In this document: one piece after another, positions 1 through 64,000 of the stretch | How the letters are laid out: each line of letters begins with the position of its first letter | Position numbering within the stretch: position 1 is the stretch's first letter | Virus record (IMG/VR): IMGVR_UViG_3300033120_000148 | Location: 11,764-75,763 of that record | Reading direction: 5' to 3' (one strand) | DNA from: a virus | Lineage: Duplodnaviria > Heunggongvirae > Uroviricota > Caudoviricetes > Crassvirales | Length of the DNA: 64,000 nucleotides | Notes under the pieces: generated by a model | The model's database searches: none | What the model was told of the DNA's origin: nothing | The model's input: only the letters and a program-made list of their open reading frames with translations | Translations under genes and position numbers: made by a program

Positions 1-1
1 T

Positions 2-36
2 TAAGGAGAGTTGATTTTTCAATTCTCCTTATTTTT
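2..36 (+). terminator. Rho-independent terminator: 12-bp hairpin (AAGGAGAGTTGA/TCAATTCTCCTT, one G.U) followed by ATTTTTTAT
   Basis: Inverted repeat plus T-tract read directly. Likely ends an upstream plus-strand gene outside the window. Confidence 0.5.
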
Positions 37-100
37 TATATATAGTAAATTACTATATAAGTACAATAAATTTAATAAAATCCTTGTTACATTGATATAT

Positions 101-121
101 TTTTAGTATCTTTGCAGCAAG
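101..121 (+). promoter_or_regulatory. Bacteroidota-type promoter, -7 element TATCTTTG (TAnnTTTG) inside extended motif TTTTAgTATCTTTGCAgCAA
   Basis: Sits ~28 nt upstream of the ATG at 142. A near-identical motif recurs at 6958-6978. Matches the Bacteroides sigma-A -7 consensus TAnnTTTG. Confidence 0.5.
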
Positions 122-141
122 GATTTTTAATATTATTAAAT

Positions 142-852
142 ATGAGTAAATATAAAGAACTAGTATATATGGTTCTAGATGAATTGAAACTAATTTCTGA
201 TGATTCTACCTTTACAGAAGATCACATTATATTTCAACTTAATAAATATAGAACAATGTTATTAAAGTAGAAGTATAGTGATGTAAAAAAATAGATACCA
301 GAAAGCAATTATTAGTCTATAGTTTTACCATTATAGGATATAGTACAAGTAGATTCATCTATACATTACTATTAGTCTACTAATAAAGTTCCTATAATGA
401 TACCTATAGGACAAGCAAGAGTAACTCCAATAGATTATTATATAGGAGAATTAACTCTTATATCTAAAGAAAGAATGAGATATGTTGGTTACAATAAGTA
501 TCTAAAGAATATAGCATATTGTTCTATATCACCAGATTATTATCTTATGTTCTACTAGTCTCCTTTAGCTGCTACACCTTTATCTAGAGTCAGGCTTACA
601 GCAGTATTTGAAGATGCTGATAAAGCAGCTTTACTTGCATATGGTAATACTGAAACTAATTTAATGGAATTAGATTTTCCAATTGAGGAAGGTATGATTC
701 CTTAGTTAATACAATTTGTAGTAAAAGAAATTGCAGGACCTTCTTGGAAACCTAAGGATGATAATAATAATAGTAGTGATGATTTATCAGAACTAGCTTC
801 ATTTGTAGCTAGAAATACTAAATCAGGATTACAGCAATAGATGGAAAGTTAA
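142..852 (+). CDS. Hypothetical late/virion protein, 236 aa, translated with TAG as sense (~12 in-frame TAG), TAA stop
   Basis: Single frame from ATG 142 to TAA 850-852 has no TAA/TGA but many TAG. The ORF track reports nothing here because of the TAGs. Confidence 0.55.
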
Positions 853-1382
853 TGGAAGATATTAAACAGTTTAAAGCCAGAGTATTAAAGATACATGATA
901 CTAGAACACATAAAGTAAATAATTCTTTAGGTGTATATGATTCCTATAAATGGCTAAGAAAGAATAAATGGTTTGATATAGGGCATGTAGATGAACATAC
1001 TTATTATACTATAATAAGAGAAATTAATAAACTTATGGCACAAGAATTAAGTAATGGTAACCCTATTACATTACCTCATAGACTTGGTAAACTAGAATTA
1101 AGAAAGAACTCTGCTAAAATATATAGAAAGGATGGTAAAATAAAGACTAATTTACCTATAGATTGGAATAGAACTTTACAACTGTGGCATGATGATGAGA
1201 CAGCTTGTAATGACAAAGTTTTAGTAAGACAAGAATCTAAGGAAATATTTAGAGTTATTTATAATAGATCTAGAGCAAGTTTTACTAATCAATGCTTCTA
1301 TACATTTAATATTAATAGGGATATTAAGAAGAGTTTAAAAAATAATATTAAAACTGGGAGGATGGATGCCTTCATATTATAA
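852..1382 (+). CDS. Hypothetical protein, 176 aa, with no TAG codons although embedded in the recoded block
   Basis: Intact ORF in the track. Its start overlaps the previous stop (TAATG) and its stop overlaps the next start (TAATGG). Uses CAA/CAG for Gln. Confidence 0.6.
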   Translation: MEDIKQFKARVLKIHDTRTHKVNNSLGVYDSYKWLRKNKWFDIGHVDEHTYYTIIREINKLMAQELSNGNPITLPHRLGKLELRKNSAKIYRKDGKIKTNLPIDWNRTLQLWHDDETACNDKVLVRQESKEIFRVIYNRSRASFTNQCFYTFNINRDIKKSLKNNIKTGRMDAFIL

Positions 1383-2089
1383 TGGAATCAAATTATATAT
1401 CAATAAAACAAATATTAGATAATGTTCTAGTGCATCCTATGTTATAGGATGTTACATTAGAAAGAGCTGTTTCCTATGCTATAGATTTTATGAGGATTGT
1501 AGGTATGCCTACAATATTCATGGAGAAAGTTACAACACTAGAATTAGTGGATAACAGAGTACTATTACCTGATGATTTCTTTGAAGTTATATAGATTAAA
1601 ATGACTTCAAATAAAAGGGCTGAGGTATTTAGAAGCTCTGGAGATAGTTTTCATATGGACACACCTACAGATGAGACATTGCAATCTCATGCTTTATAGG
1701 AACTAACCTATAAGATATAGGGAGGAGTTCTAATAGCTTCTGTATCTACAGGAACTATATCTTTAGCTTATAGAGCCATCCCTTTAGATACAGATGGTTA
1801 TCCATTAGTAATAGATAATAGTCCATTTACTAGAGCTTTAGAATTATATATTAAAAAGTAGGCTTTTACTATCTTATTTGACATGAATAAGATACCTATG
1901 AATGTGTATTAGAACACAGTTAGAGAATATGCTTTTGCAGTAGCTTAGGCTTCCTCTTCTCTTACAAGACTTAATATAGACCAAATGCAAAGCTTTACTA
2001 ATATGTGGAATACTCTAATACCTAGAGTAACTGAGCATCATAATAGTTTTAAAACATTAGGTTCTCAGGAAAAATTAAAAATGTAGTAA
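1382..2089 (+). CDS. Hypothetical late/virion protein, 235 aa, TAG read as sense, TAA stop
   Basis: Frame starting at ATG 1382 runs to TAA 2087-2089 with ~12 in-frame TAG and no TAA/TGA. Confidence 0.55.
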
Positions 2090-2090
2090 T

Positions 2091-5000
2091 ATGGTAGTAA
2101 AACATTCTTCACATTTAATTAAGGGAATGCAGCAAGATTCCAGTCCTTCTATTGCTAATAGTGAGTATGCAATAGATGCTAGAAATATTAGAATTACAGC
2201 AAGAGAGAATACTTCTCTATTTTCTGTAGTAAATGAGAAAGGTAATATTGAAATTACTTTAAAGACAATTAATGGTACTGATGCTACTTTGATAGGTGAT
2301 TATGTAGGACATGCAGTCTTAAATAATTACTTAGTAGTATTTATGCACTCATCAGACTATGACTATATCTATAGACTTGAAAAGAAAATAGATTATAAGC
2401 TTGTAGAATTCTTAGAAGTAGTAACTCTATACCAAGGAAATTTAGGTTTAGATGTCAGTCATCCTTTGGAAACTTTGCCTATATTTGAAAATGAAGACAT
2501 CTAGAAAATATACTGGACTGATGGACTAAATCAACCTAGAGTTATTAATATAGTTGCTACTTAGAATGTAAGAGCTAAATATACTTCTACATCATTTGAT
2601 TTTGTTAGAAAACTTAATCTATAGGAGAAGGTAACAATTAATAGAAATGTAGTAACAAATGGTTTATTTTCTCCTGGGGTACTATAGTATGTATTTACAT
2701 ACTATAATAAATATGCTTAGGAAAGTAATATATTCTATACTTCTCCTCAGTATTATACCTCATTTAATAATAGAGGAGCATCTCCTGAAGATAGTATAAG
2801 TAACAGCTTTGATATAAATATCTCAAACATGGATTATAACTTTGATTATGTTAGAGTTTATTCTATTATGAGAACTTCTATTGATGCTACACCTACTTGT
2901 AAAAGAGTTATAGATATAGCTTTACCTACATCTTAGGAATATTCAATAAAATAGTCTACAGAAACACTATAGACTACAGATAAACTGGTGTGGTATGATG
3001 GAAAAAGCACATATTCTACAGATACAAATCCTACTGGAAGTTTTACAATATTAAGTAGTTATGCCTATATATAGCATGTAACTTCTTCTGGATATACTAT
3101 GATATATAATAGTTTTAATGAGGGTGATGTTATTAATCTATCATTTACTAATGGTGATAATAATACTAAAGTATATACAGTAGATATTACTAGACCCACA
3201 TCAATTACTTATACAGATACAGGTACTCAAGGATCTACTATAGATCCTACTGAACTACTATATGTAGGAGGTGAAGAGGTTATATTTGGTACAATGAACT
3301 AGAAAGATAATACACTATTTCTAGGTGATATAACTCTAAAAAGAAAATTATTAAGTACTTAGTTAAGGACTTTAGTAGCTTCTCATCTAGTGAATTTTAA
3401 TTATGCTCTAGATGATATAGGTAGTTATAAACGTCTAAATCTACCTTCAGCATCTGGTTATTATCCATATGATAATTAGCTTAAGTATAACTCAAGTCAG
3501 ATAAAGACATTTAAATATCTTGAGTACTATAGATTTGGTATCCAAGCTTAGCATTATACAGGTAAATGGTCAGAACCTATTTGGGTAGATGATGAACAGA
3601 ATTTAGTTCCTATTAGTAATGACCCTACATAGGGAAGTAACAGCTTTAATACTGTAAAATTAGTTACAGCTTCTACTAACTTTGGTAGTGATATTATACA
3701 AATGCTACTTGACTAGGGGTATGTTAAAATTAGACCTGTAGTAGTATATCCTACTATTAATGATAGAGAAGTAATATGCCAAGGTGTATTATGCCCTACA
3801 GTATATAATGTTAAAGACAGACATGAGAATGCTCCATTTGCTTAGTCTTCATGGTTTATAAGACCTAATGCTCCATTTGATTTAAAGAAATCATTTGATA
3901 TGAAAGCAGATGGAACTAATATATCTGATATGCACTTATTAGGGGATTATACTACTACAGATATAGTATCTAGAGGTGGAATATTATCAGCAGGTAGATC
4001 TACAATAAAAGATGTACAGCCCGATGGCTCTATAAAATATATACCTATTGATGTATCTAACTTTGGGGATTGGGCTGAATTTAGGCATAATTATCCAATA
4101 CCAGATAACTTATCTAGACAGGCAGAAATTCAATCAATTTCTTCTCCACCAAGTAATCCTTACACTCAATATAATGAAGATAATTTAATAAATGATTATA
4201 TTGATTCTAATAAGTAGAATTATTATGTTGACTAGTCTATTTTAACATTCCACTCTCCTGATATAGAATTTGATTCAGAAGTAAGAAGTTTAGATTCTTC
4301 TAATTTAAAACTTAGAATAGTTGGAGTTGTTCCATTAACTTCATTTTATAGTGATATTGAGTTAAATACTTCAACTCCTGTATTACAATTTAAGGGTACA
4401 TCTGACTTGCCAAATGGTTTCTATAAAGAAAGAATGAGTGCTTAGAATCTATTCAATACACCAGGCTCTCTTGGAATATCTACTAAGTTAAAATCAGAAT
4501 CTAATTTTGGATGGAGAGGATGCTAGGCAGCACCAATGTGGTTTGATGAAGTATATGATTCTACTTACAATACTAATACTGATCATAAGGTTACAGGATT
4601 TGTAGTATATCCATGGCATAGAAGTGGATCTATGAATAATCAAAAGAATGGAGAAGGTGATAGTAAATATAGATACTCATTACTTCAAAAGAAATAGATG
4701 TCGACTATAAGATTTTCTTATAACACTTTCTATTTAAGTATTAATAATTTATGGAATGCTTATATAAAGGATTCTACTACTAATACTGGTATATCAGGAG
4801 TAAATATATTTGACTCTGATTAGATCTCAGTTACTAAGATTAAAGCTTAGGAAAACTCAGGATTATAGGATATAAATTACTATGGAAATATTGATAAGTT
4901 ACTAATAGGAAATTACTCTGGCAGCTCAAATGCTGGTTATACTATAGCTATAGGTGGGTCTATGAATGATTCCTCTACTAATATTCATAGTATATTCTCT

Positions 5001-6863
5001 GCTCCTAAATATAAATCTTGCTCCTCTTTAGCTAATGCTGGTAATATATCTGGTACAGACCCTGTTAGAATTAAATATAAATCTACTGCTCATGCAGTTC
5101 TAGCATTAAATTATGCTAAAGATGGGAGTCAGAGAGTTTTACCAACAACTTATGATAGTAGCTATTACTATGGAACTAATGGATAGACTTGGGCTATAAA
5201 TAATGTAGGAGGTAATTTCTCAGATGTAACAGGTACTGAATCTAATGTAACAGGTTATGATGATAGGGGGGAGCCTACATATGAGGATCAAACAATTTCT
5301 TATAATGTTTGGGGATTCTGGGATAAGAAACATATTACAAAATCTGTAAGTCAAGATACTCTTAATGTGGGTAAAATAGGTGATAGTTCTGAAGGTACTA
5401 TTCAATATGGATGGTTATGGTTAGGAGAACTTTATAATGACTCTGTAACTAATAGATTTGGTGGTAAAACTGAGGAAGCTTTTGAAAATAATAAATGGTT
5501 ACCTTGTGGTAGCCCTATTAATTTAAAGTAGGCTAATGGTACTACTAAAACTTCAGTAAATGTTATATGGTCTGAGGGTGATACTTACTATTAGAGATAT
5601 GATAATCTAAAGACATTCCCATTTACAAATGATGATATAAATCAGGTAACAGATATAGTATCATTTATGGTAGAAACAAGAGTTAATCTTGATGGTAGAT
5701 ATGATAGAAATAGAGGACAAACAAGTAATATAACTATGAGTCCTACTAATTTTAACTTAATGAATAATGTATATAGTTAGAAGAATAATTTCTTTACTTA
5801 TAATACCGTTAATCCTAACAAGTTAAATCTAGATAATTTCCATAATTCTATCACATGGACTAAGTCTAAGACTATGGGGGATCTAATAGATACTTGGACT
5901 AATATTACAATGGCTTCTACTTTAGATTTAGATGGTGATAAAGGTATAGTAAGATCACTTAAAAAGTTTAATAATGAAATATATGCTTTTTAGGATAGAG
6001 GAATAAGTAATATTCTATTTAATTCTAGAACTCAATTATCTTCAACAGATGGAATACCAATTGAAATAGCTAATAGTGGAAAAGTTGATGGTAAAAGATA
6101 TATAGCTACTAATCTAGGTTGTGCTAATAAATGGTCTATAAATGAGACTTCTAATGGTATATATTTTGCTGACAAAGAGAATAATTCAGTTTATTTATTT
6201 GATGGTAAATTTAGTAGTTTAACAGATAAATTTGGTTTTAGAAAGTGGCTTGGTGATTAGACTCCATACTTTAATAATTTTAGAACTTACTGTGATAAGA
6301 ATAATTCAGATATTTACTTTAATGTAAATAATGGTGACTCATCATCATAGTGTTTATGCTTCTCTGAATTCTTAAATCAGTTTACTTCTTTTATGTCATA
6401 TACAGATGTAGACTCTATGTTTAATCTGGGAAGTGACTTCTATGCTATTAAAAATAATAAGATATGGCATAACTTTGAAGGTGAATATAATATGTTCTTT
6501 GGTACATTCTAGCCTTTTAGTCTAACAGTTATATCTAATTAGGATGAAAATCTAGATAAGATATATAATAATATTGAATTTAGATCTGATACTTTTAATG
6601 GGCAAGTTTCTACTAATAATACTTTTGATACACTGGATGTATGGAATGAATATCAACATGGTACTATGAGTTTAATAAATACTAAAGATAAACCTTCTTC
6701 ACTTAAAAGAAAGTTTAGAGTATGGAGAACATTAATACCTAGAGATAATATAAATAGTAGGGATAGAATTAGAGGTACTTGGGCTTATGTAAAGTTAGCT
6801 ATGAATAATCCTAATACTTTTAGAACTCAATTATATGACTTAAATGTTCATTTCTTTGAATAA
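2091..6863 (+). CDS. Giant virion/tail-type structural protein, ~1590 aa, TAG recoded as sense
   Basis: All five track fragments (2091, 3099, 3900, 4962, 6666) are in the same frame. Codon-by-codon reading finds only TAG between them, no TAA/TGA, ending at TAA 6861-6863. A 4.7-kb frame free of TAA/TGA in ~30% GC DNA is non-random. Confidence 0.6.
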
Positions 6864-6887
6864 TGTAGTATAATTATATATAATATA

Positions 6888-6937
6888 ATGGGTAGATTAA
6901 GTTAAATCTTAGTCTACCCATAATTATTTTAATTAAG
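6888..6937 (+). terminator. Rho-independent terminator: 14-bp stem (ATGGGTAGATTAAG / CTTAGTCTACCCAT, one U.G), 6-nt loop, then AATTATTTTAATT
   Basis: Perfect inverted repeat immediately after the TAA of the 1590-aa gene, followed by the promoter motif at 6958-6978. Confidence 0.6.
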
Positions 6938-6957
6938 TTATTGTATATATCAATAAT

Positions 6958-6978
6958 TTTATTTATCTTTGCAACAAA
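6958..6978 (+). promoter_or_regulatory. Bacteroidota-type promoter, TATCTTTG -7 element inside TTTTATTTATCTTTGCAACAA
   Basis: Second copy of the motif seen at 101-121. Sits ~19 nt upstream of ATG 6990. Confidence 0.5.
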
Positions 6979-6989
6979 ATTTATATAGT

Positions 6990-9416
6990 ATGACTAAGAA
7001 ACAAGTTATAAGAAAGTCTAATAGAACACTAAATATATTTGCAGACGGAGGAACTACTGATAAAAAACCTACTGACAGTAAAGGATCTATTATAAATTCA
7101 TTATCAGGAGTTGGAGGGTCACTAGTAGGATCTATTGGTGGTGGTCTAGTTGGTGGTGGATTATAGTCTGGAGCAGGCTCTGCAATAAGTGGAATTGGAT
7201 CTACTGTTGGTGGAGCAGTTGGAGCAGTTAATCCATTACTGGGTGGTATAATAACAGCAGGCTCTGGTATTGTAGGAGGTTTAACAAATAGGATGTTTGG
7301 TTCTAAATTAAATAATTAGAAAATATCAGATATTTAGAGTTAGAATAATACTTTAAATACTACTATGCTTGATAGTAGTAATAATGATACTGTAGCTAGT
7401 TAGTGGGCATCATAGGGTTTTGGTGATAACTTTACTAGATCTGATATAGGAAAAGATGGCTGGTTTAGTAATAAAGCTGAAAATAAATATAAAGAATTAT
7501 AGCTTCAATAGAATGTTGCTAGAAATAGAATGATGGAGTCATATAATAATGCTGCAGATAATGCTGATGAGACTTAGGACTAGTTAGCTTTAACTAACTT
7601 CGCTGCTTATGGTGGACCACTTAATATATATGCTGAAGGTGGTAATCTACATTAGAAAGCTGTTACATATAAAAATAGGTTAGAAGCTGTAAGAGGACCT
7701 ATGAATGATGACTATGACTATACAGGATACTATATGAAGTATCCTAAAAAAGCAGAGGCAATGATTAAAGGAGATAAAAAAGCTCATTTTACTGATGAAT
7801 TTAAATTACCAAATCATGCTACTTTCTCTGATGAATCTATATACTCTAAACAAAGAGGTGGTGGAACTTAGGAAGGTGGACACTGGGGTTATTCAAATGG
7901 ACATGATACATTTAATGTATCTCAAGATAACTTTAATAATAATCCTAATCTTGGTTAGTATTTTATGCAGAATGAACCTAGTAGTATTCCTATATATAAT
8001 GGGGGAATATTATTACCACAAGTTACTATTTAGGGTAATAGATTTGCAGAAGGTGGTGAACTAGATGATTTAAATAATCATGGAGCTACTTGGTCTAATG
8101 GAGTTACATATATTAATAATGGTGGAACTCATGAAGAAAACCCTAATGAAGGTGTTTAGGTTGGAGTAGATTCTTAGGGAAATCCTAATCTAGTAGAAGA
8201 AGGTGAGGTAAAATGGAATAACTATATATTTAGTAATAGAATATTTGCTAATAAAAAAGGCTTAAAAGCTAGTAATTTGCCTACATCTTTAGATAATAAT
8301 TCATTTGCTTCAGCAGCAGAGAAAATTAGTAAACAATCAAAAGAGATGCCTAATGACCCTATTAGTAAAAGATCATTAAATGTATCTCTCTCAAGATTAT
8401 AGTAGTTACAAGAAAGTATGAGACAAAAGCAAAATAAAACATAGAATAGTAATCCTAATAAATTTGCAATTGGAGGTCCAACTGGAGATACATTTGAAGC
8501 CCCATTCAAAATGAGAGCTGATGGTACTTATCCTATTAATGATACTTATAGTTTACCTATTTAGAACCCAACTAAAGATTCAACTAAACGTGGTAAATTA
8601 TCATTATCTGATACTGCAATATCAGATATGTATAATGATAATTTAGTTAAATCAGCTACAAATACTAAGCTTGGTTTTAAGGTACCAGATATGGTAACTA
8701 CAACTAAGAAACCTCCTAGTGATCCTAATAATTTTGACAAGGGATTACCATTTTTAAGATATGCCCCAGCTATAGGTTCTGGTGTAGCAGCTTTCACTGA
8801 TATGATGGGATGGACTAATAAACCAGACTACAGTGGAATAAATAAAATAAGTGACACTGTAAATCACATGTCACCTGCTTCATATAGACCCATAGGTGAC
8901 TATATGACATATAAGCCACTAGATAGAAATTACTATTAGAATATGCTTGACTCATAGGCTGAATCTACAAAGAGAGGTATAGTTGAATAGTCAGGTGGAA
9001 ATAGAGCTACAGCTATAGCAGGTTTACTTGCAGCAGATTATAATGCTTAGAGTAAAGTTGGTGAACTAGCTAGATAGGCAGAAGAGTATAATCAAGGACT
9101 AAAGGAAAGGGTTAAATCATTTAATAGAGGTACAAACTAGTATAATTCAGACTAGGCTCTAAAAGTAGATGAACTTAATATGAATCTTGATAGACTTAAA
9201 TATGAATCTTCTGTACAACAAGCACAAATGAGATAGGAAGCTTTAGCTAGAGCTACTGCTGCTAGAACTGCTAATATTTCTAACTTCTTTAATAACTTAG
9301 GTGGTATTGGAAGAGAGGATACACAGAAGAATTGGATTAGATCAAACCCTGGTTTCCTATATGATATTAGTGATAACGGTATATCTTATAAAAATAAAAA
9401 GAAAGGAGGTAATTAA
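6990..9416 (+). CDS. Virion structural protein, ~808 aa, Gly-rich N-terminus (GGSLVGSIGGGLVGGGLQSGAGSAISGIGSTVGGAVGAV), TAG recoded
   Basis: Frame 0 from ATG 6990 (the track's 6969 start is a TTG) to TAA 9414-9416. Contains track fragments 6969 and 8628. Many in-frame TAG, no TAA/TGA. Confidence 0.6.
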
Positions 9417-9417
9417 T

Positions 9418-11205
9418 ATGTCAGATTATAGTTTAGTTGTAAATTCACAATTTTAGCCATTTTCATATTAGGAAATGTTAGCTCCTGTGTTACAAGCAAC
9501 CTAGGCACAGCAAGATATAGAGAATCAGTATAGTATGCTTGATTCTGAGGCTAATACTATTTAGTAGAGAGCTTTAACAGATAGTAATTCTGAATGGGCT
9601 AAGAAATATACTACTTATACAAAATAGTTAGAGGACTCTGCTGCAGATTTAGCAGCAAATGGTTTAACTCCATCATCTAGGAGTTCTTTATTAAAATTAA
9701 AAAGAGACTATTCAAGCAATGTAAATCCTGCTTTAATGGCTATCCAAAGATAGGCTGAAATAGCAAGAACTTAGTAGGCTAAAAATGGTGAGGGAGTAAG
9801 AATGGTTTATGGAGCAATGCCTTCCATTGACTAGTTGATAGCTGATCCTAATTTAGATAGAGTTAGTTATAGTGGTAAGGACATTGAAGCTTCTGCTGCA
9901 AATTCTGCTGCTGCTGCTTCTGCAAGACATGTAATAGATAACTTTAAGAAAGACCCAGCTAATGCTGGTTGGATGAAACATATTAAAGAAACTGGATATA
10001 GTTCACAAGCATTTAATGCCTTACTTAATGAAGCTAAGAATTCAAGTGATCCTAATGTAAATATATTAGCATAGATTACAAATTAGGTTAAGCAACAATT
10101 TGGTAACTTTGAAGGAGTATCTGATGTAGATAAACATAGACTAGAAGGTGAAATACTATCAGGTTTATTCAAAGGTTCTGTATATAGAAATGAGGATAAC
10201 TATTAGACAGATCCTATCTATATGGCTAATTTACAATCTAGTCTTGAGGAAGGTAGATAGATTAGAGCTGAGAATAGAGCACTTGCTAGAGAGAACCCAG
10301 GTAATACATCTACTAATGGTGTAGCACCTAATCCTATTAATATGTATTCTCCTAAAGAGAAGAAGGAACAAGCTGATGCAATATCTAAATTTAAGCAGTA
10401 TTTCTATAGAGATAACTCTGGTTAGGTTAAAATGACTTATAAAGGACTACAAGAATATAGAAGAAATGCAGCTATAGTACCAACTGTAGCAGGGTCTGGT
10501 GGAGGAACAGCAGCTTTAATGAATGCAGAAACAGCTATGGGTAGAAAGAGAGGTTATCAACCTACTTAGTTCAAAGTATTTATGGATAAACTTGGTGCTA
10601 ATCATTATATAGATAGTAAGAAATTTAAAGGTGGTAAGGGTTGGCAACCAGGCAATGTAGGTAATCTTTGGTCTAGATATAGTTCTGCAAATAATGCAGG
10701 TAAATATGATGCTACTAAAGCTACTCAATATGAGTATAAAATTGCTAAAGATCAATAGGATCTTACAAAGGATAATATAGTTATGGCTTTAAAGAATTAG
10801 CCAGCATATGAAGTAGCATTTAATGGTACTACATTAGCTAGAACTCATAAAGTTCTTTCATATAGTGATCTATATACAAATGGTAGAGTAGTAGCTACAA
10901 GATTGAGTCCTTATGGTAATACATTTGTAGTCATTGATAAATCAGGAAAGGTTAGTGAATATGAAATGCCTCCTGGAATTAATCCTACTAATGAAGGTAA
11001 CAGAGATAAATTGCTAAAACAATTACCTACAATGTAGTAGGTATTAAAAACTGGCAAAGCTGGTAATCATATATTAAAGCCTAAGGAAAAGGAAGACTTA
11101 CAAAGTCTATATAATTAGAATATATAGAATGCTTACATGTATAACTCTTAGCTCAATGTAACTAATACTACAGAACCTTAGAAGGCTTATCCTTATTCTT
11201 ATTAA
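9418..11205 (+). CDS. Hypothetical virion protein, ~595 aa, TAG recoded
   Basis: ATG overlaps the previous stop (TAATATG). Frame 1 contains track fragment 9835 and ends at a triple TAA (11203-11211). Confidence 0.55.
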
Positions 11206-11213
11206 TAATAAAT

Positions 11214-14200
11214 ATGGGAACATTAAAATAGGTAAAATAGAAACCAATAGATATATTGAAAACTGGTCCTGCCAGTTTTAGAGAACTACAATAGGCTAAC
11301 CAGTCAAACTTTAGTCCTTAGTATTAGGCATTTGTAAATGACTTAAAGATTAAGTCTCAGCCAACATCATTATTTGATGCTGCTGCTTAGGCTTAGCAGG
11401 ATGTTGCTTCTCCATTAAATAATAGTGAAACACCATGGGGTAAAAGTAAATTTGATGCTACTTCAGCTAATGATAACACATTTAATAATTTAGGTGATAT
11501 TAGAGCTGAAAATGAACCTTGGTATGATAAAATAGGTGCAGGTATTTCTAAGGGAGCAGTACTAGCAGGTACTACTTTCTTAGATGGTACTCTTGGTTTA
11601 TTATATGGAGCAGGAACTGCAATTTCTCAAGGAAGAATATCAGGTATTTGGGATAATGATTTCTCAAGGTCTATGCAAAGTATTAATAATTATATGGAGA
11701 AAGAACTTCCAAATTATTATACTTAGAAAGAACAATAGGCAGCTTGGTATAGTCCAGATAATATATTTACAGCTAACTTCCTAGGAGATAAATTTATAAA
11801 GAACTTAGGATTTAGTATTGGTGCTTTTTATTCTGGTGGTGTTACAGCCTCTGGATTAAAATTAAGTCAATTACCATAGTTAATTGAAAAAGTAACAGGT
11901 ATAACAAATGCAGCTAGTCATGTAACTTCTGCTGTAGGTGCAACTATATCTGCTGTTAATGAAGGTAGAATAGAAGCCCTTAATAATTCAGGAGATTGGT
12001 ATAAGGCTTAGAAGACTATACTTGATGACAAATATAAATCAAGAATAGAGGCTATTTAGTAGTAGTATCAAGCTAATGCTAACAGACAAATGATTAAAAC
12101 TGCTGAGGGTTCTTATGTAGATCCTGCTTATTTACAATATAAGCAAGATATAGCTAGAGAATAGAATTCATATCAAGGTACTCTTAGAAAGATGAATGAA
12201 GACAGGTTACATATGGGCAATGTTGATTTATTAATGAACTTACCTATATTAACTGCTTCTAATCTTATATAGTTTGGTAAGATGTATGCTAATGGATTTA
12301 AGACTGCTAGAAAGACTACAAATATTACTGGAGGAATTGGTAATTATGCAGCTAATACATCTAATGCGAGAGCTGCTCTTGCATTCACTAAAAGTGCTTT
12401 ATCAGAAGGTAATGAGGAAGTACTTCAATAGGCTGCTAGTAATATATCTGGAGATTATTATGCTACAGATGTAAATAACTATTATAAAGCTAAAACTGAT
12501 CCTAAGGCAGCTAAAGATACTCTAAGTTGGACAAAAGCTTTTGCTTAGGGAATGAATGAAACATTAAATGATAACTCATCTTGGGAATAGTTCCTTATAG
12601 GTAGTATAACAGGTGCACTTGGTATGCCTAGATTTAGGTCTATTAAGAATGCAGAAGGTCATTTTCAGTTTCCAGTAACTTTAGAAGGAGGTGCTTATAA
12701 TCAGTTTAAAGATTATAGAGAGGAAGCAGCTAGAACTCAAGGAGTAGTAGATTATTTAAATAACAGAGTTAACTCCCCTGATTTTAAGAATTACTATCAA
12801 GGACTTGTTAGACATAATAAGTTCTAGAATGATATGAATTAGGCAGTAGATAATAATGATGATTTTAATTTCAAGAATGCTGAGCATTCTCAATTAGTTT
12901 CTGATGTTTCCATGTTTGCAAAAGCTGGAAAATTAGAAGATCTAAATACATTAGTGAAAGCAGCTTATGATACATCTGATGATAATTTAAAATCTATTAC
13001 TGAGAACACTACAACTAAAACTCCTAATGGTATATCTGGTCCATTTGTAGACTCTAGTGGTAATCCTATGTATGCTACTGAAGCAGGTAAATAGGAGATG
13101 ATTAATAAGCTTACTAAGTCTAAAGATGAGATAATGAAGGAAGTAAATAACTATAGTAAGATAAGAGACTAGATTAATGCAAGTACTAATGAAGCTCTTA
13201 CTGATGATTAGCTTGATGAATTAACTTGGATGACTTCTTAGATAGGTAACTTTGAAGACAGATCTACTGAGATGGCTAAGGATATTAAAACTTCTATATC
13301 TAAAGTTATAGGTAATCTTTCTTCTAAATTATCTTTGGCTACACAAATTAGACATCAAGAAGGTAAGGACCATGCAGATTTAACACCTGTTTACAGACAA
13401 GCAGATAAAGCAGTTATCAACTTAACTAAGACTATGGATAGTTTAAACTCACTACAAAGTCGAAGTGATGATTCTATGCTAAGTGCTTTAACTGATAACC
13501 CAGAAGTTGTAAATTACTTAAATAAGCAAATAGATAATCTAGATGAATCTGTACTAGATAAAGAATCTAAGAAAGATATAAATTAGAAATTGAATGATAT
13601 TCTTAAACTTGGTAAAGCTATAGATGTATTTAGAAGTAAACTAGATGAATACACCAATAACCCTGCTAAATAGTAGGAAGACCATGCTAAGATTGATACT
13701 GATAAAATAAAGGAAGAAGAGGCAAATAAGAAAGCATCTATAAAAGATAGATTAAGAAATGCTAAAGATTTATAGGAGTATAGATCTATATTAAGTGATG
13801 AGGAAGATGACACAGATGATGCTGTAAAAGACTTACAAAATGAGAACCATAACTTAACTATAACTAATAAAAAGATTAATAGTAGGTATAGAAGCTTGCA
13901 AAATGCTATACTTAATAATAAAGATATAGATGATGAAACTAAGTAGGATGCTCTTGATATGTTGGATAATCATTATAATAAAGCCAAATCACTTGGTGAA
14001 TTCAGAGATCCAAACTCAGCAAGTCTAACTGATGAAGACTACTTCAATCATGATACAGGATTTAATGAAGGGTCATCTAATGATAGATTTTAGAAAGCTA
14101 AATATGCAATTGATAAAGCTTTTGAAAAGGTAGTTAAGGATAATAACTTCATGAGGTCTCTAGCTTAGTAGCAGCCATTACAAGATATAGTTAGGCAGAC

Positions 14201-17200
14201 TACTGAAAAAAATGGAGTTAAAATAACTAAATATGGAAGAAGAAAAGGAGATAAAATAATTAATGGTACTGGTCCTAGCATAAGTAAAGATGATATTCCT
14301 GAATCAGAATTAGAAACTATTGAAGGCCTACTTGATGATATGGGAGATACAGCTAAGTTAGAACTGATTGAATTAAGAGAAAGGGATGGAAAATATTCTG
14401 GAACTGTAAGACTTAATGGGCAGATAAGTGGTGCTCCTATTAATGAAAAATTTGAATTTCTATTTGATAAAAATCCAGATAAACTGAGGGGTGTAGATAA
14501 AGAAGAAACAGGAGATAGTAAAACAGCAACAATACCAACAGAAGATAATTCAAATGAATTACCCAGGACAATTAATGAAATACCTGTAGGTGATTATTCA
14601 ATAGATGAAGTTAAAGAAGAGAATAAAAACTCTGATACTAATGATAAGAAACTTACATCTAAAGATAATTCTTAGTACTATATTCCTGCTGTACCAGAGT
14701 TGGATATTGAAGCTAGTAGAAATGGTGATTATAGAAACTTTGATGAAGTTAAAAAGGAGTAGAATCCTAAACTAGATTTCTCTAAAATATATAATTATTT
14801 ATCTAGTAATAATGCTTTTTCATATGTAAATGAAGGTAATCTTAAAGAAGGTGATAGATTAGGTTTTATGATAGATCCTAACTTTAGTGATACTACTATA
14901 TTTATTATTGATAAGAAAAATAATTAGATAGTAGGTTCTCTATTTGAGTCTGATTATAAACTAAAACAGTATGAAGGCTTGGAGCAATTAGTTAACAAGA
15001 TATATCAAGAATATAAAAATAGAGAAGATAGAAATTCTAAATTTATAGCTACTCCTACTACAAGAGTGTCTTAGATGCTTGTAGGTAGAATTCCATATAT
15101 TGCAGATGAAAAGAATCTAAAGAATGTAATAGAAGAAGGTAAAGCTAATAGTACTATTTTTGGCATAGTTAAAAATGGGTCTATTACTACTAATGAAGCT
15201 ATTCCTAGTGATTAGATTATGATGCACTCTGGATTAGATGGTAAAGAAGGTAGATTATATATGTTACTATCTAATGCTGCAGGTAAATATTCACCTGTAG
15301 CTGTGAGAGTAAAGCACTTTAATGCTGATGAATTTAATCTAGATGATGCTACTGTAGCAGAAACACCAATGGGTAAGAGTATTTCTAAAGCTATAAATGA
15401 TTTAGCTAGATCCTCATCTTAGGAAGACATAACTAATGCAATGGTTAATCTAATATAGGATATTCATCTGCAAGATGAGATAATTACTCCTATGGAGAAT
15501 AACAAAGGTAGAGGTATTCTTATAAGTTCTAAGGTCAAGGGAGCAGATGGTAAATATGAAATGGTTGAAATAGATGGTAAATAGTATATTAAAGAAACTA
15601 GAATACCTATTTACTTTACTAAAGAGGTTAAACCAGTAGAAAAGAATGGACTAAGTCTAGAATTTTCATCATTTGAAGCGGCTGATATTCCTAGTAGTAG
15701 TGTAGAGATGAAGCCTGTTTAGGATATAGTAAAGGAAATAACAAATGCTTTATATTCATTGAATAAACCTTTACAAGTAAGTACTGGAAGAATTAATTAG
15801 TCTGGATATAATGCTAGAATAATTAACTCAAATATACTTTCATCAAATATTAGTTCTACTAAAATTAAAGGAAGTTTCTTTACAACAGATTACTTTGATA
15901 AATCAGGAAATCTACATGCTGCTATAACAGTAGCAAATAATAGACCTTCAGTAGGAAGAAAAATTGAAACTGTTGTTGGTGGAAAAGAGAGTGCTATTCC
16001 AGGAACTCCTGTAAATCTTAATAATATATAGTACTATGTTGATTTATCTACTAAGGAAATAAGAGATAAATTCAATAATAAAGTTACTACTAATTAGGAT
16101 TTACTATTTAATCTAGCTTGGGTAAGAAATAACTATGGTAGATTAAAGAGTACTGGTGCTATTAAAAATAATAAAGTTTTATTGCCTGATGGTAGGGCAC
16201 TAGATATTAGTAAATAGAAGATATTAAGTGGAAAAGAGTATGATAAATTTATAGATTCATTAGATGCTGTAAAAGAGAGTACAGAAGCTAATTACTAGGA
16301 TGGATTAAAGGCTGTAGAGCAAATGCAAGAAAACTAGAAATTAGTTGATAGTCAGACCTATTCTATATTGGAAGATGATGGTAATTATTATGATTATACT
16401 CCTGCTGTAGATAAAGCACAATCTAGAGATACTATTTTAGACAATGGTCTTCACACATTAATACTATAGTTTTTTAATTCATCTGAACCTATAGTTAAGC
16501 CTGATACTATGACTAAGAAAGCCTATTAGGCATTAATAGATTAGCTAAATAATATTAAAGAAGCTTTAGAAAATAGAGGTGAGAGATTTATATCTAATAA
16601 TATAACATTATTCTATAAGTATCCAAATGGAGATAGAATAGCTGCTAAGGTAGATATAATGACTATGGATAAAGATGGTAGATTTAGATTATATGCTGTT
16701 AGAAAATAGTCTTAGAATAAAGATGATATACAGAAGATAACTAAAGAATTATCTATTATGTCAAATCTATTTAGTTCTCAATATAACTTGCCTATTTATT
16801 CTATGGCTATAATACCTTTCTCTGTAAAAACAAGAGGAAATAAGGTATCTGAGACTAAATTAGAAAAGGGTATATCTATCAAATAGAATGCAGGTACTGA
16901 TACACCAGCTATAGGTAATATATAGAAAGCTAAATCTACATTACCAATATTTGAAAGTTCCTTAGAAACTCTAAAACCTATTAATGATGTTAATACTGAC
17001 AACAGATCATTAGATTCTGATACAATAGGTTATTTCTAGATTGAAGGTAAGTTACATACTGGTTATTTAATGCCTATAGGTAATATTGAAGGTAATGAGT
17101 TATATTTAACTAGAACTGCCAATATGACAAAAGGATTTAAAGACACTGTAGCTCATGCTGCAACTTATAATTATTTTGTAGTATTTCCTAATGGTGAAAC

Positions 17201-17717
17201 ATTTAATATTAAGAATAATAGCATTACAAAAGATCCTAAGGAAATGGCTAAAACAGCTATTAATCTTTTAAGTAAAAATCCTAATAGAGTAAAGGATATG
17301 TCTACTTCTGATACATTACTTTATAAAAAAGGTGAAGAGGTAACTTAGGAAGTTGAAAAACCTAAATTAACTACTGCTAATCTATTATAGAGTAGTAATA
17401 ATAAGTTAACAGCTTCTCAATAGACTGTATTAAAAGAGTAGGCTGTAGCTGATGTAGATGAAGAATTTGAAGATGATTTGGATCTAGATGATATTACTAA
17501 TATAGGTGATTCTATAATGAGTGGTCAAAAGGCTGATATTACAGATTCTAATAATAGTAAAGATGATAGTAAGATTGATGTAATTACAGATATAGATTAT
17601 GATTCACTATCAAATGATGCTAAAAAGTCACTGACTTCAAAAGGTTGGACAAAAGCAAAGTGGAATAAAGTATCTATTGCAGAGAAGTAGAAAGCTCTAA
17701 ATTGTCTAGGTTTTTAA
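11214..17717 (+). CDS. Giant virion/tail-type protein, ~2167 aa, TAG recoded (dozens of in-frame TAG)
   Basis: Track fragments 12624, 12912, 13272, 14340, 15219, 17070 and 17478 all share frame 0. Read through, they are joined only by TAG codons, ending at TAA 17715-17717. Confidence 0.6.
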
Positions 17718-17763
17718 TTTGTTTGGTCATATTTCTAAGACTGTTAGGAATAAATTTTTTATA

Positions 17764-17803
17764 GGGGAAGCAGAGTAATCTGTTTCTCCTATTTTTGTTT
17801 GTT
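17764..17803 (+). terminator. Rho-independent terminator for the plus-strand arm: 10-bp stem (GGGGAAGCAG/CTGTTTCTCC, two G.U), loop AGTAAT, then TATTTTTGTTTGTT
   Basis: Hairpin plus T-tract ~45 nt after the stop of the 2167-aa gene. Confidence 0.5.
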
Positions 17804-17810
17804 AGGAATT

Positions 17811-17841
17811 AAAAAAAATAAGGGAAGATTTCTCTTCCCTT
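17811..17841 (-). terminator. Rho-independent terminator for the minus-strand arm: perfect 8-bp stem AAGGGAAG/CTTCCCTT, then an A8 run (U-tract on minus strand)
   Basis: Lies between the stop of the 1350-aa gene (17878) and the plus-strand terminator, giving a convergent terminator pair. Confidence 0.55.
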
Positions 17842-17877
17842 ACATTTTAATAACTAAAAATTATGAAATATATTAAA

Positions 17878-20800
17878 TTACTGCTTGAAGAATGGTATAG
17901 CCAATTCTGGTGCAATACCTCTTGTTACAGTGTTTCTCATTGGAGCTAGAGGACTTCTCATTAAGTACTTATAAGCCTTATTATGACCTTTAAATACACC
18001 ACTTTGCATAATAGCATTTTCACCTCCAATAGCCTCATAGTTATAAGGATTTATAACATTAAGTAAATCTAATGTTGATTGAATTGTCTGTATAGCAGCA
18101 GCAGGAGATTTAACTAATTTAAGACCCTCATCTATCATAGGTTTTCCTGGCACTAATACACCAATTTCATTTTGCAATCTTCTTAATTGATACTCAGCCA
18201 TTTTACCTGCCCAAGTACTATTTTTAGTGTCCCAATCAATTAAGCCTAGAGCTGTTATTATCATTAAATAATGTCCTACTTCTACTATAGCTCTCTTAAT
18301 ATTAGCTTTCTCAGTATTAGTTAATTCACTCCAAGATGAACCAATATCAAATTGAGATTGTTTTAAGTCTTTAGCTAATTGCATCATAAATCTACCTGCA
18401 GTTTTATAATAACCTTCAGTCCATTCTTGTAGATCCATATTATAAGTAGCTTCTTGAAATCTTCTATTTAAAGATGGTTTAACCCATTTTCTAAACATTA
18501 TAGCCATTCTACCTACAGCAAATTGTTGCATTGCACTTCTATCTGCTTTATTATAAACACCGTGCATTCTCTCATTAATTGCAGTAGTTTTTCTACTAAA
18601 AGCTATAATATCATCTCTAGTAAATTCAGATCCATCTTCTTTAGTATAACCATCTTTTACCTGTAACTTAGCTCCTAATTTCTTATTATTAGGATCAGTA
18701 TAAACTACTTCCATAGCATCCCATAGAGAAACTAATTTACCTTCTGGTGATTTCATTTTATATCTATCAGCAAGAGCTAATGAAGTTCTATTTTGCATCC
18801 AATGCTCACCAGCATTATTCATCATAAATAAAGCTGAACTACCAAACATTCTAGTGAACCATGTTTTTCTATCATAGTTCAACTCTTTAATCTCTGTTTC
18901 ATATTCCTGCATTACATTGAATAATTCATCCCATAGAGCTAGTTTTCCTACTTTAACTCTATTACCTATCTCTGCTAGATACTCTGGTAAAGCACTACCA
19001 TAATTTCTATCAGCATGTAAAGTATTAGATTCATTATAATACTCACCTGCTAAAGATTCAATTCTCATCATTATAGTACCAGTAGCAACATTAGAAATAC
19101 CTGACAATATATTTAGAGCCAGAGTATTAACAGAAGTTAATCTGTTAAATGTATCTGCTGTTTTAGCTTTATCTATTTTTGAATCACCAAAAGTACCTTC
19201 ATCCGCTATATATCTACCATATACTTGCATATTAAAGAAACTATTAAGTCTCTTCATGAACTTTGTTTTATCTCCTGAAATAGTTATAGGTGATTCTACC
19301 TTAGTTCCAAATACCTTAAATTTTTCCTTTAATGTCTTTCCACCTGAGGTCTGCAAGATCTTTCTTTCTCTTAGTAAATCTCTTCCTAATTCAAGTGTAT
19401 CTAGTACCTTATTCATTTGATTATAGTCATTAGCCATAGCTGCATAAGCAGTTAATGTTGACACTGCATCTGTTGATATATCATTATTACTTTCACCATC
19501 TTTTAGATTAGTATAGTAAATAGGCAATGACATAACTTCATTACCACTGAAATCTTTAGTAGCATGCTTATAACCAAAATCAGTGTCATCTGCTCTTCTT
19601 ATAAAAGAATCCTTTATACTTTCCCATATTTGTTTAGTTCCCGACTTTAAATCATCAGAGCCTTTAACTCTTTCAACTAGGTCTTTTCTAATCTTAACAG
19701 TATTTAAGAGCTTGGCATTAGGTAAATATGAATCTAGTGACTTCTTTATTTTCATAAATTTATCATAGAATTCTCTTTGTGCTGGAGTTAATTTCTTAAA
19801 AGCTTCACTACTATAAATTGAAATCTTAGGTCTATGTACACCATCTACAGTTTCAAAGTTCTCAGTAAACCATTTCTTTCTTTCTCTTTTTGCTTCTCTT
19901 TCTTCATTAGGATCAGATATACTAGGATATTTATCATGTAATCCTTGAGTCATCTCTTCATATTTCTTTTTATATAAAGAGTAATCAATTTCTGATATAT
20001 ATTTTCCAGTTAAATTACCTTCAGCATCTCTTTCAAACATCCATTCAGTATCTTTAATACCTGACTGCTCTAATGTCATTATAGCAGATTGTAACTCTTT
20101 AACAACATCTATAGTATCTAATCTAGCATTCTCTTTACTCTTTTTAACAGCTTGATCCATTATTTTTAGCATATAGTCTGTACTATCAGCCATTGAATCC
20201 AGCCAAAGATTAAAGAAAGAAATATCCTTACCAGCTTCTTTAACTATATCTTCAGCAGTCATTGTAGTACCTTTATATTTTCCAAAGGGAATAGTAATAC
20301 CATCACCTACAAATGGCTTAATAAAGCTAACAAATAATGGCATTGCAACTTCATTATAAGTTATAGATAAATCATTTAGTACCCCAGTAGCTTCATCTAA
20401 AACTTCTTTTAGTTCACTAGAGTACTGATTATCATCAAATCTACTTTCCTCTAGTACTGATTTTCTTATATCTTTAAATATAGGTTCAAAGCTACTCATA
20501 TAATTTCTTATATCTCTTAGAACTCCTGCCTTTTCATTTATTGATTTACTATCATTAGTAGAAGATCCTGCTAACATACTATTTAATCTAGAGTTTACTT
20601 TCTGTAGTTCATCTAGAGCATTCTTAGTAAATTCTGAAATACCATTAATTATTTCATTATTCTCTATACTTTCAGTAATATTATTTATTACTTCTCTTTG
20701 ATGTAATGTAAACTTGGCATTATTATTTCTAGTACTATATATACTCAATCTTTTTAACTCATTAGATTGAATACTCTTTAATAGGTCTCTAGTTTTACCT

Positions 20801-21930
20801 GCTCTTTCAGATAATTGATATAATCTATTAGTAACTTTAATATTCTTTAAATCTAAGCTATTTGATAGATCACCATTAAGCAGATCATCTGCTATAGTAT
20901 TAGCAATACTATTAGTATTAAGTACAGCCTTTTGAATATCTGTAGTACCTATATTATAAAAGAAATCCCTTATTACATTTATTAATCTTATTAGAATAGA
21001 TTTATATGGCTTACTAGGAATACTTGCTACATCTAGTAAGTGTTTAGCCACTAACTTTCCTGCTGCTTCTTTAGCCATATCTGCAGGATTACCATTATAC
21101 ATTATACTGTAGTCATCATAATCCTCTCCTAATATTTCATTAATTAAATCATTATCTACAATAGAATTAATTAATCTATTAACTAAAGGGTTATCACCTA
21201 ATGCTTCTACAGCAAAATGGGAGAATTCTTCTGGTAAAGCCTTCTCTCCTGCTTCTCCTTGGGCTAATCTAATTAACTGAATTATACCATCTACAGAAGC
21301 TTTAGCTAATTCAAAATCAGTAACTCCATTAATATTTAATCTTCTCTCTAAATCATTTAGAGCACCTATTGATATATTTTTACTCTCTAATATTTCTCTT
21401 AATCTAGTATTAAGAGCTTCATTATAACTCATATTAGAAGCATTTAGAGAGTTGTAAGCATTTCTTCTTTCTACCTTAGGAGCAATATATATTTCTCCTG
21501 TCTCAGAGTCTTGTACTTTTACTACTGAAGCTACAAAGTTATCTCTGTAGTCAGAAGTAGTATTAAATTCAATAGCTTTTTGTTTAAACTTGTTATAGTT
21601 TTCTTGGTTATTTATATTTAAAGAAACTCTATCAGACCCCTTTTTAAAATAACCAATATCTTTATTTAGTTTTGTAAGTACATTACTTTCTGCAATGACT
21701 TTATTTAAACCTGCTTTGTACATTAAACTACTTATAGTAGGTTCTCCATTTTCATCAAGATTTAATTTACTATTCCAGTTATTAATAAAATCACTAGATT
21801 TGGTTTTTAAATAAATATCTCTAGCAGATTCTCTAGTAGTTAGTGATAGTAGACCCTTAAAGAGTCTACTATCTACTAATTCATTATTTTTGTTTTTTAC
21901 TTTAGGAATAATTGCACACTGTAACTTCAT
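17878..21930 (-). CDS. Giant hypothetical protein, 1350 aa (virion/RNAP-associated type in crAss-like phages?)
   Basis: Uninterrupted standard-code ORF with TAA stop. Sits immediately downstream of the 2401-aa gene with an 18-nt spacer. Confidence 0.7.
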   Translation of the reverse strand: MKLQCAIIPKVKNKNNELVDSRLFKGLLSLTTRESARDIYLKTKSSDFINNWNSKLNLDENGEPTISSLMYKAGLNKVIAESNVLTKLNKDIGYFKKGSDRVSLNINNQENYNKFKQKAIEFNTTSDYRDNFVASVVKVQDSETGEIYIAPKVERRNAYNSLNASNMSYNEALNTRLREILESKNISIGALNDLERRLNINGVTDFELAKASVDGIIQLIRLAQGEAGEKALPEEFSHFAVEALGDNPLVNRLINSIVDNDLINEILGEDYDDYSIMYNGNPADMAKEAAGKLVAKHLLDVASIPSKPYKSILIRLINVIRDFFYNIGTTDIQKAVLNTNSIANTIADDLLNGDLSNSLDLKNIKVTNRLYQLSERAGKTRDLLKSIQSNELKRLSIYSTRNNNAKFTLHQREVINNITESIENNEIINGISEFTKNALDELQKVNSRLNSMLAGSSTNDSKSINEKAGVLRDIRNYMSSFEPIFKDIRKSVLEESRFDDNQYSSELKEVLDEATGVLNDLSITYNEVAMPLFVSFIKPFVGDGITIPFGKYKGTTMTAEDIVKEAGKDISFFNLWLDSMADSTDYMLKIMDQAVKKSKENARLDTIDVVKELQSAIMTLEQSGIKDTEWMFERDAEGNLTGKYISEIDYSLYKKKYEEMTQGLHDKYPSISDPNEEREAKRERKKWFTENFETVDGVHRPKISIYSSEAFKKLTPAQREFYDKFMKIKKSLDSYLPNAKLLNTVKIRKDLVERVKGSDDLKSGTKQIWESIKDSFIRRADDTDFGYKHATKDFSGNEVMSLPIYYTNLKDGESNNDISTDAVSTLTAYAAMANDYNQMNKVLDTLELGRDLLRERKILQTSGGKTLKEKFKVFGTKVESPITISGDKTKFMKRLNSFFNMQVYGRYIADEGTFGDSKIDKAKTADTFNRLTSVNTLALNILSGISNVATGTIMMRIESLAGEYYNESNTLHADRNYGSALPEYLAEIGNRVKVGKLALWDELFNVMQEYETEIKELNYDRKTWFTRMFGSSALFMMNNAGEHWMQNRTSLALADRYKMKSPEGKLVSLWDAMEVVYTDPNNKKLGAKLQVKDGYTKEDGSEFTRDDIIAFSRKTTAINERMHGVYNKADRSAMQQFAVGRMAIMFRKWVKPSLNRRFQEATYNMDLQEWTEGYYKTAGRFMMQLAKDLKQSQFDIGSSWSELTNTEKANIKRAIVEVGHYLMIITALGLIDWDTKNSTWAGKMAEYQLRRLQNEIGVLVPGKPMIDEGLKLVKSPAAAIQTIQSTLDLLNVINPYNYEAIGGENAIMQSGVFKGHNKAYKYLMRSPLAPMRNTVTRGIAPELAIPFFKQ

Positions 21931-21947
21931 ATCTTATACTTAATTAA

Positions 21948-24900
21948 TTAACAAATAGGTTCACCATTGGCATCCTTGTAATCATCATTAGATTGTATTG
22001 AATTAATACCTGAATGAATATTAGGAGCATCTTCTAATTCTGATCCATAAACTGCTCTAAAAGCATCCTTTGGAATATCCATAATACCTTTTATATCATC
22101 AGCAGATGGTTCTTGCTTTTCCATAGATTCATCACTTGAGTCATCTATATTATCTGTAGAATCTTCCTCATTATAATCAGTATTATTATTATCCTCAGTT
22201 ACACTATTACCAGTATCATTTATATCAGTATTACTATTAGATGGCAATACAGAATTCATAGCATCTACATCTTTACCATATTCATACTCTAAGAAATTAT
22301 TAACTTTTCCTAGAGGTTTAATTCTATAGTAAGTTGCCGTATTTAATTCACTGCCTTCATCTTTCTTATAATAGAAGAAGTCATCTTTTCCTTTTACTGC
22401 TATATAATCAAGAAAATCATATATAGTTGTACCATTTACAGTAATAGCAGTTTTAATAAAAGGATCTAAGTCAACTCTTGGGAAATTCCCATCAATAGTA
22501 AATTCTTTTATTGCTTTATTATCCTTAACTATATTATCTTTTATTGAACCTGTTTTTATCTCTGGTACTAATCTTCTATTATTTAAGTGATTACTAATAT
22601 ATTGACCTATAAATTCTTTATAACTATCATTAGTATTTAGTAAACCTCTTAATGTAGAAATATAATCAGGTACAGCTAATCTTAAAGATGTTGGAGCTAA
22701 ATGAATGAATGAATTAGCACCAAAAGAAAATCCATTTCTATAGAAGTTATATCTAAATAAATTTAGAGCTAACTTTTGTGCTTCCTCATTCTTCATATAG
22801 AGTAATGATTCCCAATCTCTCATATATCTCTCTTTAAGAGTAGAACTTAGTTGACCTACATTCTTAAATACAAGAGTTTCTACTGGATTGGTTCTAGAAG
22901 GCTTAACAACTTGTAATCTCTTAATAAAATCAAGAGAAGCTATATCTTCATTATTAGTTACAATCTTCTTAAATTCAGAAGGAAAATTATTAATAAAGTT
23001 TCTTCTTTTATCTTCAGAAGTTATCTCTCCAAACTCACTACCAAAGAATTTAGTTTTAGACATTACATATACTAGTAGATCATTATAAATACTATTAATA
23101 GTTTTTACATCTAATTTACCAGTTTTAGAGATGTCATAGAATCCATTAAAGCCATCATAGTTATTACCCTTACCAGTAAATACTTCCTTAAATGACTTTG
23201 TATAATTAGGAAAATACTTTGAGAAAATACCCTCTGTCCCAGTTATACCACAGGTAAAAGCTGCTTGTATATAAGGCAAAGGACTTTCATTTAAAGTATT
23301 TCTTAAATTAGATATTGACATACTCTTACTATCAATTACCTTTACTACATCTGCATTATTCAAAGGAAAACTTAGAGTATCCATCTTATCATAAAGTGTC
23401 TCAACTTTCTGTATCTTATTCATAGTATGAGCTATAGTAGGACCTGCAGCTCCAGCTGGAGTATCAGATCTTGTAGCTTGAACAACTAGACTAAGAGCAT
23501 CTGCTGAGTTCATTATTCTTTGAAATAGTACTCCAATAGCTAATTGATTTCTAGAGAATTCTATTGTATCAGCTTTACTTCTATTATTATTTTGTAGTAA
23601 ATACTGAGCTAATTCCTCATTACTAAAACTTCTTCCAGCATAGTTATCATAAGATAGTATCTTAGATACACTAGATCTTTTAGCATATTTACTTAGAACA
23701 TTCTTAATAGCAGTATCTTTGTTTATACCACTTCTATAATTTCTAAAATAATAATTAGTCATGTCTTTTACAATAGGCTGACTCATAAGTAAACCTATTT
23801 CAACAGGAGTATAACCTAATCTTGATAATAACATAGAAGCATCAGAAGTAAATAGATTTTGATTAATATCTGCTAGTACTTGATCCTTAACATTATCTAC
23901 TGAAGCAGCAAGAAAACCTGCATTATTTCTAGAAATAAATTCTCCTTCAGGATTCTTTATTTCATGTAAAGAAGTTAAAGATTTACCATTAAGAACAAAT
24001 TTACCTGCAGAATTTAATTCTAACTTAGTATGCTGTATTAGAGCATGATTAGAGTTATGATTTGCATACATCTTAATCAATTCTCCACCAGTCATATTTT
24101 GTTGATGAAAATAAACTTGTGTCCTAGGAGATAAAGGATTTATAAACTTCCTATTCTTTTCTGCCAGTTTCTCTAGTACCTTAACATTAGTGATATTTAA
24201 TAATGTTTCTAATACAGATTGACTAGGAGAATTTGACATACCTTTTAAATCTTCTCTTAAAGATTCTATAGTAGAATTTTGTAATATAGATACAATCTTA
24301 GCTGCTCTTTTCTGATAATCAAATCCACCAGGATTAAGAATTTTAGGAGCAGTATCAGGATTAGTTAGTACTCCATACATCATATCAATAATCAGATTAT
24401 TTCTAGCTGCTAAAGAATTCTCTTCTGGCTTTAAATTAAAATCATATTTTATTTTGTATAAAGAGGTTCTTTGCTTCCTATAGTTTTCTTTATTACTTCT
24501 GAACCACTCTTTAAATGAAGGGTCTTCATCTTCATTTAATTCATTTGCTAATTGGCTATTAGAGAATGAAGACATTATAGAGTGATAGGCTGCATTTGAT
24601 TTAGCAAAATCTTCTCTAGCCTGTCTTATATTATACTTAGATATACCAAATTCAGGTAACATAATATATAATTTATCTACATCAAAATCTGAACCTGATA
24701 AGGCAGTAATCTCTGAAGGTAACATTATAGCTGAACCATTCTGTTGAGGAAGAAAACCCTTGATATACAGAGGAACCATACTATATTTATCTTCAGTTGG
24801 AACTCTATATCCTATTAACTTTCTAAGATCCTCAGGTAATTTAGACACATCTAATTGATGAGTTTCTGGATTCATTAATGGTTCATAGAAGTCTCTACTG

Positions 24901-27900
24901 TAAGCAGGCATGTAGCATTCAAGATACTTAATTCTTTTGTTCTCTCCCTTACCTGTAAATACAATATGTAAATCATCTGATAATCCATAATCAGAAACCT
25001 GAATTAATGCTCCACCTTTTAGTTTTTGTTTAACTATTCTACTCTTAATAATACTGTTAAGCATCTGCTGAGTTTTAACAGATTGCACAGGGTCAAATAA
25101 TGGAATAGTAAAATCACCATTATTATCTAATGTACAAGCTTTAATCATATCATAGTTATACTTCTTATTACCCTTGACAGTTTCAATTAATATATTAGAC
25201 ACCTCTTTAGGATCTAGAAGTTCTTTCTTAACAGAGTCATAAGACTCTAACATATTCTCAGTAATAATACTATTATAGAGAGAAAGAAATTCAGCCTTAC
25301 TAAAGTTCTTGCCATTAACTGATATAATTGCATCTTCTGGAATATCTGCTGTAATTAGTTTCTTTATCTGTGTTCCTAATAATTGCTTAGCATCTATTAA
25401 ATGCTCAGGTGTTGCAGTCTGAATACCATAATCTTCATAGCTTATAGCATGTACAACATTAGGGTCTTCATTACCTGCTGCTATTCCAGTAGTATTATTT
25501 AGAATTTCTAAAGTCTTATCAAATGAATCTACATTATAAGAATCTATTTGCTTATTATATTCCTCTTGTGTAATAGTGCCTTCTTTTAAGTCATTATCTA
25601 GTTTCTTCTTTACAGAATTATCTATAGTAGAATTTAGATTTATTACTCCTTGTTTACCTACTTTTACAGCAGATTCAAATTGCACTACATCTATATTATT
25701 CTGCTCCATGAAACTATTAATAGCTCTTAATTTGCCAGATTTACCTAGAGGACCAGATACTAAGTTGTACATAGCTAAAAGTAAAAACTCTGAGTTCTTA
25801 TGCTGTACAGGTGTTTTAATATTACCAAAGGTATCTATACCACTATTATTACTTACTTGTGTAAATACAAATGGTTTAATAGTCTGCCAAATAGTATCAA
25901 AATCTGAAGCATCCCAAGTATTATTCTTGAAATTATGATAAGCTTTTTCCATATCATCATTCCAATCTCCAGACATAACCTTAATAGCTCTATAAGAATC
26001 TAGACTTCTATAAGCTTGAGCATCAGCTACATTTACTTCTTTAAACTTCTTAATGATTTCCTCTCTACCAGGAACATTCTTCTCTTTCAATATTTCATTA
26101 ATATCATCTAGAACGCTAGAAGTTATCTCTTCATCTTTAAGATAAATAGTTCTTTCTATTTTCCTACCTACTTTTTCACCATTAAATGTAGCATCAGTAT
26201 TTAATCTAAGAGGAGAGGCATAAATCTCCTTATATCTCTTTTGAAAATCTACTGCACCTTTATAAAATGCTAAATCAGTAGTAGTTAATTGAATTATTTG
26301 AGAAGTTGCAAATGAACTATTCCAGAAGTATTCTCTGAAAGCTTCCTTAGCAGTATTCTTTAATGATAATCTACTCTTTAGATTCTCTAGTTTTTCTGCT
26401 GATTTCTCATCAGAAAACTCCAATTCATAAATGTCATCTAGAACTGATGAAGCAAAGTTATCATTAATAGGACTATTATTAACATACTGTTGTAATAGAG
26501 ACTCCATATTCTCACTCCAAGACTCAGAACTTTCAGAAGTTACTAATTGCTTAATCTCTCTAAGAAGTTTTGCCTGATTAGAATTATTCTTTATGATACT
26601 ATCTCTGAAAGTTAAATTCTTAAATTTACCATTTTCAGTTTCCTCAAATACACCATTATCATACCATTCTTTATAAGCATCTTCAAAAGAAGACTCCATA
26701 ATATCTTGTATAACTGCTGATATATAAGATTTCATTGCAGCACCATCACCATCTTCTCTAAGTCTAGCTATAGTATCTAAGAATGACTCACCCTGCAATT
26801 CTACAGAGTTTAACTGTGGTAAGAACTTAAATTCTGCTCCACCAATATTACTGATTTCACCATTATTATTTCTAACAATATCAAAATTAGTTATTGGTTT
26901 AATTGACTTATCCCCACTCTGATAGGCATTATCTCTAGCTCTCACTAGCATAATTCTATCATACTCTTGTCCTACTAGATCTATAAATTTAGTAGTCAGT
27001 ATCTCTTGATAGCTCATAGGTTCACCATCCTCATTATACATATCTCCATTAGTATATTTTCTAAATCTAATGAATTCTGCAGAAGGACTATCAGATAAAA
27101 TAGGTACATGATACCATGCCCACTTAGTATCTGATTTAATATTAGAGGGTTCACTATTATACTCATTAAATAGAATTAAAGAATAATCTAGGTCATCCCA
27201 TTTAGTATATTCTACCTTGTCTGAATTTAATAATACCTTTCTATTTAAACCTTCTCTCATTTTAGGAGAATTGACTAACTGATTAAGCCAATCATTTCTC
27301 CAAGAATTATTCTTAAAGAACCAGTTATATTGTTTAAATTCTGTATTTATGAATTGCTCAAACCTCTCTTCATTATTGTATACATTTTTAAGATTTTTAA
27401 TTAATTTACCAAGATAACTAGGATTTACATGAGAATAGTAGGATTTACCATTCTCTCTACTACTGCTCTCTATAGCATCTTCAGTTACTTCTGCAAGCAT
27501 ATTTGCTATATTAGAATATGAATTGCTAAATAAATTAATTAAATCATTTTTATTATTATCTGAAGTACTAACTTTATTCTTTGCTATACCACTAAAGATA
27601 ACATTTAATGAATTAACTAGAGTAACTACAGATGGAGTAAAGTCTACTTTATCAGTCCCTATATATGTACCAATAACTTTCTTTAACATATCAGGATTAG
27701 CATCTACACCAACCATATGCAATGCCTTTAGTAAGTCATTAAATATAGATTCATCTTCGCCTGCTAATTCTGCTTTATCTTTATTAGATAAATTATTAAA
27801 TTTACTATTGATACCTGATAATATAGCTAGACCTTTACCAGCATTACTAGCATTAAAACCTTGTGAAGTATAAACACTATCTTTATCTAGTATTACATTA

Positions 27901-29153
27901 CCTTCATAGTTATCTCTCCAACTATTTATTAGATAATATATACCTTCAGGTTTATTAACCTGCTTAGTTTGTACATTAAATGTTCCATCAGGATTTAACT
28001 TCTTGATTTGAATCCAATAAGGTGTAAAATCCTTTCTGAAATCTTGATAGAATTTAGAGAATAAAGTATTATCACCTTGTATAGTTTTGATTAGTTGTTT
28101 AACCCAAACTTTATTATTTGATAATTTATCTAAAGTAGGAATCATATCACTGGAGTTAATCATGTCCTTTAAGCTATCAATCAAAGCAGCATGAACATAA
28201 TCAGCATCCAGATACCTAGGGAAACCTAAATCATCCTTCTCAATCTTACCTCTGCTATTAAGCTTAGGTATGTTGCTTATTACTTCTCTTACTTTCTTAG
28301 ACAGTGACTCATGTGAGCTAATTTCTCTAAAATTAGTCATCCAACCATCTTTAACAGATTCCTCTTTAGATAATTCATCAGCCTTTACTTTTACAGCATC
28401 TGTATCAGATTCTGTCATATCCACATCTGAAGAAGCCATATCATCTGAATCTACTACTATACCTTCAGTAATAGATAAAATAGCTCCTGCCTCATCTGCT
28501 AAAGCTCTGAAATTTCTAATTAGTTTTTCATATTCAGAATTTTTATAGGCAGCTATTTTCTTAGCTGCTTCTAATTTCTTTTCATCTGAATATCTTTCAG
28601 AGCCTTTCTTAGAATTAATAGTATCAAGTTCTGCTGCAATATTATTCTCCATAGAGTCATTAACATACTTTTTAAATATGTCTAGAACTCTATTAAAGAT
28701 GCCAGCAGGAGTATATAAATTAAGAACAGATATTCTATCCAAATCATTTAATTTGGAAATAAGTTCTTCTTTATTTTCAACCTCTGGGTCTCCTGACTTT
28801 TTATTTACATATTCAGATACCTCCTGTAATGAAGTATCAATTTCATTACTAAATAATTTTGCTATTAAATTAGCTCTATCCCTTCTTTTAATAGGATCAT
28901 AGTCCTTTGCAACTTGTCTTAAATCATCACTGTTAGTAGTAATAGTAGTAGTATTATAGTCATAAGAATTATCCTTATTCTCTCTAAGTTTGATCATAAA
29001 GTCAGATAATTCTCCTACAGTTGGATAAGATTCTATAGAACCTTTACCACTTTCTTGCCATAAAGAAATAAGATTTTTAATAGATTCAGCAGTTTCCTGT
29101 GGAAATGATTTCGCTATCTCTTTTATTTCTTCAGTCATTAATAAACAACTCAT
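21948..29153 (-). CDS. Giant 2401-aa protein, candidate crAss-like virion-packaged RNA polymerase (DxDxD-type motif GSDFDVDKLY)
   Basis: Uninterrupted ORF. DFDVD resembles the double-psi beta-barrel Asp triad (NADFDGD / DxDGD) of two-barrel RNAPs. No other recognisable motif, so the function is tentative. Confidence 0.65.
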   Translation of the reverse strand: MSCLLMTEEIKEIAKSFPQETAESIKNLISLWQESGKGSIESYPTVGELSDFMIKLRENKDNSYDYNTTTITTNSDDLRQVAKDYDPIKRRDRANLIAKLFSNEIDTSLQEVSEYVNKKSGDPEVENKEELISKLNDLDRISVLNLYTPAGIFNRVLDIFKKYVNDSMENNIAAELDTINSKKGSERYSDEKKLEAAKKIAAYKNSEYEKLIRNFRALADEAGAILSITEGIVVDSDDMASSDVDMTESDTDAVKVKADELSKEESVKDGWMTNFREISSHESLSKKVREVISNIPKLNSRGKIEKDDLGFPRYLDADYVHAALIDSLKDMINSSDMIPTLDKLSNNKVWVKQLIKTIQGDNTLFSKFYQDFRKDFTPYWIQIKKLNPDGTFNVQTKQVNKPEGIYYLINSWRDNYEGNVILDKDSVYTSQGFNASNAGKGLAILSGINSKFNNLSNKDKAELAGEDESIFNDLLKALHMVGVDANPDMLKKVIGTYIGTDKVDFTPSVVTLVNSLNVIFSGIAKNKVSTSDNNKNDLINLFSNSYSNIANMLAEVTEDAIESSSRENGKSYYSHVNPSYLGKLIKNLKNVYNNEERFEQFINTEFKQYNWFFKNNSWRNDWLNQLVNSPKMREGLNRKVLLNSDKVEYTKWDDLDYSLILFNEYNSEPSNIKSDTKWAWYHVPILSDSPSAEFIRFRKYTNGDMYNEDGEPMSYQEILTTKFIDLVGQEYDRIMLVRARDNAYQSGDKSIKPITNFDIVRNNNGEISNIGGAEFKFLPQLNSVELQGESFLDTIARLREDGDGAAMKSYISAVIQDIMESSFEDAYKEWYDNGVFEETENGKFKNLTFRDSIIKNNSNQAKLLREIKQLVTSESSESWSENMESLLQQYVNNSPINDNFASSVLDDIYELEFSDEKSAEKLENLKSRLSLKNTAKEAFREYFWNSSFATSQIIQLTTTDLAFYKGAVDFQKRYKEIYASPLRLNTDATFNGEKVGRKIERTIYLKDEEITSSVLDDINEILKEKNVPGREEIIKKFKEVNVADAQAYRSLDSYRAIKVMSGDWNDDMEKAYHNFKNNTWDASDFDTIWQTIKPFVFTQVSNNSGIDTFGNIKTPVQHKNSEFLLLAMYNLVSGPLGKSGKLRAINSFMEQNNIDVVQFESAVKVGKQGVINLNSTIDNSVKKKLDNDLKEGTITQEEYNKQIDSYNVDSFDKTLEILNNTTGIAAGNEDPNVVHAISYEDYGIQTATPEHLIDAKQLLGTQIKKLITADIPEDAIISVNGKNFSKAEFLSLYNSIITENMLESYDSVKKELLDPKEVSNILIETVKGNKKYNYDMIKACTLDNNGDFTIPLFDPVQSVKTQQMLNSIIKSRIVKQKLKGGALIQVSDYGLSDDLHIVFTGKGENKRIKYLECYMPAYSRDFYEPLMNPETHQLDVSKLPEDLRKLIGYRVPTEDKYSMVPLYIKGFLPQQNGSAIMLPSEITALSGSDFDVDKLYIMLPEFGISKYNIRQAREDFAKSNAAYHSIMSSFSNSQLANELNEDEDPSFKEWFRSNKENYRKQRTSLYKIKYDFNLKPEENSLAARNNLIIDMMYGVLTNPDTAPKILNPGGFDYQKRAAKIVSILQNSTIESLREDLKGMSNSPSQSVLETLLNITNVKVLEKLAEKNRKFINPLSPRTQVYFHQQNMTGGELIKMYANHNSNHALIQHTKLELNSAGKFVLNGKSLTSLHEIKNPEGEFISRNNAGFLAASVDNVKDQVLADINQNLFTSDASMLLSRLGYTPVEIGLLMSQPIVKDMTNYYFRNYRSGINKDTAIKNVLSKYAKRSSVSKILSYDNYAGRSFSNEELAQYLLQNNNRSKADTIEFSRNQLAIGVLFQRIMNSADALSLVVQATRSDTPAGAAGPTIAHTMNKIQKVETLYDKMDTLSFPLNNADVVKVIDSKSMSISNLRNTLNESPLPYIQAAFTCGITGTEGIFSKYFPNYTKSFKEVFTGKGNNYDGFNGFYDISKTGKLDVKTINSIYNDLLVYVMSKTKFFGSEFGEITSEDKRRNFINNFPSEFKKIVTNNEDIASLDFIKRLQVVKPSRTNPVETLVFKNVGQLSSTLKERYMRDWESLLYMKNEEAQKLALNLFRYNFYRNGFSFGANSFIHLAPTSLRLAVPDYISTLRGLLNTNDSYKEFIGQYISNHLNNRRLVPEIKTGSIKDNIVKDNKAIKEFTIDGNFPRVDLDPFIKTAITVNGTTIYDFLDYIAVKGKDDFFYYKKDEGSELNTATYYRIKPLGKVNNFLEYEYGKDVDAMNSVLPSNSNTDINDTGNSVTEDNNNTDYNEEDSTDNIDDSSDESMEKQEPSADDIKGIMDIPKDAFRAVYGSELEDAPNIHSGINSIQSNDDYKDANGEPIC

Positions 29154-29169
29154 AATTTTTATTTTTTAA

Positions 29170-29190
29170 TTATTTTGCAAAGGTAATACT
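29170..29190 (-). promoter_or_regulatory. Bacteroidota-type -7 element TACCTTTG (minus strand) 24 nt upstream of the ATG of the 2401-aa gene
   Basis: Reverse complement of CAAAGGTA at 29178-29185, followed on the minus strand by CAAAA, similar to the plus-strand motif. Confidence 0.4.
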
Positions 29191-29257
29191 TTTAATTCAT
29201 AAAAACAATACTATAAGTATAAAACTTATAGTATATTTATATTTAATATATTAGAAC

Positions 29258-30091
29258 TTAAATTCTAAACATGTCATATATTGTTTCTTTTACTTTTTTA
29301 GCTAATATTTGAATATCAGGATGGGCATTAGGAGATTCTCTTAATTTAATGAAATCCTGCCATTGTGGTAAAGTACCTGTCATAACTAGTTCTGTTTTTA
29401 GAGCTAAAGGTAATATATCTCTAGCTTGTTGAGGTTGCATACCTCCTTTTAGTAATTCAAAATATCTTCTTTCACTATCTTCAAGAGTAAAGTTAAAAAT
29501 ACCTTCATTCTCGTTAGCAATTATACCCCCTTCATTTACACCTGTATACCAATAGGGTTTAATAAAAGTAAGTTGATTATCAAACTTATCCATACTATAG
29601 TTACAATAACGTGAACTTTCTTGGGAGAAGCTAAATATTCTATGCCTAACCAACTCATTCGCTATAGCCCTGCTACAAATGAACTTAAATGTTATCCTAG
29701 GTATATGTTGATCATATTGTATCACTGAATAATCATCATATAACTGTTCAATATGATTCTCAACTAGTACTCTATAATTGGTTGTAATATATAGTGTACC
29801 ATTACGTTCATTGTAGAAAGTATAAGGAGAACTCAAAAGAGTTTCTATATCTGGTTTTCTTATACTTAATTCATTACCTCTTATACATAGATATACAGTA
29901 CCATGTTCTAATACAGATAAATGCCCACTACTTATAATCCGATTTATAAATCCTCTATATGAGTCATCGGTAATTTTATCCTCTGATTTGTAACATACTC
30001 TACCTACAGTTTCAATAAATTTAAATAGTTCTGGCAAATCAGTATCTCTATCCCTCTGAAGCATTGTTACACATTGTTCTATTAATTTCAT
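29258..30091 (-). CDS. thyX: Flavin-dependent thymidylate synthase ThyX
   Basis: ThyX signature RHRX7S present as ELVRHRIFSFSQESSRY. Length 277 aa is typical. Confidence 0.85.
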   Translation of the reverse strand: MKLIEQCVTMLQRDRDTDLPELFKFIETVGRVCYKSEDKITDDSYRGFINRIISSGHLSVLEHGTVYLCIRGNELSIRKPDIETLLSSPYTFYNERNGTLYITTNYRVLVENHIEQLYDDYSVIQYDQHIPRITFKFICSRAIANELVRHRIFSFSQESSRYCNYSMDKFDNQLTFIKPYWYTGVNEGGIIANENEGIFNFTLEDSERRYFELLKGGMQPQQARDILPLALKTELVMTGTLPQWQDFIKLRESPNAHPDIQILAKKVKETIYDMFRI

Positions 30092-30095
30092 ATTT

Positions 30096-30275
30096 TTATT
30101 TTAAATTATTTTCTTTTATAAGTCTTTTAGCTATTACACATCTAATATTAAAAGGCACACTTATATGCTTTCCTATACTATTAGTAAAGATAAAATGATC
30201 TCCTTTTTTTCTATTTAAATAAAAGCCATTATTATTTAGTAATTTTGTAAATTCTTTAAAGGTATATTGTTTCAT
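30096..30275 (-). CDS. HicA-like (YcfA family) putative mRNA interferase, 59 aa; not in the ORF track (<60 aa)
   Basis: MKQYTFKEFTKLLNNNGFYLNRKKGDHFIFTNSIGKHISVPFNIRCVIAKRLIKENNLK aligns along its whole length with E. coli HicA (MKQSEFRRWLESQGV..GSNHLKLRF..MPRH..IKEPLRKAILKQLGL). Overlaps the 3' end of the kinase gene by 20 nt. Confidence 0.5.
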   Translation of the reverse strand: MKQYTFKEFTKLLNNNGFYLNRKKGDHFIFTNSIGKHISVPFNIRCVIAKRLIKENNLK

Positions 30276-30726
30276 CTGAATTTAATATATCTTTATAGTT
30301 TTTATATAAAGAGGTAATAAGTTCCTCACCAACAGGGTGGGTTCTAAATGAATCTCTAAATATACACTCTTCTAATGATTCATTGAAGGTTCTAACAGAA
30401 ATAGTGCAATTAATCTTATAGGTATTACAATATTTCTTAATTAATTCTACCTCTTTCTTTAGTAAAGTAATACTTAGATTCATATTATCAACTACTACAC
30501 TTAGTCCATTTTTTATAGTCTCTTTAATTATTGCTAATCTAGTTTTTCTAAATAAAGGACCTAGTACTTGATTAAAAGGAAATTCTAATGGCTGCATCAT
30601 CAGCTTTAAGTCATCATTATTTATTCTTATCCTTTTAGTAGTATCTTTTAGAACCCACTCCTTTGCCCACACAGTTTTCCCACTTCCTGGAATACCTCTG
30701 CAAAATATTATTTCTATTTCATTCAT
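30256..30726 (-). CDS. P-loop kinase (polynucleotide kinase / dNMP kinase-like)
   Basis: Walker A FCRGIPGSGKTVWA at the N-terminus. Short at 156 aa. Confidence 0.55.
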   Translation of the reverse strand: MNEIEIIFCRGIPGSGKTVWAKEWVLKDTTKRIRINNDDLKLMMQPLEFPFNQVLGPLFRKTRLAIIKETIKNGLSVVVDNMNLSITLLKKEVELIKKYCNTYKINCTISVRTFNESLEECIFRDSFRTHPVGEELITSLYKNYKDILNSDETIYL

Positions 30727-30932
30727 ATTTTTTTTATTATTTCTTTTTATTGTTTTTCTTTATAACTAGTATCTTATCAGATATAAATAAGAGAAATGTT
30801 ATCCAAGACCCTACAGATATAAATAAAGCAAGTAGTAGATCACCTAAAGTTAATCCTACAACTTTTTCTTTATATATTGACTTAGCTATAATATAGTAGG
30901 AGCAAATTACTCCTACTATATATAGTATAAAC

Positions 30933-31259
30933 TTAATCATTGTGCTGTCTGTCATCTGGTATATCATTAATTTGATTATCTTCTTTATAAGCTACATATA
31001 GAATATGGATACAAACAAAGATTGCTATAACCATAACTATTTCAAGCATAAATGGAAATAATACAAAGAACCAAGGAAGTGATAATACTTTACCTAGTTT
31101 TAATATAACAAAGAATACACTTGCTATAAATAAGGGAGATTTAAATATATTACTTACTTTTCTACCTTTTAATTGTGTGTCTTTAAACTCCTTAAATGTA
31201 AGGAGTTTCTTTGCATCATCTTTTTTTACACTTTCAACTGAATTCTCTTCTAATTCCAT
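30933..31259 (-). CDS. Membrane protein, 108 aa
   Basis: Two hydrophobic helices (LFIASVFFVILKLGKVL, FFVLFPFMLEIVMVIAIFVCIHILYV). Confidence 0.45.
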   Translation of the reverse strand: MELEENSVESVKKDDAKKLLTFKEFKDTQLKGRKVSNIFKSPLFIASVFFVILKLGKVLSLPWFFVLFPFMLEIVMVIAIFVCIHILYVAYKEDNQINDIPDDRQHND

Positions 31260-31296
31260 ATTTATTTTATTTAAATTATTTTACTATAAGAATATA

Positions 31297-31725
31297 TTAG
31301 TCATTTGTATTAGCTAGATCTCTTCTCTTATCTAATATATCTAAATACTTCTTCATTACTTCTTTCTGTTCAACTAATAAAGCAGTAACTTCAGTACTTT
31401 TAACTATATCATTAAAATTATCTGAATCAAGAAAATCACATAATCTTATATAGTTTTTAGCTAATTCATTAAATTCAAGAGTTAATCTATCTTTAAATGT
31501 ATCTGCTAAACTATAAGAAGATTCAAAATTGTCTTTAGGAAGCCATTGTATATACCCTTTATACCCTTCAACATTAGGTTTATTACTAAGATCTTCTACT
31601 AAGAAACCTTCATCAGAGCCATTTTCATTTTCTGGCAGTGTCCAACCTCTTAATTCATTATACTTTAACCTAGTCATAGGTTTAGCATTAACTTCTTTTA
31701 TTCCTTTGTACTTTTTCATTTTCAT
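31297..31725 (-). CDS. Hypothetical protein, 142 aa
   Basis: ORF only. Confidence 0.45.
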   Translation of the reverse strand: MKMKKYKGIKEVNAKPMTRLKYNELRGWTLPENENGSDEGFLVEDLSNKPNVEGYKGYIQWLPKDNFESSYSLADTFKDRLTLEFNELAKNYIRLCDFLDSDNFNDIVKSTEVTALLVEQKEVMKKYLDILDKRRDLANTND

Positions 31726-31982
31726 TTTTTAATAAATTTATTTTTTACTTCTTTAAGAGTTTTAATCTCATCTTGAAGATACCATATAGCTTTTTCTAAG
31801 TCTTCAATAGTTTTATCAATAATTGTCATTGAAGAATCTTCTTTATGCCCTGATCTTAAAATATACTTAATGGCATTACCTAAATCAAAGTCTAACCATC
31901 TTGCAATATCTATAACTTCAATACCACTTTTCTCCTTTAACCAATTATAATGAGAAGGATGATTTACATTATTCTGACTCAT
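31722..31982 (-). CDS. Hypothetical protein, 86 aa
   Basis: ORF with start/stop overlap to its neighbours. Confidence 0.4.
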   Translation of the reverse strand: MSQNNVNHPSHYNWLKEKSGIEVIDIARWLDFDLGNAIKYILRSGHKEDSSMTIIDKTIEDLEKAIWYLQDEIKTLKEVKNKFIKK

Positions 31983-32358
31983 ACTGTTTTAACTTTTTTC
32001 TTAATAAAGATATTTCTAATTTTAACTTCTCTACTTCTACATTGTTAGCATGTTTAGTAGTTAAGTCTTTAAAGTTTTTTAAGTCATCATCAGAGTATTT
32101 ATTACATATATTTATAAGATCATTAGCTCTTCTTAATTCTTTAATGATATTATTCTTTTCTACTACTAAATTCTTTAATTCTACTATAGGATCAGAGGAC
32201 TCAATACAATTTATTAATTCCTCTGATTCTCCAAGTCTAATTAAAGCATCTTTATAATAGGCTTTTCTCTCTTCATCATACTTTTTAAAAGCCTTAATTT
32301 GACTACTTAAAAATGCTATTTTCTTAGTTTTACTATCTAATAATTCTTCATTTAACAT
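31969..32358 (-). CDS. Coiled-coil hypothetical protein, 129 aa
   Basis: Heptad-rich K/E/L composition. Confidence 0.4.
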   Translation of the reverse strand: MLNEELLDSKTKKIAFLSSQIKAFKKYDEERKAYYKDALIRLGESEELINCIESSDPIVELKNLVVEKNNIIKELRRANDLINICNKYSDDDLKNFKDLTTKHANNVEVEKLKLEISLLRKKLKQYESE

Positions 32359-32388
32359 AGTTTATTTTTTTAATGTACCCAATGATCA

Positions 32389-33099
32389 CTATTTAATTTT
32401 TGATTTTAAATTATTTACAATGGTTTCTAACTCTTCTAAAGAGGCATCATTTTTTATTTTATTAGCTCTATAACTAATAATCCAAACATTACCTTTTATA
32501 TAACCTAAACTTGGAATAATTCTATCTAAAGATGGAGAATTATCAGAAGCTTTAGTAGTATTAGGTATTAATGTAATACCTAATAAAGGACATTTATCAG
32601 GTATAGGAATATCATCTATAGTAATATTAAAATCTAAATTTCTAAGTTTAGCTCTTCTTTTAGCTGATCTTAAAAGATACTTTTGATAAGAAATAGTATT
32701 ATTTACTCTCCTATCTTGATCTCTTTTATTAGATTTAATTACATATTCAATAGATTGTCTTTTTATTTTTTCTAAATCTCTTCTTCTTTTTAAGGCTTCT
32801 GGAGTATTTTGTATAATATGCTCACATTCTCTACAGAAACTTCTTCTGCCATATAGAGAATTTCCAACATTAAAATACTTTAAAAGTAATTCTTTACCAC
32901 ATTTAGAACAAGTCTTCTTTTGGTCTATACTAGCCTCTTTAGCTCTTTTCTTTCCTGTATATGCAGGATAATTACCAACTAATACCTTTTGTATAGTTAC
33001 TCTAGAAACATTGAATACACTTCCTATAGACAACAAAGTTTGTCCATTTTGGTACATTTCTATAATTTTATTAATCTGATCTTCAGTAAAATATATCAT
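32389..33099 (-). CDS. HNH-family homing endonuclease with N-terminal HTH, free-standing; uses a TAG stop
   Basis: N-terminal sigma-70 region-4-like HTH (QTLLSIGSVFNVSRVTIQKVL), Zn-ribbon CSKCGK..CREC, C-terminal HNH_3-like motif SLDRIIPSLGYIKGNVWIISYRANKIKND. Stop codon is TAG, with TGA two codons later. Confidence 0.7.
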   Translation of the reverse strand: MIYFTEDQINKIIEMYQNGQTLLSIGSVFNVSRVTIQKVLVGNYPAYTGKKRAKEASIDQKKTCSKCGKELLLKYFNVGNSLYGRRSFCRECEHIIQNTPEALKRRRDLEKIKRQSIEYVIKSNKRDQDRRVNNTISYQKYLLRSAKRRAKLRNLDFNITIDDIPIPDKCPLLGITLIPNTTKASDNSPSLDRIIPSLGYIKGNVWIISYRANKIKNDASLEELETIVNNLKSKIK

Positions 33100-33170
33100 A
33101 ATCTTTTTTTTATTATCCTACAAAGGTACAATAATAAATTGATATATGCAAATAATTCCACTGAAATAGA

Positions 33171-33970
33171 TCAGTGAACCCAATGCGTGTTTATTTCTGC
33201 ATCAGCAGGAATAGGCAAAGATTTACAATAAATAGCTGCAGCATCTTCCATTATTTTTTTTAATATAGATGGAAAATCTGTTATTTCTTCGGGGAACTCA
33301 CAATTTATTTCATCATGTACTTCTACACATAATTTAATTTTATTAAAATAGTTATTACTTACTATGTAGTTAAATAACATGATACTAGCTTTCTTTAAAA
33401 TTATAGCTCCAGTTCCCTGAGTTACTACATTTCTAGCTAATCTATCATAATTACCTGCTATTTTAAAATGTTTTCTAACTAGTAAAGCAATACTATCTCC
33501 AGTACCTTTATGATTTATTTTATAATCATCCCAAAATTCTCTAGTAAAACTATTTTGTACTGATAACCATTTATTAAAATCCCACCAATATAATCTAGTT
33601 CCAGTTAAAGGATTGATTAAAATGTAACCATTTTTTCTTACAAATTGTGATCCTTTTTTAGCAAAGGAAGAAACACCTATAAATTCCTTATCTAGCATAT
33701 CAATATAACTCTGAGCCTCTTCTACTGTACAATTAGCAGATTTTGCAATAGTTGGTGCTGCTGCTCCAAACATATATGCAAATTCTACACCTTTTACTTT
33801 CTTTCTCCATTTAGGGGCTAATGCCTTAACATCTGCTGCTGATTTACAACCACATTCTATACATTCTTTTCTGAATACAATCCAAGCAAACATATTATGA
33901 GTGTCTCCACTTCTTTCAAGAAATTCTTTTAAAAATTCTTTATCTTTGTATATATCTGCTCCTAATCTTG
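33171..33970 (-). CDS. polA: Family A DNA polymerase, exon 2 (motifs B and C)
   Basis: KKVKGVEFAYMFGAAAPTIAK is motif B (K..NFG..YG) and LCVEVHDEI is motif C (HDE). GDTHNMFA corresponds to Taq RDIHTETA. The N-terminal boundary is approximate and depends on the splice site. Confidence 0.8.
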
Positions 33971-35029
33971 CACCCATACTAGGGTGGACTATCCCTTCAC
34001 CTTATTTATAAAAACTTAGGTGTACCTATTATAGTCTCTGCACATTTCTATCTACTTTGAAAATTACCATTTAGGTGGATAGACTTTGCTCAGGGTTATC
34101 ATGCCAGATTTTCCCTGAATTTAAGGTATTTACACACTTCTACTTTCATAGAAGGAGAGCCATTTATTGTATTTTCTTTTTATAAAAATACAGGCATTAA
34201 AATATAACATACTACCTATAAATAAAACATCTTTTATTTTATAAACTTCTATATAATATAATTTATTACCATAATTATTAGTTCTTTCTCTTATATAAGA
34301 AGTAATATTATATTTATCTAAAAAATATTTTATTTGTTTTATAAAGTCCAAAGATTTACCACATATAAAAAAGTCAAGATGACCGCTACTTGGATGAAAA
34401 CCTCCATCACCATCAAATATGCCTCTTAATATGTTCCAATTTATAGGTGTATAAATTTTACAATTATAACTTTTATTATAGAAATTGCCTTTCCTTCTTA
34501 GCCAACACTCAGCATCATCATTTACAAATGCTACACTGTACATATAAGATGAATTAATTTTTTGAAGTACTTTTGATACTTTCAAAGAAGGGGATACAAA
34601 GTCTCTAAATTTTTCAACTATGTATCCATCCCTCTCATTTAATCCAAGAGATATACTATAAGTATATTTAGTACCACTTTTTTTACTAATATTTCCATCT
34701 GTAAGTAATAACCCAAGAAAGTAATCAGATAGTTCATCATTACTTTTAAATGGATTATGTTTACATAATCTTTGTACCTTCTGTGTACTTCTTAGAGGTA
34801 TATTATATCTCATAAGGACTCTTCTAATAGAAGTATTATAAGTATTCCACTTCTTTGCAATTTCTACTGTATTTAATCCTTTTTTATAGTCTTCTATAAT
34901 AGAGGATTCTTTTTCTTTTGAAAATTTACTCATATCTACATATTTAAATTAATATGCAAATATAAGCATTATAATCGTAATAACCAAATTATTTATAAAA
35001 TTTATTATGTTATATTAGTATTTTACTAA
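33970..35029 (-). mobile_element. Group I intron (~1.06 kb) inserted in polA immediately after motif A, carrying a LAGLIDADG homing endonuclease ORF
   Basis: Minus-strand 3' part contains group I core elements tgCAGAGACTAtaa (R-like) and AAGGGATAGTCC (S-like), whose GACTA/TAGTC halves can form P7. Exon 1 ends ..CDYSAEEL and exon 2 resumes (R)LGADIY..GDTHNMFA, which together match DYSQIELRxLAH. The HEG has its own ATG/TAA and is flanked by noncoding sequence. Confidence 0.7.
34130..34933 (-). CDS. LAGLIDADG homing endonuclease (intron-encoded)
   Basis: Two LAGLIDADG motifs: LGLLLTDGNIS and LRGIFDGDGGF. Confidence 0.85.
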   Translation of the reverse strand: MSKFSKEKESSIIEDYKKGLNTVEIAKKWNTYNTSIRRVLMRYNIPLRSTQKVQRLCKHNPFKSNDELSDYFLGLLLTDGNISKKSGTKYTYSISLGLNERDGYIVEKFRDFVSPSLKVSKVLQKINSSYMYSVAFVNDDAECWLRRKGNFYNKSYNCKIYTPINWNILRGIFDGDGGFHPSSGHLDFFICGKSLDFIKQIKYFLDKYNITSYIRERTNNYGNKLYYIEVYKIKDVLFIGSMLYFNACIFIKRKYNKWLSFYESRSV

Positions 35030-36400
35030 CTCTTCAGCACTATAATCACATGAAATAAATTTACTACCCTTTTCAGAAATAAAAGAACTTCTAGTTATTT
35101 CATCACTAGGTAATTGTTGTAAATTAGGATAAGAGCATGCTAGACCCTCTCTTTTCTGTTTATCAGAAGGTTTAATAGGTAAACCTTTTAGTTTAGCTAA
35201 ATCAGTATTTATCTGTGTACTACCACTAGATAACCTCCCTGAAATAGTACCTAATTGTTTAAATGATGTATGTATTCTTCCTGTAATAGGATTAATAGCA
35301 TTAAGATGACCCTGACCAAATGAAGTTACTACTTTGTGGTATTCCTGATGTTTAAAATATAGATCTAAGAAAGTATCATCTATACCTTTCTGAGAAATTA
35401 ATTGCTTTTCAATTACACTATCTTTTTCTTCCCCACTATTTTTATCAATAACTGTAGTATTAAATCCTAATAATTTAGCCACTTTAGTAACTTGCTTACT
35501 AGAACCCCAATCTATAGAACTTTTAAGAGTAGTATCATAACCAGTAAATAAATCTCCTTGATAATCTATGTAAGTAAATTGCTTTGTTTTTGGATTACTA
35601 GCAATATAATCATTTAAATCTTTAATAGATTTATTATAATTTATTCTATCAGTATTCATTTTAGCTTTCCACTTAACTTCATCTAGCTTTATACCACACC
35701 ATTCCATATAAGCTATAGCAGGTATATATTCACATTCTAATCTAATGCCATTATAACATCCTTTTTCATTACATAATCTTAACTGAATTAACATTATATC
35801 ATATAAATCTACTACATCATTAGCAGCATATTCAATAACTTTGTCATCTAGACCCCTCCAGATAATCTCTCCTCTTACAGTTTTATCCATTTCCTTATGA
35901 AGATACTTTAATTCTAAAGCCTTTAATGAAAAACTTAATTGATATAATAAATTATCATCTTTATCTTTCACTTTAATATAAGGAAAATCATAATTTCCTT
36001 CTTCATATTCTACAGGAGATATTTTCAAGTAAGGAAAACCTAGATATAATACCTGCTCAACTATCATAGTATCATATACTCTCAAAGGAATAATCTCATA
36101 CTTATAGAGAAATTGTAAATCAAACTTTATATTCTGCCCTATAAGTAACATTCTTTCTAGTTCCCCCTTATATTCTAAAGGAGAAATAGTAGTGCAATCA
36201 ACTACTATTTGAGTTGATTTATCAATACTACCAAATTGCATAGATAGAATATTACATATATGAGCATCTTTGCCAGATGTTTCTGAATCATACTGGCATA
36301 AGTTCCAAGACTTTAGTATATCTATAGATTCCTTTACAGATATATTTTTGAATAGGTCATTAGAAAATAATTCTTGATTTCTTGAAACTAAATATATCAT
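35029..36400 (-). CDS. polA: Family A DNA polymerase, exon 1 (3'-5' exonuclease domain + palm through motif A)
   Basis: Exo I YDSETSG, Exo II GQNIKFDLQFL, Exo III YAANDVVDLYD. Pol motifs TGRIHTSFKQLGTISGRLSS, PNLQQLP and motif A CDYSAEEL. Confidence 0.85.
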
Positions 36401-36903
36401 TACTTATATTTATTATAGGCAACTAATTCATCAAAGTCAAGTATATACTTATACTTAGTAAAGAATGAATTTCCTAAAATACCATGTACAGTTACACCTG
36501 ATTCATTTTTTACATTATCAAAAGCTGCACTTAAATCCATTACACAGAAATCAGATGTAAAATCCTGTTCTTTATAACTAATAGTCATTGAACATATTTT
36601 AGTATCTGTTGAAGTACCTTCTATTCCATATATAGGTATAGATGTAGCATTTTCCTTTAAATGAATATTTAATGTATTAAACACTCTTTCATCAATAACA
36701 GATTTATTTGCACCACTATCTAGTAAGAAATGTAATTTATTAGGGCCATATATAAATGTTATTATTGGAAGATCTGTTAAGTCAAGAGATTCCTTAAATG
36801 ATATTTTTGTGCACTTATTACTGTCTTCTACACCATTAACTATTAATCCAATGGCAACTACAGCCAATAGTACAACTAATATTGTTATCATTTGCATTAT
36901 CAT
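36400..36903 (-). CDS. Retropepsin-like (clan AA) aspartic protease with N-terminal transmembrane anchor
   Basis: N-terminal TM segment MITILVVLLAVVAIGLIV. Catalytic motif FLLDSGANKSVI (hhhDSGA). C-terminal ILGNSFF matches the retropepsin hhG(R/N)D/S motif. Confidence 0.6.
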   Translation of the reverse strand: MIMQMITILVVLLAVVAIGLIVNGVEDSNKCTKISFKESLDLTDLPIITFIYGPNKLHFLLDSGANKSVIDERVFNTLNIHLKENATSIPIYGIEGTSTDTKICSMTISYKEQDFTSDFCVMDLSAAFDNVKNESGVTVHGILGNSFFTKYKYILDFDELVAYNKYK

Positions 36904-36925
36904 ATATATTCAAAGTATTAAATTA

Positions 36926-37465
36926 TTATATTCCTGTAGAACCAAATCCTCCTCTATCAGTATTTGATAGATGATCTACATATTCAATTTCAATCTTAGA
37001 GGTAAATAGCCACTTAATCTTTTGCCACATTGTAGCTTTCTGACTAAGTTGTATTCTAAATTGACAGATTCTACAACCTTCCTCTATCTTAGTATCTCTC
37101 ATAGCTAATGCTGGGAATTTCCATTCATCATTATTTCCACTATATGAATGATCTATAATTCCAAAACTAATAGCACATATAATACCATATTTACTGAAAG
37201 TACTACTTCTTGGAACTAAAATAGCCTCATATCCATTTGGCAATTGCATAGCAATACCTAAAGGTATATTCACTACTTTAGGGAATATAACATCTCTAAA
37301 TTTATTTACAGTCTCACCTTTCCCTTTTTGTCTATGAAGAGTTTCTGCTATTGGACCTTTAAGAGTAACTTGAGAAGCTGTAGGTAAATCAATCCAATCT
37401 CCTTTATCAATAATTTTAATCTCTTGACTTTGTCTTATGTTTTTTACTTTTATTTTTAATTTCAT
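36926..37465 (-). CDS. dut: dUTP pyrophosphatase
   Basis: Motif 2 PRSS, motif 3 GIIDHSYSG, motif 5 DRGGFGSTGI. Confidence 0.85.
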   Translation of the reverse strand: MKLKIKVKNIRQSQEIKIIDKGDWIDLPTASQVTLKGPIAETLHRQKGKGETVNKFRDVIFPKVVNIPLGIAMQLPNGYEAILVPRSSTFSKYGIICAISFGIIDHSYSGNNDEWKFPALAMRDTKIEEGCRICQFRIQLSQKATMWQKIKWLFTSKIEIEYVDHLSNTDRGGFGSTGI

Positions 37466-37648
37466 CTTTTTTAAATCCTATTATCGCCCTAGGCTTTATT
37501 GTTTCTACTTTACTTAGTACATTAATTGTATTATTATTGGTCGTTGTACTATATCTCTTAAATACTGTAACACCAATAAAAGTTATTTTTGTTTCTCTTA
37601 CCGCTATATCATCTTTAATATATTCTTTTTTATTTATTTTTATCATAC

Positions 37649-38125
37649 TTATTTTTGTAACTTGGAAGTTATATCTTCAAGAGTTAATAATCCATCTTTA
37701 TCTATATGGGTTCTAAATAGTATTTGATTAGTATCTTTCTTATTTAAGGGACCAAAATCTTCTCTATAAGGACCATATTTGACAAAGTTGAATACTTTAT
37801 AATTTACTTTAGTATAATACCCATATTCCCTACCAGAATACCAGGCTGTTAATAACCCTGTATATTTATCTCTAATAAATGCAGCTAAGTGTTCTACTTC
37901 TAAAGGGGAACTATCTCCACCCATAAAAGCTACACATGTAATTCCTTTATTAATACTTATTAAATTAGCTAGTGCTTCTTCATTTAATTCAATACCAATG
38001 TCATCTGCAAGGTATGCACTATGGCATCCCTTACAGTGACATGGACAATTTGAAATATTAATAGCTAATGTTATTTCATCAGGAATTTCTTGAAAAACAA
38101 TTTTAGTATCTACATATTTCAGCAT
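37649..38125 (-). CDS. nrdG: Anaerobic ribonucleotide reductase activating protein (radical SAM)
   Basis: NCPCHCKGCH cysteine cluster near the N-terminus, 158 aa, adjacent to nrdD. Confidence 0.75.
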   Translation of the reverse strand: MLKYVDTKIVFQEIPDEITLAINISNCPCHCKGCHSAYLADDIGIELNEEALANLISINKGITCVAFMGGDSSPLEVEHLAAFIRDKYTGLLTAWYSGREYGYYTKVNYKVFNFVKYGPYREDFGPLNKKDTNQILFRTHIDKDGLLTLEDITSKLQK

Positions 38126-38298
38126 TATATTGATCTTATAGTTAGTGTATCAGAACACATATAGTGTATTTGACTCATTTTAAATCCCTTACTTTCAAGA
38201 AATTCTTCAACATCATCATTCTGAAGATCTATCTGACTTTCATCAACATGAAGTAATACTATTTCACCCACATTATAATCTAATATACTTATAGTCAT
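38125..38298 (-). CDS. Small acidic ORF (57 aa) translationally coupled between nrdD and nrdG
   Basis: ATGA overlap with the nrdD stop and TAATG overlap with the nrdG start. Absent from the track (<60 aa). Confidence 0.35.
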   Translation of the reverse strand: MTISILDYNVGEIVLLHVDESQIDLQNDDVEEFLESKGFKMSQIHYMCSDTLTIRSI

Positions 38299-40442
38299 AT
38301 TTCTTCCTTTCCATCGCTAAATATTCTTTTCTTTACTTCAATATTTCTAGCTTTACTATAGGAGCTATAAGGTCTAAGAAATCCAATTATCCTTACCCAG
38401 TAATCTATATGTTCACTACCACATATAGGACATACTTTGATAGGAGAATTAACTACATGACCACAATCTGAGCATTCACTAATAGGTATATTAAAAGTAA
38501 AATAATTACACCCTTCCTTTACAGCAAAATCTAGTATCTTTGTGTACTGTGCTTCACTTAGATGTTCATCTAAATGAATATGACAAGCTTGACCTCCTCC
38601 ACAGTATGTATTCACATCTCTATTATGTAGTTTTAATTTATCTAATATAGATATATTTTCATCCCACTGTTTAAAGAAGTAACTACTATACAGATTTTGA
38701 TCTTCAGGTACTTTATAACCATCTTTTTTATCCTGCTCATATAACTTTACAGCTAAATTCTCTCCTGGAATTGCTTCCAAGTTAAATACAAATGGTCTCT
38801 TTTTATCATGAATAGAGTGCTTCTTATTCTCTTCTTGTATAGTAGAGAATATAAGTTTAAGAAAATCCTTATACTCTTTATTATTATCTACTTTTAACCC
38901 TAAGGCTTCTGCTGCTTCACAGTAGCCAATTACTCCTATAGTACAGAATAGCTTCTTCATAAAGATATAACCAGCATTAGAACTGCTATACATCTTTTTA
39001 TCTTCCATTTCATATAGCATAGTTTTATATGCTATTTGATATTTATATACTCTTTCAAGTATACTTTTAAGATAATCTTTAAGAAGTATATTATTATCTT
39101 TACATCTAATCCAATTTTGAACTATTCTATTTAAATTAAGAGTAATTACATTAGCTGAACCAGTCATAATACCTGTTAATCCTATAGTAGAATTAAATGT
39201 ATTATCAACTATTTCATTTTGAACCCTACAACATGAAGAAATACTATTAGGATTATTACTTAGATATAGAAAGAAGCTACCTCCTTTAGCCCATTCTTCT
39301 ACTACCCATTTCTTTGTTTCTAAGTCAAGACAATTATTATTATCATGAAGCATACAAACTGAAGTTACTGGGAAAGTTAGAGGTTTAATTAATCTAAGTT
39401 CTCTATGTAATTCCATAAAGATTCTCTGAAGTTTATCTATTGCTACCCATTCTGGTTTAGAACCATCTGGATAATAGAACTCTCCAAATAATGATTCATA
39501 GTAATACTTATCAAAGAAATTAAGATTAGAGAAAGGACTATTATAGCTTCTATTGCCTGCAGGTTGATTAATACCATATATAAATTGCTTCATTCCTTTC
39601 CTAATAGCATCTTTAATAGTCTTCTTTTTAAGACAATGCTCAGATGAAATAGAGCAGTCTAATTTATCATACCATTTATCACCATATTCTGCAATTACAT
39701 AATAATTTAAAGCTATAATATAGTCTCCCATAGCTACAGCCCCTCTTACCTGTGATGATAATAAGAACATTAAATTAGTAACTTGTCCACTAAATGACTG
39801 AATATCATTAGGTGGTCCAGGAGTTACACCATCAATATCTTTAGTACCATTAAGCATCACAGGATACAAGGTAACAGCTTTACAATAAGGCTTTAATACA
39901 GGTGTTTGGCTCTCATCATGAGGATATATAATGTAATCATCAATGTCTTTCTCATAATCTTTAGATACCTCAGGGAATAATTCATTCAGTTCATCTTTCA
40001 TTCTCTGCCTTTGAATTACTCTATTAGTACTTTTAAATACCTCTCCCTCAAGATTTGCTACATTCTTCATAGTCACATTTGCATTAGCATCTGTTTCTGA
40101 AGAAGTTGCAGCATTATCTGAAGAATTAGTATAGTTATCCATATAATTAAGTCTTTCCTTAATAAATCTAGCATCATCATGATTTTTTCTATATATAATA
40201 TAGGCTTTTGCTACATTATAGAAGCCTTGATTCATTAATTCTCTTTCTATAGTATTTTGTATATTTTCAACAGTTTCTGTAGTTTCTATTTCTTTGTTCC
40301 ATAACACATTTAACTTTTTATAGTCAAAAGTATCATTACTTTCATTACAAGCTTTAAAGGCTTTATTTATAGCTACATAAATCTTTGCCAACTTAAAGTC
40401 CTCTAGTTCACCATTTCTTTTAATTACCTTCATTAAATCCAA
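38295..40442 (-). CDS. nrdD: Anaerobic (class III) ribonucleoside-triphosphate reductase
   Basis: N-terminal ATP-cone (VIKRNGELEDFKLAKI), 715 aa, C-terminal Zn ribbon CSDCGH..CPICG, and glycyl-radical region RIIGFLRP. Confidence 0.8.
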   Translation of the reverse strand: MDLMKVIKRNGELEDFKLAKIYVAINKAFKACNESNDTFDYKKLNVLWNKEIETTETVENIQNTIERELMNQGFYNVAKAYIIYRKNHDDARFIKERLNYMDNYTNSSDNAATSSETDANANVTMKNVANLEGEVFKSTNRVIQRQRMKDELNELFPEVSKDYEKDIDDYIIYPHDESQTPVLKPYCKAVTLYPVMLNGTKDIDGVTPGPPNDIQSFSGQVTNLMFLLSSQVRGAVAMGDYIIALNYYVIAEYGDKWYDKLDCSISSEHCLKKKTIKDAIRKGMKQFIYGINQPAGNRSYNSPFSNLNFFDKYYYESLFGEFYYPDGSKPEWVAIDKLQRIFMELHRELRLIKPLTFPVTSVCMLHDNNNCLDLETKKWVVEEWAKGGSFFLYLSNNPNSISSCCRVQNEIVDNTFNSTIGLTGIMTGSANVITLNLNRIVQNWIRCKDNNILLKDYLKSILERVYKYQIAYKTMLYEMEDKKMYSSSNAGYIFMKKLFCTIGVIGYCEAAEALGLKVDNNKEYKDFLKLIFSTIQEENKKHSIHDKKRPFVFNLEAIPGENLAVKLYEQDKKDGYKVPEDQNLYSSYFFKQWDENISILDKLKLHNRDVNTYCGGGQACHIHLDEHLSEAQYTKILDFAVKEGCNYFTFNIPISECSDCGHVVNSPIKVCPICGSEHIDYWVRIIGFLRPYSSYSKARNIEVKKRIFSDGKEEI

Positions 40443-41509
40443 TCATTAATATTATTTATACCATCAATATTTATTCCAAAAGGAATAGTTCTATTTTCTT
40501 TTAGATAAGCACTCAATTCTTCACCTAAAACTAATGGACTAGTTAATACAGTACCATCATTTAATTCTATAGAATCATACAATCTTGTTGTATCAGGATA
40601 TAACCACAGCATTGGTGTAAGAGACCTCTTATTAACAACTATAAATTGATAGTCAGCTAATTTAAAGTCTTTAAAATATGGGTCATTATCCATATTTTGT
40701 CTTATAGTAGCCCAATACAATCTAGCTTGAATATCATAACACCAAGTCTTAAATGACTCATAGAATTTATATTCAGGATGACCACTAGTCTTTAAATCAA
40801 AGGGATATATAATATTCTTATCATAATCCACTATAATTAAATCAGCCATGACTCTATAAGCAATCTCTGGGGAATCATCAGTAGCCTTGAATTTAGACTT
40901 AAATTTAAGTTGATAATATCTTTGTATACCTCCTTTTTCCCAAGGATTATTTTCAGCAAATAAACCCTTTGTCAGTTTACTACTTTTTAATACTCTCACA
41001 GTATTAGCCACATCAAGCCAATCCTCTTTACTTAGTATAGTTTTACCATTAGATTTAAGTAATTCTTGATAGTAAGTTTCACCCTCTCTTAAAATACCTT
41101 CTATTCTCTTAGCATCTGCTGCATTACTCCTATAGTCATATTTATTTAGAACCTCAATTATATTAGCACTAGGAATCCTAACTAAATCATTATAAGTTTC
41201 TTTATATGTTTCAAACAACTCTTTGACTACTTTTAAAGGTTTCTCACCAATCTTAGGAAATTCTGCAATAGCATATCTACTATTGAATTCATCCATACCA
41301 CCAGTCATAATACTATCTACAGCACCACCAAAGGTTAAGCTTGGAGATTCTATTTTATCAAATAATTTAGGAATACAATCTACTCCACCTCTTTTAAAAC
41401 TTGCTAATGTTGAATAACTTAGATTAGGATCTGCTCTATATTCTGTCTCTGTTACTTGCCAAGATATATCTTTAAAATCTTTTATTTGTGCATTCTTATT
41501 TTCTTCCAT
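40433..41509 (-). CDS. PD-(D/E)xK family exonuclease (RecB/Cas4/YqaJ-like), putative
   Basis: IIVDYDKN...FDLKTSG resembles the hDhK(T) motif of the RecB/lambda-Exo nuclease fold. Confidence 0.45.
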   Translation of the reverse strand: MEENKNAQIKDFKDISWQVTETEYRADPNLSYSTLASFKRGGVDCIPKLFDKIESPSLTFGGAVDSIMTGGMDEFNSRYAIAEFPKIGEKPLKVVKELFETYKETYNDLVRIPSANIIEVLNKYDYRSNAADAKRIEGILREGETYYQELLKSNGKTILSKEDWLDVANTVRVLKSSKLTKGLFAENNPWEKGGIQRYYQLKFKSKFKATDDSPEIAYRVMADLIIVDYDKNIIYPFDLKTSGHPEYKFYESFKTWCYDIQARLYWATIRQNMDNDPYFKDFKLADYQFIVVNKRSLTPMLWLYPDTTRLYDSIELNDGTVLTSPLVLGEELSAYLKENRTIPFGINIDGINNINDWI

Positions 41510-41511
41510 AT

Positions 41512-42219
41512 TTATTCCTCATCTACTCCTTCCAATTGCATTAAATACATGTCCAATTTCATTTCTAAAGTTAATAATTGGTCATTGCATTCTTTAGAAG
41601 TCTTCTTAATAACTGACCTAATCAAGTAACTTAAAGAGGAGAAGTCTCTATTAAGTAAATACTTCTCACCTAATGCTATGTCTTTTTTATTACCTAAAGA
41701 TGGTAGTAATTCTTCTATCTCTTTAATAATATCCATATCTTTAATTATTTTTATTGCTTGATGTAATTGTGCTTTAGTATGCACTTCAAAATACATGGAT
41801 TCTACACCTCTTCTTCTTAAATCTTCTAATAAGCTGATAAATAACTTTTTTTTAAGATAGAAAGTATCATTTTCAAAGCCTTTTGCTTCAATATAAATAT
41901 CTACATCATTATATTTAAAATAAAAATCTGGAGTATATCTAATAGGTCTAAGTACTTTAGATTGTCTGTGTAATAAAAGAGGACTTCTTAATCCATTAAC
42001 TCTTTTTTTATGCTGCTCTTTAGTTTCAGAATCATAGAACTCAATAGCAACTTCCCTTCTATCAATTAGAACAAATGTAGTAGGTTCATATTCTACATTA
42101 AACCCGTTTTCAAGTAACTCTTTATAGAAAGACCTTTCAGTAATAGATTTAAATTGAATATTACCTAAACTACATTCTGTTGCATTCTTAATTTTCTTAT
42201 TTTCTCTTCCTTTTGCCAT
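41512..42219 (-). CDS. Hypothetical protein, possible PD-(D/E)xK nuclease
   Basis: Weak D..EAK pattern (DVDIYIEAKG). Confidence 0.35.
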   Translation of the reverse strand: MAKGRENKKIKNATECSLGNIQFKSITERSFYKELLENGFNVEYEPTTFVLIDRREVAIEFYDSETKEQHKKRVNGLRSPLLLHRQSKVLRPIRYTPDFYFKYNDVDIYIEAKGFENDTFYLKKKLFISLLEDLRRRGVESMYFEVHTKAQLHQAIKIIKDMDIIKEIEELLPSLGNKKDIALGEKYLLNRDFSSLSYLIRSVIKKTSKECNDQLLTLEMKLDMYLMQLEGVDEE

Positions 42220-43057
42220 ACATTACCTTTAGAATAGGACTCATTATAGCACAGGCAAATACGGCATCTGACAGAGATCTAAATGCAGGGAAATTATAAT
42301 AACTCTTTATCTTACTCTTATCAAGTTTAACAATTCTAGAAGTCACACTGTCTATAGTGTAGATTTCTTCACTATTTCTAATATGTCCCTCATAATCTTC
42401 ATCTAAACTAGTAGCTATTACTTTTAGCATAAAAGTATAGAATAAACAAGGGTCTATTTCCATATAAGAAATAAGAGAGTCATACATCTCTCTTGCTGGA
42501 GCTTCATCAACATATAGCATGTAATCAAATACTCTAAAGATTAGATGATTACTATCTTTATTAGAGTAGTCATTGATAAGTGCTTTAAGAATCTTCTTAC
42601 TATCTCTTGATAAGTAAGAACCACCTAGATTAAGACTTTTAAGAACAGTAATAGAGGAAGAGGCTTCTTCCTTCCAATTAGCCATAAAGTACCTCATACT
42701 CATTTTAACAGGTGCAGTAACTTCCTCATTTAGTTCTGTATTAAGAACTCCTTTATCTTGAGAGTCTGCTTCATAATCCTTATTACTATAGTATTTACCA
42801 TCTTTAAATATTACCATACCTTTTATAAGCATGTAAGCTAGTACTTCTTTTGAAGTTTGATCCCATCCCTTTGTAAACTCTTTAAAATAAGATCTTACAT
42901 CGGCATCTAGCTTTCCATACTCATGCCAAATTTCATTTTGGGTACTTTTCTCTGCCTCAGAAGTACTTTTCTTTAGTACATCTTTTTCAAGTACTTTCTC
43001 TGACACTTTTTTGTTTTTTACTTTTTCATTCATTTTAAATACTATTAAACCATTCAA
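42197..43057 (-). CDS. Hypothetical protein, 286 aa
   Basis: ORF only. Confidence 0.45.
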   Translation of the reverse strand: MNGLIVFKMNEKVKNKKVSEKVLEKDVLKKSTSEAEKSTQNEIWHEYGKLDADVRSYFKEFTKGWDQTSKEVLAYMLIKGMVIFKDGKYYSNKDYEADSQDKGVLNTELNEEVTAPVKMSMRYFMANWKEEASSSITVLKSLNLGGSYLSRDSKKILKALINDYSNKDSNHLIFRVFDYMLYVDEAPAREMYDSLISYMEIDPCLFYTFMLKVIATSLDEDYEGHIRNSEEIYTIDSVTSRIVKLDKSKIKSYYNFPAFRSLSDAVFACAIMSPILKVMYGKRKRK

Positions 43058-43712
43058 TGTTATAATTGAATTTGTTGTTAATTAAATTGTTTATATCTAT
43101 AAAAAGATTATATGGTAACTTCTCTTTATTTCTAGCATAGTATGCAGGGTGCTTAACCTTAATAATAGTATTTGATTTTTTATTTATATAACCTTCAAAA
43201 GTTGAAGCTTGGTCTCCAAATAGTACATAAATAAGTCCAGGGCACTTTTCTGACAGGTGTTTTAATAGACAAATGATAAATGGTCTCCATATCATAGTAT
43301 GTGAACCTACCTTATTTATTTCTACTGTTAGAGCAGAATTTAGCATTAAAATCCCTTGTTTAGCCCAACTCTCTAAAGTGTTATCAAAATTAATACAATT
43401 ATGAGGTAATTCATAATTAATAACAGCTTCTTTAATTACTTGTAATGAAGGTGATAACTTACCCTCTGGTGTACTAGATTTATTACCAAATAATATACCT
43501 GTAGCTACTCCATACTGAGTATAAGGCTCTTGCCCTATCATTACAACTTTAAGATTATTATAATCACAAATATTAAAAGCTTTAAATATATCTGACATAT
43601 TAGGACATATTACAGTGTTTTTACTTATACTATTAATACTATTTATAACTTTTAATAACTCCTGTTTATCTATGACTTTAATCCAGTCACCAAAGTAATC
43701 TTTTATATTCAT
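43035..43712 (-). CDS. ung: Uracil-DNA glycosylase (family 1-like)
   Basis: [20 protein letters not shown] matches [29 protein letters not shown] matches [16 protein letters not shown] matches HPSPLSA. Confidence 0.6.
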   Translation of the reverse strand: [225 protein letters not shown]

Positions 43713-43726
43713 AATTTATAAGATAT

Positions 43727-44488
43727 TTAGACAGCACTAAAATCTAGTACCTTCTCTAAACTATTTTTAAGAACCACTTCACAGTCTTCTGCAATAGATT
43801 TTAGCCTACTAGCTACTATACCACTTAAATTATCTGATGGCTTTAAAGTTATATCATCTGCTTTAATACCTATATCTTTAAAGACTATCTCTAAATTAGT
43901 ATGAAACTGAGATGACATATAAGGTATAAACTTATTTATTATAGCTTTATGTAATGGCAATGTAGACCCAAGCATACTCTTATTTACCTCTATAACTGAA
44001 TCTGATACAAGTATCTGATCTAATAGTCTATTATAAAGTGTTTTATAAGATATATTAATTAATATAGTACTATCTCTATAGTTAATTATTAACCCATGTG
44101 CTATTATATACTGTTCTCCATCCACACATTCTACAAGTTTTGGAAAACATTTATTACTCATAGTTGCCATTTCCATAATTATTTCATCAGGGTATAAAAT
44201 TTTAGGAGAGTTTTCCACTTTTCTATATAAAGGAAAATATGCAATTTTACCTTCTTTTAACCCTTTAGCTATAGTATGTAATACCTCAATTTTAGAAGTA
44301 TTATATCTAGACATACATATTATTGGAATATCTAAATCATGTTGGGAAAATCCTACAATCTCTAAAAATCCAAATATACTATTCTGTGCTTGTAAATCCC
44401 TAACTGAATCAGTAAAATTACCTCTATAGCCAGGTACATCTAGAATAGCATTTAAACAGGTTCTGTATCTTACACTAGTTCTAACCAT
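43727..44488 (-). CDS. Hypothetical protein, 253 aa (downstream partner of the E1-like gene)
   Basis: ORF only. Start/stop abuts the E1-like gene. Confidence 0.45.
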   Translation of the reverse strand: MVRTSVRYRTCLNAILDVPGYRGNFTDSVRDLQAQNSIFGFLEIVGFSQHDLDIPIICMSRYNTSKIEVLHTIAKGLKEGKIAYFPLYRKVENSPKILYPDEIIMEMATMSNKCFPKLVECVDGEQYIIAHGLIINYRDSTILINISYKTLYNRLLDQILVSDSVIEVNKSMLGSTLPLHKAIINKFIPYMSSQFHTNLEIVFKDIGIKADDITLKPSDNLSGIVASRLKSIAEDCEVVLKNSLEKVLDFSAV

Positions 44489-45585
44489 TATGATTCTGTT
44501 TTAAATAGCATAATTGTTGCATCATAGGATGTCTTAAATGGTAATGTTCTAAAATTATCACCAGACATAAGTGCTGCAAAATTAGCTAATAAGTTAACCA
44601 TATATGAAGCAATCATACAAGCACAAAAAGCTGTTTGCTTATAAGAACAAACAGTAGCATCAGCCTCATCATCACTAAATAAGTATTTATCTTTATACTC
44701 ATTAATAGCATAATCATTATCACCAGTAATAGCGAATATCTGAAACTCCTCTGCAGCTAATCTACCATCTATAAATAGGCACTTCTTTTTTGCTTCATCA
44801 TCTAGATCTTTTAAATGCTGACACCAAGATTTAAAGAATACCTTTCTAGCTCCCATATTATCAAAGCCACAAATCATTATATCCCCTGGTGTAGTATTAG
44901 GCTTAAATTTCTCTCTGCATTCAATATATCTACTATATCCTGAGTATGCTTCAATCTTAGAACATATAGCCGCAGACTTATAGTTTCCTACATCTTTTGA
45001 ACTATATAATTGACCTGATAGATTAACAAACTCTACTTTGTCAGGATCATATAGAATAAGGTAAGCAGGCTTAAATTTAGAAAGTAAATAAGCTACATAG
45101 CTTCCTATTCCACCTAAACCAGCTAGAATAATATTCTTGTTCTCAAAATACTTAAACCAAGATGCACCACTAAATCTTATAGTTGTTGAATCCACAGATT
45201 CTACATTTAAAGTTTTAATCTCAAGAGTAGGTTCTGTTGTACTAGGTTCTTCAGTAGATTCCTGCATGTTCATAAGTTCTTCAACTAACCTATCATCTAT
45301 ATTAATTGGATCTACAAGTATTTCTGCAACTTCATCTCTGCTCTCATTATTATCTGCTAGAACAGATTCTAAATCATCTAAATTTATAGCCTGAGTAACA
45401 GTTGGAAGAATTACATTAGAATTATCACTATTTGATTCAGGTGCATTTAATGCAGTTCCTACATTATTTATGTAAGAATTTACAAAGTTTTCTCTAGCAG
45501 ATATAGCTTGTTGATGCAGAGTATCAGCCATTGAATTTAGTTCCTCTTCAACTGAGAATACATTAGTATTGTTATCTGTATCCAT
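44488..45585 (-). CDS. E1-like (ThiF/MoeB/HesA superfamily) adenylyltransferase with acidic low-complexity N-terminal extension
   Basis: Rossmann loop ILAGLGGIGSY, E1 motif YDPDKVEFVNLSGQ (DxDxVE.SNL.RQ) and CGFDNMGARKVF (GxDN...R). Confidence 0.75.
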   Translation of the reverse strand: MDTDNNTNVFSVEEELNSMADTLHQQAISARENFVNSYINNVGTALNAPESNSDNSNVILPTVTQAINLDDLESVLADNNESRDEVAEILVDPINIDDRLVEELMNMQESTEEPSTTEPTLEIKTLNVESVDSTTIRFSGASWFKYFENKNIILAGLGGIGSYVAYLLSKFKPAYLILYDPDKVEFVNLSGQLYSSKDVGNYKSAAICSKIEAYSGYSRYIECREKFKPNTTPGDIMICGFDNMGARKVFFKSWCQHLKDLDDEAKKKCLFIDGRLAAEEFQIFAITGDNDYAINEYKDKYLFSDDEADATVCSYKQTAFCACMIASYMVNLLANFAALMSGDNFRTLPFKTSYDATIMLFKTES

Positions 45586-45587
45586 AA

Positions 45588-46829
45588 TTAATTTGTTTGT
45601 CTATCATCATATGCAAAATCACATATAATAGCCATTATTTCTTTAAAGTATTCATTATCATCTTCTCCTAATTCATCTTCAATAAGTAGAAATTCACTAT
45701 AAATACCTTGTATTAAATCTTTATCCATGGCTTCATTTAGAACAAAGTCCATGAAGTTATTTATCCAATTCCTAAATGAATTAAAGGTTTCAAATCTCTT
45801 AGAGTTAATAACTGGCATATCTTCTTTAATCCACTTTATAAGGTCTGTATCATCAACTTCTACAGATACTTCTCCTTTTAAGATTTGGAATATATAATTA
45901 TTAATCTCTTTCTTTTCTTCTTCAGTATATTCCTTTTCTATATTAGTATCTATAACATGATAACCTTCAGGTATCTTAGAATCTAGATTTACATCATCAT
46001 ATCCTTCCCAGTTATTATAATCATAATCACCAGATACAGCATCATCTAACCAAGTTTTATCTAATTGACCTTCATTCTTTGAAGTTTCCTTATCTTCCTT
46101 ACTTGTAAATAATGAAGTTTCTTTAGTCTTAAATGGTAGTTCAGAGTCTTTATAGAAACTCTTATTGAAAGTTTTAACAGTAGTAGTTTTACTCTTTAGA
46201 GCTGTAATTCTCTTCACTAGATCCTTATCATACCACTCTACTTCTTCTTTCTCTACTATTAGAGGGAATTTCTCTACTACTATACCACCATCAACATCAT
46301 AGGGTTCACTTGTAGTTACTATATCATTACTGTCATCCATAGATTTCTTAGTAACATAATTAACTACTTTACCTATAATTGTAGACTTTCTAGTTACAGC
46401 AGCAGTGTAAATACCAGCATTATTAACAATAAGACTTACAAAGAAGTTTCTATCCTTACCTTCTTCTACAAGAGTGCTATCATCTGTGGAACTAAAAAAT
46501 GTAGCCATAGAATTATGGGAATGAATTAAACCTTGATCACAATCCATTAAATCTTCTGTAACCATGTAATTAGCTACACTTTCATCTATTTTGAATTCTG
46601 TTGTAGTAGTTAGACCATAGTCCATAGGTAGAATATCTACACAAGTGATAACAAGATTATTATCATCAAAACTACCTTCTGTCTTAAAGAATAATACTCC
46701 AGACCATTCTACTGTGTCTATAAAGCTACACAGAATTCTTATTTTACTTTCAACTTTCTTGGGAATTATTATTTTATAATTATAAGACCCAGTTGCTGCT
46801 ACTAATGAAGCATTTTTTATATTTTGCAT
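45588..46829 (-). CDS. JAB/MPN+ (JAMM) metalloprotease-domain protein
   Basis: HSHNSMATFFSSTDD fits the JAMM HxHx7Sx2D motif. Sits immediately upstream of the E1-like gene. Confidence 0.6.
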   Translation of the reverse strand: MQNIKNASLVAATGSYNYKIIIPKKVESKIRILCSFIDTVEWSGVLFFKTEGSFDDNNLVITCVDILPMDYGLTTTTEFKIDESVANYMVTEDLMDCDQGLIHSHNSMATFFSSTDDSTLVEEGKDRNFFVSLIVNNAGIYTAAVTRKSTIIGKVVNYVTKKSMDDSNDIVTTSEPYDVDGGIVVEKFPLIVEKEEVEWYDKDLVKRITALKSKTTTVKTFNKSFYKDSELPFKTKETSLFTSKEDKETSKNEGQLDKTWLDDAVSGDYDYNNWEGYDDVNLDSKIPEGYHVIDTNIEKEYTEEEKKEINNYIFQILKGEVSVEVDDTDLIKWIKEDMPVINSKRFETFNSFRNWINNFMDFVLNEAMDKDLIQGIYSEFLLIEDELGEDDNEYFKEIMAIICDFAYDDRQTN

Positions 46830-48249
46830 AATTTAAATTTAATATTAAAATCATCTTTGTTACTACATAACTTACTAACATAGGATTTAAAATAAATGTA
46901 TTTATATTTGTTTTATCAAATGTATTTAAGTCACAAATATTTAATTTTACTATTTGTCCCTTAAATTTAAATAAATCTATACCATTTAGTTCTTTTAAAA
47001 TTCTTATATCTGTAGCACTTATAAGGTCAGAATTGATAACTTCTTTTACAATTTTACCATCAACTACACCAACTTTTATAATATCATCAAATGTTGTACT
47101 ACTCTGGTCAAAGAATTGTTCATAAGCTTCTACTGTCTCCTCTTTTCTTGCCTTTAAATAGTCAAGAAACCAATTACTAATTAATATAGTTAAGTCTTTC
47201 ATAGAATCACTAGGAACAAATGATGAATTACTACATCCCCATTTTAAATCTCCAAGATGGTAGTTAATCATATACTTTATAAATTTCTCAAATACCTCTC
47301 TAAAGTCATCTCTTGTAATTTGATAGTCATTAACTAAAGCAGGGAATATAACATCTCTGTAATCTTTAGGTAACCAATTAATAATACTTGACATACTTTT
47401 ATAAGGACCACCTGATAAAGATTCTACAGCAACATATCTATCTATCTCTATACAATATAGTTTCCATATATATAGATCATAACTAGTTAATAATGTAGAC
47501 TCTGTTGATATAATAGGACCATGTCCTAAACACACACTATTAAATTCAGAAAGTCCTCTTTTATATTCAGGATTATTTTCAATACTACGACATACTGGTC
47601 TAGCATGAGAGTGCTTATAATTATTCTTTAATTCAGCTACAGTATAAGTACCTCTATTTAATGTAAAATGACTTTCTAGTGTACCATCTCCTGCTATTGG
47701 TATACAAATATATACATCTCTTAATAGCATAGATTGGTCTTCTTCATTAGATATTTCTACCTCTGGGAAATGAATTAATATATCTCCTGCATAATTATCT
47801 GTTTCATCTATTTTTCTATTTAAAGTACTACTCACTCTATCAAATATACTAGTATAGCCTTCTATATTTATAGATTTAATAGCTTCAAAGATGCTCTTTA
47901 TAATATCTGTACATCTACGATATTCAACTGCATCATATAGCAGATAAAATAAAGCACTTAAATTATCTAATTCTTCATCATCCCAATCAAGATCATAATC
48001 TCTTGCAATATAATAGCATTTATCTCTTATAGCATCATCTAAACCATAAATTCCTAATATTGATACTATACTATCTTCAATAGATGTTGTAAAATCAACT
48101 CTGGGTTCACCATAATAATCTTCAAACACTTCAACTATAGAAGTTACTTTATCTACATCATAGTTAAGTTTTAATTCTTCAATATTAATAGAAGTATAGC
48201 TTAGAAATGTATTTACTATCCGAGAATTAAGTTCATCTTCATATATCAT
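46780..48249 (-). CDS. Hypothetical protein, 489 aa
   Basis: ORF only. Confidence 0.45.
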   Translation of the reverse strand: MIYEDELNSRIVNTFLSYTSINIEELKLNYDVDKVTSIVEVFEDYYGEPRVDFTTSIEDSIVSILGIYGLDDAIRDKCYYIARDYDLDWDDEELDNLSALFYLLYDAVEYRRCTDIIKSIFEAIKSINIEGYTSIFDRVSSTLNRKIDETDNYAGDILIHFPEVEISNEEDQSMLLRDVYICIPIAGDGTLESHFTLNRGTYTVAELKNNYKHSHARPVCRSIENNPEYKRGLSEFNSVCLGHGPIISTESTLLTSYDLYIWKLYCIEIDRYVAVESLSGGPYKSMSSIINWLPKDYRDVIFPALVNDYQITRDDFREVFEKFIKYMINYHLGDLKWGCSNSSFVPSDSMKDLTILISNWFLDYLKARKEETVEAYEQFFDQSSTTFDDIIKVGVVDGKIVKEVINSDLISATDIRILKELNGIDLFKFKGQIVKLNICDLNTFDKTNINTFILNPMLVSYVVTKMILILNLNYAKYKKCFISSSNWVL

Positions 48250-48282
48250 ATTTTTATTATTTCATTTATTAGTAATAAATAA

Positions 48283-48307
48283 AAAGGGAGAGTAAAATAC
48301 TCTCCCT
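48283..48307 (-). terminator. Rho-independent terminator after the 232-aa gene: perfect 8-bp stem AGGGAGAG/CTCTCCCT, then a T-rich tract on the minus strand
   Basis: Inverted repeat with a U-tract (reverse complement of ATAAATAAAAA). Confidence 0.5.
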
Positions 48308-48317
48308 ATTATATCTA

Positions 48318-49016
48318 CTAATCTCTCATTGCTCTAAGTTCATCTTCTGAAAAAGGAGACTCACTGCCTGAATCTGAACTCATATCTAGGTCTTCTCCAT
48401 TAGCAATTGCATTTAGCTCCTCAATTACATCCTCAGGATACTCACCATCAGCAGCTGTATTCAAGCCATCAGAAAGAAGCTGAGCCATTTTTTTAATAGT
48501 ACTCTCAAGCTTATTAACTCTTTCTTCTAGAGCAGAATTAGATTTCTCTGTATTCTCATTAGCAACTTTGTTGTGAATAGCATTACCAATTACATCCTCA
48601 CTAGATACAGCAGTTTTTTTCTTCTTGTCAAGAAGAGCAATAAGATCTACAGTCTTACAAGTAGTGAAGTTCTTACCATAAACCTTCTTGCATTCTTCTG
48701 TAAGATGGTTCTCCTTAATAGCAGTAATTACCTCTGTTCTACTCATTACACCACTCTTAATCTTCTTATTAGGTACAGTCAAGAATATAGCCAAATCATT
48801 AGTGATTGAACCCTTGAAAGGAAGTTCCTTAGGCAATACAGAATCATCTCTAGTAAGAACAGTCTTACTTACACCTTCAGTGAATTCCATACCTTCATAG
48901 TCAAAGTTCTTATTGTCTAGTTCTCTCTTCAACTCTCCAAGTGTTTCTACACCTGTGTTCAATACTAACTTCTTTGATGACTTTGTTGTTACAACTACAA
49001 TTTTTCTTGTTTCCAT
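48318..49016 (-). CDS. Hypothetical protein with acidic C-terminal tail (possible ssDNA-binding protein)
   Basis: C-terminus DLDMSSDSGSESPFSEDELRAMRD. Followed by a strong terminator, suggesting high expression. Function is speculative. Confidence 0.4.
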   Translation of the reverse strand: METRKIVVVTTKSSKKLVLNTGVETLGELKRELDNKNFDYEGMEFTEGVSKTVLTRDDSVLPKELPFKGSITNDLAIFLTVPNKKIKSGVMSRTEVITAIKENHLTEECKKVYGKNFTTCKTVDLIALLDKKKKTAVSSEDVIGNAIHNKVANENTEKSNSALEERVNKLESTIKKMAQLLSDGLNTAADGEYPEDVIEELNAIANGEDLDMSSDSGSESPFSEDELRAMRD

Positions 49017-49063
49017 TTTCTTTAAATTTTAAATGTTTTAATTTTATTTTACTTTTAGTTTTG

Positions 49064-50083
49064 TTATTCTGAAATCTTTTCCTTAATCAAATCTAATATA
49101 ACCCTATTAAACTTATCATGATTACTATAAAAGAAATCACTTATATCCTTACCACCTTCAAATTGAGGTAATATGATATTAATAAATCCAGTACTTTCAG
49201 CTAATTTTTCACTATCTTCTAGTCCTGGTTTATCATTGTCTAGACATATAAATACTTTCTCAAATCTTGATTTTAATTCATTTATAGCTGTCTGACTCAT
49301 TTTATATCCTTCTCCTTGAATAGCAATTGCTGGTATTCCTGTATTACACCATAAACATAGTGCATCTTTAAGAGAAGAACATATACAGACATATTTACCT
49401 AATTTTGGTATTTTAGTCCATAAGCTAACTACTGAGCTATCATGTTTATTGGACCATTTATAGCCCTTTGTATTAAAGGGTTGGTATATTTTTAATGTAA
49501 CCTTACCTTCTTTATGCTCAACATAGGCATAAGCATATTTATCCGCACCAAATACATACTGTTTACCATTCTTTATTACAATCTTATGTGATATAGGATA
49601 AACCTCAGCAAACTTTAACCATTCTATAGTTATACCATAAGATTTCCAGTATTCTATATCATGTTTTCGCCAATCTCTTACTTTACATTGTAATATAGTA
49701 TCATTACTTAGATTTGATTTTGGTGTATTACTTTTGTTATTGCCAGTACTGTTAACAATTGAAGTGTTAATGCTCACACTGTGTCTTTTAATGTGTTCTA
49801 AATCTTTTAGTACTCTACTAATAACTCCAGGTACACTTATTTGCCATAGTTGACTTAATAGGTTAAAAGGTCTACCTCCCTCCCTAGTGGAAAAATCTAT
49901 ATAATTTACTTCTTTTCCATCAGGAGTATAAATACCAAATGAAGGATGTTTATCACTTCTTAATGGACTACATATTAAACAAGGTATTTCAGTTAAATGC
50001 AAATAATATGCTACTATCTGTGTTTCATCTACTTGTGTTAATATTTCTTCTATACTTGTGGAAGTATTACCTTTACCTATCAT
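49064..50083 (-). CDS. DNA primase (TOPRIM domain)
   Basis: TOPRIM Glu (IAIQGEGY) and DxD (FICLDNDKPG). N-terminal Cys/His cluster. Confidence 0.6.
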   Translation of the reverse strand: MIGKGNTSTSIEEILTQVDETQIVAYYLHLTEIPCLICSPLRSDKHPSFGIYTPDGKEVNYIDFSTREGGRPFNLLSQLWQISVPGVISRVLKDLEHIKRHSVSINTSIVNSTGNNKSNTPKSNLSNDTILQCKVRDWRKHDIEYWKSYGITIEWLKFAEVYPISHKIVIKNGKQYVFGADKYAYAYVEHKEGKVTLKIYQPFNTKGYKWSNKHDSSVVSLWTKIPKLGKYVCICSSLKDALCLWCNTGIPAIAIQGEGYKMSQTAINELKSRFEKVFICLDNDKPGLEDSEKLAESTGFINIILPQFEGGKDISDFFYSNHDKFNRVILDLIKEKISE

Positions 50084-50114
50084 ATTATAATTATTTATTA
50101 ACTATTACTTGCTG

Positions 50115-51032
50115 TTACCAGTTTGGTGTTTCTGGAGCATCAAATGGTAGAGCTTCTTTACTACTATCTTTAGCAAATGTAGTAGGAGATACAACATATT
50201 CATGTACAGCTACAGCTTCAAATTCAGTATGAGAATATCCTCCTGCCTGCTTTCTTTCTTGTAGAGCAGCATCAATATGACTATAGTCACTTGCACTATT
50301 CTTCAAGAACTTCTGCATGAATACATCTTGGTATTGCTTACCTTCATCTGTTGTCTTAATACCAAACATAACTTTTACTTCATTATTTGGTTGGAATGTT
50401 GCAACAGCTTTAATTTCAGCAAAGTTACCTTTGAAATAATCAGCAATATTGTCCAATCTTACTTCACACTCTGCAGGATCTACTGTAGTATTTGCTACCC
50501 AAGCCTTATTCTTGTATACAAGTCTATTAGGAATTACCAAATACTCTTTCAAGAAAGATGTGAGATACTCCTCTCCAGGATAGCAAGCTCTATAATCAGG
50601 ATCAATATTTGCAGGACCATTTGAATACATAGGAATACTTTTAGCATCAAATTCTGTTGGAGTAACCCAAGCTGTAGCACCATACTTATCAATAATCTGA
50701 ATCTTGCCTGATGCACTCTTAGTTACTTTATTCTTTAAGAAGAATGAAATCTTAGAGATAAATGAATCATCAGATTCTTTACTCTTATATTCTACAATTA
50801 CATCAATTCTTGCAGTTTCAATCTTCTGTCCATCAACTTCTTCTTCACCTACATAAGTTGGCTCTGCATCAATATCTCTATTTGGATAAATCTTCTCTAG
50901 CTCAGCCTTTGTTGGGCATATTGCTAAAACTTTAACTGGTGCAATACCAATATATCTCTTAACTACTGGAGCATCTGTAGATACTTTACCTGTTGCAACA
51001 GCCATAAAAACTTTGTTTGTCTTCTTTGTCAT
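50115..51032 (-). CDS. Hypothetical protein, 305 aa
   Basis: ORF only. Confidence 0.45.
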   Translation of the reverse strand: MTKKTNKVFMAVATGKVSTDAPVVKRYIGIAPVKVLAICPTKAELEKIYPNRDIDAEPTYVGEEEVDGQKIETARIDVIVEYKSKESDDSFISKISFFLKNKVTKSASGKIQIIDKYGATAWVTPTEFDAKSIPMYSNGPANIDPDYRACYPGEEYLTSFLKEYLVIPNRLVYKNKAWVANTTVDPAECEVRLDNIADYFKGNFAEIKAVATFQPNNEVKVMFGIKTTDEGKQYQDVFMQKFLKNSASDYSHIDAALQERKQAGGYSHTEFEAVAVHEYVVSPTTFAKDSSKEALPFDAPETPNW

Positions 51033-51101
51033 TTTACTTTTATAAAATTAATAATTACTTACTCTTATTTTATTACTATTTATGTCAACTAAATGTATTA
51101 G

Positions 51102-51515
51102 TTATACATTAGCACCTTCATTCCAAGGAGCTGTAGTATCATTACTATCATTCATAGGTGCTGCATTTTCAGTCTCAGCAAGAATCTCTTTTGTATTCTC
51201 TACCTTCTCTGAATCTGTTACTTCAGGAGTAGCAGGAGGAATAATAGTATCAGGATATTTGAAAGCAAACTTTGTGATAGTTGTTTTACCTGATGTATCA
51301 ACAATCTTTTCAATCAATTGGTCTGTTGTAAATCCACCTGTCATTGACATAATAGGTTTCTGCCAAGTAGCAATTGTTTCATTAATTTCATTTAGTTCCT
51401 CAGTTAGAGCAGCTATTTTTTCCTCTATCTTTTCTTTCTTCTGATTATACTTGTCAATATTGCTTGCTGTACTCTTAATAACTGACTGTGATAATTTTGT
51501 AATTTTATTAACCAT
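51102..51515 (-). CDS. Coiled-coil hypothetical protein, 137 aa
   Basis: ORF only. A 15-nt tandem direct repeat (51526-51555) lies in its upstream region. Confidence 0.4.
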   Translation of the reverse strand: MVNKITKLSQSVIKSTASNIDKYNQKKEKIEEKIAALTEELNEINETIATWQKPIMSMTGGFTTDQLIEKIVDTSGKTTITKFAFKYPDTIIPPATPEVTDSEKVENTKEILAETENAAPMNDSNDTTAPWNEGANV

Positions 51516-51562
51516 TTTTGTTTTTACTTTAATTTATTTTACTTTAATTTATTCTATTTACC

Positions 51563-51959
51563 TTACTCTCCTTGATAGTAAGCATCTGATAATTCAATAA
51601 GTTTACCTAGATCATTTGACATATATAGAGGTAACATTCCTACTGGACTCTTAGCTGGATATACACCATCATCATTGGTAACAAATTCTCTGATACTCTT
51701 TTTTTCTTTTTCATCAAAAGTAGCCTTTCCATATAATACTACTTCAAATTTACCTTCGGGGCAGATATACTGATCTACCATATTTCCAGTACTCTTATAT
51801 CTGTAAGATATACTATCACCATTCTTATCTTTGTACTCTTCATAATGAGCTAAGCAAATAATATTCTTTCCCTCAGGAACATTATTAATAGCATCAAAGA
51901 TAATACCCATTCCATATCCAATCTGCTTTGGTGTCAATTTTGTTAACTTATAGGCTTTT
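51563..51959 (-). CDS. AAA_24-like (Sak4/RecA-like) ATPase, 3' part (exon 2 candidate)
   Basis: GKNIICLAHYEEY matches the hhhhHE motif downstream of Walker B in AAA_24 proteins. No ATG: the track start at 51937 is TTG, and the frame is open back to a TAA at 51959-51961. Confidence 0.45.
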
Positions 51960-52277
51960 TATCCTATAATTCTATAGTTTCTTGTATTGTTACTATAGTT
52001 CAGCATATATTTTCATCTCTAATAGTATTAGAGAGTTGGGTACTCTTGGCAAAATTATATTCTTATTATTTTTTAATAAGGTTCATTTGCTATGCGTTAC
52101 ACTGTACAGTCCTTTTATCTACTGTATTTAGCACGGTATTGAGTAAATGTTTTTCCTATTGGGAACAAAACTTCTCATATCAATTGTTATATATTTGCCA
52201 ACCGAAATATAAATACAATGGGTATATACAAATCCTTTCACCGTTTTTATCCAATTATTTTCACATAAATCACTTTA
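51960..52277 (-). other. 338-nt ORF-less insert splitting the AAA_24-like gene; candidate HEG-less self-splicing intron (or a disrupting insertion)
   Basis: Locally GC-richer, with a palindrome ACTGTACAGT and no ORF on the gene strand. The flanking ORF halves together form a complete AAA_24-type ATPase. Confidence 0.4.
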
Positions 52278-52637
52278 TGCAGGGACACATACTCTATCCC
52301 ATCCTCCTTTTAGAGCATTTTTCATATAGTAATCTTGACTGATATAGTTCATATCATCCAATACTATATTCTTGTAAGGACACTTTTCTGAAGCCAATAG
52401 ATTAATGATGTTAGCTACTTCTGTAGCATCATTGGTTATAATTCTATTTCCACTAGTCAAAGCTTTTGAAGTAGTAATAGGATACCTCTTTGACCCTCCT
52501 CTAAATGGTAATGGTTTATTTACACTACTAATAATATAAGTAGTTTTAGGATCTAATCCCTTAATACCAAGCTCTGGAATTTCTCCAATTGAAGTTGATT
52601 TACCAAATCCACTTTTAGCTAAAATTAAACACTTCAT
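52278..52637 (-). CDS. AAA_24-like ATPase, 5' part (Walker A + Walker B)
   Basis: Walker A LILAKSGFGKST, Walker B NIVLDDMNY. Ends ..LKGGWDRVCVPA with TAA. Confidence 0.5.
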
Positions 52638-53796
52638 CTTTTTTCTTTTTTACTTTTATTTTACTAAATAACATAAAGACCTTTGCTGCCTTTCCTCTTA
52701 AAGCCTTTAAATAACTATAAACTTCCTCTATTCCTGCTTTATTAGTTGGTAATGGTAATTCTTTAAAATTACATACTGCACCATCAAAGAATAATGGGCA
52801 TATTCCACCCATTTCACCATCCCTCGATACAATCATTTCTACAAATCTAAGATTGTCTTTGAATTCCATAACATTGTAGCCTAAATACTCTTTTAAACCA
52901 AATCTAAAAGGTGAAAATAAACCCATTACTACATTGCTATCTCTTGCAGTATATTTTGAATCTCCAAGACCTGCTACTGAAGGTCTTACTTTACCTAACT
53001 TAAATGCTTCATTACCCTCTTGGTCAAAGTTCTGCTGTTGAATAACAATAGGACTCATATAATATCTGTTTCTAAGATACTTAGCTAGATATTCTGACAA
53101 TTTATCCATAGAAGCTTTTAAATTCATACCTTTTTCAGTATCTATAAGATTAATAGTATCAATTAATGGTACTACTATTGCATTAGGATCATCTGGAATA
53201 TATTTATCAAATACTTGTATAGTTCTTGTATATCCTAGTTCATCTTTATATTTACCTTCTTTTAGTTGAACTTTACCATGTTCCTCAGCATATTGTTTAC
53301 AATACTTATATATACCTGTAGGATTAGGTGCTTCAGTAGGAAATATTACATGATCTTCAAAATACTTTAATATATCCTGAAATTCATCAGAGTTAATCAT
53401 ATCAAGTATTTCTTGAGAACATGGTTTATTTGTACTTCTTAAATCTCTTGGAGATATTCTAGTTTTACCATTAGTTAAATCAAATAATAGCCAAGACATG
53501 AATCTCTCCATAATTCTAGCAGGAGTTTCTTCTAAAGGGAAATAGATTACAGTATAATTAATATCAGATTTAGAATAGTAACAATACATCAAAGTTTTAT
53601 AGATAAAGACAAATGAAGTAAATTGTGATTTACCACCTTTGGTAAAACTTGTTACTGTATAATAGCAAGCCTTTTCTACTCCAATAAAGTCATCTTTAAA
53701 CCTTTCAAATGGTGGTGGTAAACAATTAATTTTACCCTCAATTAATCTTTGTCTTCTATCTGTTATATTACTAATTACATCATTGATTAAACTCAT
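52615..53796 (-). CDS. DnaB-family replicative helicase (C-terminal RecA-like domain), putative
   Basis: LPPPFERFKDDFIGVEK..VTSFTKGGKSQF resembles the DnaB Walker A region. IVVPLIDTINLI resembles Walker B. SPIVIQQQNFDQEGN resembles the Q/H3 region. Confidence 0.5.
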   Translation of the reverse strand: MSLINDVISNITDRRQRLIEGKINCLPPPFERFKDDFIGVEKACYYTVTSFTKGGKSQFTSFVFIYKTLMYCYYSKSDINYTVIYFPLEETPARIMERFMSWLLFDLTNGKTRISPRDLRSTNKPCSQEILDMINSDEFQDILKYFEDHVIFPTEAPNPTGIYKYCKQYAEEHGKVQLKEGKYKDELGYTRTIQVFDKYIPDDPNAIVVPLIDTINLIDTEKGMNLKASMDKLSEYLAKYLRNRYYMSPIVIQQQNFDQEGNEAFKLGKVRPSVAGLGDSKYTARDSNVVMGLFSPFRFGLKEYLGYNVMEFKDNLRFVEMIVSRDGEMGGICPLFFDGAVCNFKELPLPTNKAGIEEVYSYLKALRGKAAKVFMLFSKIKVKKKKDEVFNFS

Positions 53797-53802
53797 TTAA
53801 TA

Positions 53803-54405
53803 TTATTTTATTTCAACTTCCCATAGATTACTAACAGTTTCTTCTCCTTTATTCTCAATATAATTAATCAACTCAGAGCTTTCTTCTACTTTACCTGCAG
53901 CACCTTTTTCATCTTTAAATAGAAAATATTTAAGAACTTTCATAAATCTATAATCACCATTAAAGCTCTCTACATATCTCTTAGCTGCATCAAGTATCTC
54001 CTCATCAGGGTATCTGGTTTCATATTTCTTAAAGAGCACCTTTAATCTCTTTTCAATAAGAGCTACACCATCTGACCAATATAAATTAGTCCCATCCTTC
54101 TTACCTTTAGGAAATACCTCCTTTAGCTTTTTAGCTAATTCTTCTAGTTCCTTATCAGGCTTAGAACTTATAGTTGAATCTACCATAACTGAATTAAGAG
54201 CAGATTTACCTCTCCCTGTTACTAACCATTTATAATGAGTGTTATTAAATAATTCTCTGTTAGCAGTTATATAACCCTTATCAATTAAAGATTTCTCTGC
54301 TTCTTCTAAATCTAAATTTTCTTTAATGCTTATTAGCAAGATACTTTCTGCAATACTAAGATCTTTTTTTACACAAACTTCTTCATTCAAAAATATATTG
54401 CTCAT
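53803..54405 (-). CDS. Hypothetical protein, 200 aa
   Basis: ORF only. Confidence 0.45.
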   Translation of the reverse strand: MSNIFLNEEVCVKKDLSIAESILLISIKENLDLEEAEKSLIDKGYITANRELFNNTHYKWLVTGRGKSALNSVMVDSTISSKPDKELEELAKKLKEVFPKGKKDGTNLYWSDGVALIEKRLKVLFKKYETRYPDEEILDAAKRYVESFNGDYRFMKVLKYFLFKDEKGAAGKVEESSELINYIENKGEETVSNLWEVEIK

Positions 54406-55606
54406 TTTTTAAATCATTAATATTTTTAATCTCCTTAATTAATGCTGGATTATAATCTTTCAGCATTTTATCTTTTAGTTTCTCTTCCCTAGTGAATCTG
54501 TAATAAGGAATAATAATTACAGGACTTTCATGTCTAAGTAATCTACCTAATCTCTGAATAATAACTATTTCAGAGCTATTCAAATTAGCAAATACACCTA
54601 CCTTACAATTAACTAGATTAGCACCTTCATTAAGCATAGTACATGATGATAAATGGTTTATTTTATTACAATTAAAATCATTCATTATCTTTTCATTTCT
54701 AACACTCTTATTTTTAAAACTAATAGCATTATCACATAGCTCTTTTGCTTGTTCTATAGAACTACAAAAAGTCATGGTTCTAGATGAGTCTATAATAGAT
54801 AGTATATCTTTAATTACAGGTGTTTTTAATTTACTTAACCATTTTAATCTTTGATTACATAGTTGTAGCCATTTTCTGTGATGCCTTATTCTATTAGGAT
54901 TATCAGGATTCATACTTGATCCTTTATAAAAACTAATATCATTATCCATATTCTGATAGAACTCATTTTCAGTGCAACGAATTTCTATTTTATATAAATG
55001 CTGTTTAATAGCATCCCATCTATGTTTCCAATCTACAACAATTGTAGGATTTCTTCCATTACTATTCTTTGTTATAATCTGACTAGGGTCTAAATCATTA
55101 AGAGTTAAAGGTATTAAATATACTCTTGGATCAGGTAATACTTTATCATCTATTGCATCTTTAATACTAATCTTATATACATATAGATGCTTAAATACTC
55201 TATTTAAATCATATAATTTATACCTTGTAATAGTAGCAGACAATAAAATTGAATGCTTGAAAGACATCTCATTAATAATAGACATACATTTATCAGTAAT
55301 ATGCTGAGCTTCATCAAATATAATAGTATCAATTTCTTTATCCTTATATTTGTGTAAACTCACATATGTTGTAAATATTATATTATCTAGATACTTACTA
55401 TATCCCCATTTGTTAATTTCATCTTTCCAAGTAGTTATCAATACCAGTTTAGGAATTACTATTAAGATTATTCCTGTAGGGTTATATACATTTAATAAAT
55501 CTAAGGAATTCTTAGTCTTACCATATCCCGTAGCTAGTTCTAGTAAGATATTATTATAACTTTCCCCTAGATTTAATATTTCTTTATTAACCTCTTCTCT
55601 ATTCAT
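54383..55606 (-). CDS. Superfamily 2 DNA/RNA helicase
   Basis: Motif I LATGYGKT, motif II FDEAQH, motif III LLSATITR. Confidence 0.7.
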   Translation of the reverse strand: MNREEVNKEILNLGESYNNILLELATGYGKTKNSLDLLNVYNPTGIILIVIPKLVLITTWKDEINKWGYSKYLDNIIFTTYVSLHKYKDKEIDTIIFDEAQHITDKCMSIINEMSFKHSILLSATITRYKLYDLNRVFKHLYVYKISIKDAIDDKVLPDPRVYLIPLTLNDLDPSQIITKNSNGRNPTIVVDWKHRWDAIKQHLYKIEIRCTENEFYQNMDNDISFYKGSSMNPDNPNRIRHHRKWLQLCNQRLKWLSKLKTPVIKDILSIIDSSRTMTFCSSIEQAKELCDNAISFKNKSVRNEKIMNDFNCNKINHLSSCTMLNEGANLVNCKVGVFANLNSSEIVIIQRLGRLLRHESPVIIIPYYRFTREEKLKDKMLKDYNPALIKEIKNINDLKNEQYIFE

Positions 55607-56105
55607 TTTCTACTATTATTCTTAATTTCTTTGTATACTTTGGATCTTTAGCATAGTTTAATTCTTCAAGAAAGCTATAATAGCTCCCTCTATCATATTT
55701 ATATTGGATATATTTTATATAAGCTTCTACACTTTCTGACCAGTGTTTAAACTTATAATATCTTTTATTTTTACTATCATAAAGTCCAAATAGGTTATTA
55801 TTTTTTGTGCATACATCTGATTTAAAATTACCAGTTTCTAGTATGGCTTGAGCATAAACAACATTAGGATATTTAACCTCATAATATTCTAATGCTTCTC
55901 TTAATCCTTTTTCTGGATTTTTATTGAGAAACTCTGGATTATTTGTTTTTTCTTCTATTACAGTTTCATATGTTAATGTGTCATTAGTGTAACATGCTCT
56001 ATCACTAACTCTAGTATAATTAGTACTATCTTTTATTGTACATAATTGTATTTGCATACATAGTGCTACTAATAGAAATGTCACATTCATTATTTTTTGC
56101 TTCAT
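55599..56105 (-). CDS. Secreted GH73 N-acetylglucosaminidase (endolysin-type peptidoglycan hydrolase)
   Basis: Signal peptide MNVTFLLVALCMQIQLC. AQAILETGNFKS..NNLFGL matches the FlgJ/glucosaminidase motif AQAILESGWGKS..NNLFGIK. Confidence 0.65.
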   Translation of the reverse strand: MKQKIMNVTFLLVALCMQIQLCTIKDSTNYTRVSDRACYTNDTLTYETVIEEKTNNPEFLNKNPEKGLREALEYYEVKYPNVVYAQAILETGNFKSDVCTKNNNLFGLYDSKNKRYYKFKHWSESVEAYIKYIQYKYDRGSYYSFLEELNYAKDPKYTKKLRIIVENE

Positions 56106-56178
56106 TTTATATAGTTTAAATTAATAATAGTATTAGGAGTCTAAGTTAATAGCCTCACTAATATTAATATAGAACTAC

Positions 56179-56541
56179 TTAATCTTCATTTACAGAGAAT
56201 GTAAATGACTCTCCACCCTCATTTTGGCAAATGTTGAATAGATGCTTAATAAGTCTTTGGTTCTTATTAAGTAGTTTCCATGATGACACAGAAGGCATCC
56301 AAGAAGGAATATTATCTGGGTCTATCATTGAGTTATATGCTTCCTCAGAAATATTTATTTTCTTTAAAGCAGGTTTTGACTTTCTTGTCTTAAACTCGAT
56401 TCTTTCTCTATGCTTGTTTTCATCTGAAACAATCATAGTGTGAACATTATAAGACTCTGTTGGGTTTTTTGAGCACTCCTTCTCACTCATCATTACTCCT
56501 CCTGGAAGAGTAATAATAAGATTTACTTTAATATTATCCAT
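56179..56541 (-). CDS. Hypothetical protein, 120 aa
   Basis: ORF only. Not GroES-like. Confidence 0.4.
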   Translation of the reverse strand: MDNIKVNLIITLPGGVMMSEKECSKNPTESYNVHTMIVSDENKHRERIEFKTRKSKPALKKINISEEAYNSMIDPDNIPSWMPSVSSWKLLNKNQRLIKHLFNICQNEGGESFTFSVNED

Positions 56542-58121
56542 TAAAAAATTGATTTATTATCATGATTATCTACCATGATACACTTTGTATTCATTATAGT
56601 TAGAGCTACTGAAGCTGCATTTTCCAATGATACTCTAGTAACCTTAGCAGGGTCAATAATACCTGCTTCAATCATATCTACTATTTTATCATTTTTAGCA
56701 TCATATCCTATCCTATTACTAGAATCATAAACATCATCTACATCTGGTACATCCTTAGTAAATATATTAAATGGCTTTAATATAGCTTTTTCAACTATTT
56801 CAATACCTCTCTCTACACTAGGGTCTTCCTCTGTACTAGCTAAGTGGTGTAGTATCATAGATGCCTTAGCATATGTTGCACCACCACCTACTACAATACC
56901 TTCTTCCATTGCTGCATATATAGCACAGATAGCATCATCTACCCTATCTTTTCTCTCATTAACCTCAATGTCTGATTTACCACCTACTTTAATGACTCCA
57001 ATACTACTCTTAAATGTAGCTAATCTCCTCTCTAAAACTCTCTTTACAGAGTCATCACTTGAATTAGTAATTAGATTTTCAATCTCTTTGCATCTATTAT
57101 CTATTTCAGTAGAAGATACTCCATCATTTAGCTCCATAAGAGTATAATTATTGGAGATAGTAGCAGAATTTACTTTTCCTAGCTTACTTTCATCTATATT
57201 TGCTAGTGTATTTCCTATTGAGTCATCAATTAAAGTAGCACCAGTAATAATACTAATATCCTTTAGTGTTTCTTCTCTATTATATGACATTCCAGGAGAT
57301 TTAATAACACACACATTTATCTTACCTCTTATATAATTATATACTAGAGCCTCAAGAGCTGTCTTTGAAATATCATTTACAAAGATAATTAGACACTGAC
57401 CACCTTCTTTGCTTTTACTAATAGCTGGTATTAAAGTATTAGCATCATCTACTCTGCCATTATAAACCAGCACACTAGGATGTATTAATTGAATTTTATC
57501 ATCATCATACTGAGAAGCAAAATTTGCATCTGCATAACCTCTATCTACCTTTGCTCCCTTATAGAAATCTAGATAAGATATATTATTATAAGCTATATCA
57601 GCAGTAACATAACAGTTAATATCCTTCTCAAAGGCTTGACTGATTAAGTCACTGATTGAACTGTCATTATTAGCTGAGATATATGCTACTTGCTTAATAG
57701 ATTCTAGATTATTAGCTACTTCAATATAGCTATCTTTAATATATTCTCCAACTGCATCCACAGCAATATTAATTCCCTCTTTAACTTTTCTAGCATCATA
57801 ACCCTCATCAATACTTTTAATACCTTCATTAATCATAGTTGCTGCTAGAATAGTAGTAGTTGTAGTACCATCTCCTGCTTCTTTAGCTGTCTTTATTGCA
57901 GCACCCTTAACTAAATCTGCACCCATCTTCTCAAATGGGTCTTGCAAATCTACTTCTTGTGCTACAGTAACTCCATCTTTAGTTATATAGGGATATTCAC
58001 TACCTCTATCAATAATTACTTCTTTACCATTAGGTCCTAATGTACTACCAACTGCTTCTGCTAGTATGTTAACACCCTCTTGTAATTTGTATATTGCATC
58101 AAATTTAACTGTCTTACTCAT
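56541..58121 (-). CDS. groL: GroEL-type chaperonin (Cpn60), phage-encoded
   Basis: TLGPNGKEVIID, ITKDGVTVAQEVDL, AGDGTTTTTILA, GGGATYAKAS and C-terminal GIIDPAKVTRVSLENAASVA all match GroEL along the full 526 aa. Confidence 0.9.
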   Translation of the reverse strand: MSKTVKFDAIYKLQEGVNILAEAVGSTLGPNGKEVIIDRGSEYPYITKDGVTVAQEVDLQDPFEKMGADLVKGAAIKTAKEAGDGTTTTTILAATMINEGIKSIDEGYDARKVKEGINIAVDAVGEYIKDSYIEVANNLESIKQVAYISANNDSSISDLISQAFEKDINCYVTADIAYNNISYLDFYKGAKVDRGYADANFASQYDDDKIQLIHPSVLVYNGRVDDANTLIPAISKSKEGGQCLIIFVNDISKTALEALVYNYIRGKINVCVIKSPGMSYNREETLKDISIITGATLIDDSIGNTLANIDESKLGKVNSATISNNYTLMELNDGVSSTEIDNRCKEIENLITNSSDDSVKRVLERRLATFKSSIGVIKVGGKSDIEVNERKDRVDDAICAIYAAMEEGIVVGGGATYAKASMILHHLASTEEDPSVERGIEIVEKAILKPFNIFTKDVPDVDDVYDSSNRIGYDAKNDKIVDMIEAGIIDPAKVTRVSLENAASVALTIMNTKCIMVDNHDNKSIF

Positions 58122-58356
58122 TTACTAATTTATATAATATTTTAAATGCTCTAAATCTAATAAAGTAAATACATACAATAGAAACAAATACTATTGCTAT
58201 AATTCCTTCTACTTTATCATACCATGATAAGTCTTTTCCAATTGCTCCTGCTAAAGTAGCTCCTATAACAAATGACATAAGTAGTATACAACTAAGGTAT
58301 AATATAATTAATATTATTAATCTTATATAGTATATAGTACGTCTAAATTTATTCAT
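58114..58356 (-). CDS. Small two-TM membrane protein (holin-like?)
   Basis: 80 aa with two hydrophobic helices. Located in the lysis cluster. Confidence 0.4.
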   Translation of the reverse strand: MNKFRRTIYYIRLIILIILYLSCILLMSFVIGATLAGAIGKDLSWYDKVEGIIAIVFVSIVCIYFIRFRAFKILYKLVNE

Positions 58357-58409
58357 TTACAGAGATATTAATTCCCTATAATTAAATCAATAACTATAGG
58401 GAATATTAT

Positions 58410-59240
58410 TTACTTTATATCATAAAATGGTGTTGCGCCATTTCCCATTAACATAGTAATCTTAACATTCCCTTTATTTCTTACCATATCAACTTTCTCT
58501 TTCTCAATCTCAACTGATCTTAGTCTTATATACTGCTCAGGGTTTAATCCCATCTTAGCTCTATAGGCATCATCTGCTTCTGCTCTCTTTTCTTCTGCTA
58601 GCTTTCTATATCCCTGCATCTGAGAAGCTGCTATTTGAGTCTGCTTAGCTTGTATCTGTGCTGCTGTCTTATTATATTCTTCCATTACTTCTGCATTAGG
58701 ACTTGCTTTATCTATAATAACTTTCATAATAGTAATAGGAATATGTTCTCTCTTAACTTTATCCTTTAGAACATTCTCTATTCTTTTTGAAGCATTATCA
58801 TAAATAGTTCTCTTACAAGTTAATTCCATCATAGGATACTTGCTAATCTCATTTCTTACTTCATTGCACATGTCCTTCTTAATATCATTTTCATACCACT
58901 TTACTCCAAAGTTCTTTATAAGAGTAGGTGATTCTCCCTTATTAATTCTAATAAGAACATGGGCAGTTAAATCTACAGGTGTATTATCAGAACTCATAAT
59001 ATCAGTAAATGATTCATCATATTGTACTGGTATAATTTTAACTCTGACTACATCTGTAGTCCATGCTGTCCAAGTAGTTCCTGATGTAATAGGAGTATCA
59101 TAAACTCCCCCATGCCCAAAGAACCATGGCTTAGCAATTAATACTGCTTCTTCATCTGCATCAACATCTGAAAAACTACAGCTAGATAGACCTATCATAC
59201 TGATTAGACCTATCAAAAACAATTTTAAAATTTGTTTCAT
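58410..59240 (-). CDS. Lipoprotein with SPFH/band-7 (prohibitin/stomatin-like) domain
   Basis: Lipobox LIGLISMIGLSSC. SPFH-like core RVKIIPVQYD..VDLTAHVLIRIN, then Ala/Gln-rich coiled coil TAAQIQAKQTQIAASQMQGYRKLAEEKRAEADDAYRAKMG. Confidence 0.55.
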   Translation of the reverse strand: MKQILKLFLIGLISMIGLSSCSFSDVDADEEAVLIAKPWFFGHGGVYDTPITSGTTWTAWTTDVVRVKIIPVQYDESFTDIMSSDNTPVDLTAHVLIRINKGESPTLIKNFGVKWYENDIKKDMCNEVRNEISKYPMMELTCKRTIYDNASKRIENVLKDKVKREHIPITIMKVIIDKASPNAEVMEEYNKTAAQIQAKQTQIAASQMQGYRKLAEEKRAEADDAYRAKMGLNPEQYIRLRSVEIEKEKVDMVRNKGNVKITMLMGNGATPFYDIK

Positions 59241-59261
59241 ACTTTCTTTTAAATAAATTAA

Positions 59262-59690
59262 TTATTTTTTACTATCTTCATATAGCTGAGTAATAACATT
59301 ATTAGGTGTTATTACATATTGAATGCCACCTAAATCTGTATGTGCTTCTAGTATAGCCCCTCTAATAGGTAATACCTTACATATATCTCTAAACCAAGGG
59401 ATTAGATTACTCTTAATATCGTCATCACCATAGTCTCTTAGATCTCCCCAAATAGATATTTCCCAAAAAGCTACATCACATAGGTCATTATGATTATATT
59501 TAATACATAAGCTTCCTTCAGATCCTTTAGGTACTCTACTTTCCCTACCTTTCTTAGTATCTAGTTCCTCATAAGATACTGGTTTACCTATAGTACCTTC
59601 AAGAACTTTTCTATTATCATCTATTAAAGACTCATTAAATATAAGAGCATTGACTCTAATATGACCTGCTACATGTGTCCATTCACTCAT
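59262..59690 (-). CDS. Hypothetical protein, 142 aa
   Basis: ORF only. Confidence 0.45.
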   Translation of the reverse strand: MSEWTHVAGHIRVNALIFNESLIDDNRKVLEGTIGKPVSYEELDTKKGRESRVPKGSEGSLCIKYNHNDLCDVAFWEISIWGDLRDYGDDDIKSNLIPWFRDICKVLPIRGAILEAHTDLGGIQYVITPNNVITQLYEDSKK

Positions 59691-59692
59691 AA

Positions 59693-60193
59693 TTATTTAA
59701 ATTTATTAATAAATTCATTAACATCATAATAGGGAATTCCAAAGTTCTCTGCACACTTCTTATCTGAATCAGAGAATTGACCTTCCAAGCCACTAGCATC
59801 ACCAATCATAATGCAGTCTTCTTTAAGGAAACCAAAGTTCATACTTAGTTCTTCAAGCATTCCAGGATTAGGTTTTCTATCATAATTTTCTTTAACATTA
59901 GAGGCACAATAAATTCCATAACATTTACAATCTATATACTCTGCTATAGCTTGTTCAATATACTGAAGTTTATCTCTAAAGTGCATCTCAGGAACAAATA
60001 TTCCTATTCCACCTTGGTTGGTTACTATACCTATTTTAGAAGGTTTAATCTTCTTTAAGGCATCTAGTAATTCAAAATTAAATTTCATATCCCATATACC
60101 CTTAGGGAATGTTTCCCCACTAATAGTATTTATTATTGTACCATCTAGATCTAGGAATACTACTTTATTATTAAGTTCTTCTCTCTCTTTCAT
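59693..60193 (-). CDS. HAD-superfamily (IIIA-type) phosphatase, polynucleotide 3'-phosphatase-like
   Basis: Motif I VVFLDLDGTIIN, motif II GIVTNQGGIG, motif III RKPNPGML, motif IV IMIGDASG. Confidence 0.7.
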   Translation of the reverse strand: MKEREELNNKVVFLDLDGTIINTISGETFPKGIWDMKFNFELLDALKKIKPSKIGIVTNQGGIGIFVPEMHFRDKLQYIEQAIAEYIDCKCYGIYCASNVKENYDRKPNPGMLEELSMNFGFLKEDCIMIGDASGLEGQFSDSDKKCAENFGIPYYDVNEFINKFK

Positions 60194-60198
60194 ATTTA

Positions 60199-60528
60199 TT
60201 AATTTAATCTTAAAACTAAACTAGTATAACCATCTTCTTTATAGTAAGGAATAAAACCCTTGTTAATATACCAATTTTCTATCCAAGAGTCTTCTTCTGC
60301 TTTTAAATGCAAAGTAGAGCAGCCTAATTCTTTAGCTCTAGATATAACATATTGCAGCATTGCATTACCAAAGCCTTTAGACCTATGTTTTTTTCTTACT
60401 GATAAATTATAAAGCCATACTTCATCTCTATAGTTCTTATAAAATGATAATTCTCCAAAAGAAATACCTTCCTCCTGCATTATCCTAATAGTTACTTCAT
60501 CATCTAATACTACTATATGCTCTATCAT
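60199..60528 (-). CDS. GNAT family N-acetyltransferase
   Basis: Motif A HRSKGFGNAMLQYVISRAKELG. Confidence 0.65.
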   Translation of the reverse strand: MIEHIVVLDDEVTIRIMQEEGISFGELSFYKNYRDEVWLYNLSVRKKHRSKGFGNAMLQYVISRAKELGCSTLHLKAEEDSWIENWYINKGFIPYYKEDGYTSLVLRLN

Positions 60529-60529
60529 A

Positions 60530-60808
60530 CTATTTTAATTTATCTATAAATTCTTGTACAAGATTACATTCTTTTGTACAAGGGTTACCATAGGTTTTAC
60601 AATTTCTATGACATTCTCCAAAAGAAGCATAGACACACAACTTCATATAGTTATTAATAGCTTTACTCTTTACTTCTTCCTGAGCTATTTCAATAGCCTT
60701 ATAAGCATCTTCTTTTTTAACCCAGTTTAAAGTATTAAAGAAAGTAATATTATTTTTATGGTTATGTATATGTTCATTGATATAATGTCTTGCTTTTTTA
60801 CCAATCAT
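60530..60808 (-). CDS. Cys-rich hypothetical protein, 92 aa
   Basis: CxxxC/CxxxC cluster (CHRNCKTYGNPCTKEC). Confidence 0.4.
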   Translation of the reverse strand: MIGKKARHYINEHIHNHKNNITFFNTLNWVKKEDAYKAIEIAQEEVKSKAINNYMKLCVYASFGECHRNCKTYGNPCTKECNLVQEFIDKLK

Positions 60809-61038
60809 ACTATTTTAAGTTCAATTGTTATTTTCTTAGGGTCATGGTTTATACCCCAATTTTTAGTTAAATCCTTTACTAAATCTTCAACTGCTGGTAT
60901 ATCACCTAAATGATGTAATTGGCTACACCATTCTCCATCAGTATCATTCTTATTGTCATAAATTTTTGATGGTTTAAGCCAAAATACATGAGTACCAGTT
61001 CTATCTTTAGCTACCCATATTGTTATAAATGTCTCCAT
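60805..61038 (-). CDS. Hypothetical protein, 77 aa
   Basis: ORF only. Confidence 0.4.
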   Translation of the reverse strand: METFITIWVAKDRTGTHVFWLKPSKIYDNKNDTDGEWCSQLHHLGDIPAVEDLVKDLTKNWGINHDPKKITIELKIV

Positions 61039-61057
61039 ACAGTATATAATTTTATAT

Positions 61058-61471
61058 TTATTTATAAATTTTCTTTATTTCAAAACCTATTATAACATGG
61101 TAATTAATATCCCTAAATATTAAGGCTGTTTCTAGTAAACTAATAACTCTATAAATACCTTCTTTTTTTATTATTTCACTATCTGTGGGCAATGAAAGAA
61201 TGGGAATATATATTCCTGTATTTAATAGTAGAACAATATCATACCTATCCAGTTTAGGATAGCTAATATAACTAATACTTTCAAGTCTTCTATACCTAAC
61301 CACTCTAGGACAATGAATATTATTTAGATAAAGTACCATTCTATTTTTATTTGCAATAGATATATTATACATTTCAAATGTACTGCTATTTCTTATTTTA
61401 CATTCTGAAATTAGAGAATTAATATACTTTCTGTCTCTCTTAATAATTCTAACTCTATATAGTTTAACCAT
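61058..61471 (-). CDS. Hypothetical protein, 137 aa, tandem paralog A
   Basis: N-terminus LYRVRIIKRDRKYINSLI shares the motif LYxxRIIKRDR with the neighbouring gene. Confidence 0.45.
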   Translation of the reverse strand: MVKLYRVRIIKRDRKYINSLISECKIRNSSTFEMYNISIANKNRMVLYLNNIHCPRVVRYRRLESISYISYPKLDRYDIVLLLNTGIYIPILSLPTDSEIIKKEGIYRVISLLETALIFRDINYHVIIGFEIKKIYK

Positions 61472-61474
61472 AAT

Positions 61475-61864
61475 TTAGCACCTTTCACATTTTATATTTA
61501 CAAAGTCTTGGTAATTATTTGCAATAGCTCTTATAAGGTTCTTAATCTGTAATAGTTTATTTAAATCCCTATAGGAAAACTCTTTATTAATATATGCTAT
61601 TGGTATAAGCAATAAATGATTACAAGAGGAACATGTTGAAGAACTTGATAGTGCTGCTTCTATCTTATCACCATATATATCTAAATATTCTAGTTCCCCG
61701 AAATCACTAAATTTAGAAGGACATTTTATTTCAATAATATTAATTTCCGTACTTTGTGTTCTCTTAATTGTAATATTAATAGATTCTAAAGCAGTTCTTA
61801 TAATACTATATAGAATATCTCTATCTCTTTTAATAATTCTACATTTATATAAACCTCTAGTCAT
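61475..61864 (-). CDS. Hypothetical protein, 129 aa, tandem paralog B (Cys-rich C-terminus)
   Basis: N-terminus LYKCRIIKRDRDILYSII. C-terminus CSSCNH..CERC. Confidence 0.45.
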   Translation of the reverse strand: MTRGLYKCRIIKRDRDILYSIIRTALESINITIKRTQSTEINIIEIKCPSKFSDFGELEYLDIYGDKIEAALSSSSTCSSCNHLLLIPIAYINKEFSYRDLNKLLQIKNLIRAIANNYQDFVNIKCERC

Positions 61865-61938
61865 ATATCAGATTTTAATAGTAGTATAATTACTCTAATA
61901 CTGATTAGGTACTAAAGTAATTATATATACAGTATATA

Positions 61939-62172
61939 CTATTCATTAACTTCATATAGTAAAGAATACCGATATTCTGGTGTCTCTACATTAGAGCTTT
62001 TAGTATTCTTTCTTAATTTAGGTAACATAGATAGTAGTAACCTTCTATCCTTTATATTCTTAATAGTTCTTTTAAAAAGATCCTTTAAGTCACTAGTAGG
62101 AACTGATGATACATCTGTGTTATTAATCTCTAGAATTGCTTTACTAGCAGTCTCAATATATTTTATCTTCAT
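61939..62172 (-). CDS. Hypothetical protein, 77 aa
   Basis: ORF only. Confidence 0.4.
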   Translation of the reverse strand: MKIKYIETASKAILEINNTDVSSVPTSDLKDLFKRTIKNIKDRRLLLSMLPKLRKNTKSSNVETPEYRYSLLYEVNE

Positions 62173-62191
62173 AATTTATTATTTAAAGAAA

Positions 62192-62341
62192 TTACTCCAT
62201 ACCAATTAAGTCATAGCAGCCCTTTGAAACTCTAGACTCTCTTAAATTAGTTACAGGATGAATAATATTATCCTCCTTAAATCTTATTTCAGCATTAGCT
62301 GGTAATCCTACTAATGCTTTTCTTAACTCTTTTACTGTCAT
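62192..62341 (-). CDS. Small ORF, 49 aa, not in the track
   Basis: ATG..TAA ORF found by eye in an otherwise unexplained 250-nt gap. Confidence 0.25.
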   Translation of the reverse strand: MTVKELRKALVGLPANAEIRFKEDNIIHPVTNLRESRVSKGCYDLIGME

Positions 62342-62424
62342 AATTTATTAATTTATTGTTATACCTTGATTAAATTGTTCAATGGTTAAAGTTCTCCATT
62401 TATAGCTATCATACAATTTATTAT

Positions 62425-62997
62425 TCATAGTTTGGTTCTAGCTATTAACTTACCTATTTCATATATTTCTTTTATATATTCATAATATCTCTTTTCAATA
62501 TTTAAGAGTTTAAATCCTTTCATATTATCTATACACCATGTAACATAGTTAAAGTCTTTATATATTATCTTACAAATATATTCTCCACTATACTTACCTA
62601 TTTTAAATTTAGACATATTCTCTTTACCCAGAATAGCTTTTAGTTCAAATTCATCAGCTCTTCTATAGTATTTGAGTTTATCTTTAGGTATATCTTCATA
62701 CACACTGAAAGGATAGTATTCACTAATAAAATACACACCAGAGTTACTACTATTATACATAGTAGCTCTAGCTAAGAATTCATCTTCATTATTACATAAA
62801 GTCATAGGACTAAATGAATCAGCATTTCCATTAGATAGCATATAGAACCCTCTTAATGGTATAGTACACATAGCAGTATACTCATCATCATTAAGAGAAG
62901 TCAATATCTTCTTATATCCAAGCTCTTTCAATTTATCTCTTAGTTCTTTAGTATTTTTAAGTATAGCACACTGATCTCCACTTATATTATAACTCAT
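62425..62997 (-). CDS. Hypothetical protein, 190 aa
   Basis: ORF only. Confidence 0.45.
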   Translation of the reverse strand: MSYNISGDQCAILKNTKELRDKLKELGYKKILTSLNDDEYTAMCTIPLRGFYMLSNGNADSFSPMTLCNNEDEFLARATMYNSSNSGVYFISEYYPFSVYEDIPKDKLKYYRRADEFELKAILGKENMSKFKIGKYSGEYICKIIYKDFNYVTWCIDNMKGFKLLNIEKRYYEYIKEIYEIGKLIARTKL

Positions 62998-63214
62998 CTA
63001 GTTCCTCCTCTATTCTAATTGGACTATCTTGTAAAGTTAATTCTTTACCTAATAATTTCTTGATAGAACCTGTAGGTAAAACTATAGTAGTTGAAACATA
63101 ACCCTCTTCTTCTAAGAATTGATAGTCATCCCATTCAAAGCCATCATAATTAGGTTTATAAGCTGATATAGTTTCTGCACCACTCTTATCTACTGCTAGC
63201 CATACTTCATTCAT
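62987..63214 (-). CDS. Hypothetical acidic protein, 75 aa
   Basis: ORF only. Confidence 0.4.
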   Translation of the reverse strand: MNEVWLAVDKSGAETISAYKPNYDGFEWDDYQFLEEEGYVSTTIVLPTGSIKKLLGKELTLQDSPIRIEEELDEL

Positions 63215-63429
63215 TTCTTTTTATGTTTAAATATTACAGTACTACTATTTATAGAACCTTCTATGTAGGCAATTATAAAGGCAAATATTGTAGCCCAAGA
63301 TAATACAGTAAGTAATAATGTACTACTAAATATATCACCAAGTTCATAATCTCTATACCCTAGAATATGTTTTATATCAAGAAAACCTGCTATAATACAT
63401 CCTATTAAATAAATTATTATATATATCAT
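63211..63429 (-). CDS. Small two-TM membrane protein, 72 aa
   Basis: Hydrophobic helices IIYLIGCIIAGFL and LLLTVLSWATIFAFIIAYI. Confidence 0.4.
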   Translation of the reverse strand: MIYIIIYLIGCIIAGFLDIKHILGYRDYELGDIFSSTLLLTVLSWATIFAFIIAYIEGSINSSTVIFKHKKK

Positions 63430-63446
63430 ATTATTATTATTTATTA

Positions 63447-63989
63447 TTAATAACGAAATCCTAATCTATAATACCAATGGTCTTTAATACCACAGTATTT
63501 TACTAGACACTCTCTTACAAATTTTATAGGGCAATGCCATTTAAGATACTTTATCTGCTCTAATGAAAGTCCTTCAGTAATAGCTATAGGATAATTAGAT
63601 AATGATGAGGACCTAGATGATAAATATTTATATCTCTTATTTATTCTATAGATATAATCTGTTGCAATATTAAAATCTATATTAGATATACTTACTAGTA
63701 ATGTTGCTGCTTGAATACTACCTAATGATAAATTATACTTATTATAAAGTTCTTTAGCTAGCATGTATTTATTGTTAAAATCATTAGCTTTAGCTGAAGT
63801 AAATAAATCAATATTTTTAGTATAATCTAGGAATATATGTAGATAAGTATCTAGAGTACTTTTTTCTCGAATATGGTTAACTAACCATTTCTGCAATTCT
63901 AATACTTGTTCATACTTATATACCTCTAGCTTACAATATACTTCATCTTTGGAGTCAAATTCTGATAAACAATACTCTTCATTTTTCAT
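63447..63989 (-). CDS. Hypothetical protein, 180 aa
   Basis: ORF only. Confidence 0.45.
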   Translation of the reverse strand: MKNEEYCLSEFDSKDEVYCKLEVYKYEQVLELQKWLVNHIREKSTLDTYLHIFLDYTKNIDLFTSAKANDFNNKYMLAKELYNKYNLSLGSIQAATLLVSISNIDFNIATDYIYRINKRYKYLSSRSSSLSNYPIAITEGLSLEQIKYLKWHCPIKFVRECLVKYCGIKDHWYYRLGFRY

Positions 63990-64000
63990 AACTAGGTCAA

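What the first reader, a model, noticed from the sequence alone, without database searches (positions are those of the whole stretch)
101..121. Conserved late promoter motif containing the Bacteroides -7 element, pointing to a Bacteroidota host
TTTTAgTATCTTTGCAgCAA (101-121) and TTTTATTTATCTTTGCAACAA (6958-6978) precede the first and fifth plus-strand genes. The core TATCTTTG matches the Bacteroides sigma-A -7 consensus TAnnTTTG. A third TAnnTTTG (TACCTTTGCAAAA) lies 24 nt upstream of the 2401-aa gene on the minus strand (29178-29185). Gene starts mostly lack Shine-Dalgarno sequences, which also fits Bacteroidota.
Basis: partly seen in the sequence, partly recalled or inferred. Interest (0 to 1): 0.5.

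Follow-up and report, generated by a model that had tools for sequence, protein, structure and literature searches.

The report
Host-type promoters in a crAss-like phage
The two repeated motifs are ordinary Bacteroidota-style promoters of a crAss-like phage, a promoter class already described; they are not specific to late genes, but the first one sits inside a conserved RNA-type hairpin that I did not find described.

Summary
TATCTTTGCARCAA occurs exactly at 107-120 and 6964-6977, and TACCTTTG lies 24 nt before the 2401-aa gene.

TAnnTTTG alone is not enriched (104 hits, 87 expected). The full Bacteroidota sigma-A layout, TTG-N20-TAnnTTTG, occurs five times (1.3 expected). All five sites are intergenic, in sense orientation, and 18-27 nt before an ATG.

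They precede two TAG-recoded late operons (crAss001 gp40-44 and gp45-47 homologues), the standard-code gp50/gp49 operon, and two homing-endonuclease genes. So this is the general host-RNAP promoter, not a late-specific element.

The same layout sits at the orthologous gaps in Bacteroides phages crAss001, DAC15 and 'frurule', in phi14:2, and in 58 of 60 metagenomic relatives. Drobysheva et al. already described this middle/late promoter class. A Bacteroidota host is well supported: every cultured relative infects one, there is no Shine-Dalgarno signal, and sigma-70-type sites are not enriched.

New here: the gp40 promoter is nested in a hairpin (77-127). It is conserved in 43 distinct orthologous sequences with strong covariation, has G·U wobbles valid only on the sense strand, and is followed by a T-rich tail. 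It is most likely an intrinsic terminator or 3'-end hairpin enclosing the next promoter.

The parts
2..31 (+). Classical intrinsic-terminator-like hairpin followed by TTTTTTAT. It ends whatever operon lies upstream of the window.
   Evidence: Terminator scan: 13 pairs, loop of 4.
77..127 (+). Conserved hairpin that encloses promoter P1. The 5' arm at 77-88 ends in the -33 TTG. The 3' arm at 116-127 starts just after the -7 box and is followed by a T-rich tail.
   Evidence: RNA fold -19.2 kcal/mol, z -5.4. Covariation in 43 orthologous sequences.
84..114 (+). Promoter P1 for the gp40-gp44-like late operon: -33 TTG at 84-86, 20-bp spacer, -7 box TATCTTTG at 107-114. The inferred start site is about A119.
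   Evidence: Orthologous sites. The -12 to -5 position of the box comes from PMC9723704.
142..6863 (+). Late operon 1, four TAG-recoded genes: 142-852 (gp40-like virion protein), 852-1382 (gp42-like HU/IHF-like protein), 1382-2089 (gp43-like protein), 2091-6863 (gp44-like protein).
   Evidence: blastp against crAss001 gives 38-52% identity.
6888..6921 (+). Intrinsic-terminator-like hairpin at the end of operon 1.
   Evidence: 14 pairs, loop of 6, tail AATTATTTTA.
6941..6971 (+). Promoter P2 for the gp45-gp47-like late operon: TTG at 6941-6943, N20, TATCTTTG at 6964-6971. The inferred start site is about A6976.
   Evidence: Conserved in 11 of 12 relatives, 17-21 nt before the ATG. No enclosing hairpin (z -1.15).
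6990..17717 (+). Late operon 2, three TAG-recoded genes: gp45-like (6990-9416), gp46-like (about 9415-11205), gp47-like giant protein (11214-17717).
17878..29153 (-). Standard-code operon: the 2401-aa gp50-like gene (29153-21948) and the 1350-aa gp49-like gene (21930-17878).
   Evidence: blastp gives 52% and 58% identity to crAss001 gp50 and gp49. These genes are middle-class in crAss001 (PMC8375218).
29178..29208 (-). Promoter P3 for the gp50/gp49-like operon: TTG at 29208-29206, N20, TACCTTTG at 29185-29178. An AT-rich inverted repeat at 29234-29208 abuts the -33 element.
   Evidence: Conserved in 10 of 11 annotated relatives and in 58 of 60 metagenomic relatives. The abutting inverted repeat was read by eye and was not run through a fold or a scan.
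33121..33151 (-). Promoter P4: TTG-N20-TACCTTTG, with 21 nt between the box and the ATG of a 236-aa HNH/EndoVII-like endonuclease gene (33099-32389).
   Evidence: phrog_3322, E 1e-34.
34957..34987 (-). Promoter P5: TTG-N20-TATATTTG, with 23 nt between the box and the ATG of a LAGLIDADG endonuclease ORF (34933-34130). It lies inside a group I intron.

Best explanation
The window is part of a crAss-like phage of the Steigviridae type. It is syntenic with Bacteroides phage crAss001 gp40-gp50, and its late genes read TAG as glutamine.

The flagged motif is the -7 box of promoters used by the host RNA polymerase with its primary sigma factor, in the Bacteroidota layout: -33 TTG, 20 bp, -7 TAnnTTTG, start about 5 nt after the G. 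Five such promoters lie in the window. Two head the late virion operons (P1, P2). One heads the gp50/gp49 giant-protein operon (P3). Two head homing-endonuclease genes (P4, P5). So this is the phage's general middle/late promoter, not a late-specific signal.

Shown: the sequence layout, its position relative to genes, and its conservation in relatives. Inferred from experiments on relatives: that host RNA polymerase uses these sites, and where transcription starts.

P1 is also nested in a 20-25-bp hairpin formed by the sense strand, followed by a T-rich tail. I infer that read-through RNA from the upstream capsid operon folds into this hairpin and ends there, as an intrinsic terminator or a 3'-end stabiliser. 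The same DNA then launches the next operon. I give this function about 50%. The hairpin itself is well supported.
For: Composite motif: 5 hits against 1.3 expected, all intergenic, in sense orientation, 18-27 nt before an ATG. Sigma-70-type sites are not enriched, 94 against 107 expected.

The orthologous gaps in crAss001 carry the same layout. Across 11 annotated relatives, the gp45 promoter is present in 11 of 12 sequences and the gp50 promoter in 10 of 11, window included. For gp50, 58 of 60 metagenomic relatives keep it, always with N20.

In the whole crAss001 genome about 12 of 25 hits are intergenic and in sense orientation just upstream of genes or of the tRNA array.

In phi14:2, the gap before g075, the gene for which Drobysheva et al. 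mapped a middle promoter by primer extension, reads TTG-N20-TACTTTTG (bioRxiv 10.1101/2020.03.07.982082). In that phage middle and late transcription is rifampicin-sensitive.

Temporal classes in crAss001: gp49 and gp50 are middle, structural genes and gp47 are late. TAG recoding is confined to the plus strand: 162 in-frame TAG against 0 on the minus strand.

Hairpin: 43 distinct sequences; the 8 outer pairs are 91.6% paired; 54 double-change cells against 15 in shuffles (0 of 500 reach it); slid controls give at most 64% paired. RNAalifold finds the same helix independently. G·T/T·G pairs number 26 against 2 A·C/C·A. Fold energies are -16 to -28 kcal/mol with z from -4.7 to -9.6. In 37 of 43 sequences at least 5 of the 8 bases after the stem are T. 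The IAS and cr108_1 hairpins pass the terminator scan, on the sense strand only. In crAss001 no separate terminator lies between the gp39 stop codon and the hairpin, and none is visible in the roughly 20 nt of flank held for the other relatives. The other operon gaps have a hairpin just upstream of the promoter.
Against: There is no transcript 5' or 3' end data for this phage, and its host is unknown.

The window already has a classical terminator (2-31) 45 nt upstream of the P1 hairpin, so here the hairpin is at best a second terminator.

In some relatives the T tail is weak (for example GGTCTAATTG), and in phi14:2 the enclosing hairpin is weak (z -2.1).

The cells counted for covariation are not independent evolutionary events.

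Nothing in the sequence explains why P1 and P2 would fire later than P3.
Confidence: 0.8

Rival explanations
1. The 14-20-nt resemblance between the two plus-strand copies marks a distinct late-promoter class. A phage-encoded late factor would read it in addition to, or instead of, host sigma-A.
For: The two copies share TATCTTTGCARCAA exactly. Both head TAG-recoded late operons. crAss001 encodes putative transcription regulators. Late genes do start later than middle genes in crAss001.
Against: The same TTG-N20-TAnnTTTG(C/T)A precedes middle genes and endonuclease genes. TAyMTTTGCA is the consensus of all 34 sites. By eye, the aligned gp45 (late) and gp50 (middle) promoter sets show no clear separating position. 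The 'CAA' after copy 1 is explained by hairpin pairing. No further copies appear with up to 2 mismatches.
Confidence: 0.12
2. The inverted repeat around P1 acts at the DNA level. It would be a palindromic operator for a dimeric regulator, for example the HU/IHF-like proteins encoded just downstream. Or it would be a cruciform that switches the promoter on or off.
For: The repeat brackets exactly the -33 and -7 elements. The operon it heads encodes an HU/IHF-like protein, and from general knowledge such proteins bind bent or cruciform DNA. The window has a separate terminator upstream.
Against: The arm sequences vary freely with compensation (TCC/GGA, CCC/GGG, CCA/TGG, CTA/TAG, CTG/CAG, GACC/GGTC). 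That pattern fits base pairing, not a conserved protein half-site. Mismatches are G·T 26 times against A·C 2 times, so only the sense strand keeps its pairing, whereas a cruciform or a duplex operator would constrain both strands equally. At alignment column 25, U or C pairs with the invariant G of the -7 box.
Confidence: 0.15
3. The P1 hairpin is a single-stranded-DNA promoter for the phage's virion RNA polymerase, by analogy with the hairpin promoters of phage N4.
For: The phi14:2 virion RNA polymerase transcribes only single-stranded or denatured DNA in vitro, and no early promoter motif is known for it.
Against: The gp40 operon is middle or late and rifampicin-sensitive in the studied relatives, not early. 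The pairing is kept on the sense strand, which is the non-template strand for this operon. The stem is 20-25 bp with a 4-8-nt loop, unlike N4's 5-7-bp stem and 3-nt loop (from my own knowledge). The invariant positions are exactly the sigma-A elements.
Confidence: 0.03

Closest known systems
Bacteroides/Bacteroidota primary sigma (sigma-A) promoters: -33 TTTG and -7 TAnnTTTG (Bayley et al. 2000, as cited in PMC4747536; position -12 to -5 in PMC9723704)
   Same: The -7 box TAnnTTTG, a -33 TTG or TTTG, and a 19-21-bp spacer (here 20). The leaders are short, A-rich and lack Shine-Dalgarno sequences.
   Different: The phage sites add a preferred CA after the box, a T-rich 'tttact' before it, and often a CTTA block 7 nt upstream of the -33 element. 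Use by host sigma-A is inferred, not shown, for this phage.
Middle/late promoters of crAss-like phages (phi14:2 and 'beta' crAss phages; Drobysheva et al., bioRxiv 10.1101/2020.03.07.982082)
   Same: Same phage family. The sites are intergenic and in sense orientation upstream of the same homologues: the RNA polymerase, IHF-subunit, portal and tRNA genes. The motif is tripartite. In phi14:2, middle and late gene transcription is rifampicin-sensitive, and the mapped middle promoters were also transcribed in vitro by E. coli sigma-70 RNA polymerase.
   Different: This is a new, divergent genome: at most 65% amino-acid identity on its best-conserved protein. I could not see their logo or site list. 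Their text mentions no hairpin or inverted repeat.
Intrinsic (Rho-independent) terminators
   Same: A sense-strand stem-loop with a G+C core, followed by a T-rich tail and placed at an operon boundary. Two orthologues pass a generic terminator scan.
   Different: The stem is unusually long (20-25 bp) and AT-rich, and it contains a complete promoter. In the window it has internal loops and is not picked up by the scan. The T tail is weak in some relatives.
Phage N4 hairpin promoters for the virion RNA polymerase
   Same: A promoter associated with a DNA hairpin, in a phage that packages its own RNA polymerase.
   Different: The strand, the stem and loop sizes and the temporal class all differ. 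The invariant bases here are sigma-A elements.
Bacteroides invertible (phase-variable) promoters flanked by inverted repeats
   Same: A TAnnTTTG promoter bracketed by inverted repeats.
   Different: Only about 27-31 bp lie between the arms, against the sub-200-bp invertible regions described in PMC8375218. No recombinase gene is apparent near it. The wobble pairs point to RNA-type pairing.

Membership tests
Bacteroidota sigma-A promoter | A -7 box TAnnTTTG | tested here: met
   Present at all five sites.
Bacteroidota sigma-A promoter | A -33 TTG/TTTG 19-21 bp upstream of the -7 box | tested here: met
   Spacer is exactly 20 at all five sites. Found 5 against 1.3 expected. N20 in 30 of 34 sites from 12 genomes.
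Bacteroidota sigma-A promoter | Sites located upstream of genes, in sense orientation, and enriched there | tested here: met
   All five lie in the 3.3% of the window that is intergenic, 18-27 nt before an ATG.
Bacteroidota sigma-A promoter | Transcription starts about 5 nt after the box and depends on host RNA polymerase with sigma-A | not testable with these tools
   Only indirect support: primer extension and rifampicin data for phi14:2 and RNA-seq classes for crAss001.
crAss-like middle/late promoter class (Drobysheva et al.) | Sites found upstream of homologues of the phi14:2 gp66-type RNA polymerase gene, the IHF-subunit operon and the portal and tRNA genes in Steigviridae | tested here: met
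   Orthologous positions in crAss001, DAC15, IAS, frurule and others, and upstream of phi14:2 g075.
crAss-like middle/late promoter class (Drobysheva et al.) | A match to their published tripartite logo | tested here: inconclusive
   The figure and the supplementary file are not held. My own consensus has three blocks, CTTA-N7-TTG-N20-TAyMTTTGCA.
Late-specific phage promoter | The motif is confined to late genes, or has a late-only extension | tested here: not met
   The same layout precedes the middle-class gp50 operon and two endonuclease genes. No further copies of the extended 14-mer were found.
Intrinsic terminator (P1 hairpin) | A stable stem-loop on the transcribed sense strand | tested here: met
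   Energies -16 to -28 kcal/mol, z -4.7 to -9.6. Covariation. Wobble asymmetry 26 to 2.
Intrinsic terminator (P1 hairpin) | A U-rich tract immediately 3' of the stem | tested here: inconclusive
   At least 5 T in 8 bases in 37 of 43 sequences, but part of the tract pairs with an upstream A-run, and some tails are weak.
Intrinsic terminator (P1 hairpin) | RNA 3' ends form there | not testable with these tools
   Needs Term-seq or 3'-RACE.
N4-type hairpin promoter | A short hairpin (5-7 bp, 3-nt loop) on the template strand, used for early genes | tested here: not met
   The stem is 20-25 bp, the pairing is preserved on the sense strand, and the operon is late or middle.
Invertible promoter | Inverted repeats flanking an invertible segment of up to about 200 bp, with a site-specific recombinase | tested here: not met
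   Only about 27-31 bp lie between the arms. Neighbouring genes are virion proteins.

The most novel reading that the evidence does not exclude
The hairpin around the gp40-operon promoter is more than a compactly placed terminator. It would be a conserved coupling device. The RNA end of the highly expressed capsid operon and the start of the next virion/IHF operon are written in the same 50 bp. Termination, or hairpin formation on the displaced sense strand, would then set or gate firing of the embedded promoter. This would be a promoter-in-terminator module that I did not find described for phages of Bacteroidota.
Probability: 0.25. Interest if true: 0.6.

Novelty: new member of a known kind. 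Interest (0 to 1): 0.38.

Why it matters
The promoters give a practical rule for annotating operons and predicting hosts of uncultured crAss-like phages: TTG-N20-TAnnTTTGCA about 20-30 nt before a start codon. They also show that code-15 late genes and standard-code middle genes share one promoter type. Timing must therefore be set elsewhere, for example by TAG suppression at the level of translation or by factors still unknown.

The hairpin-nested promoter is a family-wide structured element with clear covariation. It can be tested directly in crAss001 or DAC15, both of which can be cultured. Results could show how these abundant gut phages balance capsid against tail and cargo gene expression.

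Tried and rejected
- **gp45-like protein against viral contigs:** no confirmed relative, so I switched to annotated phage records.
- **Exact-match searches for the same phage:** a 27-mer in viral contigs and a 33-mer in metagenome contigs both found nothing. Protein-based searches found at most 55% (gp40-like) and 65% (gp49-like) identity. The rest of this genome, including any suppressor tRNA and the other late promoters, could not be examined.
- **TAnnTTTG alone:** not enriched, so rejected as evidence.
- **Sigma-70-type consensus:** not enriched.
- **The extended 14-mer as a wider motif:** no further copies.
- **Enclosing hairpins at the other promoters:** absent in the window (z -1.6 to +0.5). 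Among the seven other crAss001 promoters folded, only the one before gp23 has a weaker promoter-spanning hairpin. The one before gp27 has a terminator-like hairpin overlapping its -33 element.
- **Whole-window Rfam scan at gathering threshold:** nothing found, although a focused scan later found a group I intron.
- **337-nt gap at 51938-52274:** no Rfam match and no unusual fold.
- **Literature search for a hairpin-embedded crAss promoter:** two keyword searches found nothing relevant. This was not exhaustive.
- **CRISPR-spacer host assignment:** not possible with the tools available.

Full report
**1. What the window is**

Under the standard code, the plus strand from 1 to 17.8 kb breaks into short ORFs. 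If TAG is read through, it resolves into seven long genes starting at 142, 852, 1382, 2091, 6990, about 9415 and 11214. Together these carry 162 in-frame TAG codons.

The minus strand (17878-64000) is intact under the standard code. It has no in-frame TAG and uses TAG five times as a stop codon.

With TAG translated as Q, the plus-strand products match crAss001 gp40, gp42, gp43, gp44, gp45, gp46 and gp47, in that order. The convergent 1350-aa and 2401-aa genes match gp49 and gp50. Identities range from 32% to 58%. TAG positions align with Q in crAss001 at 30 of 118 sites, against a 4.7% background.

Nucleotide and protein searches find only Steigviridae. The cultured ones infect Bacteroides intestinalis, B. 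thetaiotaomicron, B. cellulosilyticus or Cellulophaga baltica. The nearest relatives in the viral and metagenome collections reach at most 55% (gp40-like) and 65% (gp49-like) amino-acid identity. This is therefore a new lineage of a known family.

**2. The observation**

Both 20-21-nt strings are present, each one base off the stated coordinates. The 14-mer TATCTTTGCARCAA is exact at 107-120 and 6964-6977. The third box, TACCTTTG, is at 29185-29178 on the minus strand, 24 nt before the ATG of the 2401-aa gene.

TAnnTTTG alone is uninformative in this 29% G+C sequence: 104 hits against 87 +/- 9 expected.

All three sites also have a TTG exactly 20 bp upstream of the box. The composite TTG-N20-TAnnTTTG occurs five times, against 1.33 expected (1 of 300 shuffles reaches 5). 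All five sites are intergenic, in sense orientation, with 18-27 nt between the box and a start codon. They are:
- 84-114 (+)
- 6941-6971 (+)
- 29208-29178 (-)
- 33151-33121 (-)
- 34987-34957 (-)

Only 3.3% of the window is intergenic. Sigma-70-type sites are not enriched (94 against 107 expected). SD-like words occur before 7 of 61 genes, against 6.3 expected, and the leaders are A-rich and G-poor.

**3. What the sites are**

The layout is the primary-sigma promoter of Bacteroidota. TAnnTTTG occupies -12 to -5 relative to the start site (PMC9723704; Bayley et al. as cited in PMC4747536). This places the inferred starts at about A119, A6976 and A29173.

The same layout lies in the orthologous gaps of crAss001: between gp39 and gp40, between gp44 and gp45, and upstream of gp50. 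Across eleven annotated relatives, and counting the window itself, the gp45 promoter is present in 11 of 12 sequences, 17-21 nt from the ATG. The gp50 promoter is present in 10 of 11, at 22-31 nt. For gp50, 58 of 60 metagenomic relatives keep it, always with N20.

In the complete crAss001 genome, about 12 of 25 hits lie just upstream of genes or of the tRNA array, in sense orientation.

A consensus from 34 sites in 12 genomes reads CTTA-N7-TTG-N20-(tttact)TAyMTTTGCA.

This promoter class has been published. Drobysheva et al. (bioRxiv 10.1101/2020.03.07.982082) mapped middle promoters of phi14:2 by primer extension. They showed that middle and late transcription is rifampicin-sensitive. They also reported 126 similar sites in 'beta' crAss phages, including IAS and crAss001, upstream of the RNA polymerase, IHF-subunit, portal and tRNA genes. 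The sequence upstream of phi14:2 g075, which heads the operon containing the gp40 homologue g074, reads TTG-N20-TACTTTTG.

**4. Not late-specific**

In crAss001, gp49, gp50 and the replication genes are middle-class. The structural genes and gp47 are late (PMC8375218). In the window, the late class is independently marked by TAG recoding.

P3, which drives the standard-code gp50/gp49 operon, has the same architecture as P1 and P2.

P5 lies inside a group I intron (Rfam RF00028, 54.6 bits, E 1.4e-13, at 34160-33967). That intron splits a family-A DNA polymerase gene, and P5 sits with 23 nt between its box and the ATG of the intron's LAGLIDADG ORF. P4 precedes an HNH/EndoVII-like endonuclease gene.

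By eye, the aligned gp45 and gp50 promoter sets show no clear separating position.
- TAyMTTTGCA is the general consensus.
- 'CAA' in copy 1 is a pairing partner of the -33 TTG (see section 5), while 'CAACAAAAT' in copy 2 is specific to gp45 promoters.

**5. The unexpected part: P1 sits inside a conserved hairpin**

In the window, AAAATCCTTGTT (77-88) pairs with AGCAAGGATTTT (116-127). The whole promoter folds into one hairpin at -19.2 kcal/mol, z -5.4.

Every orthologous gp40 promoter I examined shows the same arrangement with different arm sequences:
- crAss001: AAAACCCTTG / CAAGGGTTTT
- cr106_1: AAAACCATTG / CAATGGTTTT
- cr85_1: AAAACTATTGCAA / TTGCAATAGTTTT
- cr111_1: AAACTCTTGCAAATAT / ATATTTGCAAGAGTTT
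- frurule: AAGACCTTGTG / CACAAGGTCTT
- cr108_1: a 22-bp stem

I aligned 43 distinct sequences from annotated phages and IMG/VR (alignment A2). The results were:
- The eight outer pairs are 91.6% paired.
- There are 54 double-change cells, against 15.3 in shuffles (0 of 500 shuffles reach it).
- Slid partners give at most 64% paired.
- RNAalifold predicts the same helix independently and adds pairs between the -33 TTG and the CA after the -7 box. It also pairs a U or C with the invariant G of the box (22 U·G, 19 C-G).
- Non-Watson-Crick cells are G·T or T·G 26 times and A·C or C·A twice. The pairing is therefore preserved on the sense strand only.

The invariant columns are exactly the sigma-A elements. 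Both constraints, promoter and hairpin, act on the same 50 bp.

Full-length folds of nine sequences, the window and eight relatives, give -16 to -28 kcal/mol, z -4.7 to -9.6, and are followed by U-rich tails. In 37 of 43 sequences at least 5 of the 8 bases after the stem are T. The IAS and cr108_1 hairpins pass a generic terminator scan, on the sense strand only.

The other promoters in the window lack such a structure (z -1.6 to +0.5). Their gaps instead have a hairpin just upstream. In crAss001 the -33 element of the promoter before gp27 lies in the loop of such a hairpin, so overlap between terminator and promoter occurs to varying degrees.

**6. Mechanism**

An RNA that contains both arms can only come from read-through of the upstream capsid operon. 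My preferred reading is an intrinsic terminator or 3'-end hairpin that encloses the promoter of the next operon.

Points against this reading:
- The window already has a classical terminator at 2-31.
- Some tails are weak.
- The hairpin around the phi14:2 g075 promoter is weak (z -2.1).

A palindromic operator or a cruciform fits the free variation of the arms and the sense-only wobble pairs poorly. An N4-like single-stranded promoter fails on strand, on stem and loop size, and on temporal class.

The text of Drobysheva et al. mentions no hairpin or inverted repeat. Two keyword searches found no description either. Those searches were not exhaustive.

**7. Verdict**

The promoter class is already known, and this phage is a new member. 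The hairpin-nested gp40 promoter is the one feature worth following up experimentally.

Noticed in passing
window 142-17717 (+) versus 17878-64000 (-): The genetic code is split by module. The seven plus-strand late genes carry 162 in-frame TAG codons (27.9 per 1000) and all end in TAA. The minus-strand genes have none and use TAG as a stop five times. TAG aligns with Q in crAss001 orthologues at 30 of 118 sites, against a 4.7% background. No tRNA gene lies in the window, so any suppressor tRNA must be elsewhere in the genome. This phenomenon is known for crAss-like phages (PMC10136315).
   Followed up: partly
window 36400-33171 (-), intron core 34160-33967: A group I intron (Rfam RF00028, 54.6 bits, E 1.4e-13) splits a family-A DNA polymerase gene into ORFs 36400-35015 and 33977-33171. 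It carries a LAGLIDADG endonuclease ORF (34933-34130) with its own sigma-A-type promoter (34987-34957). The whole-window Rfam scan at gathering threshold missed the intron.
   Followed up: partly
window 33099-32389 (-): A free-standing HNH/EndoVII-like endonuclease gene (phrog_3322, E 1e-34) lies directly after the polymerase exon 2. It also has its own TTG-N20-TACCTTTG promoter (33151-33121). Two of the five promoters in the window therefore serve mobile endonuclease genes.
   Followed up: partly
window 51938-52274 (-): A 337-nt gap with no called ORF of 50 or more codons in the replication module, somewhat richer in G+C than its surroundings. It has no Rfam match at E<=1, an unremarkable fold (z -1.2) and no canonical promoter. 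Its function is unknown.
   Followed up: partly
window 17718-17877: The convergent junction between the late and middle modules holds back-to-back terminator-like hairpins: 17761-17792 (+) and 17843-17818 (-), the latter also read as 17819-17842 on the plus strand.
   Followed up: no
L092 (crAss001) 16896-16956 and L001 5022-5082: The crAss001 promoter before gp23 also folds into a promoter-spanning hairpin (-11.8 kcal/mol, z -3.9). The promoter before gp27 has its -33 TTG in the loop of a terminator-like hairpin (z -4.8). Overlap of terminators and promoters may be a general habit of these genomes.
   Followed up: partly
L046, L054, L059, L062, L066, L083 (IMG/VR relatives): In six relatives the gp40-like gene has no promoter directly upstream, because another ORF abuts it. 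In cr108_1 and cr111_1 the hairpin and promoter sit together, as a unit, upstream of inserted exonuclease or HNH genes.
   Followed up: partly
L008 (Dulem virus 41, lemur faeces) 10307-10420 and 21947-21978: This divergent relative lacks the canonical TTG-N19-21-TAnnTTTG before its gp45-like and gp50-like genes, and its gp50/gp49 genes are on the same strand as the late genes. Its host or its promoter usage may differ.
   Followed up: no

What the first reader, a model, noticed from the sequence alone, without database searches (positions are those of the whole stretch)
142..17717. Strand- and module-specific TAG stop-codon reassignment: the late/virion arm is unreadable in standard code
In the plus-strand arm a single frame per gene contains TAG every ~25-40 codons but shows no TAA or TGA. 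With TAG read as sense, the 17 short ORF-track fragments collapse into 7 genes. Examples: 14087-14130 reads F-TAG-KAKYAIDKAFEK, and the frame 11214-17717 is open for 2167 codons. All seven genes terminate with TAA. The minus-strand arm (17.9-64 kb) consists of long standard-code ORFs that stop with TAA or TGA, so the reassignment is TAG-specific (code-15-like) and confined to late genes. By analogy with recoded crAss-like and Lak phages the TAG amino acid is presumably Gln; this was not shown here. No suppressor tRNA was found in the window, so one should lie elsewhere on the genome.
Basis: partly seen in the sequence, partly recalled or inferred. Interest (0 to 1): 0.9.

Follow-up and report, generated by a model that had tools for sequence, protein, structure and literature searches.

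The report
Late-gene TAG-to-glutamine recoding, crAss-like phage

Summary
On the + strand, 142-17717 holds seven back-to-back genes with 162 in-frame TAG, no in-frame TAA or TGA in 5,807 codons, and TAA at every gene end. The - strand (17878-64000) holds 54 standard-code ORFs (97% coding) with no in-frame TAG.

TAG is inferred to encode glutamine. 13 of 33 TAG columns in the muzzle protein are (near-)invariant Q in 120 homologs. Against cultured, standard-code crAss001, Q is the commonest partner (30 of 115 residue-aligned positions). In a 93-95% identical relative TAG swaps mainly with CAG. Counting TAG as Q restores ortholog-like Gln content.

The window is a crAss001-like phage (Steigviridae). 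The recoded block matches crAss001's late transcription module (gp40-gp47); the standard-code block matches its middle/early genes.

- Five of 54 minus-arm genes stop with TAG.
- One late gene (852-1382) has no TAG.
- Two virion RNA-polymerase proteins (gp49/gp50 homologs) are in standard code, so the boundary follows the transcription module, not virion membership.

No suppressor tRNA lies in the window. In related phages, 4 of 4 with TAG in the terminase gene carry a tRNA(CUA) upstream of it, and 0 of 59 standard-code ones do.

This is a new member of a known kind (Yutin 2021; Borges 2021/22; Peters 2022). Interest is low.

The parts
142..852 (+). Late gene g1, tail ring protein (crAss001 gp40 homolog, Pfam CrAss_Ring_2). 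236 aa, 8 in-frame TAG, TAA stop.
852..1382 (+). Late gene g2, homolog of crAss001 gp42 (annotated HU/IHF-like). 176 aa, 0 TAG, TAA stop. Its start and stop overlap the neighbouring genes as TAATG.
1382..2089 (+). Late gene g3, tail ring/tubular protein (gp43 homolog, Pfam CrAss_Ring_1). 235 aa, 8 TAG.
2091..6863 (+). Late gene g4, tail muzzle protein (gp44 homolog, Pfam crAss_MUZ and MUZ_C in its homologs). 1590 aa, 33 TAG, 13 of them at (near-)invariant Gln columns.
6990..9416 (+). Late gene g5, cargo protein 1 (gp45 homolog). 808 aa, 28 TAG.
9418..11205 (+). Late gene g6, cargo protein 2 (gp46 homolog). 595 aa, 24 TAG.
11214..17717 (+). Late gene g7, virion RNA-polymerase-associated giant protein (gp47 homolog). 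2167 aa, 61 TAG, TAA stop.
17761..17802 (+). Terminator-like hairpin plus T-run that closes the recoded late arm.
17808..17843 (-). Terminator-like hairpin plus T-run that closes the standard-code arm (convergent junction).
17878..21930 (-). m1, homolog of crAss001 gp49 (virion RNAP catalytic subunit, a middle gene in crAss001). 1350 aa, standard code, 0 TAG.
21948..29153 (-). m2, homolog of crAss001 gp50 (virion RNAP-associated). 2401 aa, standard code, 0 TAG.
29258..64000 (-). Remainder of the standard-code arm: 52 ORFs for replication, nucleotide metabolism and small early genes, with no in-frame TAG.
55599..56105 (-). m38 (gp89 peptidoglycan-hydrolase homolog), which ends in TAG. The TAG falls within about two residues of the C-terminus of the crAss001 ortholog, so TAG is a genuine stop here. 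The other TAG-terminated minus-arm ORFs are 32389-33099, 48318-49016, 60530-60808 and 61939-62172.

Best explanation
The window is about two thirds of a crAss001-like (Steigviridae, Crassvirales) phage genome that uses two genetic codes. In the 3' part of its late transcription module, TAG is a sense codon for glutamine. This part covers the tail ring proteins, muzzle, cargo proteins 1 and 2, and the gp47-like RNA-polymerase-associated protein. TAG supplies 57% of all Gln codons there. The convergent middle/early module is written in the standard code and still uses TAG as a stop in 5 of 54 genes. That module covers the gp49- and gp50-like RNAP proteins, replication and nucleotide metabolism.

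Shown here: the TAG-only pattern, the Gln assignment by homology and composition, the match of the code boundary to the arm junction, and the link between recoding and a phage tRNA(CUA) in relatives.

Inferred: the rest of this genome carries a tRNA(CUA), most likely at the head of the late arm upstream of the terminase gene. Host GlnRS charges it with Gln. As it accumulates during infection it switches the infected cell to code 15, so that late proteins can only be completed after the switch (the Borges et al. model). Because g7 needs 61 consecutive read-throughs, suppression must be very efficient. By my arithmetic, 96% per codon would give only about 8% full-length product. This implies heavy tRNA over-supply or neutralisation of release factor 1, and nothing in the window accounts for that.
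For: TAG-only interruption: there are 162 TAG and no TAA/TGA in 5,807 codons, and shuffles never give more than 181 open codons against 2,183 observed.

Glutamine assignment:
- 13 of 33 TAG columns in g4 are Q in at least 103 of 120 homologs, against a 3% background Q.
- Against standard-code crAss001 DNA, 30 of 115 residue-aligned TAG positions are Q; the next commonest is E with 12.
- The BLOSUM62 sum is best for Q (137, against 77 for E).
- Window TAG aligns to TAG 38, CAG 3 and single others in L094, and to TAG 23, CAA 15, CAG 2 of 99 in L009.
- With TAG read as Q, Gln content is 4.9%, against 4.65% in the crAss001 orthologs, and it matches gene by gene. Without TAG it would be 2.1%.

Module assignment: the genes are collinear with crAss001 gp40-gp47 | gp49-gp99. 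In crAss001 RNA-seq, gp47 and the structural genes are late, while gp49, gp50 and the replication genes are middle (PMC8375218).

Dual coding within one contig recurs in relatives L058, L059 and L087.

Suppressor link: among 63 Steigviridae terminase loci with at least 4 kb of upstream DNA, 4 of 4 with TAG inside TerL carry a tRNA(CUA) and 0 of 59 TAG-free ones do (Fisher p = 1.7e-6). In the three longer of these loci (L127, L153, L156) the tRNA is co-oriented with TerL and lies upstream of it; in L127 and L153 that is within a few kb of where the + strand late arm begins.

Published precedent: Yutin 2021 (PMC7886860), Borges et al. (10.1101/2021.08.26.457843) and Peters 2022 metaproteomics (PMC9523058).
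Against: No tRNA of any kind is found in the 64 kb (ARAGORN; Rfam). I could not retrieve the rest of this genome, so the suppressor is inferred for this phage, not seen. The tRNA(CUA) genes in relatives are not clearly Gln-like by sequence similarity; the best matches to Gln, Arg, Trp and Leu tRNAs are all 68-74%. Only 26% of TAG positions align with Q in crAss001, and the rest are variable positions (E, K, R, A, D and others). Late timing is transferred from crAss001 by homology and was not measured here. No release factor, GlnRS or other code-change protein was found among the window's proteins, so how 61 UAGs in one ORF are read efficiently is unexplained.
Confidence: 0.88

Rival explanations
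1. The recoding is real, but suppression does not come from a phage-encoded tRNA(CUA). It comes from a host amber suppressor, a highly divergent tRNA that tRNA finders miss, or a phage factor that inactivates release factor 1 so that near-cognate tRNA-Gln reads UAG.
For: No tRNA was found in 64 kb. Yutin 2021 and Borges et al. report that many recoded phages lack a detectable suppressor; only about 40% of TAG-recoded genomes had one. The need for very efficient read-through of 61 UAGs in g7 suggests more than a tRNA is involved (inference).
Against: The window lacks the region where crAss001-like phages keep their tRNA arrays, which is upstream of the terminase gene. In relatives the association between TAG-containing TerL and an upstream tRNA(CUA) is 4 of 4 against 0 of 59.
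Confidence: 0.09
2. TAG encodes an amino acid other than Gln (Glu, Lys, Tyr, pyrrolysine) or is decoded ambiguously.
For: 74% of TAG positions align with residues other than Q in crAss001. ARAGORN labels CUA tRNAs as 'tRNA-Pyl'. The identity of the relatives' suppressor tRNAs could not be assigned from sequence.
Against: Every TAG column that is conserved across homologs, apart from a few that are E, I, Y, T, P or D, is Q: 13 near-invariant Q columns and none for K or any other single residue class at that rate. The BLOSUM sum for Q is nearly twice that of the runner-up. TAG interchanges with CAG and CAA in close relatives. Gln content matches orthologs only if TAG is Q. No Pyl-synthesis protein matched among the window proteins that were scanned or mapped to crAss001. 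Code 15 was verified by metaproteomics in other crAss-like phages (PMC9523058).
Confidence: 0.02
3. The + arm is not functional or not contiguous with the rest: decayed pseudogenes, sequencing error, or a chimeric assembly of a recoded phage and a standard-code phage.
For: Under the standard code the arm is unreadable.
Against: Only one of the three stop codons interrupts the frames. Proteins are full length and collinear with crAss001. TAG positions are conserved in independent assemblies from other samples, and an independent Logan contig is identical over 3,607 bp. The same gp47 | gp49 convergent junction, with a recoded gp47 homolog and an intact standard-code gp49 homolog, occurs on single contigs L058, L059 and L087.
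Confidence: 0.01

Closest known systems
TAG-to-Gln recoded crAss-like phages of the Beta group / Steigviridae (Yutin et al. 2021, Nat Commun 12:1044, PMC7886860)
   Same: Same phage group. TAG is reassigned to Gln, and only in the part of the genome holding late genes. Suppressor tRNAs sit within phage tRNA arrays. Code changes occur at short phylogenetic distance: I also saw recoded L059 at about 80% nucleotide identity to cultured standard-code PhiCrAssBcn phages.
   Different: This lineage is distant from every GenBank genome searched; the best is bajarodcaudo virus 1 at 48% aa over ring and muzzle proteins. It has no close relative in IMG/VR (at most 63% in the gp49 homolog). Its own suppressor tRNA was not seen.
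Code-15 crAss-like phages (~105 kb) and other recoded gut phages, e.g. Lak, Garnet, Agate, Jade (Borges et al. 2021 preprint 10.1101/2021.08.26.457843; Nat Microbiol 2022 from my own knowledge)
   Same: Standard-code early and replication genes combined with recoded structural and late genes. The proposed temporal code switch is driven by a suppressor tRNA. Genome GC content is low (29% here).
   Different: Borges et al. found lysis genes and a tail tube gene to be the most TAG-biased. The lysis cassette is outside this window, so that could not be checked. No release factor 2 or aaRS was found here.
Bacteroides phage crAss001 (Kehishuvirus primarius), cultured, standard code
   Same: Gene order gp40-gp47 | gp49-gp99 and convergent arms. 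All seven + strand proteins and most minus-strand proteins have homologs at 26-82% identity over the aligned segments.
   Different: crAss001 has no in-frame TAG in these genes and no tRNA(CUA) among its 23 tRNAs.
Block-wise dual-coded phage genomes as modelled by Mgcod (bioRxiv 10.1101/2022.06.29.495998)
   Same: The genome divides into contiguous blocks, each with its own code. Here the switch falls exactly at the 160-bp convergent intergenic region 17718-17877.
   Different: Nothing of substance; this window is a textbook case for such a tool.

Membership tests
Code-15 (TAG to Gln) late-module recoding in crAss-like phages | Conserved genes interrupted by in-frame TAG only; no TAA or TGA | tested here: met
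   162 TAG and 0 TAA/TGA in 5,807 codons. The alternative reassignments (TGA or TAA as sense) do not open the frames.
Code-15 (TAG to Gln) late-module recoding in crAss-like phages | TAG positions correspond to Gln in standard-code homologs | tested here: met
   13 of 33 near-invariant Q columns. Q is the top partner in crAss001. TAG swaps with CAG/CAA in relatives. Gln composition is restored.
Code-15 (TAG to Gln) late-module recoding in crAss-like phages | Recoding limited to late genes; early and replication genes in standard code | tested here: met
   There are 0 in-frame TAG in 14,845 minus-arm codons. Module classes are transferred from crAss001 RNA-seq by homology; expression timing in this phage was not measured.
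Code-15 (TAG to Gln) late-module recoding in crAss-like phages | Phage-encoded suppressor tRNA with CUA anticodon | not testable with these tools
   None in the window. The rest of the genome could not be retrieved. In relatives, 4 of 4 recoded TerL loci have one against 0 of 59 standard-code loci.
Code-15 (TAG to Gln) late-module recoding in crAss-like phages | Peptide evidence of Gln at UAG | not testable with these tools
   Needs proteomics. It has been done for other crAss-like phages (PMC9523058).
Crassvirales, family Steigviridae (crAss001-like) | Signature structural genes and synteny (ring proteins, muzzle, cargo proteins, three giant RNAP-associated proteins, convergent arms) | tested here: met
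   Pfam CrAss_Ring_1/2/3_4, crAss_AuxCP, crAss_MUZ, crAss_CARG1 and CARGO2 occur on the identical or related contigs. tblastn to crAss001 matches gp40, gp42-47 and gp49-50. The nearest DNA hits are all Steigviridae. Family rank by formal ICTV criteria was not computed.
Pyrrolysine (UAG to Pyl) decoding | pylS/pylBCD genes, and UAG at positions not conserved as Gln | tested here: not met
   No such proteins matched among the window proteins that were scanned or mapped to crAss001; about 20 ORFs, nearly all under 140 aa, were not scanned against any family library. TAG columns are conserved as Gln.
Code 4 (TGA to Trp) recoding | In-frame TGA in conserved genes | tested here: not met
   There is no in-frame TGA in the late genes, and treating TGA as sense gives no ORF gain.

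The most novel reading that the evidence does not exclude
The code boundary cuts through the virion RNA-polymerase set. The gp49- and gp50-like proteins (3,751 codons, 0 TAG) can be made under the host code in mid-infection. The gp47-like protein (61 TAG) and the other ejected cargo proteins can only be completed after the code switch. Recoding might therefore act as a translational gate on assembly or packaging of the ejected polymerase complex. Reading 61 UAGs in one ORF would need near-complete loss of RF1 termination, which implies an undescribed phage anti-RF1 activity encoded outside (or unrecognised inside) this window.
Probability: 0.2. Interest if true: 0.55.

Novelty: new member of a known kind. 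Interest (0 to 1): 0.2.

Why it matters
For annotation, this contig must be called with table 15 on 1-17.8 kb and table 11 on the rest; otherwise seven structural and cargo genes break into about 19 fragments. Biologically it adds one more, fairly divergent, Steigviridae lineage to the list of dual-coded crAss-like phages. It gives a clean example in which the code switch coincides with a convergent terminator junction and separates the three virion RNAP-associated genes by expression class. It does not open a new question: TAG-to-Gln late-gene recoding, its suppressor tRNAs and the temporal-switch model are already published, and TAG-to-Gln decoding has been verified by metaproteomics in other crAss-like phages.

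Tried and rejected
Attempts to recover the rest of this genome and find its own suppressor tRNA all failed:
- Exact-protein look-ups of right-end genes either found nothing or returned only contigs of 4 kb or less.
- Exact DNA words were absent from IMG/VR and the JGI metagenomes.
- A protein search of IMG/VR with m51 found nothing.
- A cluster member of m51 on a 51.7-kb contig (L095) turned out to be a different, mosaic phage with 15 tRNAs and no CUA anticodon.

Assigning the relatives' tRNA(CUA) genes to an amino acid by similarity to other phage tRNAs was inconclusive.

I tested for a cis signal that distinguishes sense TAG from stop TAG. The nucleotides at +4 and -1 do not differ from those around CAA/CAG or around all codons (p = 0.29 and 0.34). 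TAG positions along the genes are uniform (KS p = 0.14). Backup stops after the five TAG-terminated early genes lie 0-9 codons downstream, which is not clearly different from other genes in this AT-rich genome.

I tested whether the TAG-free g2 is a conserved exception. It is not: its homolog in L009 has 7 TAG.

Pfam gave nothing for g7, m1 or m2. I considered and rejected the pseudogene, artefact, code 4, TAA-sense and pyrrolysine readings; see the rival explanations and membership tests.


Full report
OBSERVATION. The window has 29% G+C and two convergent arms, marked by a GC-skew sign change at about 17.8 kb. Under the bacterial code the + strand of 1-17.8 kb yields only 19 ORFs of at least 60 aa, the longest 176 aa. 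If TAG is read as sense, the same strand becomes seven abutting ORFs that all end in TAA. From the first ATG these are g1 142-852, g2 852-1382, g3 1382-2089, g4 2091-6863, g5 6990-9416, g6 9418-11205 and g7 11214-17717. They contain 162 in-frame TAG in 5,807 codons and no TAA or TGA, while their off-frames hold hundreds of each. The longest TAA/TGA-free run is 2,183 codons, against a maximum of 181 in 200 shuffles. Making TGA or TAA sense does nothing for these frames.

The minus strand from 17878 to 64000 carries 54 standard-code ORFs covering 97% of the sequence, with no in-frame TAG in 14,845 codons.

Four details in the finding are inexact. g2 has no TAG. The quoted example lies at 14088-14129. 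Five of the 54 minus-arm ORFs end in TAG, not TAA/TGA. The recoded block continues upstream of the window: a Logan contig (L002) identical over 3,607 bp adds 4.2 kb with more TAG-containing structural genes.

WHAT THE GENOME IS. DNA and protein searches place the window among crAss001-like phages (Crassvirales, Steigviridae). The only megablast hits are to their RNA-polymerase subunit gene at 73-76% identity. The best GenBank protein match over ring and muzzle proteins is 48% (bajarodcaudo virus 1). tblastn against crAss001 gives a collinear map:
- g1 = gp40 (ring 2)
- g2 = gp42
- g3 = gp43 (ring 1)
- g4 = gp44 (muzzle)
- g5 = gp45 (cargo 1)
- g6 = gp46 (cargo 2)
- g7 = gp47
- across the convergent junction, m1 = gp49 and m2 = gp50
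- then ThyX, a split DNA polymerase I, dUTPase, exonuclease, UDG, ThiF-like protein, primase, Sak4-like protein, helicase, HKD nuclease and others

PHROGs and Pfam agree for those proteins that hit anything. Two terminator-like hairpins, one per strand, sit in the 160-bp gap between g7 and m1.

WHICH AMINO ACID. Four independent lines point to glutamine.
(1) In an alignment of g4 (TAG masked as X) with 120 database homologs, 13 of the 33 TAG columns are Q in 103-120 sequences, against a background Q frequency of 3%. Some of the closest homologs are themselves recoded and carry an assumed Q. The result holds for the 111 more distant homologs (40% Q; BLOSUM62 sum 6,651 for Q against 3,907 for E).
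(2) Against the DNA of cultured, standard-code crAss001, 30 of 115 residue-aligned TAG positions are Q; the runner-up is E with 12. The BLOSUM sum is 137 for Q against 77 for E.
(3) At codon level, in a 93-95% identical relative (L094), window TAGs face TAG 38 times, CAG 3 times and four other codons once each, and the reciprocal comparison is similar. In a 55-68% identical relative (L009) they face TAG 23, CAA 15 and CAG 2 of 99.
(4) With TAG counted as Gln the seven proteins have 4.9% Gln, against 4.65% in their crAss001 orthologs, with gene-by-gene agreement (g5 5.3 vs 5.3%, g6 7.2 vs 7.7%, g7 4.8 vs 5.1%). Without TAG they would have 2.1%.

TAG supplies 57% of Gln codons in the late arm.

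WHERE THE BOUNDARY LIES AND WHAT IT FOLLOWS. In crAss001, strand-specific RNA-seq defines three classes. The late genes are the structural half, including gp47. The middle genes cover replication and also gp49 and gp50. A small early operon makes up the third class (PMC8375218). Mass spectrometry shows that gp45, gp46, gp47, gp49 and gp50 are all packaged cargo (PMC10172136).

In the window, the homologs of gp45-47 are recoded (113 TAG in total), while the homologs of gp49 and gp50 have none in 3,751 codons. The code boundary therefore follows the transcription module (arm), not whether a protein ends up in the virion.

TAG is still a working stop codon in the other arm. m38 ends with TAG within about two residues of where its crAss001 ortholog gp89 ends. 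The five TAG stops are followed by TAA/TGA 0-9 codons later, so late read-through would add only a few residues. I found no local sequence context that separates sense from stop TAGs. That fits a trans-acting, time-dependent switch rather than a cis signal.

HOW IT MOST LIKELY WORKS. No tRNA or Rfam family is detected in the window at default settings. This is expected: crAss001 keeps its 23 tRNAs upstream of the terminase gene, and that region lies outside this window. All attempts to fetch the missing third of this genome failed.

I therefore tested the link in relatives. Of 80 IMG/VR loci around Steigviridae terminase genes, four carry a tRNA with anticodon CUA:
- L127, 6223-6294
- L150, 1233-1305
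- L153, 4587-4659
- L156, 6532-6605

Among the 63 loci with at least 4 kb upstream of TerL, all 4 whose TerL contains in-frame TAG (5-12 each) have the tRNA(CUA), and none of the 59 TAG-free ones do (Fisher p = 1.7e-6). Two further recoded loci lack upstream sequence. In the three longer loci (L127, L153, L156) the tRNA is co-oriented with TerL and lies upstream of it; in L127 and L153 it is within a few kb of the start of the + strand late arm.

Among 80 loci around the gp49 homolog, only three relatives (L058, L059, L087) have a TAG-recoded gp47 homolog. In each, the gp49 and gp50 homologs on the same contig are intact under the standard code. L059 is about 80% identical in DNA to cultured standard-code PhiCrAssBcn phages, so the code changes over short distances, as published.

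The inference for this phage is that a tRNA(CUA) is encoded at the head of the late arm and charged with Gln by the host enzyme. Its accumulation allows completion of late proteins. This is the model of Borges et al. and Yutin et al..

The steps not shown here are the tRNA itself, its charging, and the timing. A further gap concerns efficiency: 61 UAGs in g7 demand very efficient suppression, since 0.96^61 is about 0.08 (my arithmetic). I found no release factor, GlnRS or similar protein among the window's proteins.

COMPARISON WITH WHAT IS KNOWN. Yutin et al. [quoted passage not shown] Usually this affected only the late-gene part of the genome, and many carried suppressor tRNAs. I equate their Beta group with the crAss001-like phages now classified as Steigviridae from my own knowledge; no tool result here shows it. 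Borges et al. generalised the pattern and proposed the temporal switch. Peters et al. 2022 confirmed code 15 in crAss-like phages by metaproteomics, and Mgcod was written to annotate exactly such block-wise dual-coded genomes. The window meets every sequence-level criterion of that class that can be tested here. The suppressor tRNA and peptide evidence are untestable with this window.

VERDICT. The finding is correct in observation and in its main interpretation, with the corrections above. It is a new, fairly divergent member of a well-described kind, and interest is low (0.2). The most novel reading still open is that recoding gates production of one of the three virion RNAP-associated proteins and the ejected cargo, and that such dense recoding implies an undescribed anti-RF1 function. 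I give that about 0.2 probability.

Noticed in passing
window 33171-36400 (- strand): The DNA polymerase I gene (crAss001 gp64 homolog) is split into 35015-36400 (N-terminal two thirds) and 33171-33977 (C-terminal third). Between the halves lie a LAGLIDADG homing-endonuclease ORF (34130-34933) and a group I intron core (Rfam RF00028, 33967-34180, 58.9 bits, above the gathering score of 50). The whole-window gathering scan missed the intron.
   Followed up: partly
window 51563-52637 (- strand): The Sak4-like gene (crAss001 gp84 homolog) is split into 52275-52637 and 51563-51910, in different frames, by a 364-bp ORF-less insertion (51911-52274). No Rfam family hits it even at E of 0.1 or below. 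The two halves are 76-82% identical to crAss001, far above the 26-59% of neighbouring genes. It may be an unrecognised intron.
   Followed up: partly
window 852-1382 (+): The gp42 homolog (annotated HU/IHF-like in crAss001) is the only gene in the recoded arm without TAG: 0 in 176 codons, with all 5 Gln codons being CAA/CAG (nominal P about 0.006-0.013). This is not conserved, as the homolog in relative L009 has 7 TAG.
   Followed up: yes
L002 1-1780; L009 935-3538: TAG density is uneven within the late arm. The major capsid protein has 0 TAG in its last 218 codons (L002) and 3 in 503 (L009). The next gene has 1 in 339. The ring, muzzle and cargo genes use TAG for 53-65% of their Gln codons. 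Highly expressed capsid genes may avoid TAG.
   Followed up: partly
window 32389, 48318, 55599, 60530, 61939 (stop codons, - strand): Five middle/early genes end in TAG, with backup stops close behind: TAG-TGA at 32386-32391 and TAG-TAG-ATA-TAA at 48309-48320. The genome therefore uses TAG both as a stop and as a sense codon.
   Followed up: yes
L058, L059 (IMG/VR 3300045988_029821 and _040743): These relatives have 26-27 TAG in the gp47 homolog, yet L059 is about 80% identical in DNA to cultured, standard-code PhiCrAssBcn/Kehishuvirus phages. This is a short-distance code change inside a cultivable genus.
   Followed up: partly
L095-L099 (ENA sewage contigs); window 62425-62997: A 190-aa early-arm protein of the window belongs to a 90%-identity cluster (representative 96% identical). 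A member of that cluster lies in a quite different phage context, next to 15 tRNA genes, RNase H and a glucosaminidase. This indicates mosaic exchange of small early genes.
   Followed up: partly
window 38295-40433 and 56541-58121 (- strand): The phage encodes an NrdD-type anaerobic ribonucleotide reductase with no tblastn match to crAss001, whose own annotated reductase is gp69. It also encodes a full-length GroEL-like chaperonin (PHROG E = 9e-121) with no crAss001 counterpart at that position.
   Followed up: no
L002 4243-4390 versus L009 6058-7003: The two genes with Pfam crAss_THA and crAss_THB that lie between AuxCP and ring 2 in L009 are absent from that position in this phage's contig (L002).
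   Followed up: no

What the first reader, a model, noticed from the sequence alone, without database searches (positions are those of the whole stretch)
2091..6863. Giant recoded structural gene (~1590 aa) invisible to standard ORF calling
Five separate track ORFs (2091, 3099, 3900, 4962, 6666) are in one frame and joined only by TAG codons. The stop is TAA and is followed by a 14-bp terminator hairpin. Standard annotation would report several small hypothetical proteins, or nothing, here. The product is probably a tail or tail-associated virion protein.
Basis: seen in the sequence. Interest (0 to 1): 0.55.

Follow-up and report, generated by a model that had tools for sequence, protein, structure and literature searches.

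The report
TAG-recoded crAss-like phage muzzle gene
This is the gene for the tail-tip "muzzle" protein of a crAss-like gut phage, written in a genetic code where TAG means glutamine; it is a correct observation but a well-described phenomenon.

Summary
Frame 0 of 2091-6863 (+) holds 1590 sense codons with 33 in-frame TAG, no TAA or TGA, a terminal TAA, and a 14-bp hairpin at 6888-6921.

Translated with TAG=Gln, the product is a full-length crassvirus muzzle protein. It matches PhiCrAss001 gp44 (PDB 7QOK, E=0, 1149 bits) and Pfam crAss_MUZ plus crAss_MUZ_C. It lies in the conserved order ring protein 2, IHF-like, ring protein 1, muzzle, cargo 1, cargo 2, gp47-like.

TAG behaves as a glutamine codon. 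In six standard-code homologs, 36.5% of residues aligned to TAG are Gln, against a 3.1% background and 43% at the gene's own CAA/CAG columns. Two recoded relatives swap TAG mainly with CAA/CAG.

Recoding covers the whole + strand late block (162 TAG). The - strand early/replication block has none and uses TAG as a true stop in 5 of 52 ORFs. No tRNA lies in the window, so the suppressor was not seen.

All of this is already described: Yutin 2021, Borges 2021/22, Peters 2022 and Bayfield 2023. This is a new member of a known kind, from a Steigviridae-like lineage with no close reference genome. Interest is low.

The parts
107..120 (+). Promoter-like motif TATCTTTGCAGCAA (contains the Bacteroidetes-type TAnnTTTG element). 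It lies just after a hairpin at 2-31 and about 22-35 nt before the ATG of ring protein 2. Inferred start of the transcription unit that ends after the muzzle gene.
   Evidence: TATCTTTGCA occurs only at 107 and 6964 on the + strand. The sequence is shown and the hairpin at 2-31. Function as a promoter is inferred, not shown.
142..852 (+). Tail ring protein 2 gene (homolog of PhiCrAss001 gp40), with 8 in-frame TAG.
   Evidence: Pfam CrAss_Ring_2, E = 6.3e-50. TAG count. Synteny.
852..1382 (+). HU/IHF-like protein gene (homolog of gp42). It is the only gene of the + block without any TAG.
   Evidence: 48-55% identical to the ORF at the same position in L004, bajarodcaudo virus 1, crAss001 (gp42, annotated HU/IHF-like) and cr126_1. 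It has 0 TAG and 5 CAA/CAG. There is no Pfam hit.
1382..2089 (+). Tail ring protein 1 gene (homolog of gp43), with 8 in-frame TAG. Its TAA ends one base before the muzzle ATG.
   Evidence: Pfam CrAss_Ring_1, E = 6.6e-64.
2091..6863 (+). Muzzle protein gene: 1590 aa with TAG = Gln, 33 in-frame TAG, and a TAA stop at 6861-6863.
   Evidence: frame and stop counts. Pfam crAss_MUZ, E = 0, 1046 bits. PDB 7qok_A gp44, E = 0, 1149 bits, aligned from residue 1 to 1589; 50 phage records cover at least 80% of the query.
2922..3194 (+). 91-aa insertion (aa 278-368) relative to gp44 position 266, inside immunoglobulin-like domain 1. It is predicted to be an all-beta module and contains 4 TAG codons.
   Evidence: Alignment. 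AlphaFold2 model of the 93%-identical P0001 segment gives pLDDT about 78-88 over the insert. Gp44 itself is the only PDB fold match with E <= 0.001. The insert is present in 55 of 121 top family members, including DAC15 and bajarodcaudo virus 1.
6480..6746 (+). Muzzle C-terminal domain (aa 1464-1552).
   Evidence: Pfam crAss_MUZ_C, E = 3.6e-20.
6888..6921 (+). Intrinsic-terminator-like hairpin (14-bp stem, 6-nt loop) that closes the ring/muzzle transcription unit.
   Evidence: -22.9 kcal/mol, z = -5.6. Hairpins at the same position in L003, L004, bajarodcaudo virus 1 and crAss001 have different stem sequences.
6964..6977 (+). Second copy of the promoter-like motif, TATCTTTGCAACAA, 13 nt before the cargo-1 ATG.
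   Evidence: The core TTTGCAA and the following AAATT are invariant across five phages.
6990..9416 (+). Cargo protein 1 gene (gp45 homolog), with 28 TAG.
   Evidence: Pfam crAss_CARG1, E = 2.3e-48. TAG count.
9418..11205 (+). Cargo protein 2 gene (gp46 homolog), with 24 TAG.
   Evidence: Pfam crAss_CARGO2, E = 2e-38. TAG count.
11214..17717 (+). gp47-like giant protein gene (2167 aa), with 61 TAG. It is the last gene of the recoded block and is followed by a hairpin at 17761-17792.
   Evidence: 52% identical to the bajarodcaudo virus 1 ORF and 37% to crAss001 gp47. TAG count. Hairpin.

Best explanation
Window 2091-6863 (+) is one intact gene for the tail muzzle protein of a crAss-like phage related to Steigviridae. 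In PhiCrAss001 this protein (gp44) forms a hexameric, roughly 1-MDa assembly at the tail tip. That assembly is thought to gate ejection of DNA and cargo proteins and to contact the cell surface. The gene is written in genetic code 15: each of its 33 in-frame TAG codons is read as glutamine, and TAA ends it.

The gene is the last of a four-gene unit (ring protein 2, IHF-like, ring protein 1, muzzle). The unit is bounded by a promoter-like motif near 107 and a terminator hairpin at 6888-6921. It belongs to a + strand late block (142-17717) in which 57% of all Gln codons are TAG. The - strand block (17878-64000: RNA polymerase subunits, nucleotide metabolism, replication) is in the standard code and uses TAG as a stop.

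The gene structure, protein identity, TAG = Gln and the block-wise code split are shown here. The following is inferred from published work on recoded crAss-like phages. Full-length muzzle protein can only be made once an amber-suppressor tRNA(CUA) charged with Gln is available in the infected cell. That tRNA is probably phage-encoded and lies outside this window. Recoding therefore restricts virion-protein synthesis to late infection.
For: Frame integrity: 33 TAG, 0 TAA/TGA, chance about 1e-48.

Identity: Pfam crAss_MUZ (E = 0, 1046 bits) and crAss_MUZ_C (3.6e-20). PDB 7qok_A 'Muzzle protein gp44' (E = 0, 1149 bits), in four stretches spanning residues 1-1589 and crossing TAG positions. tblastn finds 74 phage records, all of the crAss-like kind, the best being bajarodcaudo virus 1 at 48.6% over 100% of the query. 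PHROG 28748, virion structural protein.

Synteny: Ring_2, Ring_1, CARG1 and CARGO2 flank the gene, in the same order as in crAss001, cr126_1, bajarodcaudo virus 1 and L004.

TAG = Gln: at the 33 TAG columns, six standard-code homologs have Gln in 66 of 181 aligned residues. That is 36.5%, an 11.7-fold enrichment, against 43% at the gene's own CAA/CAG columns. Seven columns are invariant Gln. BLOSUM62 sums are Q 305, E 169, K 54, and the ranking Q > E > K also holds for TAG columns of two relatives. Relatives L003 (93% aa) and L004 (67% aa) have 34 and 38 TAG and no other in-frame stop. At the window's TAG positions they carry TAG 40 times, CAA/CAG 9 times and other codons 17 times. Counting TAG as Gln raises Gln content in the gene from 1.8% to 3.9%; the homologs have about 3%.

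Block-wise code: 162 TAG in 5809 + block codons, against 0 in 10,440 - block codons. Five of 52 - strand ORFs end in TAG, including a glucosaminidase whose Pfam domain runs to its last residues.

Literature: TAG-to-Gln recoding of late genes in the beta group with suppressor tRNAs (PMC7886860). Peptide proof of code 15 in crAss-like phages (PMC9523058). Late-gene timing model (bioRxiv 10.1101/2021.08.26.457843). Muzzle structure and role (PMC10172136).
Against: No tRNA gene or any Rfam family was found in the 64 kb, and no release factor or aminoacyl-tRNA synthetase among the Pfam-scanned ORFs. The decoding agent is therefore unobserved. In crAss001 the tRNA array lies upstream of the terminase gene. 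The equivalent region is outside this window, and attempts to reach it in relatives failed.

Only 36.5% of aligned residues at TAG columns are Gln, so many individual positions are variable and uninformative on their own. No expression or peptide data exist for this genome. The T-tract after the window's hairpin is weak, so terminator function is inferred. The gatekeeper role is itself an inference of the structural paper.
Confidence: 0.93

Rival explanations
1. TAG is decoded as an amino acid other than glutamine (for example Glu or Lys), or ambiguously.
For: Glu is mildly enriched at TAG columns (2.1-fold) and ranks second in the BLOSUM sums. Most TAG columns are not strictly conserved. No tRNA was seen, so its identity elements cannot be read.
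Against: Gln is enriched 11.7-fold, and the BLOSUM sum for Q is nearly twice that of E in three independent sets of TAG columns. Seven columns are invariant Gln in six standard-code homologs. CAA and CAG are the commonest sense codons replacing TAG in relatives. Peptides from other crAss-like phages show Gln at TAG (PMC9523058).
Confidence: 0.04
2. The stretch is a decayed pseudogene or non-functional remnant of a muzzle gene that has accumulated nonsense mutations.
For: There are 33 in-frame stops under the standard code. Public standard-code annotation lists only fragments.
Against: All 33 stops are TAG and none is TAA or TGA, although the other frames hold 82 and 240 of those. There is no frameshift, and the alignment to gp44 is full-length. 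The same pattern occurs in every large ORF of the + block except one, and in relatives at 93% and 67% identity with partly shared TAG positions.
Confidence: 0.01
3. TAG is still mainly a stop. The locus yields short N-terminal products, and only rare read-through gives full-length protein (leaky attenuation rather than reassignment).
For: TAG does act as a stop in the - strand block. The first 137 codons are TAG-free.
Against: With 33 TAG codons, even 90% read-through per site would give about 3% full-length product. The virion needs the muzzle protein as a hexamer per PMC10172136. TAG is the majority Gln codon of the gene (33 of 62), including at invariant Gln sites.
Confidence: 0.02

Closest known systems
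PhiCrAss001 gp44 muzzle protein (PDB 7QOK/7QOL/8CKB; Pfam PF25731 crAss_MUZ and PF25729 crAss_MUZ_C; Bayfield et al. 2023, PMC10172136)
   Same: It aligns end to end: residues 1-1589 against 1-1370, 46% identity over 1340 aligned columns. The genomic position between ring protein 1 and cargo protein 1 is the same. The hairpin plus promoter-like motif downstream is also the same.
   Different: The window's protein is 219 aa longer. The extra length comes from insertions of 91 aa in IG1 (at gp44 position 266) and of 45, 14, 40 and 8 aa in the crass-domain region. The paper reports length variation in the crass and IG2 regions, whereas the largest insert here is in IG1. gp44 is encoded in the standard code; this gene has 33 TAG sense codons.
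Bajarodcaudo virus 1 'stabilization protein' XHH63385.1 (PQ006092.1, rodent faeces)
   Same: It is the closest named relative: 48.6% identity over 100% of the protein. It has nearly the same length (1599 aa), includes the IG1 insert, and has the same gene order.
   Different: Its gene has no in-frame stop, so it is in the standard code. At the DNA level only about 74% identity over short stretches is seen.
TAG-to-Gln (code 15) recoding of late genes in crAss-like phages (Yutin et al. 2021, PMC7886860; Borges et al., bioRxiv 10.1101/2021.08.26.457843; Peters et al. 2022, PMC9523058)
   Same: In-frame TAG is confined to the structural/late block, and the replication block is in the standard code. 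TAG aligns with Gln. The genome has low GC (about 29%).
   Different: Nothing essential differs. No suppressor tRNA is visible in this 64-kb window. One gene inside the recoded block (IHF-like, 852-1382) is TAG-free.
Unnamed metagenomic relatives P0001/L003 (Logan SRR31481197, 93% aa) and P0003/L004 (Logan SRR30464829, 67% aa)
   Same: Both are recoded muzzle genes of the same length, with 34 and 38 TAG, the same neighbours, and a TAA stop.
   Different: TAG positions are only partly shared. The ORF after cargo 2 in L004 is almost unrelated to the window's gp47-like ORF.

Membership tests
Crassvirus muzzle protein (PF25731 crAss_MUZ + PF25729 crAss_MUZ_C; type member PhiCrAss001 gp44) | Sequence match to both family profiles above the curated cut-off | tested here: met
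   crAss_MUZ scores 1046.5 bits against a cut-off of 27. crAss_MUZ_C scores 72.6 bits against a cut-off of 27.
Crassvirus muzzle protein (PF25731 crAss_MUZ + PF25729 crAss_MUZ_C; type member PhiCrAss001 gp44) | Full-length collinear homology to the solved gp44 chain (ring-joining domain, beta-propeller, IG1, IG2, crass domain) | tested here: met
   phmmer against the PDB: 7qok_A, E = 0, four collinear stretches, query 1-1589 to chain 1-1370. Gaps are insertions only. Domain folds were not modelled for the whole protein, which exceeds the 1200-aa limit. The IG1 segment model matches 7qol_P (E = 3e-4).
Crassvirus muzzle protein (PF25731 crAss_MUZ + PF25729 crAss_MUZ_C; type member PhiCrAss001 gp44) | Gene position immediately after ring protein 1 and before cargo protein 1 | tested here: met
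   Pfam Ring_1 lies upstream and CARG1 downstream. The order is the same in four reference loci.
Crassvirus muzzle protein (PF25731 crAss_MUZ + PF25729 crAss_MUZ_C; type member PhiCrAss001 gp44) | Forms a hexameric gated assembly at the tail tip of the virion | not testable with these tools
   This requires cryo-EM or virion proteomics. It is known only for PhiCrAss001 (PMC10172136).
Code-15 (TAG = Gln) late-gene recoding of crAss-like phages | Multiple in-frame TAG, and no other in-frame stop, in conserved late or structural genes | tested here: met
   There are 33 TAG in the muzzle gene and 162 in the + block, with 0 TAA/TGA in frame.
Code-15 (TAG = Gln) late-gene recoding of crAss-like phages | TAG positions correspond to glutamine in standard-code homologs | tested here: met
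   36.5% Gln at TAG columns against a 3.1% background and 43% at CAA/CAG control columns. Seven columns are invariant Gln. Q has the best BLOSUM sum.
Code-15 (TAG = Gln) late-gene recoding of crAss-like phages | Early and replication genes are compatible with the standard code | tested here: met
   There are 0 in-frame TAG in 10,440 codons of 23 - strand ORFs. Five of 52 - strand ORFs end in TAG.
Code-15 (TAG = Gln) late-gene recoding of crAss-like phages | Phage-encoded suppressor tRNA with anticodon CUA | tested here: inconclusive
   ARAGORN and Rfam find no tRNA in the window. In crAss001, however, the tRNA array lies upstream of the terminase gene, a region this window does not cover. PMC7886860 notes that recoding and detectable suppressors do not always coincide.
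Code-15 (TAG = Gln) late-gene recoding of crAss-like phages | Peptides with Gln at TAG positions | not testable with these tools
   No proteomic data exist for this genome. Such peptides were shown for two other crAss-like phages (PMC9523058).
Family Steigviridae (beta group of Crassvirales) | Closest relatives and gene order are those of Steigviridae genomes | tested here: met
   The named taxonomic hits retrieved (crAss001, cr126_1, cr106_1, cr85_1, DAC15) are Steigviridae, Asinivirinae. Synteny extends over the whole + block and the RNA polymerase genes.
Family Steigviridae (beta group of Crassvirales) | Placement by whole-proteome or conserved-gene phylogeny (terminase, portal, major capsid protein) | not tested
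   Those genes lie outside the window. Muzzle identity to classified members is only 39-44%, and the nearest relative (bajarodcaudo virus 1) is itself unclassified below class.

The most novel reading that the evidence does not exclude
This lineage might decode 162 or more late-gene TAG codons without a conventional phage-encoded tRNA(CUA). No tRNA of any kind is detectable in 64 kb. If the remaining part of the genome also lacks one, suppression would depend on a host factor or on a non-canonical RNA or enzyme. The single TAG-free gene inside the recoded operon (IHF-like, 852-1382) could then be the one product made before the code switch.
Probability: 0.07. Interest if true: 0.55.

Novelty: new member of a known kind. 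Interest (0 to 1): 0.15.

Why it matters
The main value is for annotation. In at least one public standard-code annotation, this 180-kDa conserved virion protein appears only as small hypothetical fragments (P0126, P0128). Re-calling the + strand block with code 15 restores seven recognisable tail and cargo genes.

The lineage has no reference genome within about 75% nucleotide identity. Its nearest named relative uses the standard code, and relatives at 67-93% protein identity are recoded. The lineage is therefore a usable comparison set for how TAG codons spread through a late operon. It does not open a new biological question.

Tried and rejected
1. Search for the suppressor tRNA. ARAGORN and Rfam on the window found nothing. 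Exact 40-mers from both window ends are absent from IMG/VR. An exact-product look-up of the last window ORF and of the 105-aa fragment found nothing. Related-locus scans with the last ORF found nothing. The scan with the SPFH protein returned three short phage-like contigs (70-83% identity). It also returned five loci at 62-66% identity, of which the three long ones examined have 36-49% GC and look bacterial (two have no tRNA, one a lone tRNA-Phe). Two further hits were weak (38-42%). The muzzle protein found no close relative in IMG/VR.

2. Recent horizontal transfer as the cause of the TAG-free IHF-like gene: rejected. Its identity to relatives (47-55%) tracks that of its neighbours.

3. A fold for the IG1 insert. 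The model is confident enough to call it all-beta. Foldseek against the PDB gives gp44 as the only match with E <= 0.001, so no functional assignment follows.

The 93%-identical P0001 segment was used instead.

5. Sigma-70 promoter scan: fewer hits than in shuffles (97 against 110), so it is uninformative.

6. Release factor or aminoacyl-tRNA synthetase genes: none among the scanned - strand ORFs.
Full report
**Observation.** Under the standard code the + strand of 2091-6863 yields only five ORFs of 60 aa or more (2091-2504, 3099-3302, 3900-4217, 4962-5186, 6666-6863). Their starts differ by multiples of three, so they share one frame. Translating that frame gives 1590 codons interrupted 33 times. 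Every interruption is TAG; there is no TGA, and the only TAA is the terminal codon at 6861-6863. The nearest upstream in-frame stop is TAA at 2076. The other two + frames of the same stretch contain 82 and 240 TAA/TGA codons. From local trinucleotide frequencies, the chance of 1589 consecutive codons without TAA/TGA is about 1e-48. In 200 shuffles the longest such run was 158 codons. It folds at -22.9 kcal/mol, z = -5.6.

**What the product is.** With TAG read as Gln, the 1590-aa protein matches Pfam crAss_MUZ (E = 0, 1046 bits) and crAss_MUZ_C (E = 3.6e-20). It also matches PHROG 28748, a virion structural protein. Among solved structures, its only match is 'Muzzle protein gp44' of PhiCrAss001 (7qok_A; E = 0, 1149 bits). 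That alignment has four collinear stretches from residue 1 to 1589 and runs straight across TAG positions. The alignment begins at the first residue of both proteins, which fixes the start at ATG 2091, one base after the TAA of the preceding gene. tblastn against 50,697 phage records finds 74 hits, all crAss-like. The best is bajarodcaudo virus 1 (48.6% over the whole length), followed by Steigviridae such as cr126_1, cr106_1, crAss001 and DAC15 at 39-44%.

The neighbours confirm the assignment. The ORFs at 142-852, 1382-2089, 6990-9416 and 9418-11205 match Pfam Ring_2, Ring_1, CARG1 and CARGO2. The order R2, IHF-like, R1, MUZ, C1, C2, gp47-like is that of crAss001 gp40-gp47 and of three other loci.

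According to the cryo-EM study of PhiCrAss001 (PMC10172136), gp44 forms a hexameric assembly of about 1 MDa at the tail tip. It has a ring-joining domain and a seven-bladed propeller like the T7 nozzle, two Ig-like domains, and a large 'crass fold' domain. A loop of blade 4 gates the channel. The authors infer a gatekeeper and cell-surface-contact role, and they note length variation through insertions. That functional reading is taken from the paper, not tested here.

**TAG is glutamine.** I aligned the window protein with six homologs whose genes have no in-frame stop: bajarodcaudo virus 1, cr126_1, crAss001, cr106_1, cr85_1 and DAC15. I also included two recoded relatives.
- At the window's 33 TAG columns, the standard-code homologs have Gln in 66 of 181 aligned residues (36.5%).
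- The background is 3.1%, an 11.7-fold enrichment. At columns where the window uses CAA or CAG the figure is 43%, so TAG columns behave like ordinary Gln columns.
- Seven columns are Gln in all six homologs (aa 199, 404, 585, 1230, 1301 and others).
- Summed BLOSUM62 scores rank Q (305) far above E (169) and K (54). The ranking Q > E > K also holds for the TAG columns of the two relatives.
- The relatives L003 (93% aa identity, 34 TAG) and L004 (67%, 38 TAG) also have no TAA/TGA in frame. At the window's TAG positions they carry TAG 40 times, CAA/CAG 9 times and other codons 17 times.
- TAG is the majority Gln codon of the gene (33 TAG, 20 CAA, 9 CAG). Counting it raises Gln content from 1.8% to 3.9%.

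**Extent of recoding.** Treating only TAA/TGA as stops resolves the + strand of 79-17717 into seven large ORFs carrying 8, 0, 8, 33, 28, 24-26 and 61 TAG. The - strand of 17878-64000 consists of standard ORFs. In total there are 162 TAG among 5809 + block codons, and none among 10,440 codons of 23 - strand ORFs. In the - block TAG is a genuine stop for 5 of 52 ORFs. One is a glucosaminidase whose Pfam domain runs to its last residues. The next TAA/TGA follows 0-9 codons later. The - block encodes the crAss001 gp49/gp50-like RNA polymerase subunits, ThyX, a family-A DNA polymerase, NrdD, UDG, ThiF-like, primase-like and helicase proteins, among others. The genome is thus dual-coded by block. 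This is exactly as described for beta-group crAss-like phages by Yutin et al. (PMC7886860) and for crAss-like and other gut phages by Borges et al.. Peters et al. provide peptide-level proof of TAG = Gln in two crAss-like phages (PMC9523058).

**Transcription-unit anatomy.** The decamer TATCTTTGCA, which contains the Bacteroidetes-type TAnnTTTG element, occurs only twice on the + strand, at 107 and 6964. Each copy sits just after a strong hairpin (2-31 and 6888-6921) and 13-35 nt before an ATG (142 and 6990). The four genes between them abut or overlap by one base (TAATG junctions at 852 and 1382; TAA-T-ATG at 2089/2091).

The intergenic region after the muzzle gene aligns across the window, L003, L004, bajarodcaudo virus 1 and crAss001. 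The promoter-like core is invariant. The hairpin keeps its position and stability but has different stem sequences (-20 to -23 kcal/mol, z -4.2 to -5.9 in the four sequences where the whole stem was folded). I infer one late transcript covering R2, IHF-like, R1 and MUZ, ended by this terminator. This is supported by conservation but not by expression data. The T-tract in the window is weaker than in the relatives.

**What was not found.** ARAGORN and Rfam detect no tRNA and no other RNA family in the 64 kb. No release factor or aminoacyl-tRNA synthetase was seen among the scanned ORFs. In crAss001, 23 of 25 tRNA genes lie between the divergent early region and the terminase gene. The equivalent region is outside this window. 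Every route to it failed. The step 'a phage-encoded tRNA(CUA)-Gln, made from standard-code-compatible DNA, enables late translation' is therefore an inference from the literature, not an observation here.

**Differences from the type protein.** Relative to gp44, the window protein has insertions of 91 aa at gp44 position 266 (inside IG1) and of 45, 14, 40 and 8 aa at positions 501, 629, 866 and 884 (crass-domain region). The IG1 insert is present in 55 of the 121 best family members, including the cultured Bacteroides phage DAC15, so it is a common variant. An AlphaFold2 model of the corresponding segment of the 93%-identical P0001 gives an all-beta module with pLDDT about 78-88 over the insert. 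Foldseek against the PDB returns the PhiCrAss001 tail assembly as the only match with E <= 0.001.

**Is it new?** No genome in the reference phage collection is close. The muzzle gene has only a 140-nt match at 77%. The 24 kb after it match bajarodcaudo virus 1 at about 74% over 12% of the query. Public metagenome-derived protein sets already hold full-length code-15 predictions of this protein's cluster: 14 members at 90% identity or more, from ENA and Logan assemblies. The same cluster holds two JGI/IMG 'proteins' of 67 and 105 aa from a 75,763-bp contig. They are identical to window ORFs 3099-3302 and 3900-4217. The finding is a correct re-annotation and a new member of a known kind. It is not a new mechanism.

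**Verdict.**
- Observation: confirmed.
- Interpretation: supported, and sharpened from 'tail or tail-associated protein' to the muzzle protein.
- Mechanism: code-15 late-gene recoding, with the suppressor unobserved.
- Confidence in identity and TAG = Gln: about 0.93.
- Interest: low (0.15).

Noticed in passing
window 852-1382 (+): The HU/IHF-like ORF is the only gene of the recoded + block without a single TAG (5 Gln codons, all CAA/CAG). Elsewhere in the block 57% of Gln codons are TAG, so the chance of this is about 0.015. Its homolog in L004 has 7 TAG. Its identity to relatives tracks that of its neighbours, so recent transfer is unlikely. It may be chance, or it may allow translation before the code switch.
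   Followed up: partly
window 33171-36400 (-): The family-A DNA polymerase is split. One ORF at 35015-36400 carries the 3'-5' exonuclease and the N-terminal polymerase part. A free-standing LAGLIDADG endonuclease ORF lies at 34130-34933. The C-terminal polymerase part is at 33171-33977. This suggests an intron-type insertion, but no Rfam group I or II intron reached threshold.
   Followed up: partly
window 32389, 48318, 55599, 60530, 61939 (- strand stop codons): Five of 52 - strand ORFs end in TAG, including a glucosaminidase (55599-56105). The next TAA/TGA lies 0, 2, 3, 9 and 5 codons downstream. Once TAG is suppressed late in infection, these proteins would gain only short tails.
   Followed up: partly
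window 107-120 and 6964-6977 (+): The motif TATCTTTGCA(G/A)CAA occurs only twice on the + strand. Each copy lies just after a strong hairpin and shortly before an ATG. The core is invariant at the equivalent site in crAss001, bajarodcaudo virus 1, L003 and L004. It is a likely late promoter of the Bacteroidetes TAnnTTTG type.
   Followed up: partly
window 11214-17717 (+) versus L004 17681-23864: The giant ORF after cargo 2 is 52% identical to that of bajarodcaudo virus 1 and 37% to crAss001 gp47. It is essentially unrelated (22% over 201 aa, E = 0.09) to the ORF at the same position in L004, whose muzzle protein is 67% identical. This indicates a module replacement between fairly close relatives.
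   Followed up: no
window 56541-58121 (-): A phage-encoded Cpn60/GroEL-like chaperonin of 526 aa (Pfam Cpn60_TCP1, E = 1.5e-59). It lies next to an SPFH/band-7 protein (58410-59240) and a PNK-phosphatase-like ORF (59693-60193).
   Followed up: no
window 17761-17843: Two facing hairpin terminators (17761-17792 on +, 17843-17818 on -) mark the convergent junction of the recoded + block and the standard-code - block. GC skew and AT skew change sign at the same place.
   Followed up: no
window 3099-3302 and 3900-4217 (+): JGI/IMG proteins P0126 (67 aa) and P0128 (105 aa), from a 75,763-bp contig, are identical to these standard-code fragments of the muzzle gene. The window probably comes from that contig, which could not be retrieved with the available scans.
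   Followed up: partly
window 1-64000: No tRNA, tmRNA or Rfam family was detected anywhere in the 64 kb of a phage that needs amber suppression. In crAss001 the tRNA array lies upstream of the terminase gene, a region not covered by this window.
   Followed up: yes

What the first reader, a model, noticed from the sequence alone, without database searches (positions are those of the whole stretch)
21948..29153. 2401-aa protein with a DFDVD motif: candidate giant virion RNA polymerase
A giant ORF carrying GSDFDVDKLYIM, reminiscent of the catalytic Asp triad (NADFDGD / DxDGD) of two-barrel RNA polymerases, which is the hallmark of the virion-packaged RNAP of crAss-like phages. It is followed by a second giant gene (1350 aa) and preceded by a Bacteroides-type promoter. 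Both giants use the standard code although they lie next to the recoded arm.
Basis: inference. Interest (0 to 1): 0.6.

Follow-up and report, generated by a model that had tools for sequence, protein, structure and literature searches.

The report
crAss-like phage virion RNA polymerase gene
The giant gene is the ortholog of the RNA polymerase that crAss-like gut phages are known to pack into their particles to start infection; it is a correct call of a known hallmark gene in a previously undescribed phage lineage, not a new kind of thing.

Summary
ORF 21948-29153 (minus strand, 2401 aa) carries GSDFDVDKLYIM, with DFDVD at residues 1489-1493.

- **Homology:** it is a full-length ortholog (52% identity, 100% coverage) of crAss001 gp50 'putative RNA polymerase'. 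It is also a clear homolog of the characterised phi14:2 gp66 virion RNAP (PDB 6VR4: phmmer E=1.7e-20, profile E=1.2e-32), with DFDVD aligned to the catalytic DFDID.
- **Neighbours:** the 1350-aa neighbour is the gp49/gp65 'RNAP-associated' protein. A third giant (gp47/gp67-like) lies convergently at 11214-17717.
- **Genetic code:** the third giant is TAG-to-Gln recoded (61 in-frame TAG). The two minus-strand giants have none in 3751 codons.
- **Transcription unit:** a Bacteroidetes-type promoter (TTG-N20-TAnnTTTG) precedes the gene and an intrinsic terminator follows the second giant.

Verdict: a new member of a known family (Steigviridae, Asinivirinae-like). The only mildly new aspect is that the genetic-code boundary cuts through the three-protein polymerase module.

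The parts
29178..29208 (-). Host-type (Bacteroidetes sigma-A-like) promoter candidate: TTG-N20-TACCTTTG, 25 nt upstream of the ATG
   Evidence: Composite pattern: 5 hits vs 1.65 expected, all in intergenic gaps 26-32 nt upstream of gene starts in coding orientation.
29203..29238 (-). Terminator-like hairpin plus U-run closing the upstream ThyX gene (29258-30091)
   Evidence: RNA fold dG -11.2 kcal/mol, z = -4.0. ThyX assigned by Pfam PF02511.
21948..29153 (-). Virion RNA polymerase gene (2401 aa), ortholog of crAss001 gp50 and homolog of phi14:2 gp66; 0 in-frame TAG, stop TAA
25437..26294 (-). Residues 954-1239: region upstream of the connector, holding the first (beta-like) barrel; family-invariant K972, R973, D1044, K1093, K1119, K1164
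   Evidence: Mapped from gp66 875-1094 through alignment A2. Part of the region superposed on 6VR4.
25005..25436 (-). Residues 1240-1383: Connector domain equivalent (gp66 1095-1238)
   Evidence: Alignment mapping. gp66 domain limits are taken from bioRxiv 10.1101/2020.03.07.982082.
24549..25004 (-). Residues 1384-1535: second (beta-prime-like) barrel region carrying the catalytic loop
   Evidence: Alignment mapping. In the model, strands flank the motif loop.
24675..24689 (-). Codons for DFDVD (residues 1489-1493), the predicted Mg-binding catalytic triad
   Evidence: Aligned to gp66 DFDID. G-S-D-[FY]-D-[IV]-D-K kept in 52 of 53 divergent homologs.
24039..24131 (-). Residues 1675-1705: bridge-helix equivalent
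   Evidence: Maps to gp66 1529-1559. The model has one continuous helix at model residues 747-777 = protein residues 1676-1706.
23823..23942 (-). Residues 1738-1777: trigger-loop equivalent (FLAASVDNVKD vs gp66 FLNAFVDNAKD)
   Evidence: Alignment mapping.
17878..21930 (-). Second giant (1350 aa): RNAP-associated virion protein, ortholog of crAss001 gp49 and homolog of the C-terminal two thirds of phi14:2 gp65; standard code
   Evidence: 58% identity to gp49 over the full length. blastp E=4e-29 and phmmer E=1.9e-26 to gp65. No PDB, Pfam, PHROGs or NCBIfam hit.
17818..17843 (-). Intrinsic terminator closing the RNAP/gp49-like transcription unit
   Evidence: 11-bp stem followed by a T-run.
17761..17792 (+). 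Intrinsic terminator closing the convergent recoded arm
   Evidence: 14-bp stem followed by a T-run.
11214..17717 (+). Third giant of the module (2167 aa with TAG read as Gln; 61 in-frame TAG), ortholog of crAss001 gp47, N-terminus homologous to phi14:2 gp67

Best explanation

By homology with phi14:2 gp66, two double-psi beta-barrels joined by a connector form the active site. D1489, D1491 and D1493 of DFDVD bind the catalytic Mg2+, and a bridge helix (about 1675-1705) and a trigger loop (about 1738-1777) complete the catalytic core.

The gene is transcribed, together with the downstream gp49/gp65-like gene, by the host RNA polymerase from a Bacteroidetes-type promoter (29178-29208). Transcription ends at an intrinsic terminator (17818-17843).

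Both proteins are translatable in the host's standard code. The third module protein (gp47/gp67-like, convergent arm) can only be made once TAG is read as Gln, that is, late.

The three proteins are then packed into the capsid and ejected into the next host with the DNA, where the polymerase transcribes the early genes independently of the host enzyme.

Shown here: homology, motif conservation, predicted fold, synteny, code usage, promoter and terminator signals. Inferred from relatives: packaging, ejection, early-gene transcription and timing.
For: - 6VR4 is the only significant PDB sequence hit: E=1.7e-20 and profile E=1.2e-32, in collinear segments over gp66 875-1723, with weaker collinear hits at both ends.
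- blastp to gp66: 24% identity over 1047 aa, E=1e-35.
- crAss001 gp50: 52% identity over the full length, with identical SGSDFDVDKLYIMLPE.
- In a 53-sequence alignment with 16% mean column identity, D1489 is invariant. F/D/D/K of the motif are kept in at least 49 of 53, and position 4 is I or V in 51 of 53. This matches the rule stated for all crAss-like RNAPs (bioRxiv 10.1101/2020.03.07.982082).
- Model pLDDT 80.8, pTM 0.81.
- Foldseek: 6VR4 E=1.6e-35, TM 0.67; QDE-1 prob 1.00; otherwise RNAP large subunits.
- Synteny RNAP -> gp49-like -> convergent gp47-like is identical in crAss001, cr85_1, cr128_1 and bajarodcaudo virus and in 69 of 80 IMG/VR loci; the rest are truncated.
- Promoter and terminators.
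- Code usage.
- Literature: the gp66 Asp-to-Ala mutants are inactive, early genes are rifampicin-resistant, and middle/late genes including g066 are made by host RNAP (10.1101/2020.03.07.982082). crAss001 gp47, gp49 and gp50 are in virions (PMC10172136). gp49/gp50 are middle and gp47 late transcripts (PMC8375218).
Against: - Nothing here demonstrates activity or packaging for this protein.
- The structure is a prediction made from 53 sequences, and a first attempt with 48 close homologs failed (pLDDT 40.9).
- About 1470 residues outside the modelled core have no assignable function.
- Position 4 of the motif is Val, not the Gly of all cellular RNAPs. [quoted passage not shown]
- No Pfam, PHROGs or NCBIfam model recognises the protein.
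- The suppressor tRNA implied by the recoded arm is not in the window, so the timing argument is indirect.
Confidence: 0.9

Rival explanations
1. The protein is (also or only) a non-virion polymerase that acts inside the cell where it is made, for example on late genes, rather than solely an ejected early-gene polymerase.
For: - It sits on the standard-code arm behind replication and nucleotide-metabolism genes (ThyX, PolA, dUTPase, NrdD). It is TAG-free, so it can be translated before the code switch.
- In crAss001 the orthologs gp49/gp50 are middle transcripts, and the authors raise this possibility themselves (PMC8375218).
- In recoded relative L074 the RNAP gene again has 0 TAG while both partners are recoded.
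Against: - crAss001 gp50 is found in virions (PMC10172136).
- In phi14:2, middle and late transcription is rifampicin-sensitive, meaning it depends on host RNAP (10.1101/2020.03.07.982082).
- Host-type promoter motifs also precede genes of the recoded late arm here (84-114 and 6941-6971).
Confidence: 0.12
2. The protein is a catalytically dead structural or ejection protein that merely descends from a polymerase.
For: - In the gp66 crystal the motif is in an inactive conformation.
- More than half of the protein has no recognisable catalytic role.
- The motif alone occurs by chance in 4.3% of shuffles.
Against: - The whole G-S-D-F-D-[IV]-D-K block, the GYR-x-P element (R1450, P1452) and several basic residues of the first barrel are invariant across homologs that share only 16% mean identity. 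This indicates purifying selection on an active site.
- gp66 with the same motif type is active in vitro.
Confidence: 0.03
3. The protein is an RNA-dependent RNA polymerase of the QDE-1/RDR type rather than a DNA-dependent enzyme.
For: QDE-1 and RDR2 are among the best structural matches after gp66.
Against: - It has no match to the Pfam RdRP family.
- The genome is a dsDNA phage with no RNA stage known.
Confidence: 0.02

Closest known systems
Bacteroides phage crAss001 gp50 (AXQ62693.1, 'putative RNA polymerase'; Kehishuvirus, Steigviridae), and its counterparts in cr85_1 (Kahnovirus) and cr128_1 (Mahlunavirus)
   Same: Full-length collinear orthology (52% identity, 100% coverage). The catalytic block SGSDFDVDKLYIMLPE is identical. 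The neighbours and orientation are the same: gp49-like downstream, gp47-like convergent.
   Different: - Only about 52-55% identity, so probably a separate genus.
- ThyX lies directly upstream, without the gp51-53 equivalents.
- Here the convergent late arm, including the gp47-like partner, is TAG-recoded. The named relatives have 0 in-frame TAG.
Cellulophaga phage phi14:2 gp66 (PDB 6VR4), the only experimentally characterised crAss-like virion RNAP
   Different: - 24% identity.
- In phi14:2 all three giants are co-directional (g067-g066-g065); here the gp67-like gene is inverted onto the other arm.
- The HExxH (HEIMH) motif of gp65 is not conserved in the gp49-like protein here.
QDE-1 / RDR2 eukaryotic RNAi polymerases and P23-45 gp96 (tape-measure-fused virion RNAP)
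   Different: No detectable sequence similarity (9-12% identity in structural alignments), a different motif (DxDGD), and different accessory domains and biology.
Beta-prime / Rpb1 subunits of multisubunit RNA polymerases
   Different: Both barrels lie in one chain. Position 4 of the motif is Val, not Gly. No Pfam RNA_pol_Rpb1 domains are detected.

Membership tests
crAss-like phage virion RNAP (phi14:2 gp66 family) | DFDxD motif with Ile or Val at position 4 | tested here: met
   DFDVD at residues 1489-1493. I or V in 51 of 53 homologs.
crAss-like phage virion RNAP (phi14:2 gp66 family) | Significant, collinear sequence homology to gp66 across the catalytic core | tested here: met
   phmmer E=1.7e-20; profile E=1.2e-32; blastp E=1e-35 over 1047 aa.
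crAss-like phage virion RNAP (phi14:2 gp66 family) | Two double-psi beta-barrels plus connector in one polypeptide | tested here: met
crAss-like phage virion RNAP (phi14:2 gp66 family) | Bridge helix and trigger loop equivalents | tested here: met
   gp66 1529-1559 and 1598-1636 map to residues 1675-1705 and 1738-1777. The model has a 31-residue helix at 1676-1706. FLxAxVDNxKD is conserved.
crAss-like phage virion RNAP (phi14:2 gp66 family) | Embedded in a 'transcription block' with two further giant virion proteins (gp65-like, gp67-like) | tested here: met
   Second giant vs gp65 E=4e-29; third giant vs gp67 E=5.5e-8. Orthology to crAss001 gp49 and gp47.
crAss-like phage virion RNAP (phi14:2 gp66 family) | Protein present in the virion and ejected into the host | not testable with these tools
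   Only by analogy: crAss001 gp47, gp49 and gp50 were detected in virions by mass spectrometry (PMC10172136), and phi14:2 gp65-67 likewise (annotation).
crAss-like phage virion RNAP (phi14:2 gp66 family) | Mg-dependent, rifampicin-resistant DNA-templated RNA synthesis that needs all three Asp | not testable with these tools
   Shown for gp66 only (bioRxiv 10.1101/2020.03.07.982082).
crAss-like phage virion RNAP (phi14:2 gp66 family) | N-terminal cleft-blocking domain (gp66 196-233) giving a self-inhibited state | not tested
   The N-terminal 930 residues were not modelled. Only a weak collinear match was seen (residues 514-613 of this protein vs gp66 498-592).
Cellular multisubunit RNAP beta-prime / Rpb1 | NADFDGD motif with Gly at position 4, and Pfam RNA_pol_Rpb1 domains | tested here: not met
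   The motif is SGSDFDVDK. There is no Pfam hit. Only the barrel fold is shared.
QDE-1 / eukaryotic RdRP family (Pfam RdRP) | Sequence membership (Pfam RdRP) and DxDGD motif | tested here: not met
Zincin-like metalloprotease (reported for phi14:2 gp65 orthologs), tested on the second giant | HExxH metal-binding motif | tested here: not met
   No HExxH in the second or third giant. At the position of gp65 HEIMH, the gp49 clade has a conserved PEEF[AS]HFA[IV]EA.
Crassvirales with partial amber (TAG to Gln) recoding | In-frame TAG confined to the late/structural arm, with replication genes in standard code | tested here: met
   The pattern is described in PMC7886860 and bioRxiv 10.1101/2021.08.26.457843.

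The most novel reading that the evidence does not exclude
The genetic-code boundary runs through the three-protein polymerase module, and the catalytic subunit is the part kept in the host's code.

In this window the RNAP and gp49-like genes are TAG-free, while the gp47-like partner has 61 TAG. In the only other recoded relative found (L074), the RNAP gene is again TAG-free (0 of 2432 codons), although its immediately adjacent, co-directional gp49-like gene has 36 TAG.

This would mean that translation of the catalytic polymerase is deliberately uncoupled from the late code switch. It would have an intracellular role, or need a head start, before packaging, while the partners are gated to the late phase by suppression.
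Probability: 0.25. Interest if true: 0.45.

Novelty: new member of a known kind. Interest (0 to 1): 0.25.

Why it matters
It fixes the annotation of the largest gene in the window. It also identifies the contig as a crAss-like (Steigviridae-type) phage from a lineage that public assemblies hold only as fragments (96-98% identical pieces) and that is absent from the phage genome collection (best hit 54% protein identity).

The polymerase itself adds nothing conceptually new. The useful by-product concerns timing. In an amber-recoded member of this group, the genetic code separates the three virion polymerase proteins into 'translatable any time' and 'translatable only late'. This parallels the unexplained middle/late transcriptional split reported for crAss001 and gives a sequence-only handle on it.

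Tried and rejected
- Pfam, PHROGs and NCBIfam scans of both giants found nothing significant.
- The first AlphaFold run, with 48 close homologs, gave pLDDT 40.9 and was discarded without a fold search. It was rescued by adding 36 divergent homologs seeded from gp66.
- TAnnTTTG alone is not enriched, and generic sigma-70 hexamer matches are below the shuffle expectation (68 vs 82.8). Neither was used as evidence.
- An HExxH/zincin search in the second and third giants was negative.
- PDB sequence search of the second giant gave no hit.
- The tRNA scan found no suppressor tRNA in the window.
- The Rfam scan found no hit at all, so it gives no support for a group I intron in the split PolA gene.
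- The 96%-identical fragment P0001, which ends 38 residues before the motif, was considered as a possible intron or split. The gap equals the missing coding length, so a frameshift or assembly error is more likely, and the DNA could not be fetched.
- The idea that the RNAP is always kept in standard code across Crassvirales was rejected as a general rule. PMC7886860 reports delta-group genomes in which RNAP subunits need TAG reassignment.

Full report
**1. Observation**

The ORF is real. It spans 21948..29153 on the minus strand, starts at ATG, ends at TAA and encodes 2401 aa. Its start MSCLLMTEEIKE matches the consensus N-terminus of homologs.

GSDFDVDKLYIM lies at residues 1487-1498, and DFDVD is 1489-1493 (window 24675-24689). 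On its own the motif is weak evidence. DFDxD turns up in 4.3% of shuffles of this protein, and about one DxDxD is expected by chance.

The second giant is 17878..21930 (minus strand, 1350 aa), 17 nt downstream.

**2. What it is**

- **Curated libraries and PDB sequence search.** Curated family libraries are silent (Pfam, PHROGs, NCBIfam). A plain phmmer search of PDB sequences returns one significant hit, 6VR4, the virion-packaged RNAP gp66 of Cellulophaga phage phi14:2, at E=1.7e-20. Three collinear stretches cover gp66 875-1723, and GSDFDVDKLYIMLPEF aligns to GSDFDIDKMYVMLPNF. A family profile raises this to E=1.2e-32 with no competing family. Pairwise blastp gives 24% identity over 1047 residues, E=1e-35.
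- **Annotated phages.** The protein matches 110 records. Forty-four of them are covered over at least 80% of the query, and all identities are below 60%. The best matches are annotated 'putative RNA polymerase' in crAss001, the PhiCrAssBcn isolates, Kehishuvirus tikkala, cr85_1 and cr128_1.
- **crAss001.** crAss001 gp50 is 52% identical over the full length and has the identical block SGSDFDVDKLYIMLPE at residue 1483.
- **Gene numbering in the literature.** By GenBank numbering the DFDxD protein of crAss001 is gp50. gp49 has no DxDxD at all and is the gp65 homolog. Two papers call gp49 the catalytic subunit or the homolog of the crystal structure (PMC8375218, PMC10172136). Readers should be aware of this numbering mismatch.

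**3. Conservation**

I combined 16 close homologs with 36 divergent ones found by seeding a search with gp66. This gave a 53-row alignment with 16% mean column identity.

Thirteen columns of the modelled region are invariant. They are D1489, R1450 and P1452 of GYRxP, P1469, G1380, Q1262, and a set in the upstream half (K972, R973, D1044, K1093, K1119, K1164).

G-S-D-[FY]-D-[IV]-D-K is kept in 52 of 53 rows. The Ile/Val at position 4 is exactly what the gp66 paper states for all crAss-like RNAPs (bioRxiv 10.1101/2020.03.07.982082).

**4. Fold**

A first AlphaFold run on residues 900-1900 with 48 close homologs failed (pLDDT 40.9) and was not used. With the divergent alignment, residues 930-1860 gave pLDDT 80.8 and pTM 0.81.

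| Search | Hit | Score |
|---|---|---|
| Foldseek vs PDB | 6VR4 | E=1.6e-35, TM 0.67 |
| Foldseek vs PDB | three QDE-1 complexes | E=1.5e-5 to 3.4e-4, prob 1.00 |
| Foldseek vs PDB | nearly all remaining top-50 hits: beta-prime/Rpb1 chains, RDR2, phiKZ nvRNAP | weaker |

Mapping the published gp66 elements through the alignment gives the following:

- connector: residues 1240-1383
- second barrel with the catalytic loop: about 1384-1535
- bridge helix: 1675-1705
- trigger loop: 1738-1777

The model has a single 31-residue helix at 1676-1706.

**5. Surroundings**

Gene order matches crAss001 exactly. Replication and nucleotide-metabolism genes (NrdD, dUTPase, aspartyl protease, PolA, ThyX) are followed by the RNAP, then the gp49-like gene, and then a convergent arm beginning with the gp47-like gene.

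- **Second giant.** It is 58% identical to crAss001 gp49. It is homologous to the C-terminal two thirds of phi14:2 gp65, the 'RNAP-associated protein' (E=4e-29).
- **Third giant.** It lies at 11214-17717 (+) and is 2167 aa once TAG is read as Gln. It is the gp47 ortholog (33-37% identity), and its N-terminus matches gp67 (E=5.5e-8).
- **Wider synteny.** The same RNAP(+)/gp49(+)/gp47(-) layout is seen in cr85_1, cr128_1 and bajarodcaudo virus 1. It is also seen in 69 of 80 IMG/VR loci, the others being truncated.

**6. Transcription signals**

Upstream of the ATG lie a hairpin plus U-run that closes ThyX (dG -11.2, z -4.0) and then TTG-N20-TACCTTTG at 29178-29208.

TAnnTTTG alone is not enriched. 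The composite pattern occurs 5 times against 1.65 expected. All five occurrences are in coding orientation, 26-32 nt upstream of a gene start, on both arms. Intergenic DNA is only a few percent of the window, so this placement is very unlikely by chance.

The motif corresponds to the Bacteroidetes primary-sigma consensus (my own knowledge: -33 TTTG, -7 TAnnTTTG). It also fits the finding that the phi14:2 middle and late genes, including g066, are transcribed by host RNAP.

Two facing intrinsic terminators separate the arms, at 17761-17792 (+) and 17843-17818 (-). The unit is therefore promoter, RNAP, gp49-like gene, terminator.

**7. Genetic code**

Reading TAG as sense raises long-ORF coverage of 1-17800 (+) from 6% to 100%; TGA and TAA reassignment do not. 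That arm holds 162 in-frame TAG in 5826 codons, and every gene there stops with TAA. TAG aligns most often with Gln in crAss001 orthologs (24 of 136). The two minus-strand giants have 0 TAG in 3751 codons.

Partial amber recoding of late genes in beta-group (Steigviridae) crAss-like phages is already described (PMC7886860; bioRxiv 10.1101/2021.08.26.457843; 10.64898/2026.08.21.746148). None of the named close relatives is recoded in the gp47-like gene.

Of 68 assessable IMG/VR relatives, only L074 is recoded. There the boundary sits one gene earlier: the RNAP gene has 0 TAG in 2432 codons, the gp49-like gene 36 in 1359, and the gp47-like gene 42 in 1447. In both recoded lineages the catalytic gene stays in the host code.

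This parallels the crAss001 transcript classes, where gp49/gp50 are middle and gp47 is late (PMC8375218). It rests on two lineages only, and delta-group genomes with recoded RNAP subunits exist (PMC7886860).

**8. Mechanism and confidence**

That the protein is a member of the gp66 family with an intact two-barrel active site is well supported; I put the whole best explanation at 0.9. Some steps rest on phi14:2 and crAss001 data rather than on anything shown here: that the protein is packaged with the two other giants, ejected, and transcribes early genes independently of host RNAP. I put these steps at about 0.8.

The rivals are an intracellular or dual role, a dead relic, and an RdRP function. 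They are listed in the rival explanations with the results that would refute them.

**9. Novelty**

This is a new member of a known kind. The phage lineage is not in the phage genome collection; the best RNAP match is 53.8% protein identity. It appears in public metagenome assemblies only as short contigs, 96-98% identical. The polymerase is ordinary for Crassvirales.

Noticed in passing
window 33171-36400 (-): The family-A DNA polymerase gene is split. 35015-36400 encodes the 3'-5' exonuclease plus the N-terminal polymerase part, 34130-34933 a LAGLIDADG endonuclease, and 33171-33977 the C-terminal polymerase part. This looks like an intron or other mobile insertion, but Rfam finds no group I intron. 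A host-type promoter motif (34957-34987) sits just upstream of the endonuclease ORF.
   Followed up: partly
L004 12001-20184 (bajarodcaudo virus 1, PQ006092): The orthologous RNAP gene is interrupted exactly inside the catalytic motif (...SGSDFD | VDKMYIMLPEF...) by about 0.9 kb that carries a LAGLIDADG-type endonuclease gene. This is a mobile element targeting the most conserved codons of the polymerase.
   Followed up: partly
L074 7190-22983 (IMGVR_UViG_3300045988_124835): This is the only TAG-recoded relative among 68 assessable loci. Its RNAP gene has 0 TAG, but the adjacent co-directional gp49-like gene has 36 and the gp47-like gene 42. The code boundary there lies inside what looks like a single operon.
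   Followed up: partly
window 17878-21930 (-), about residues 225-245; window 11214-17717 (+): The HExxH zincin motif reported for phi14:2 gp65 (HEIMH at 245) is absent from the gp49-like protein, which has a conserved PEEF[AS]HFA[IV]EA at that place. crAss001 gp47 has HEAFH at 2157, in a C-terminal extension of about 240 aa that the gp47-like protein here lacks. No canonical metalloprotease motif is therefore visible in this module.
   Followed up: partly
whole window: There is no tRNA gene although the + arm needs TAG-to-Gln decoding. The suppressor tRNA, if encoded by the phage, must lie in the part of the genome outside the window. Three minus-arm ORFs use TAG as their stop codon and would be read through once suppression starts.
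   Followed up: no
window 84-114 (+) and 6941-6971 (+): The same TTG-N20-TAnnTTTG promoter-like motif precedes two genes of the recoded late arm. This suggests that host RNA polymerase also transcribes late genes.
   Followed up: no
P0001 contig (ENA ERZ22666135, 8.5 kb): In a 96%-identical relative the RNAP is called as 1451 aa, then a 292-nt gap, then 850 aa. The break is 38 residues before the motif and there is no net insertion. A frameshift or assembly error is likely; the DNA could not be retrieved.
   Followed up: partly
literature vs L001 (crAss001): PMC8375218 and PMC10172136 refer to crAss001 gp49 as the catalytic subunit or the homolog of the gp66 crystal structure. By GenBank numbering the DFDVD protein is gp50, and gp49 is the gp65 homolog.
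   Followed up: yes
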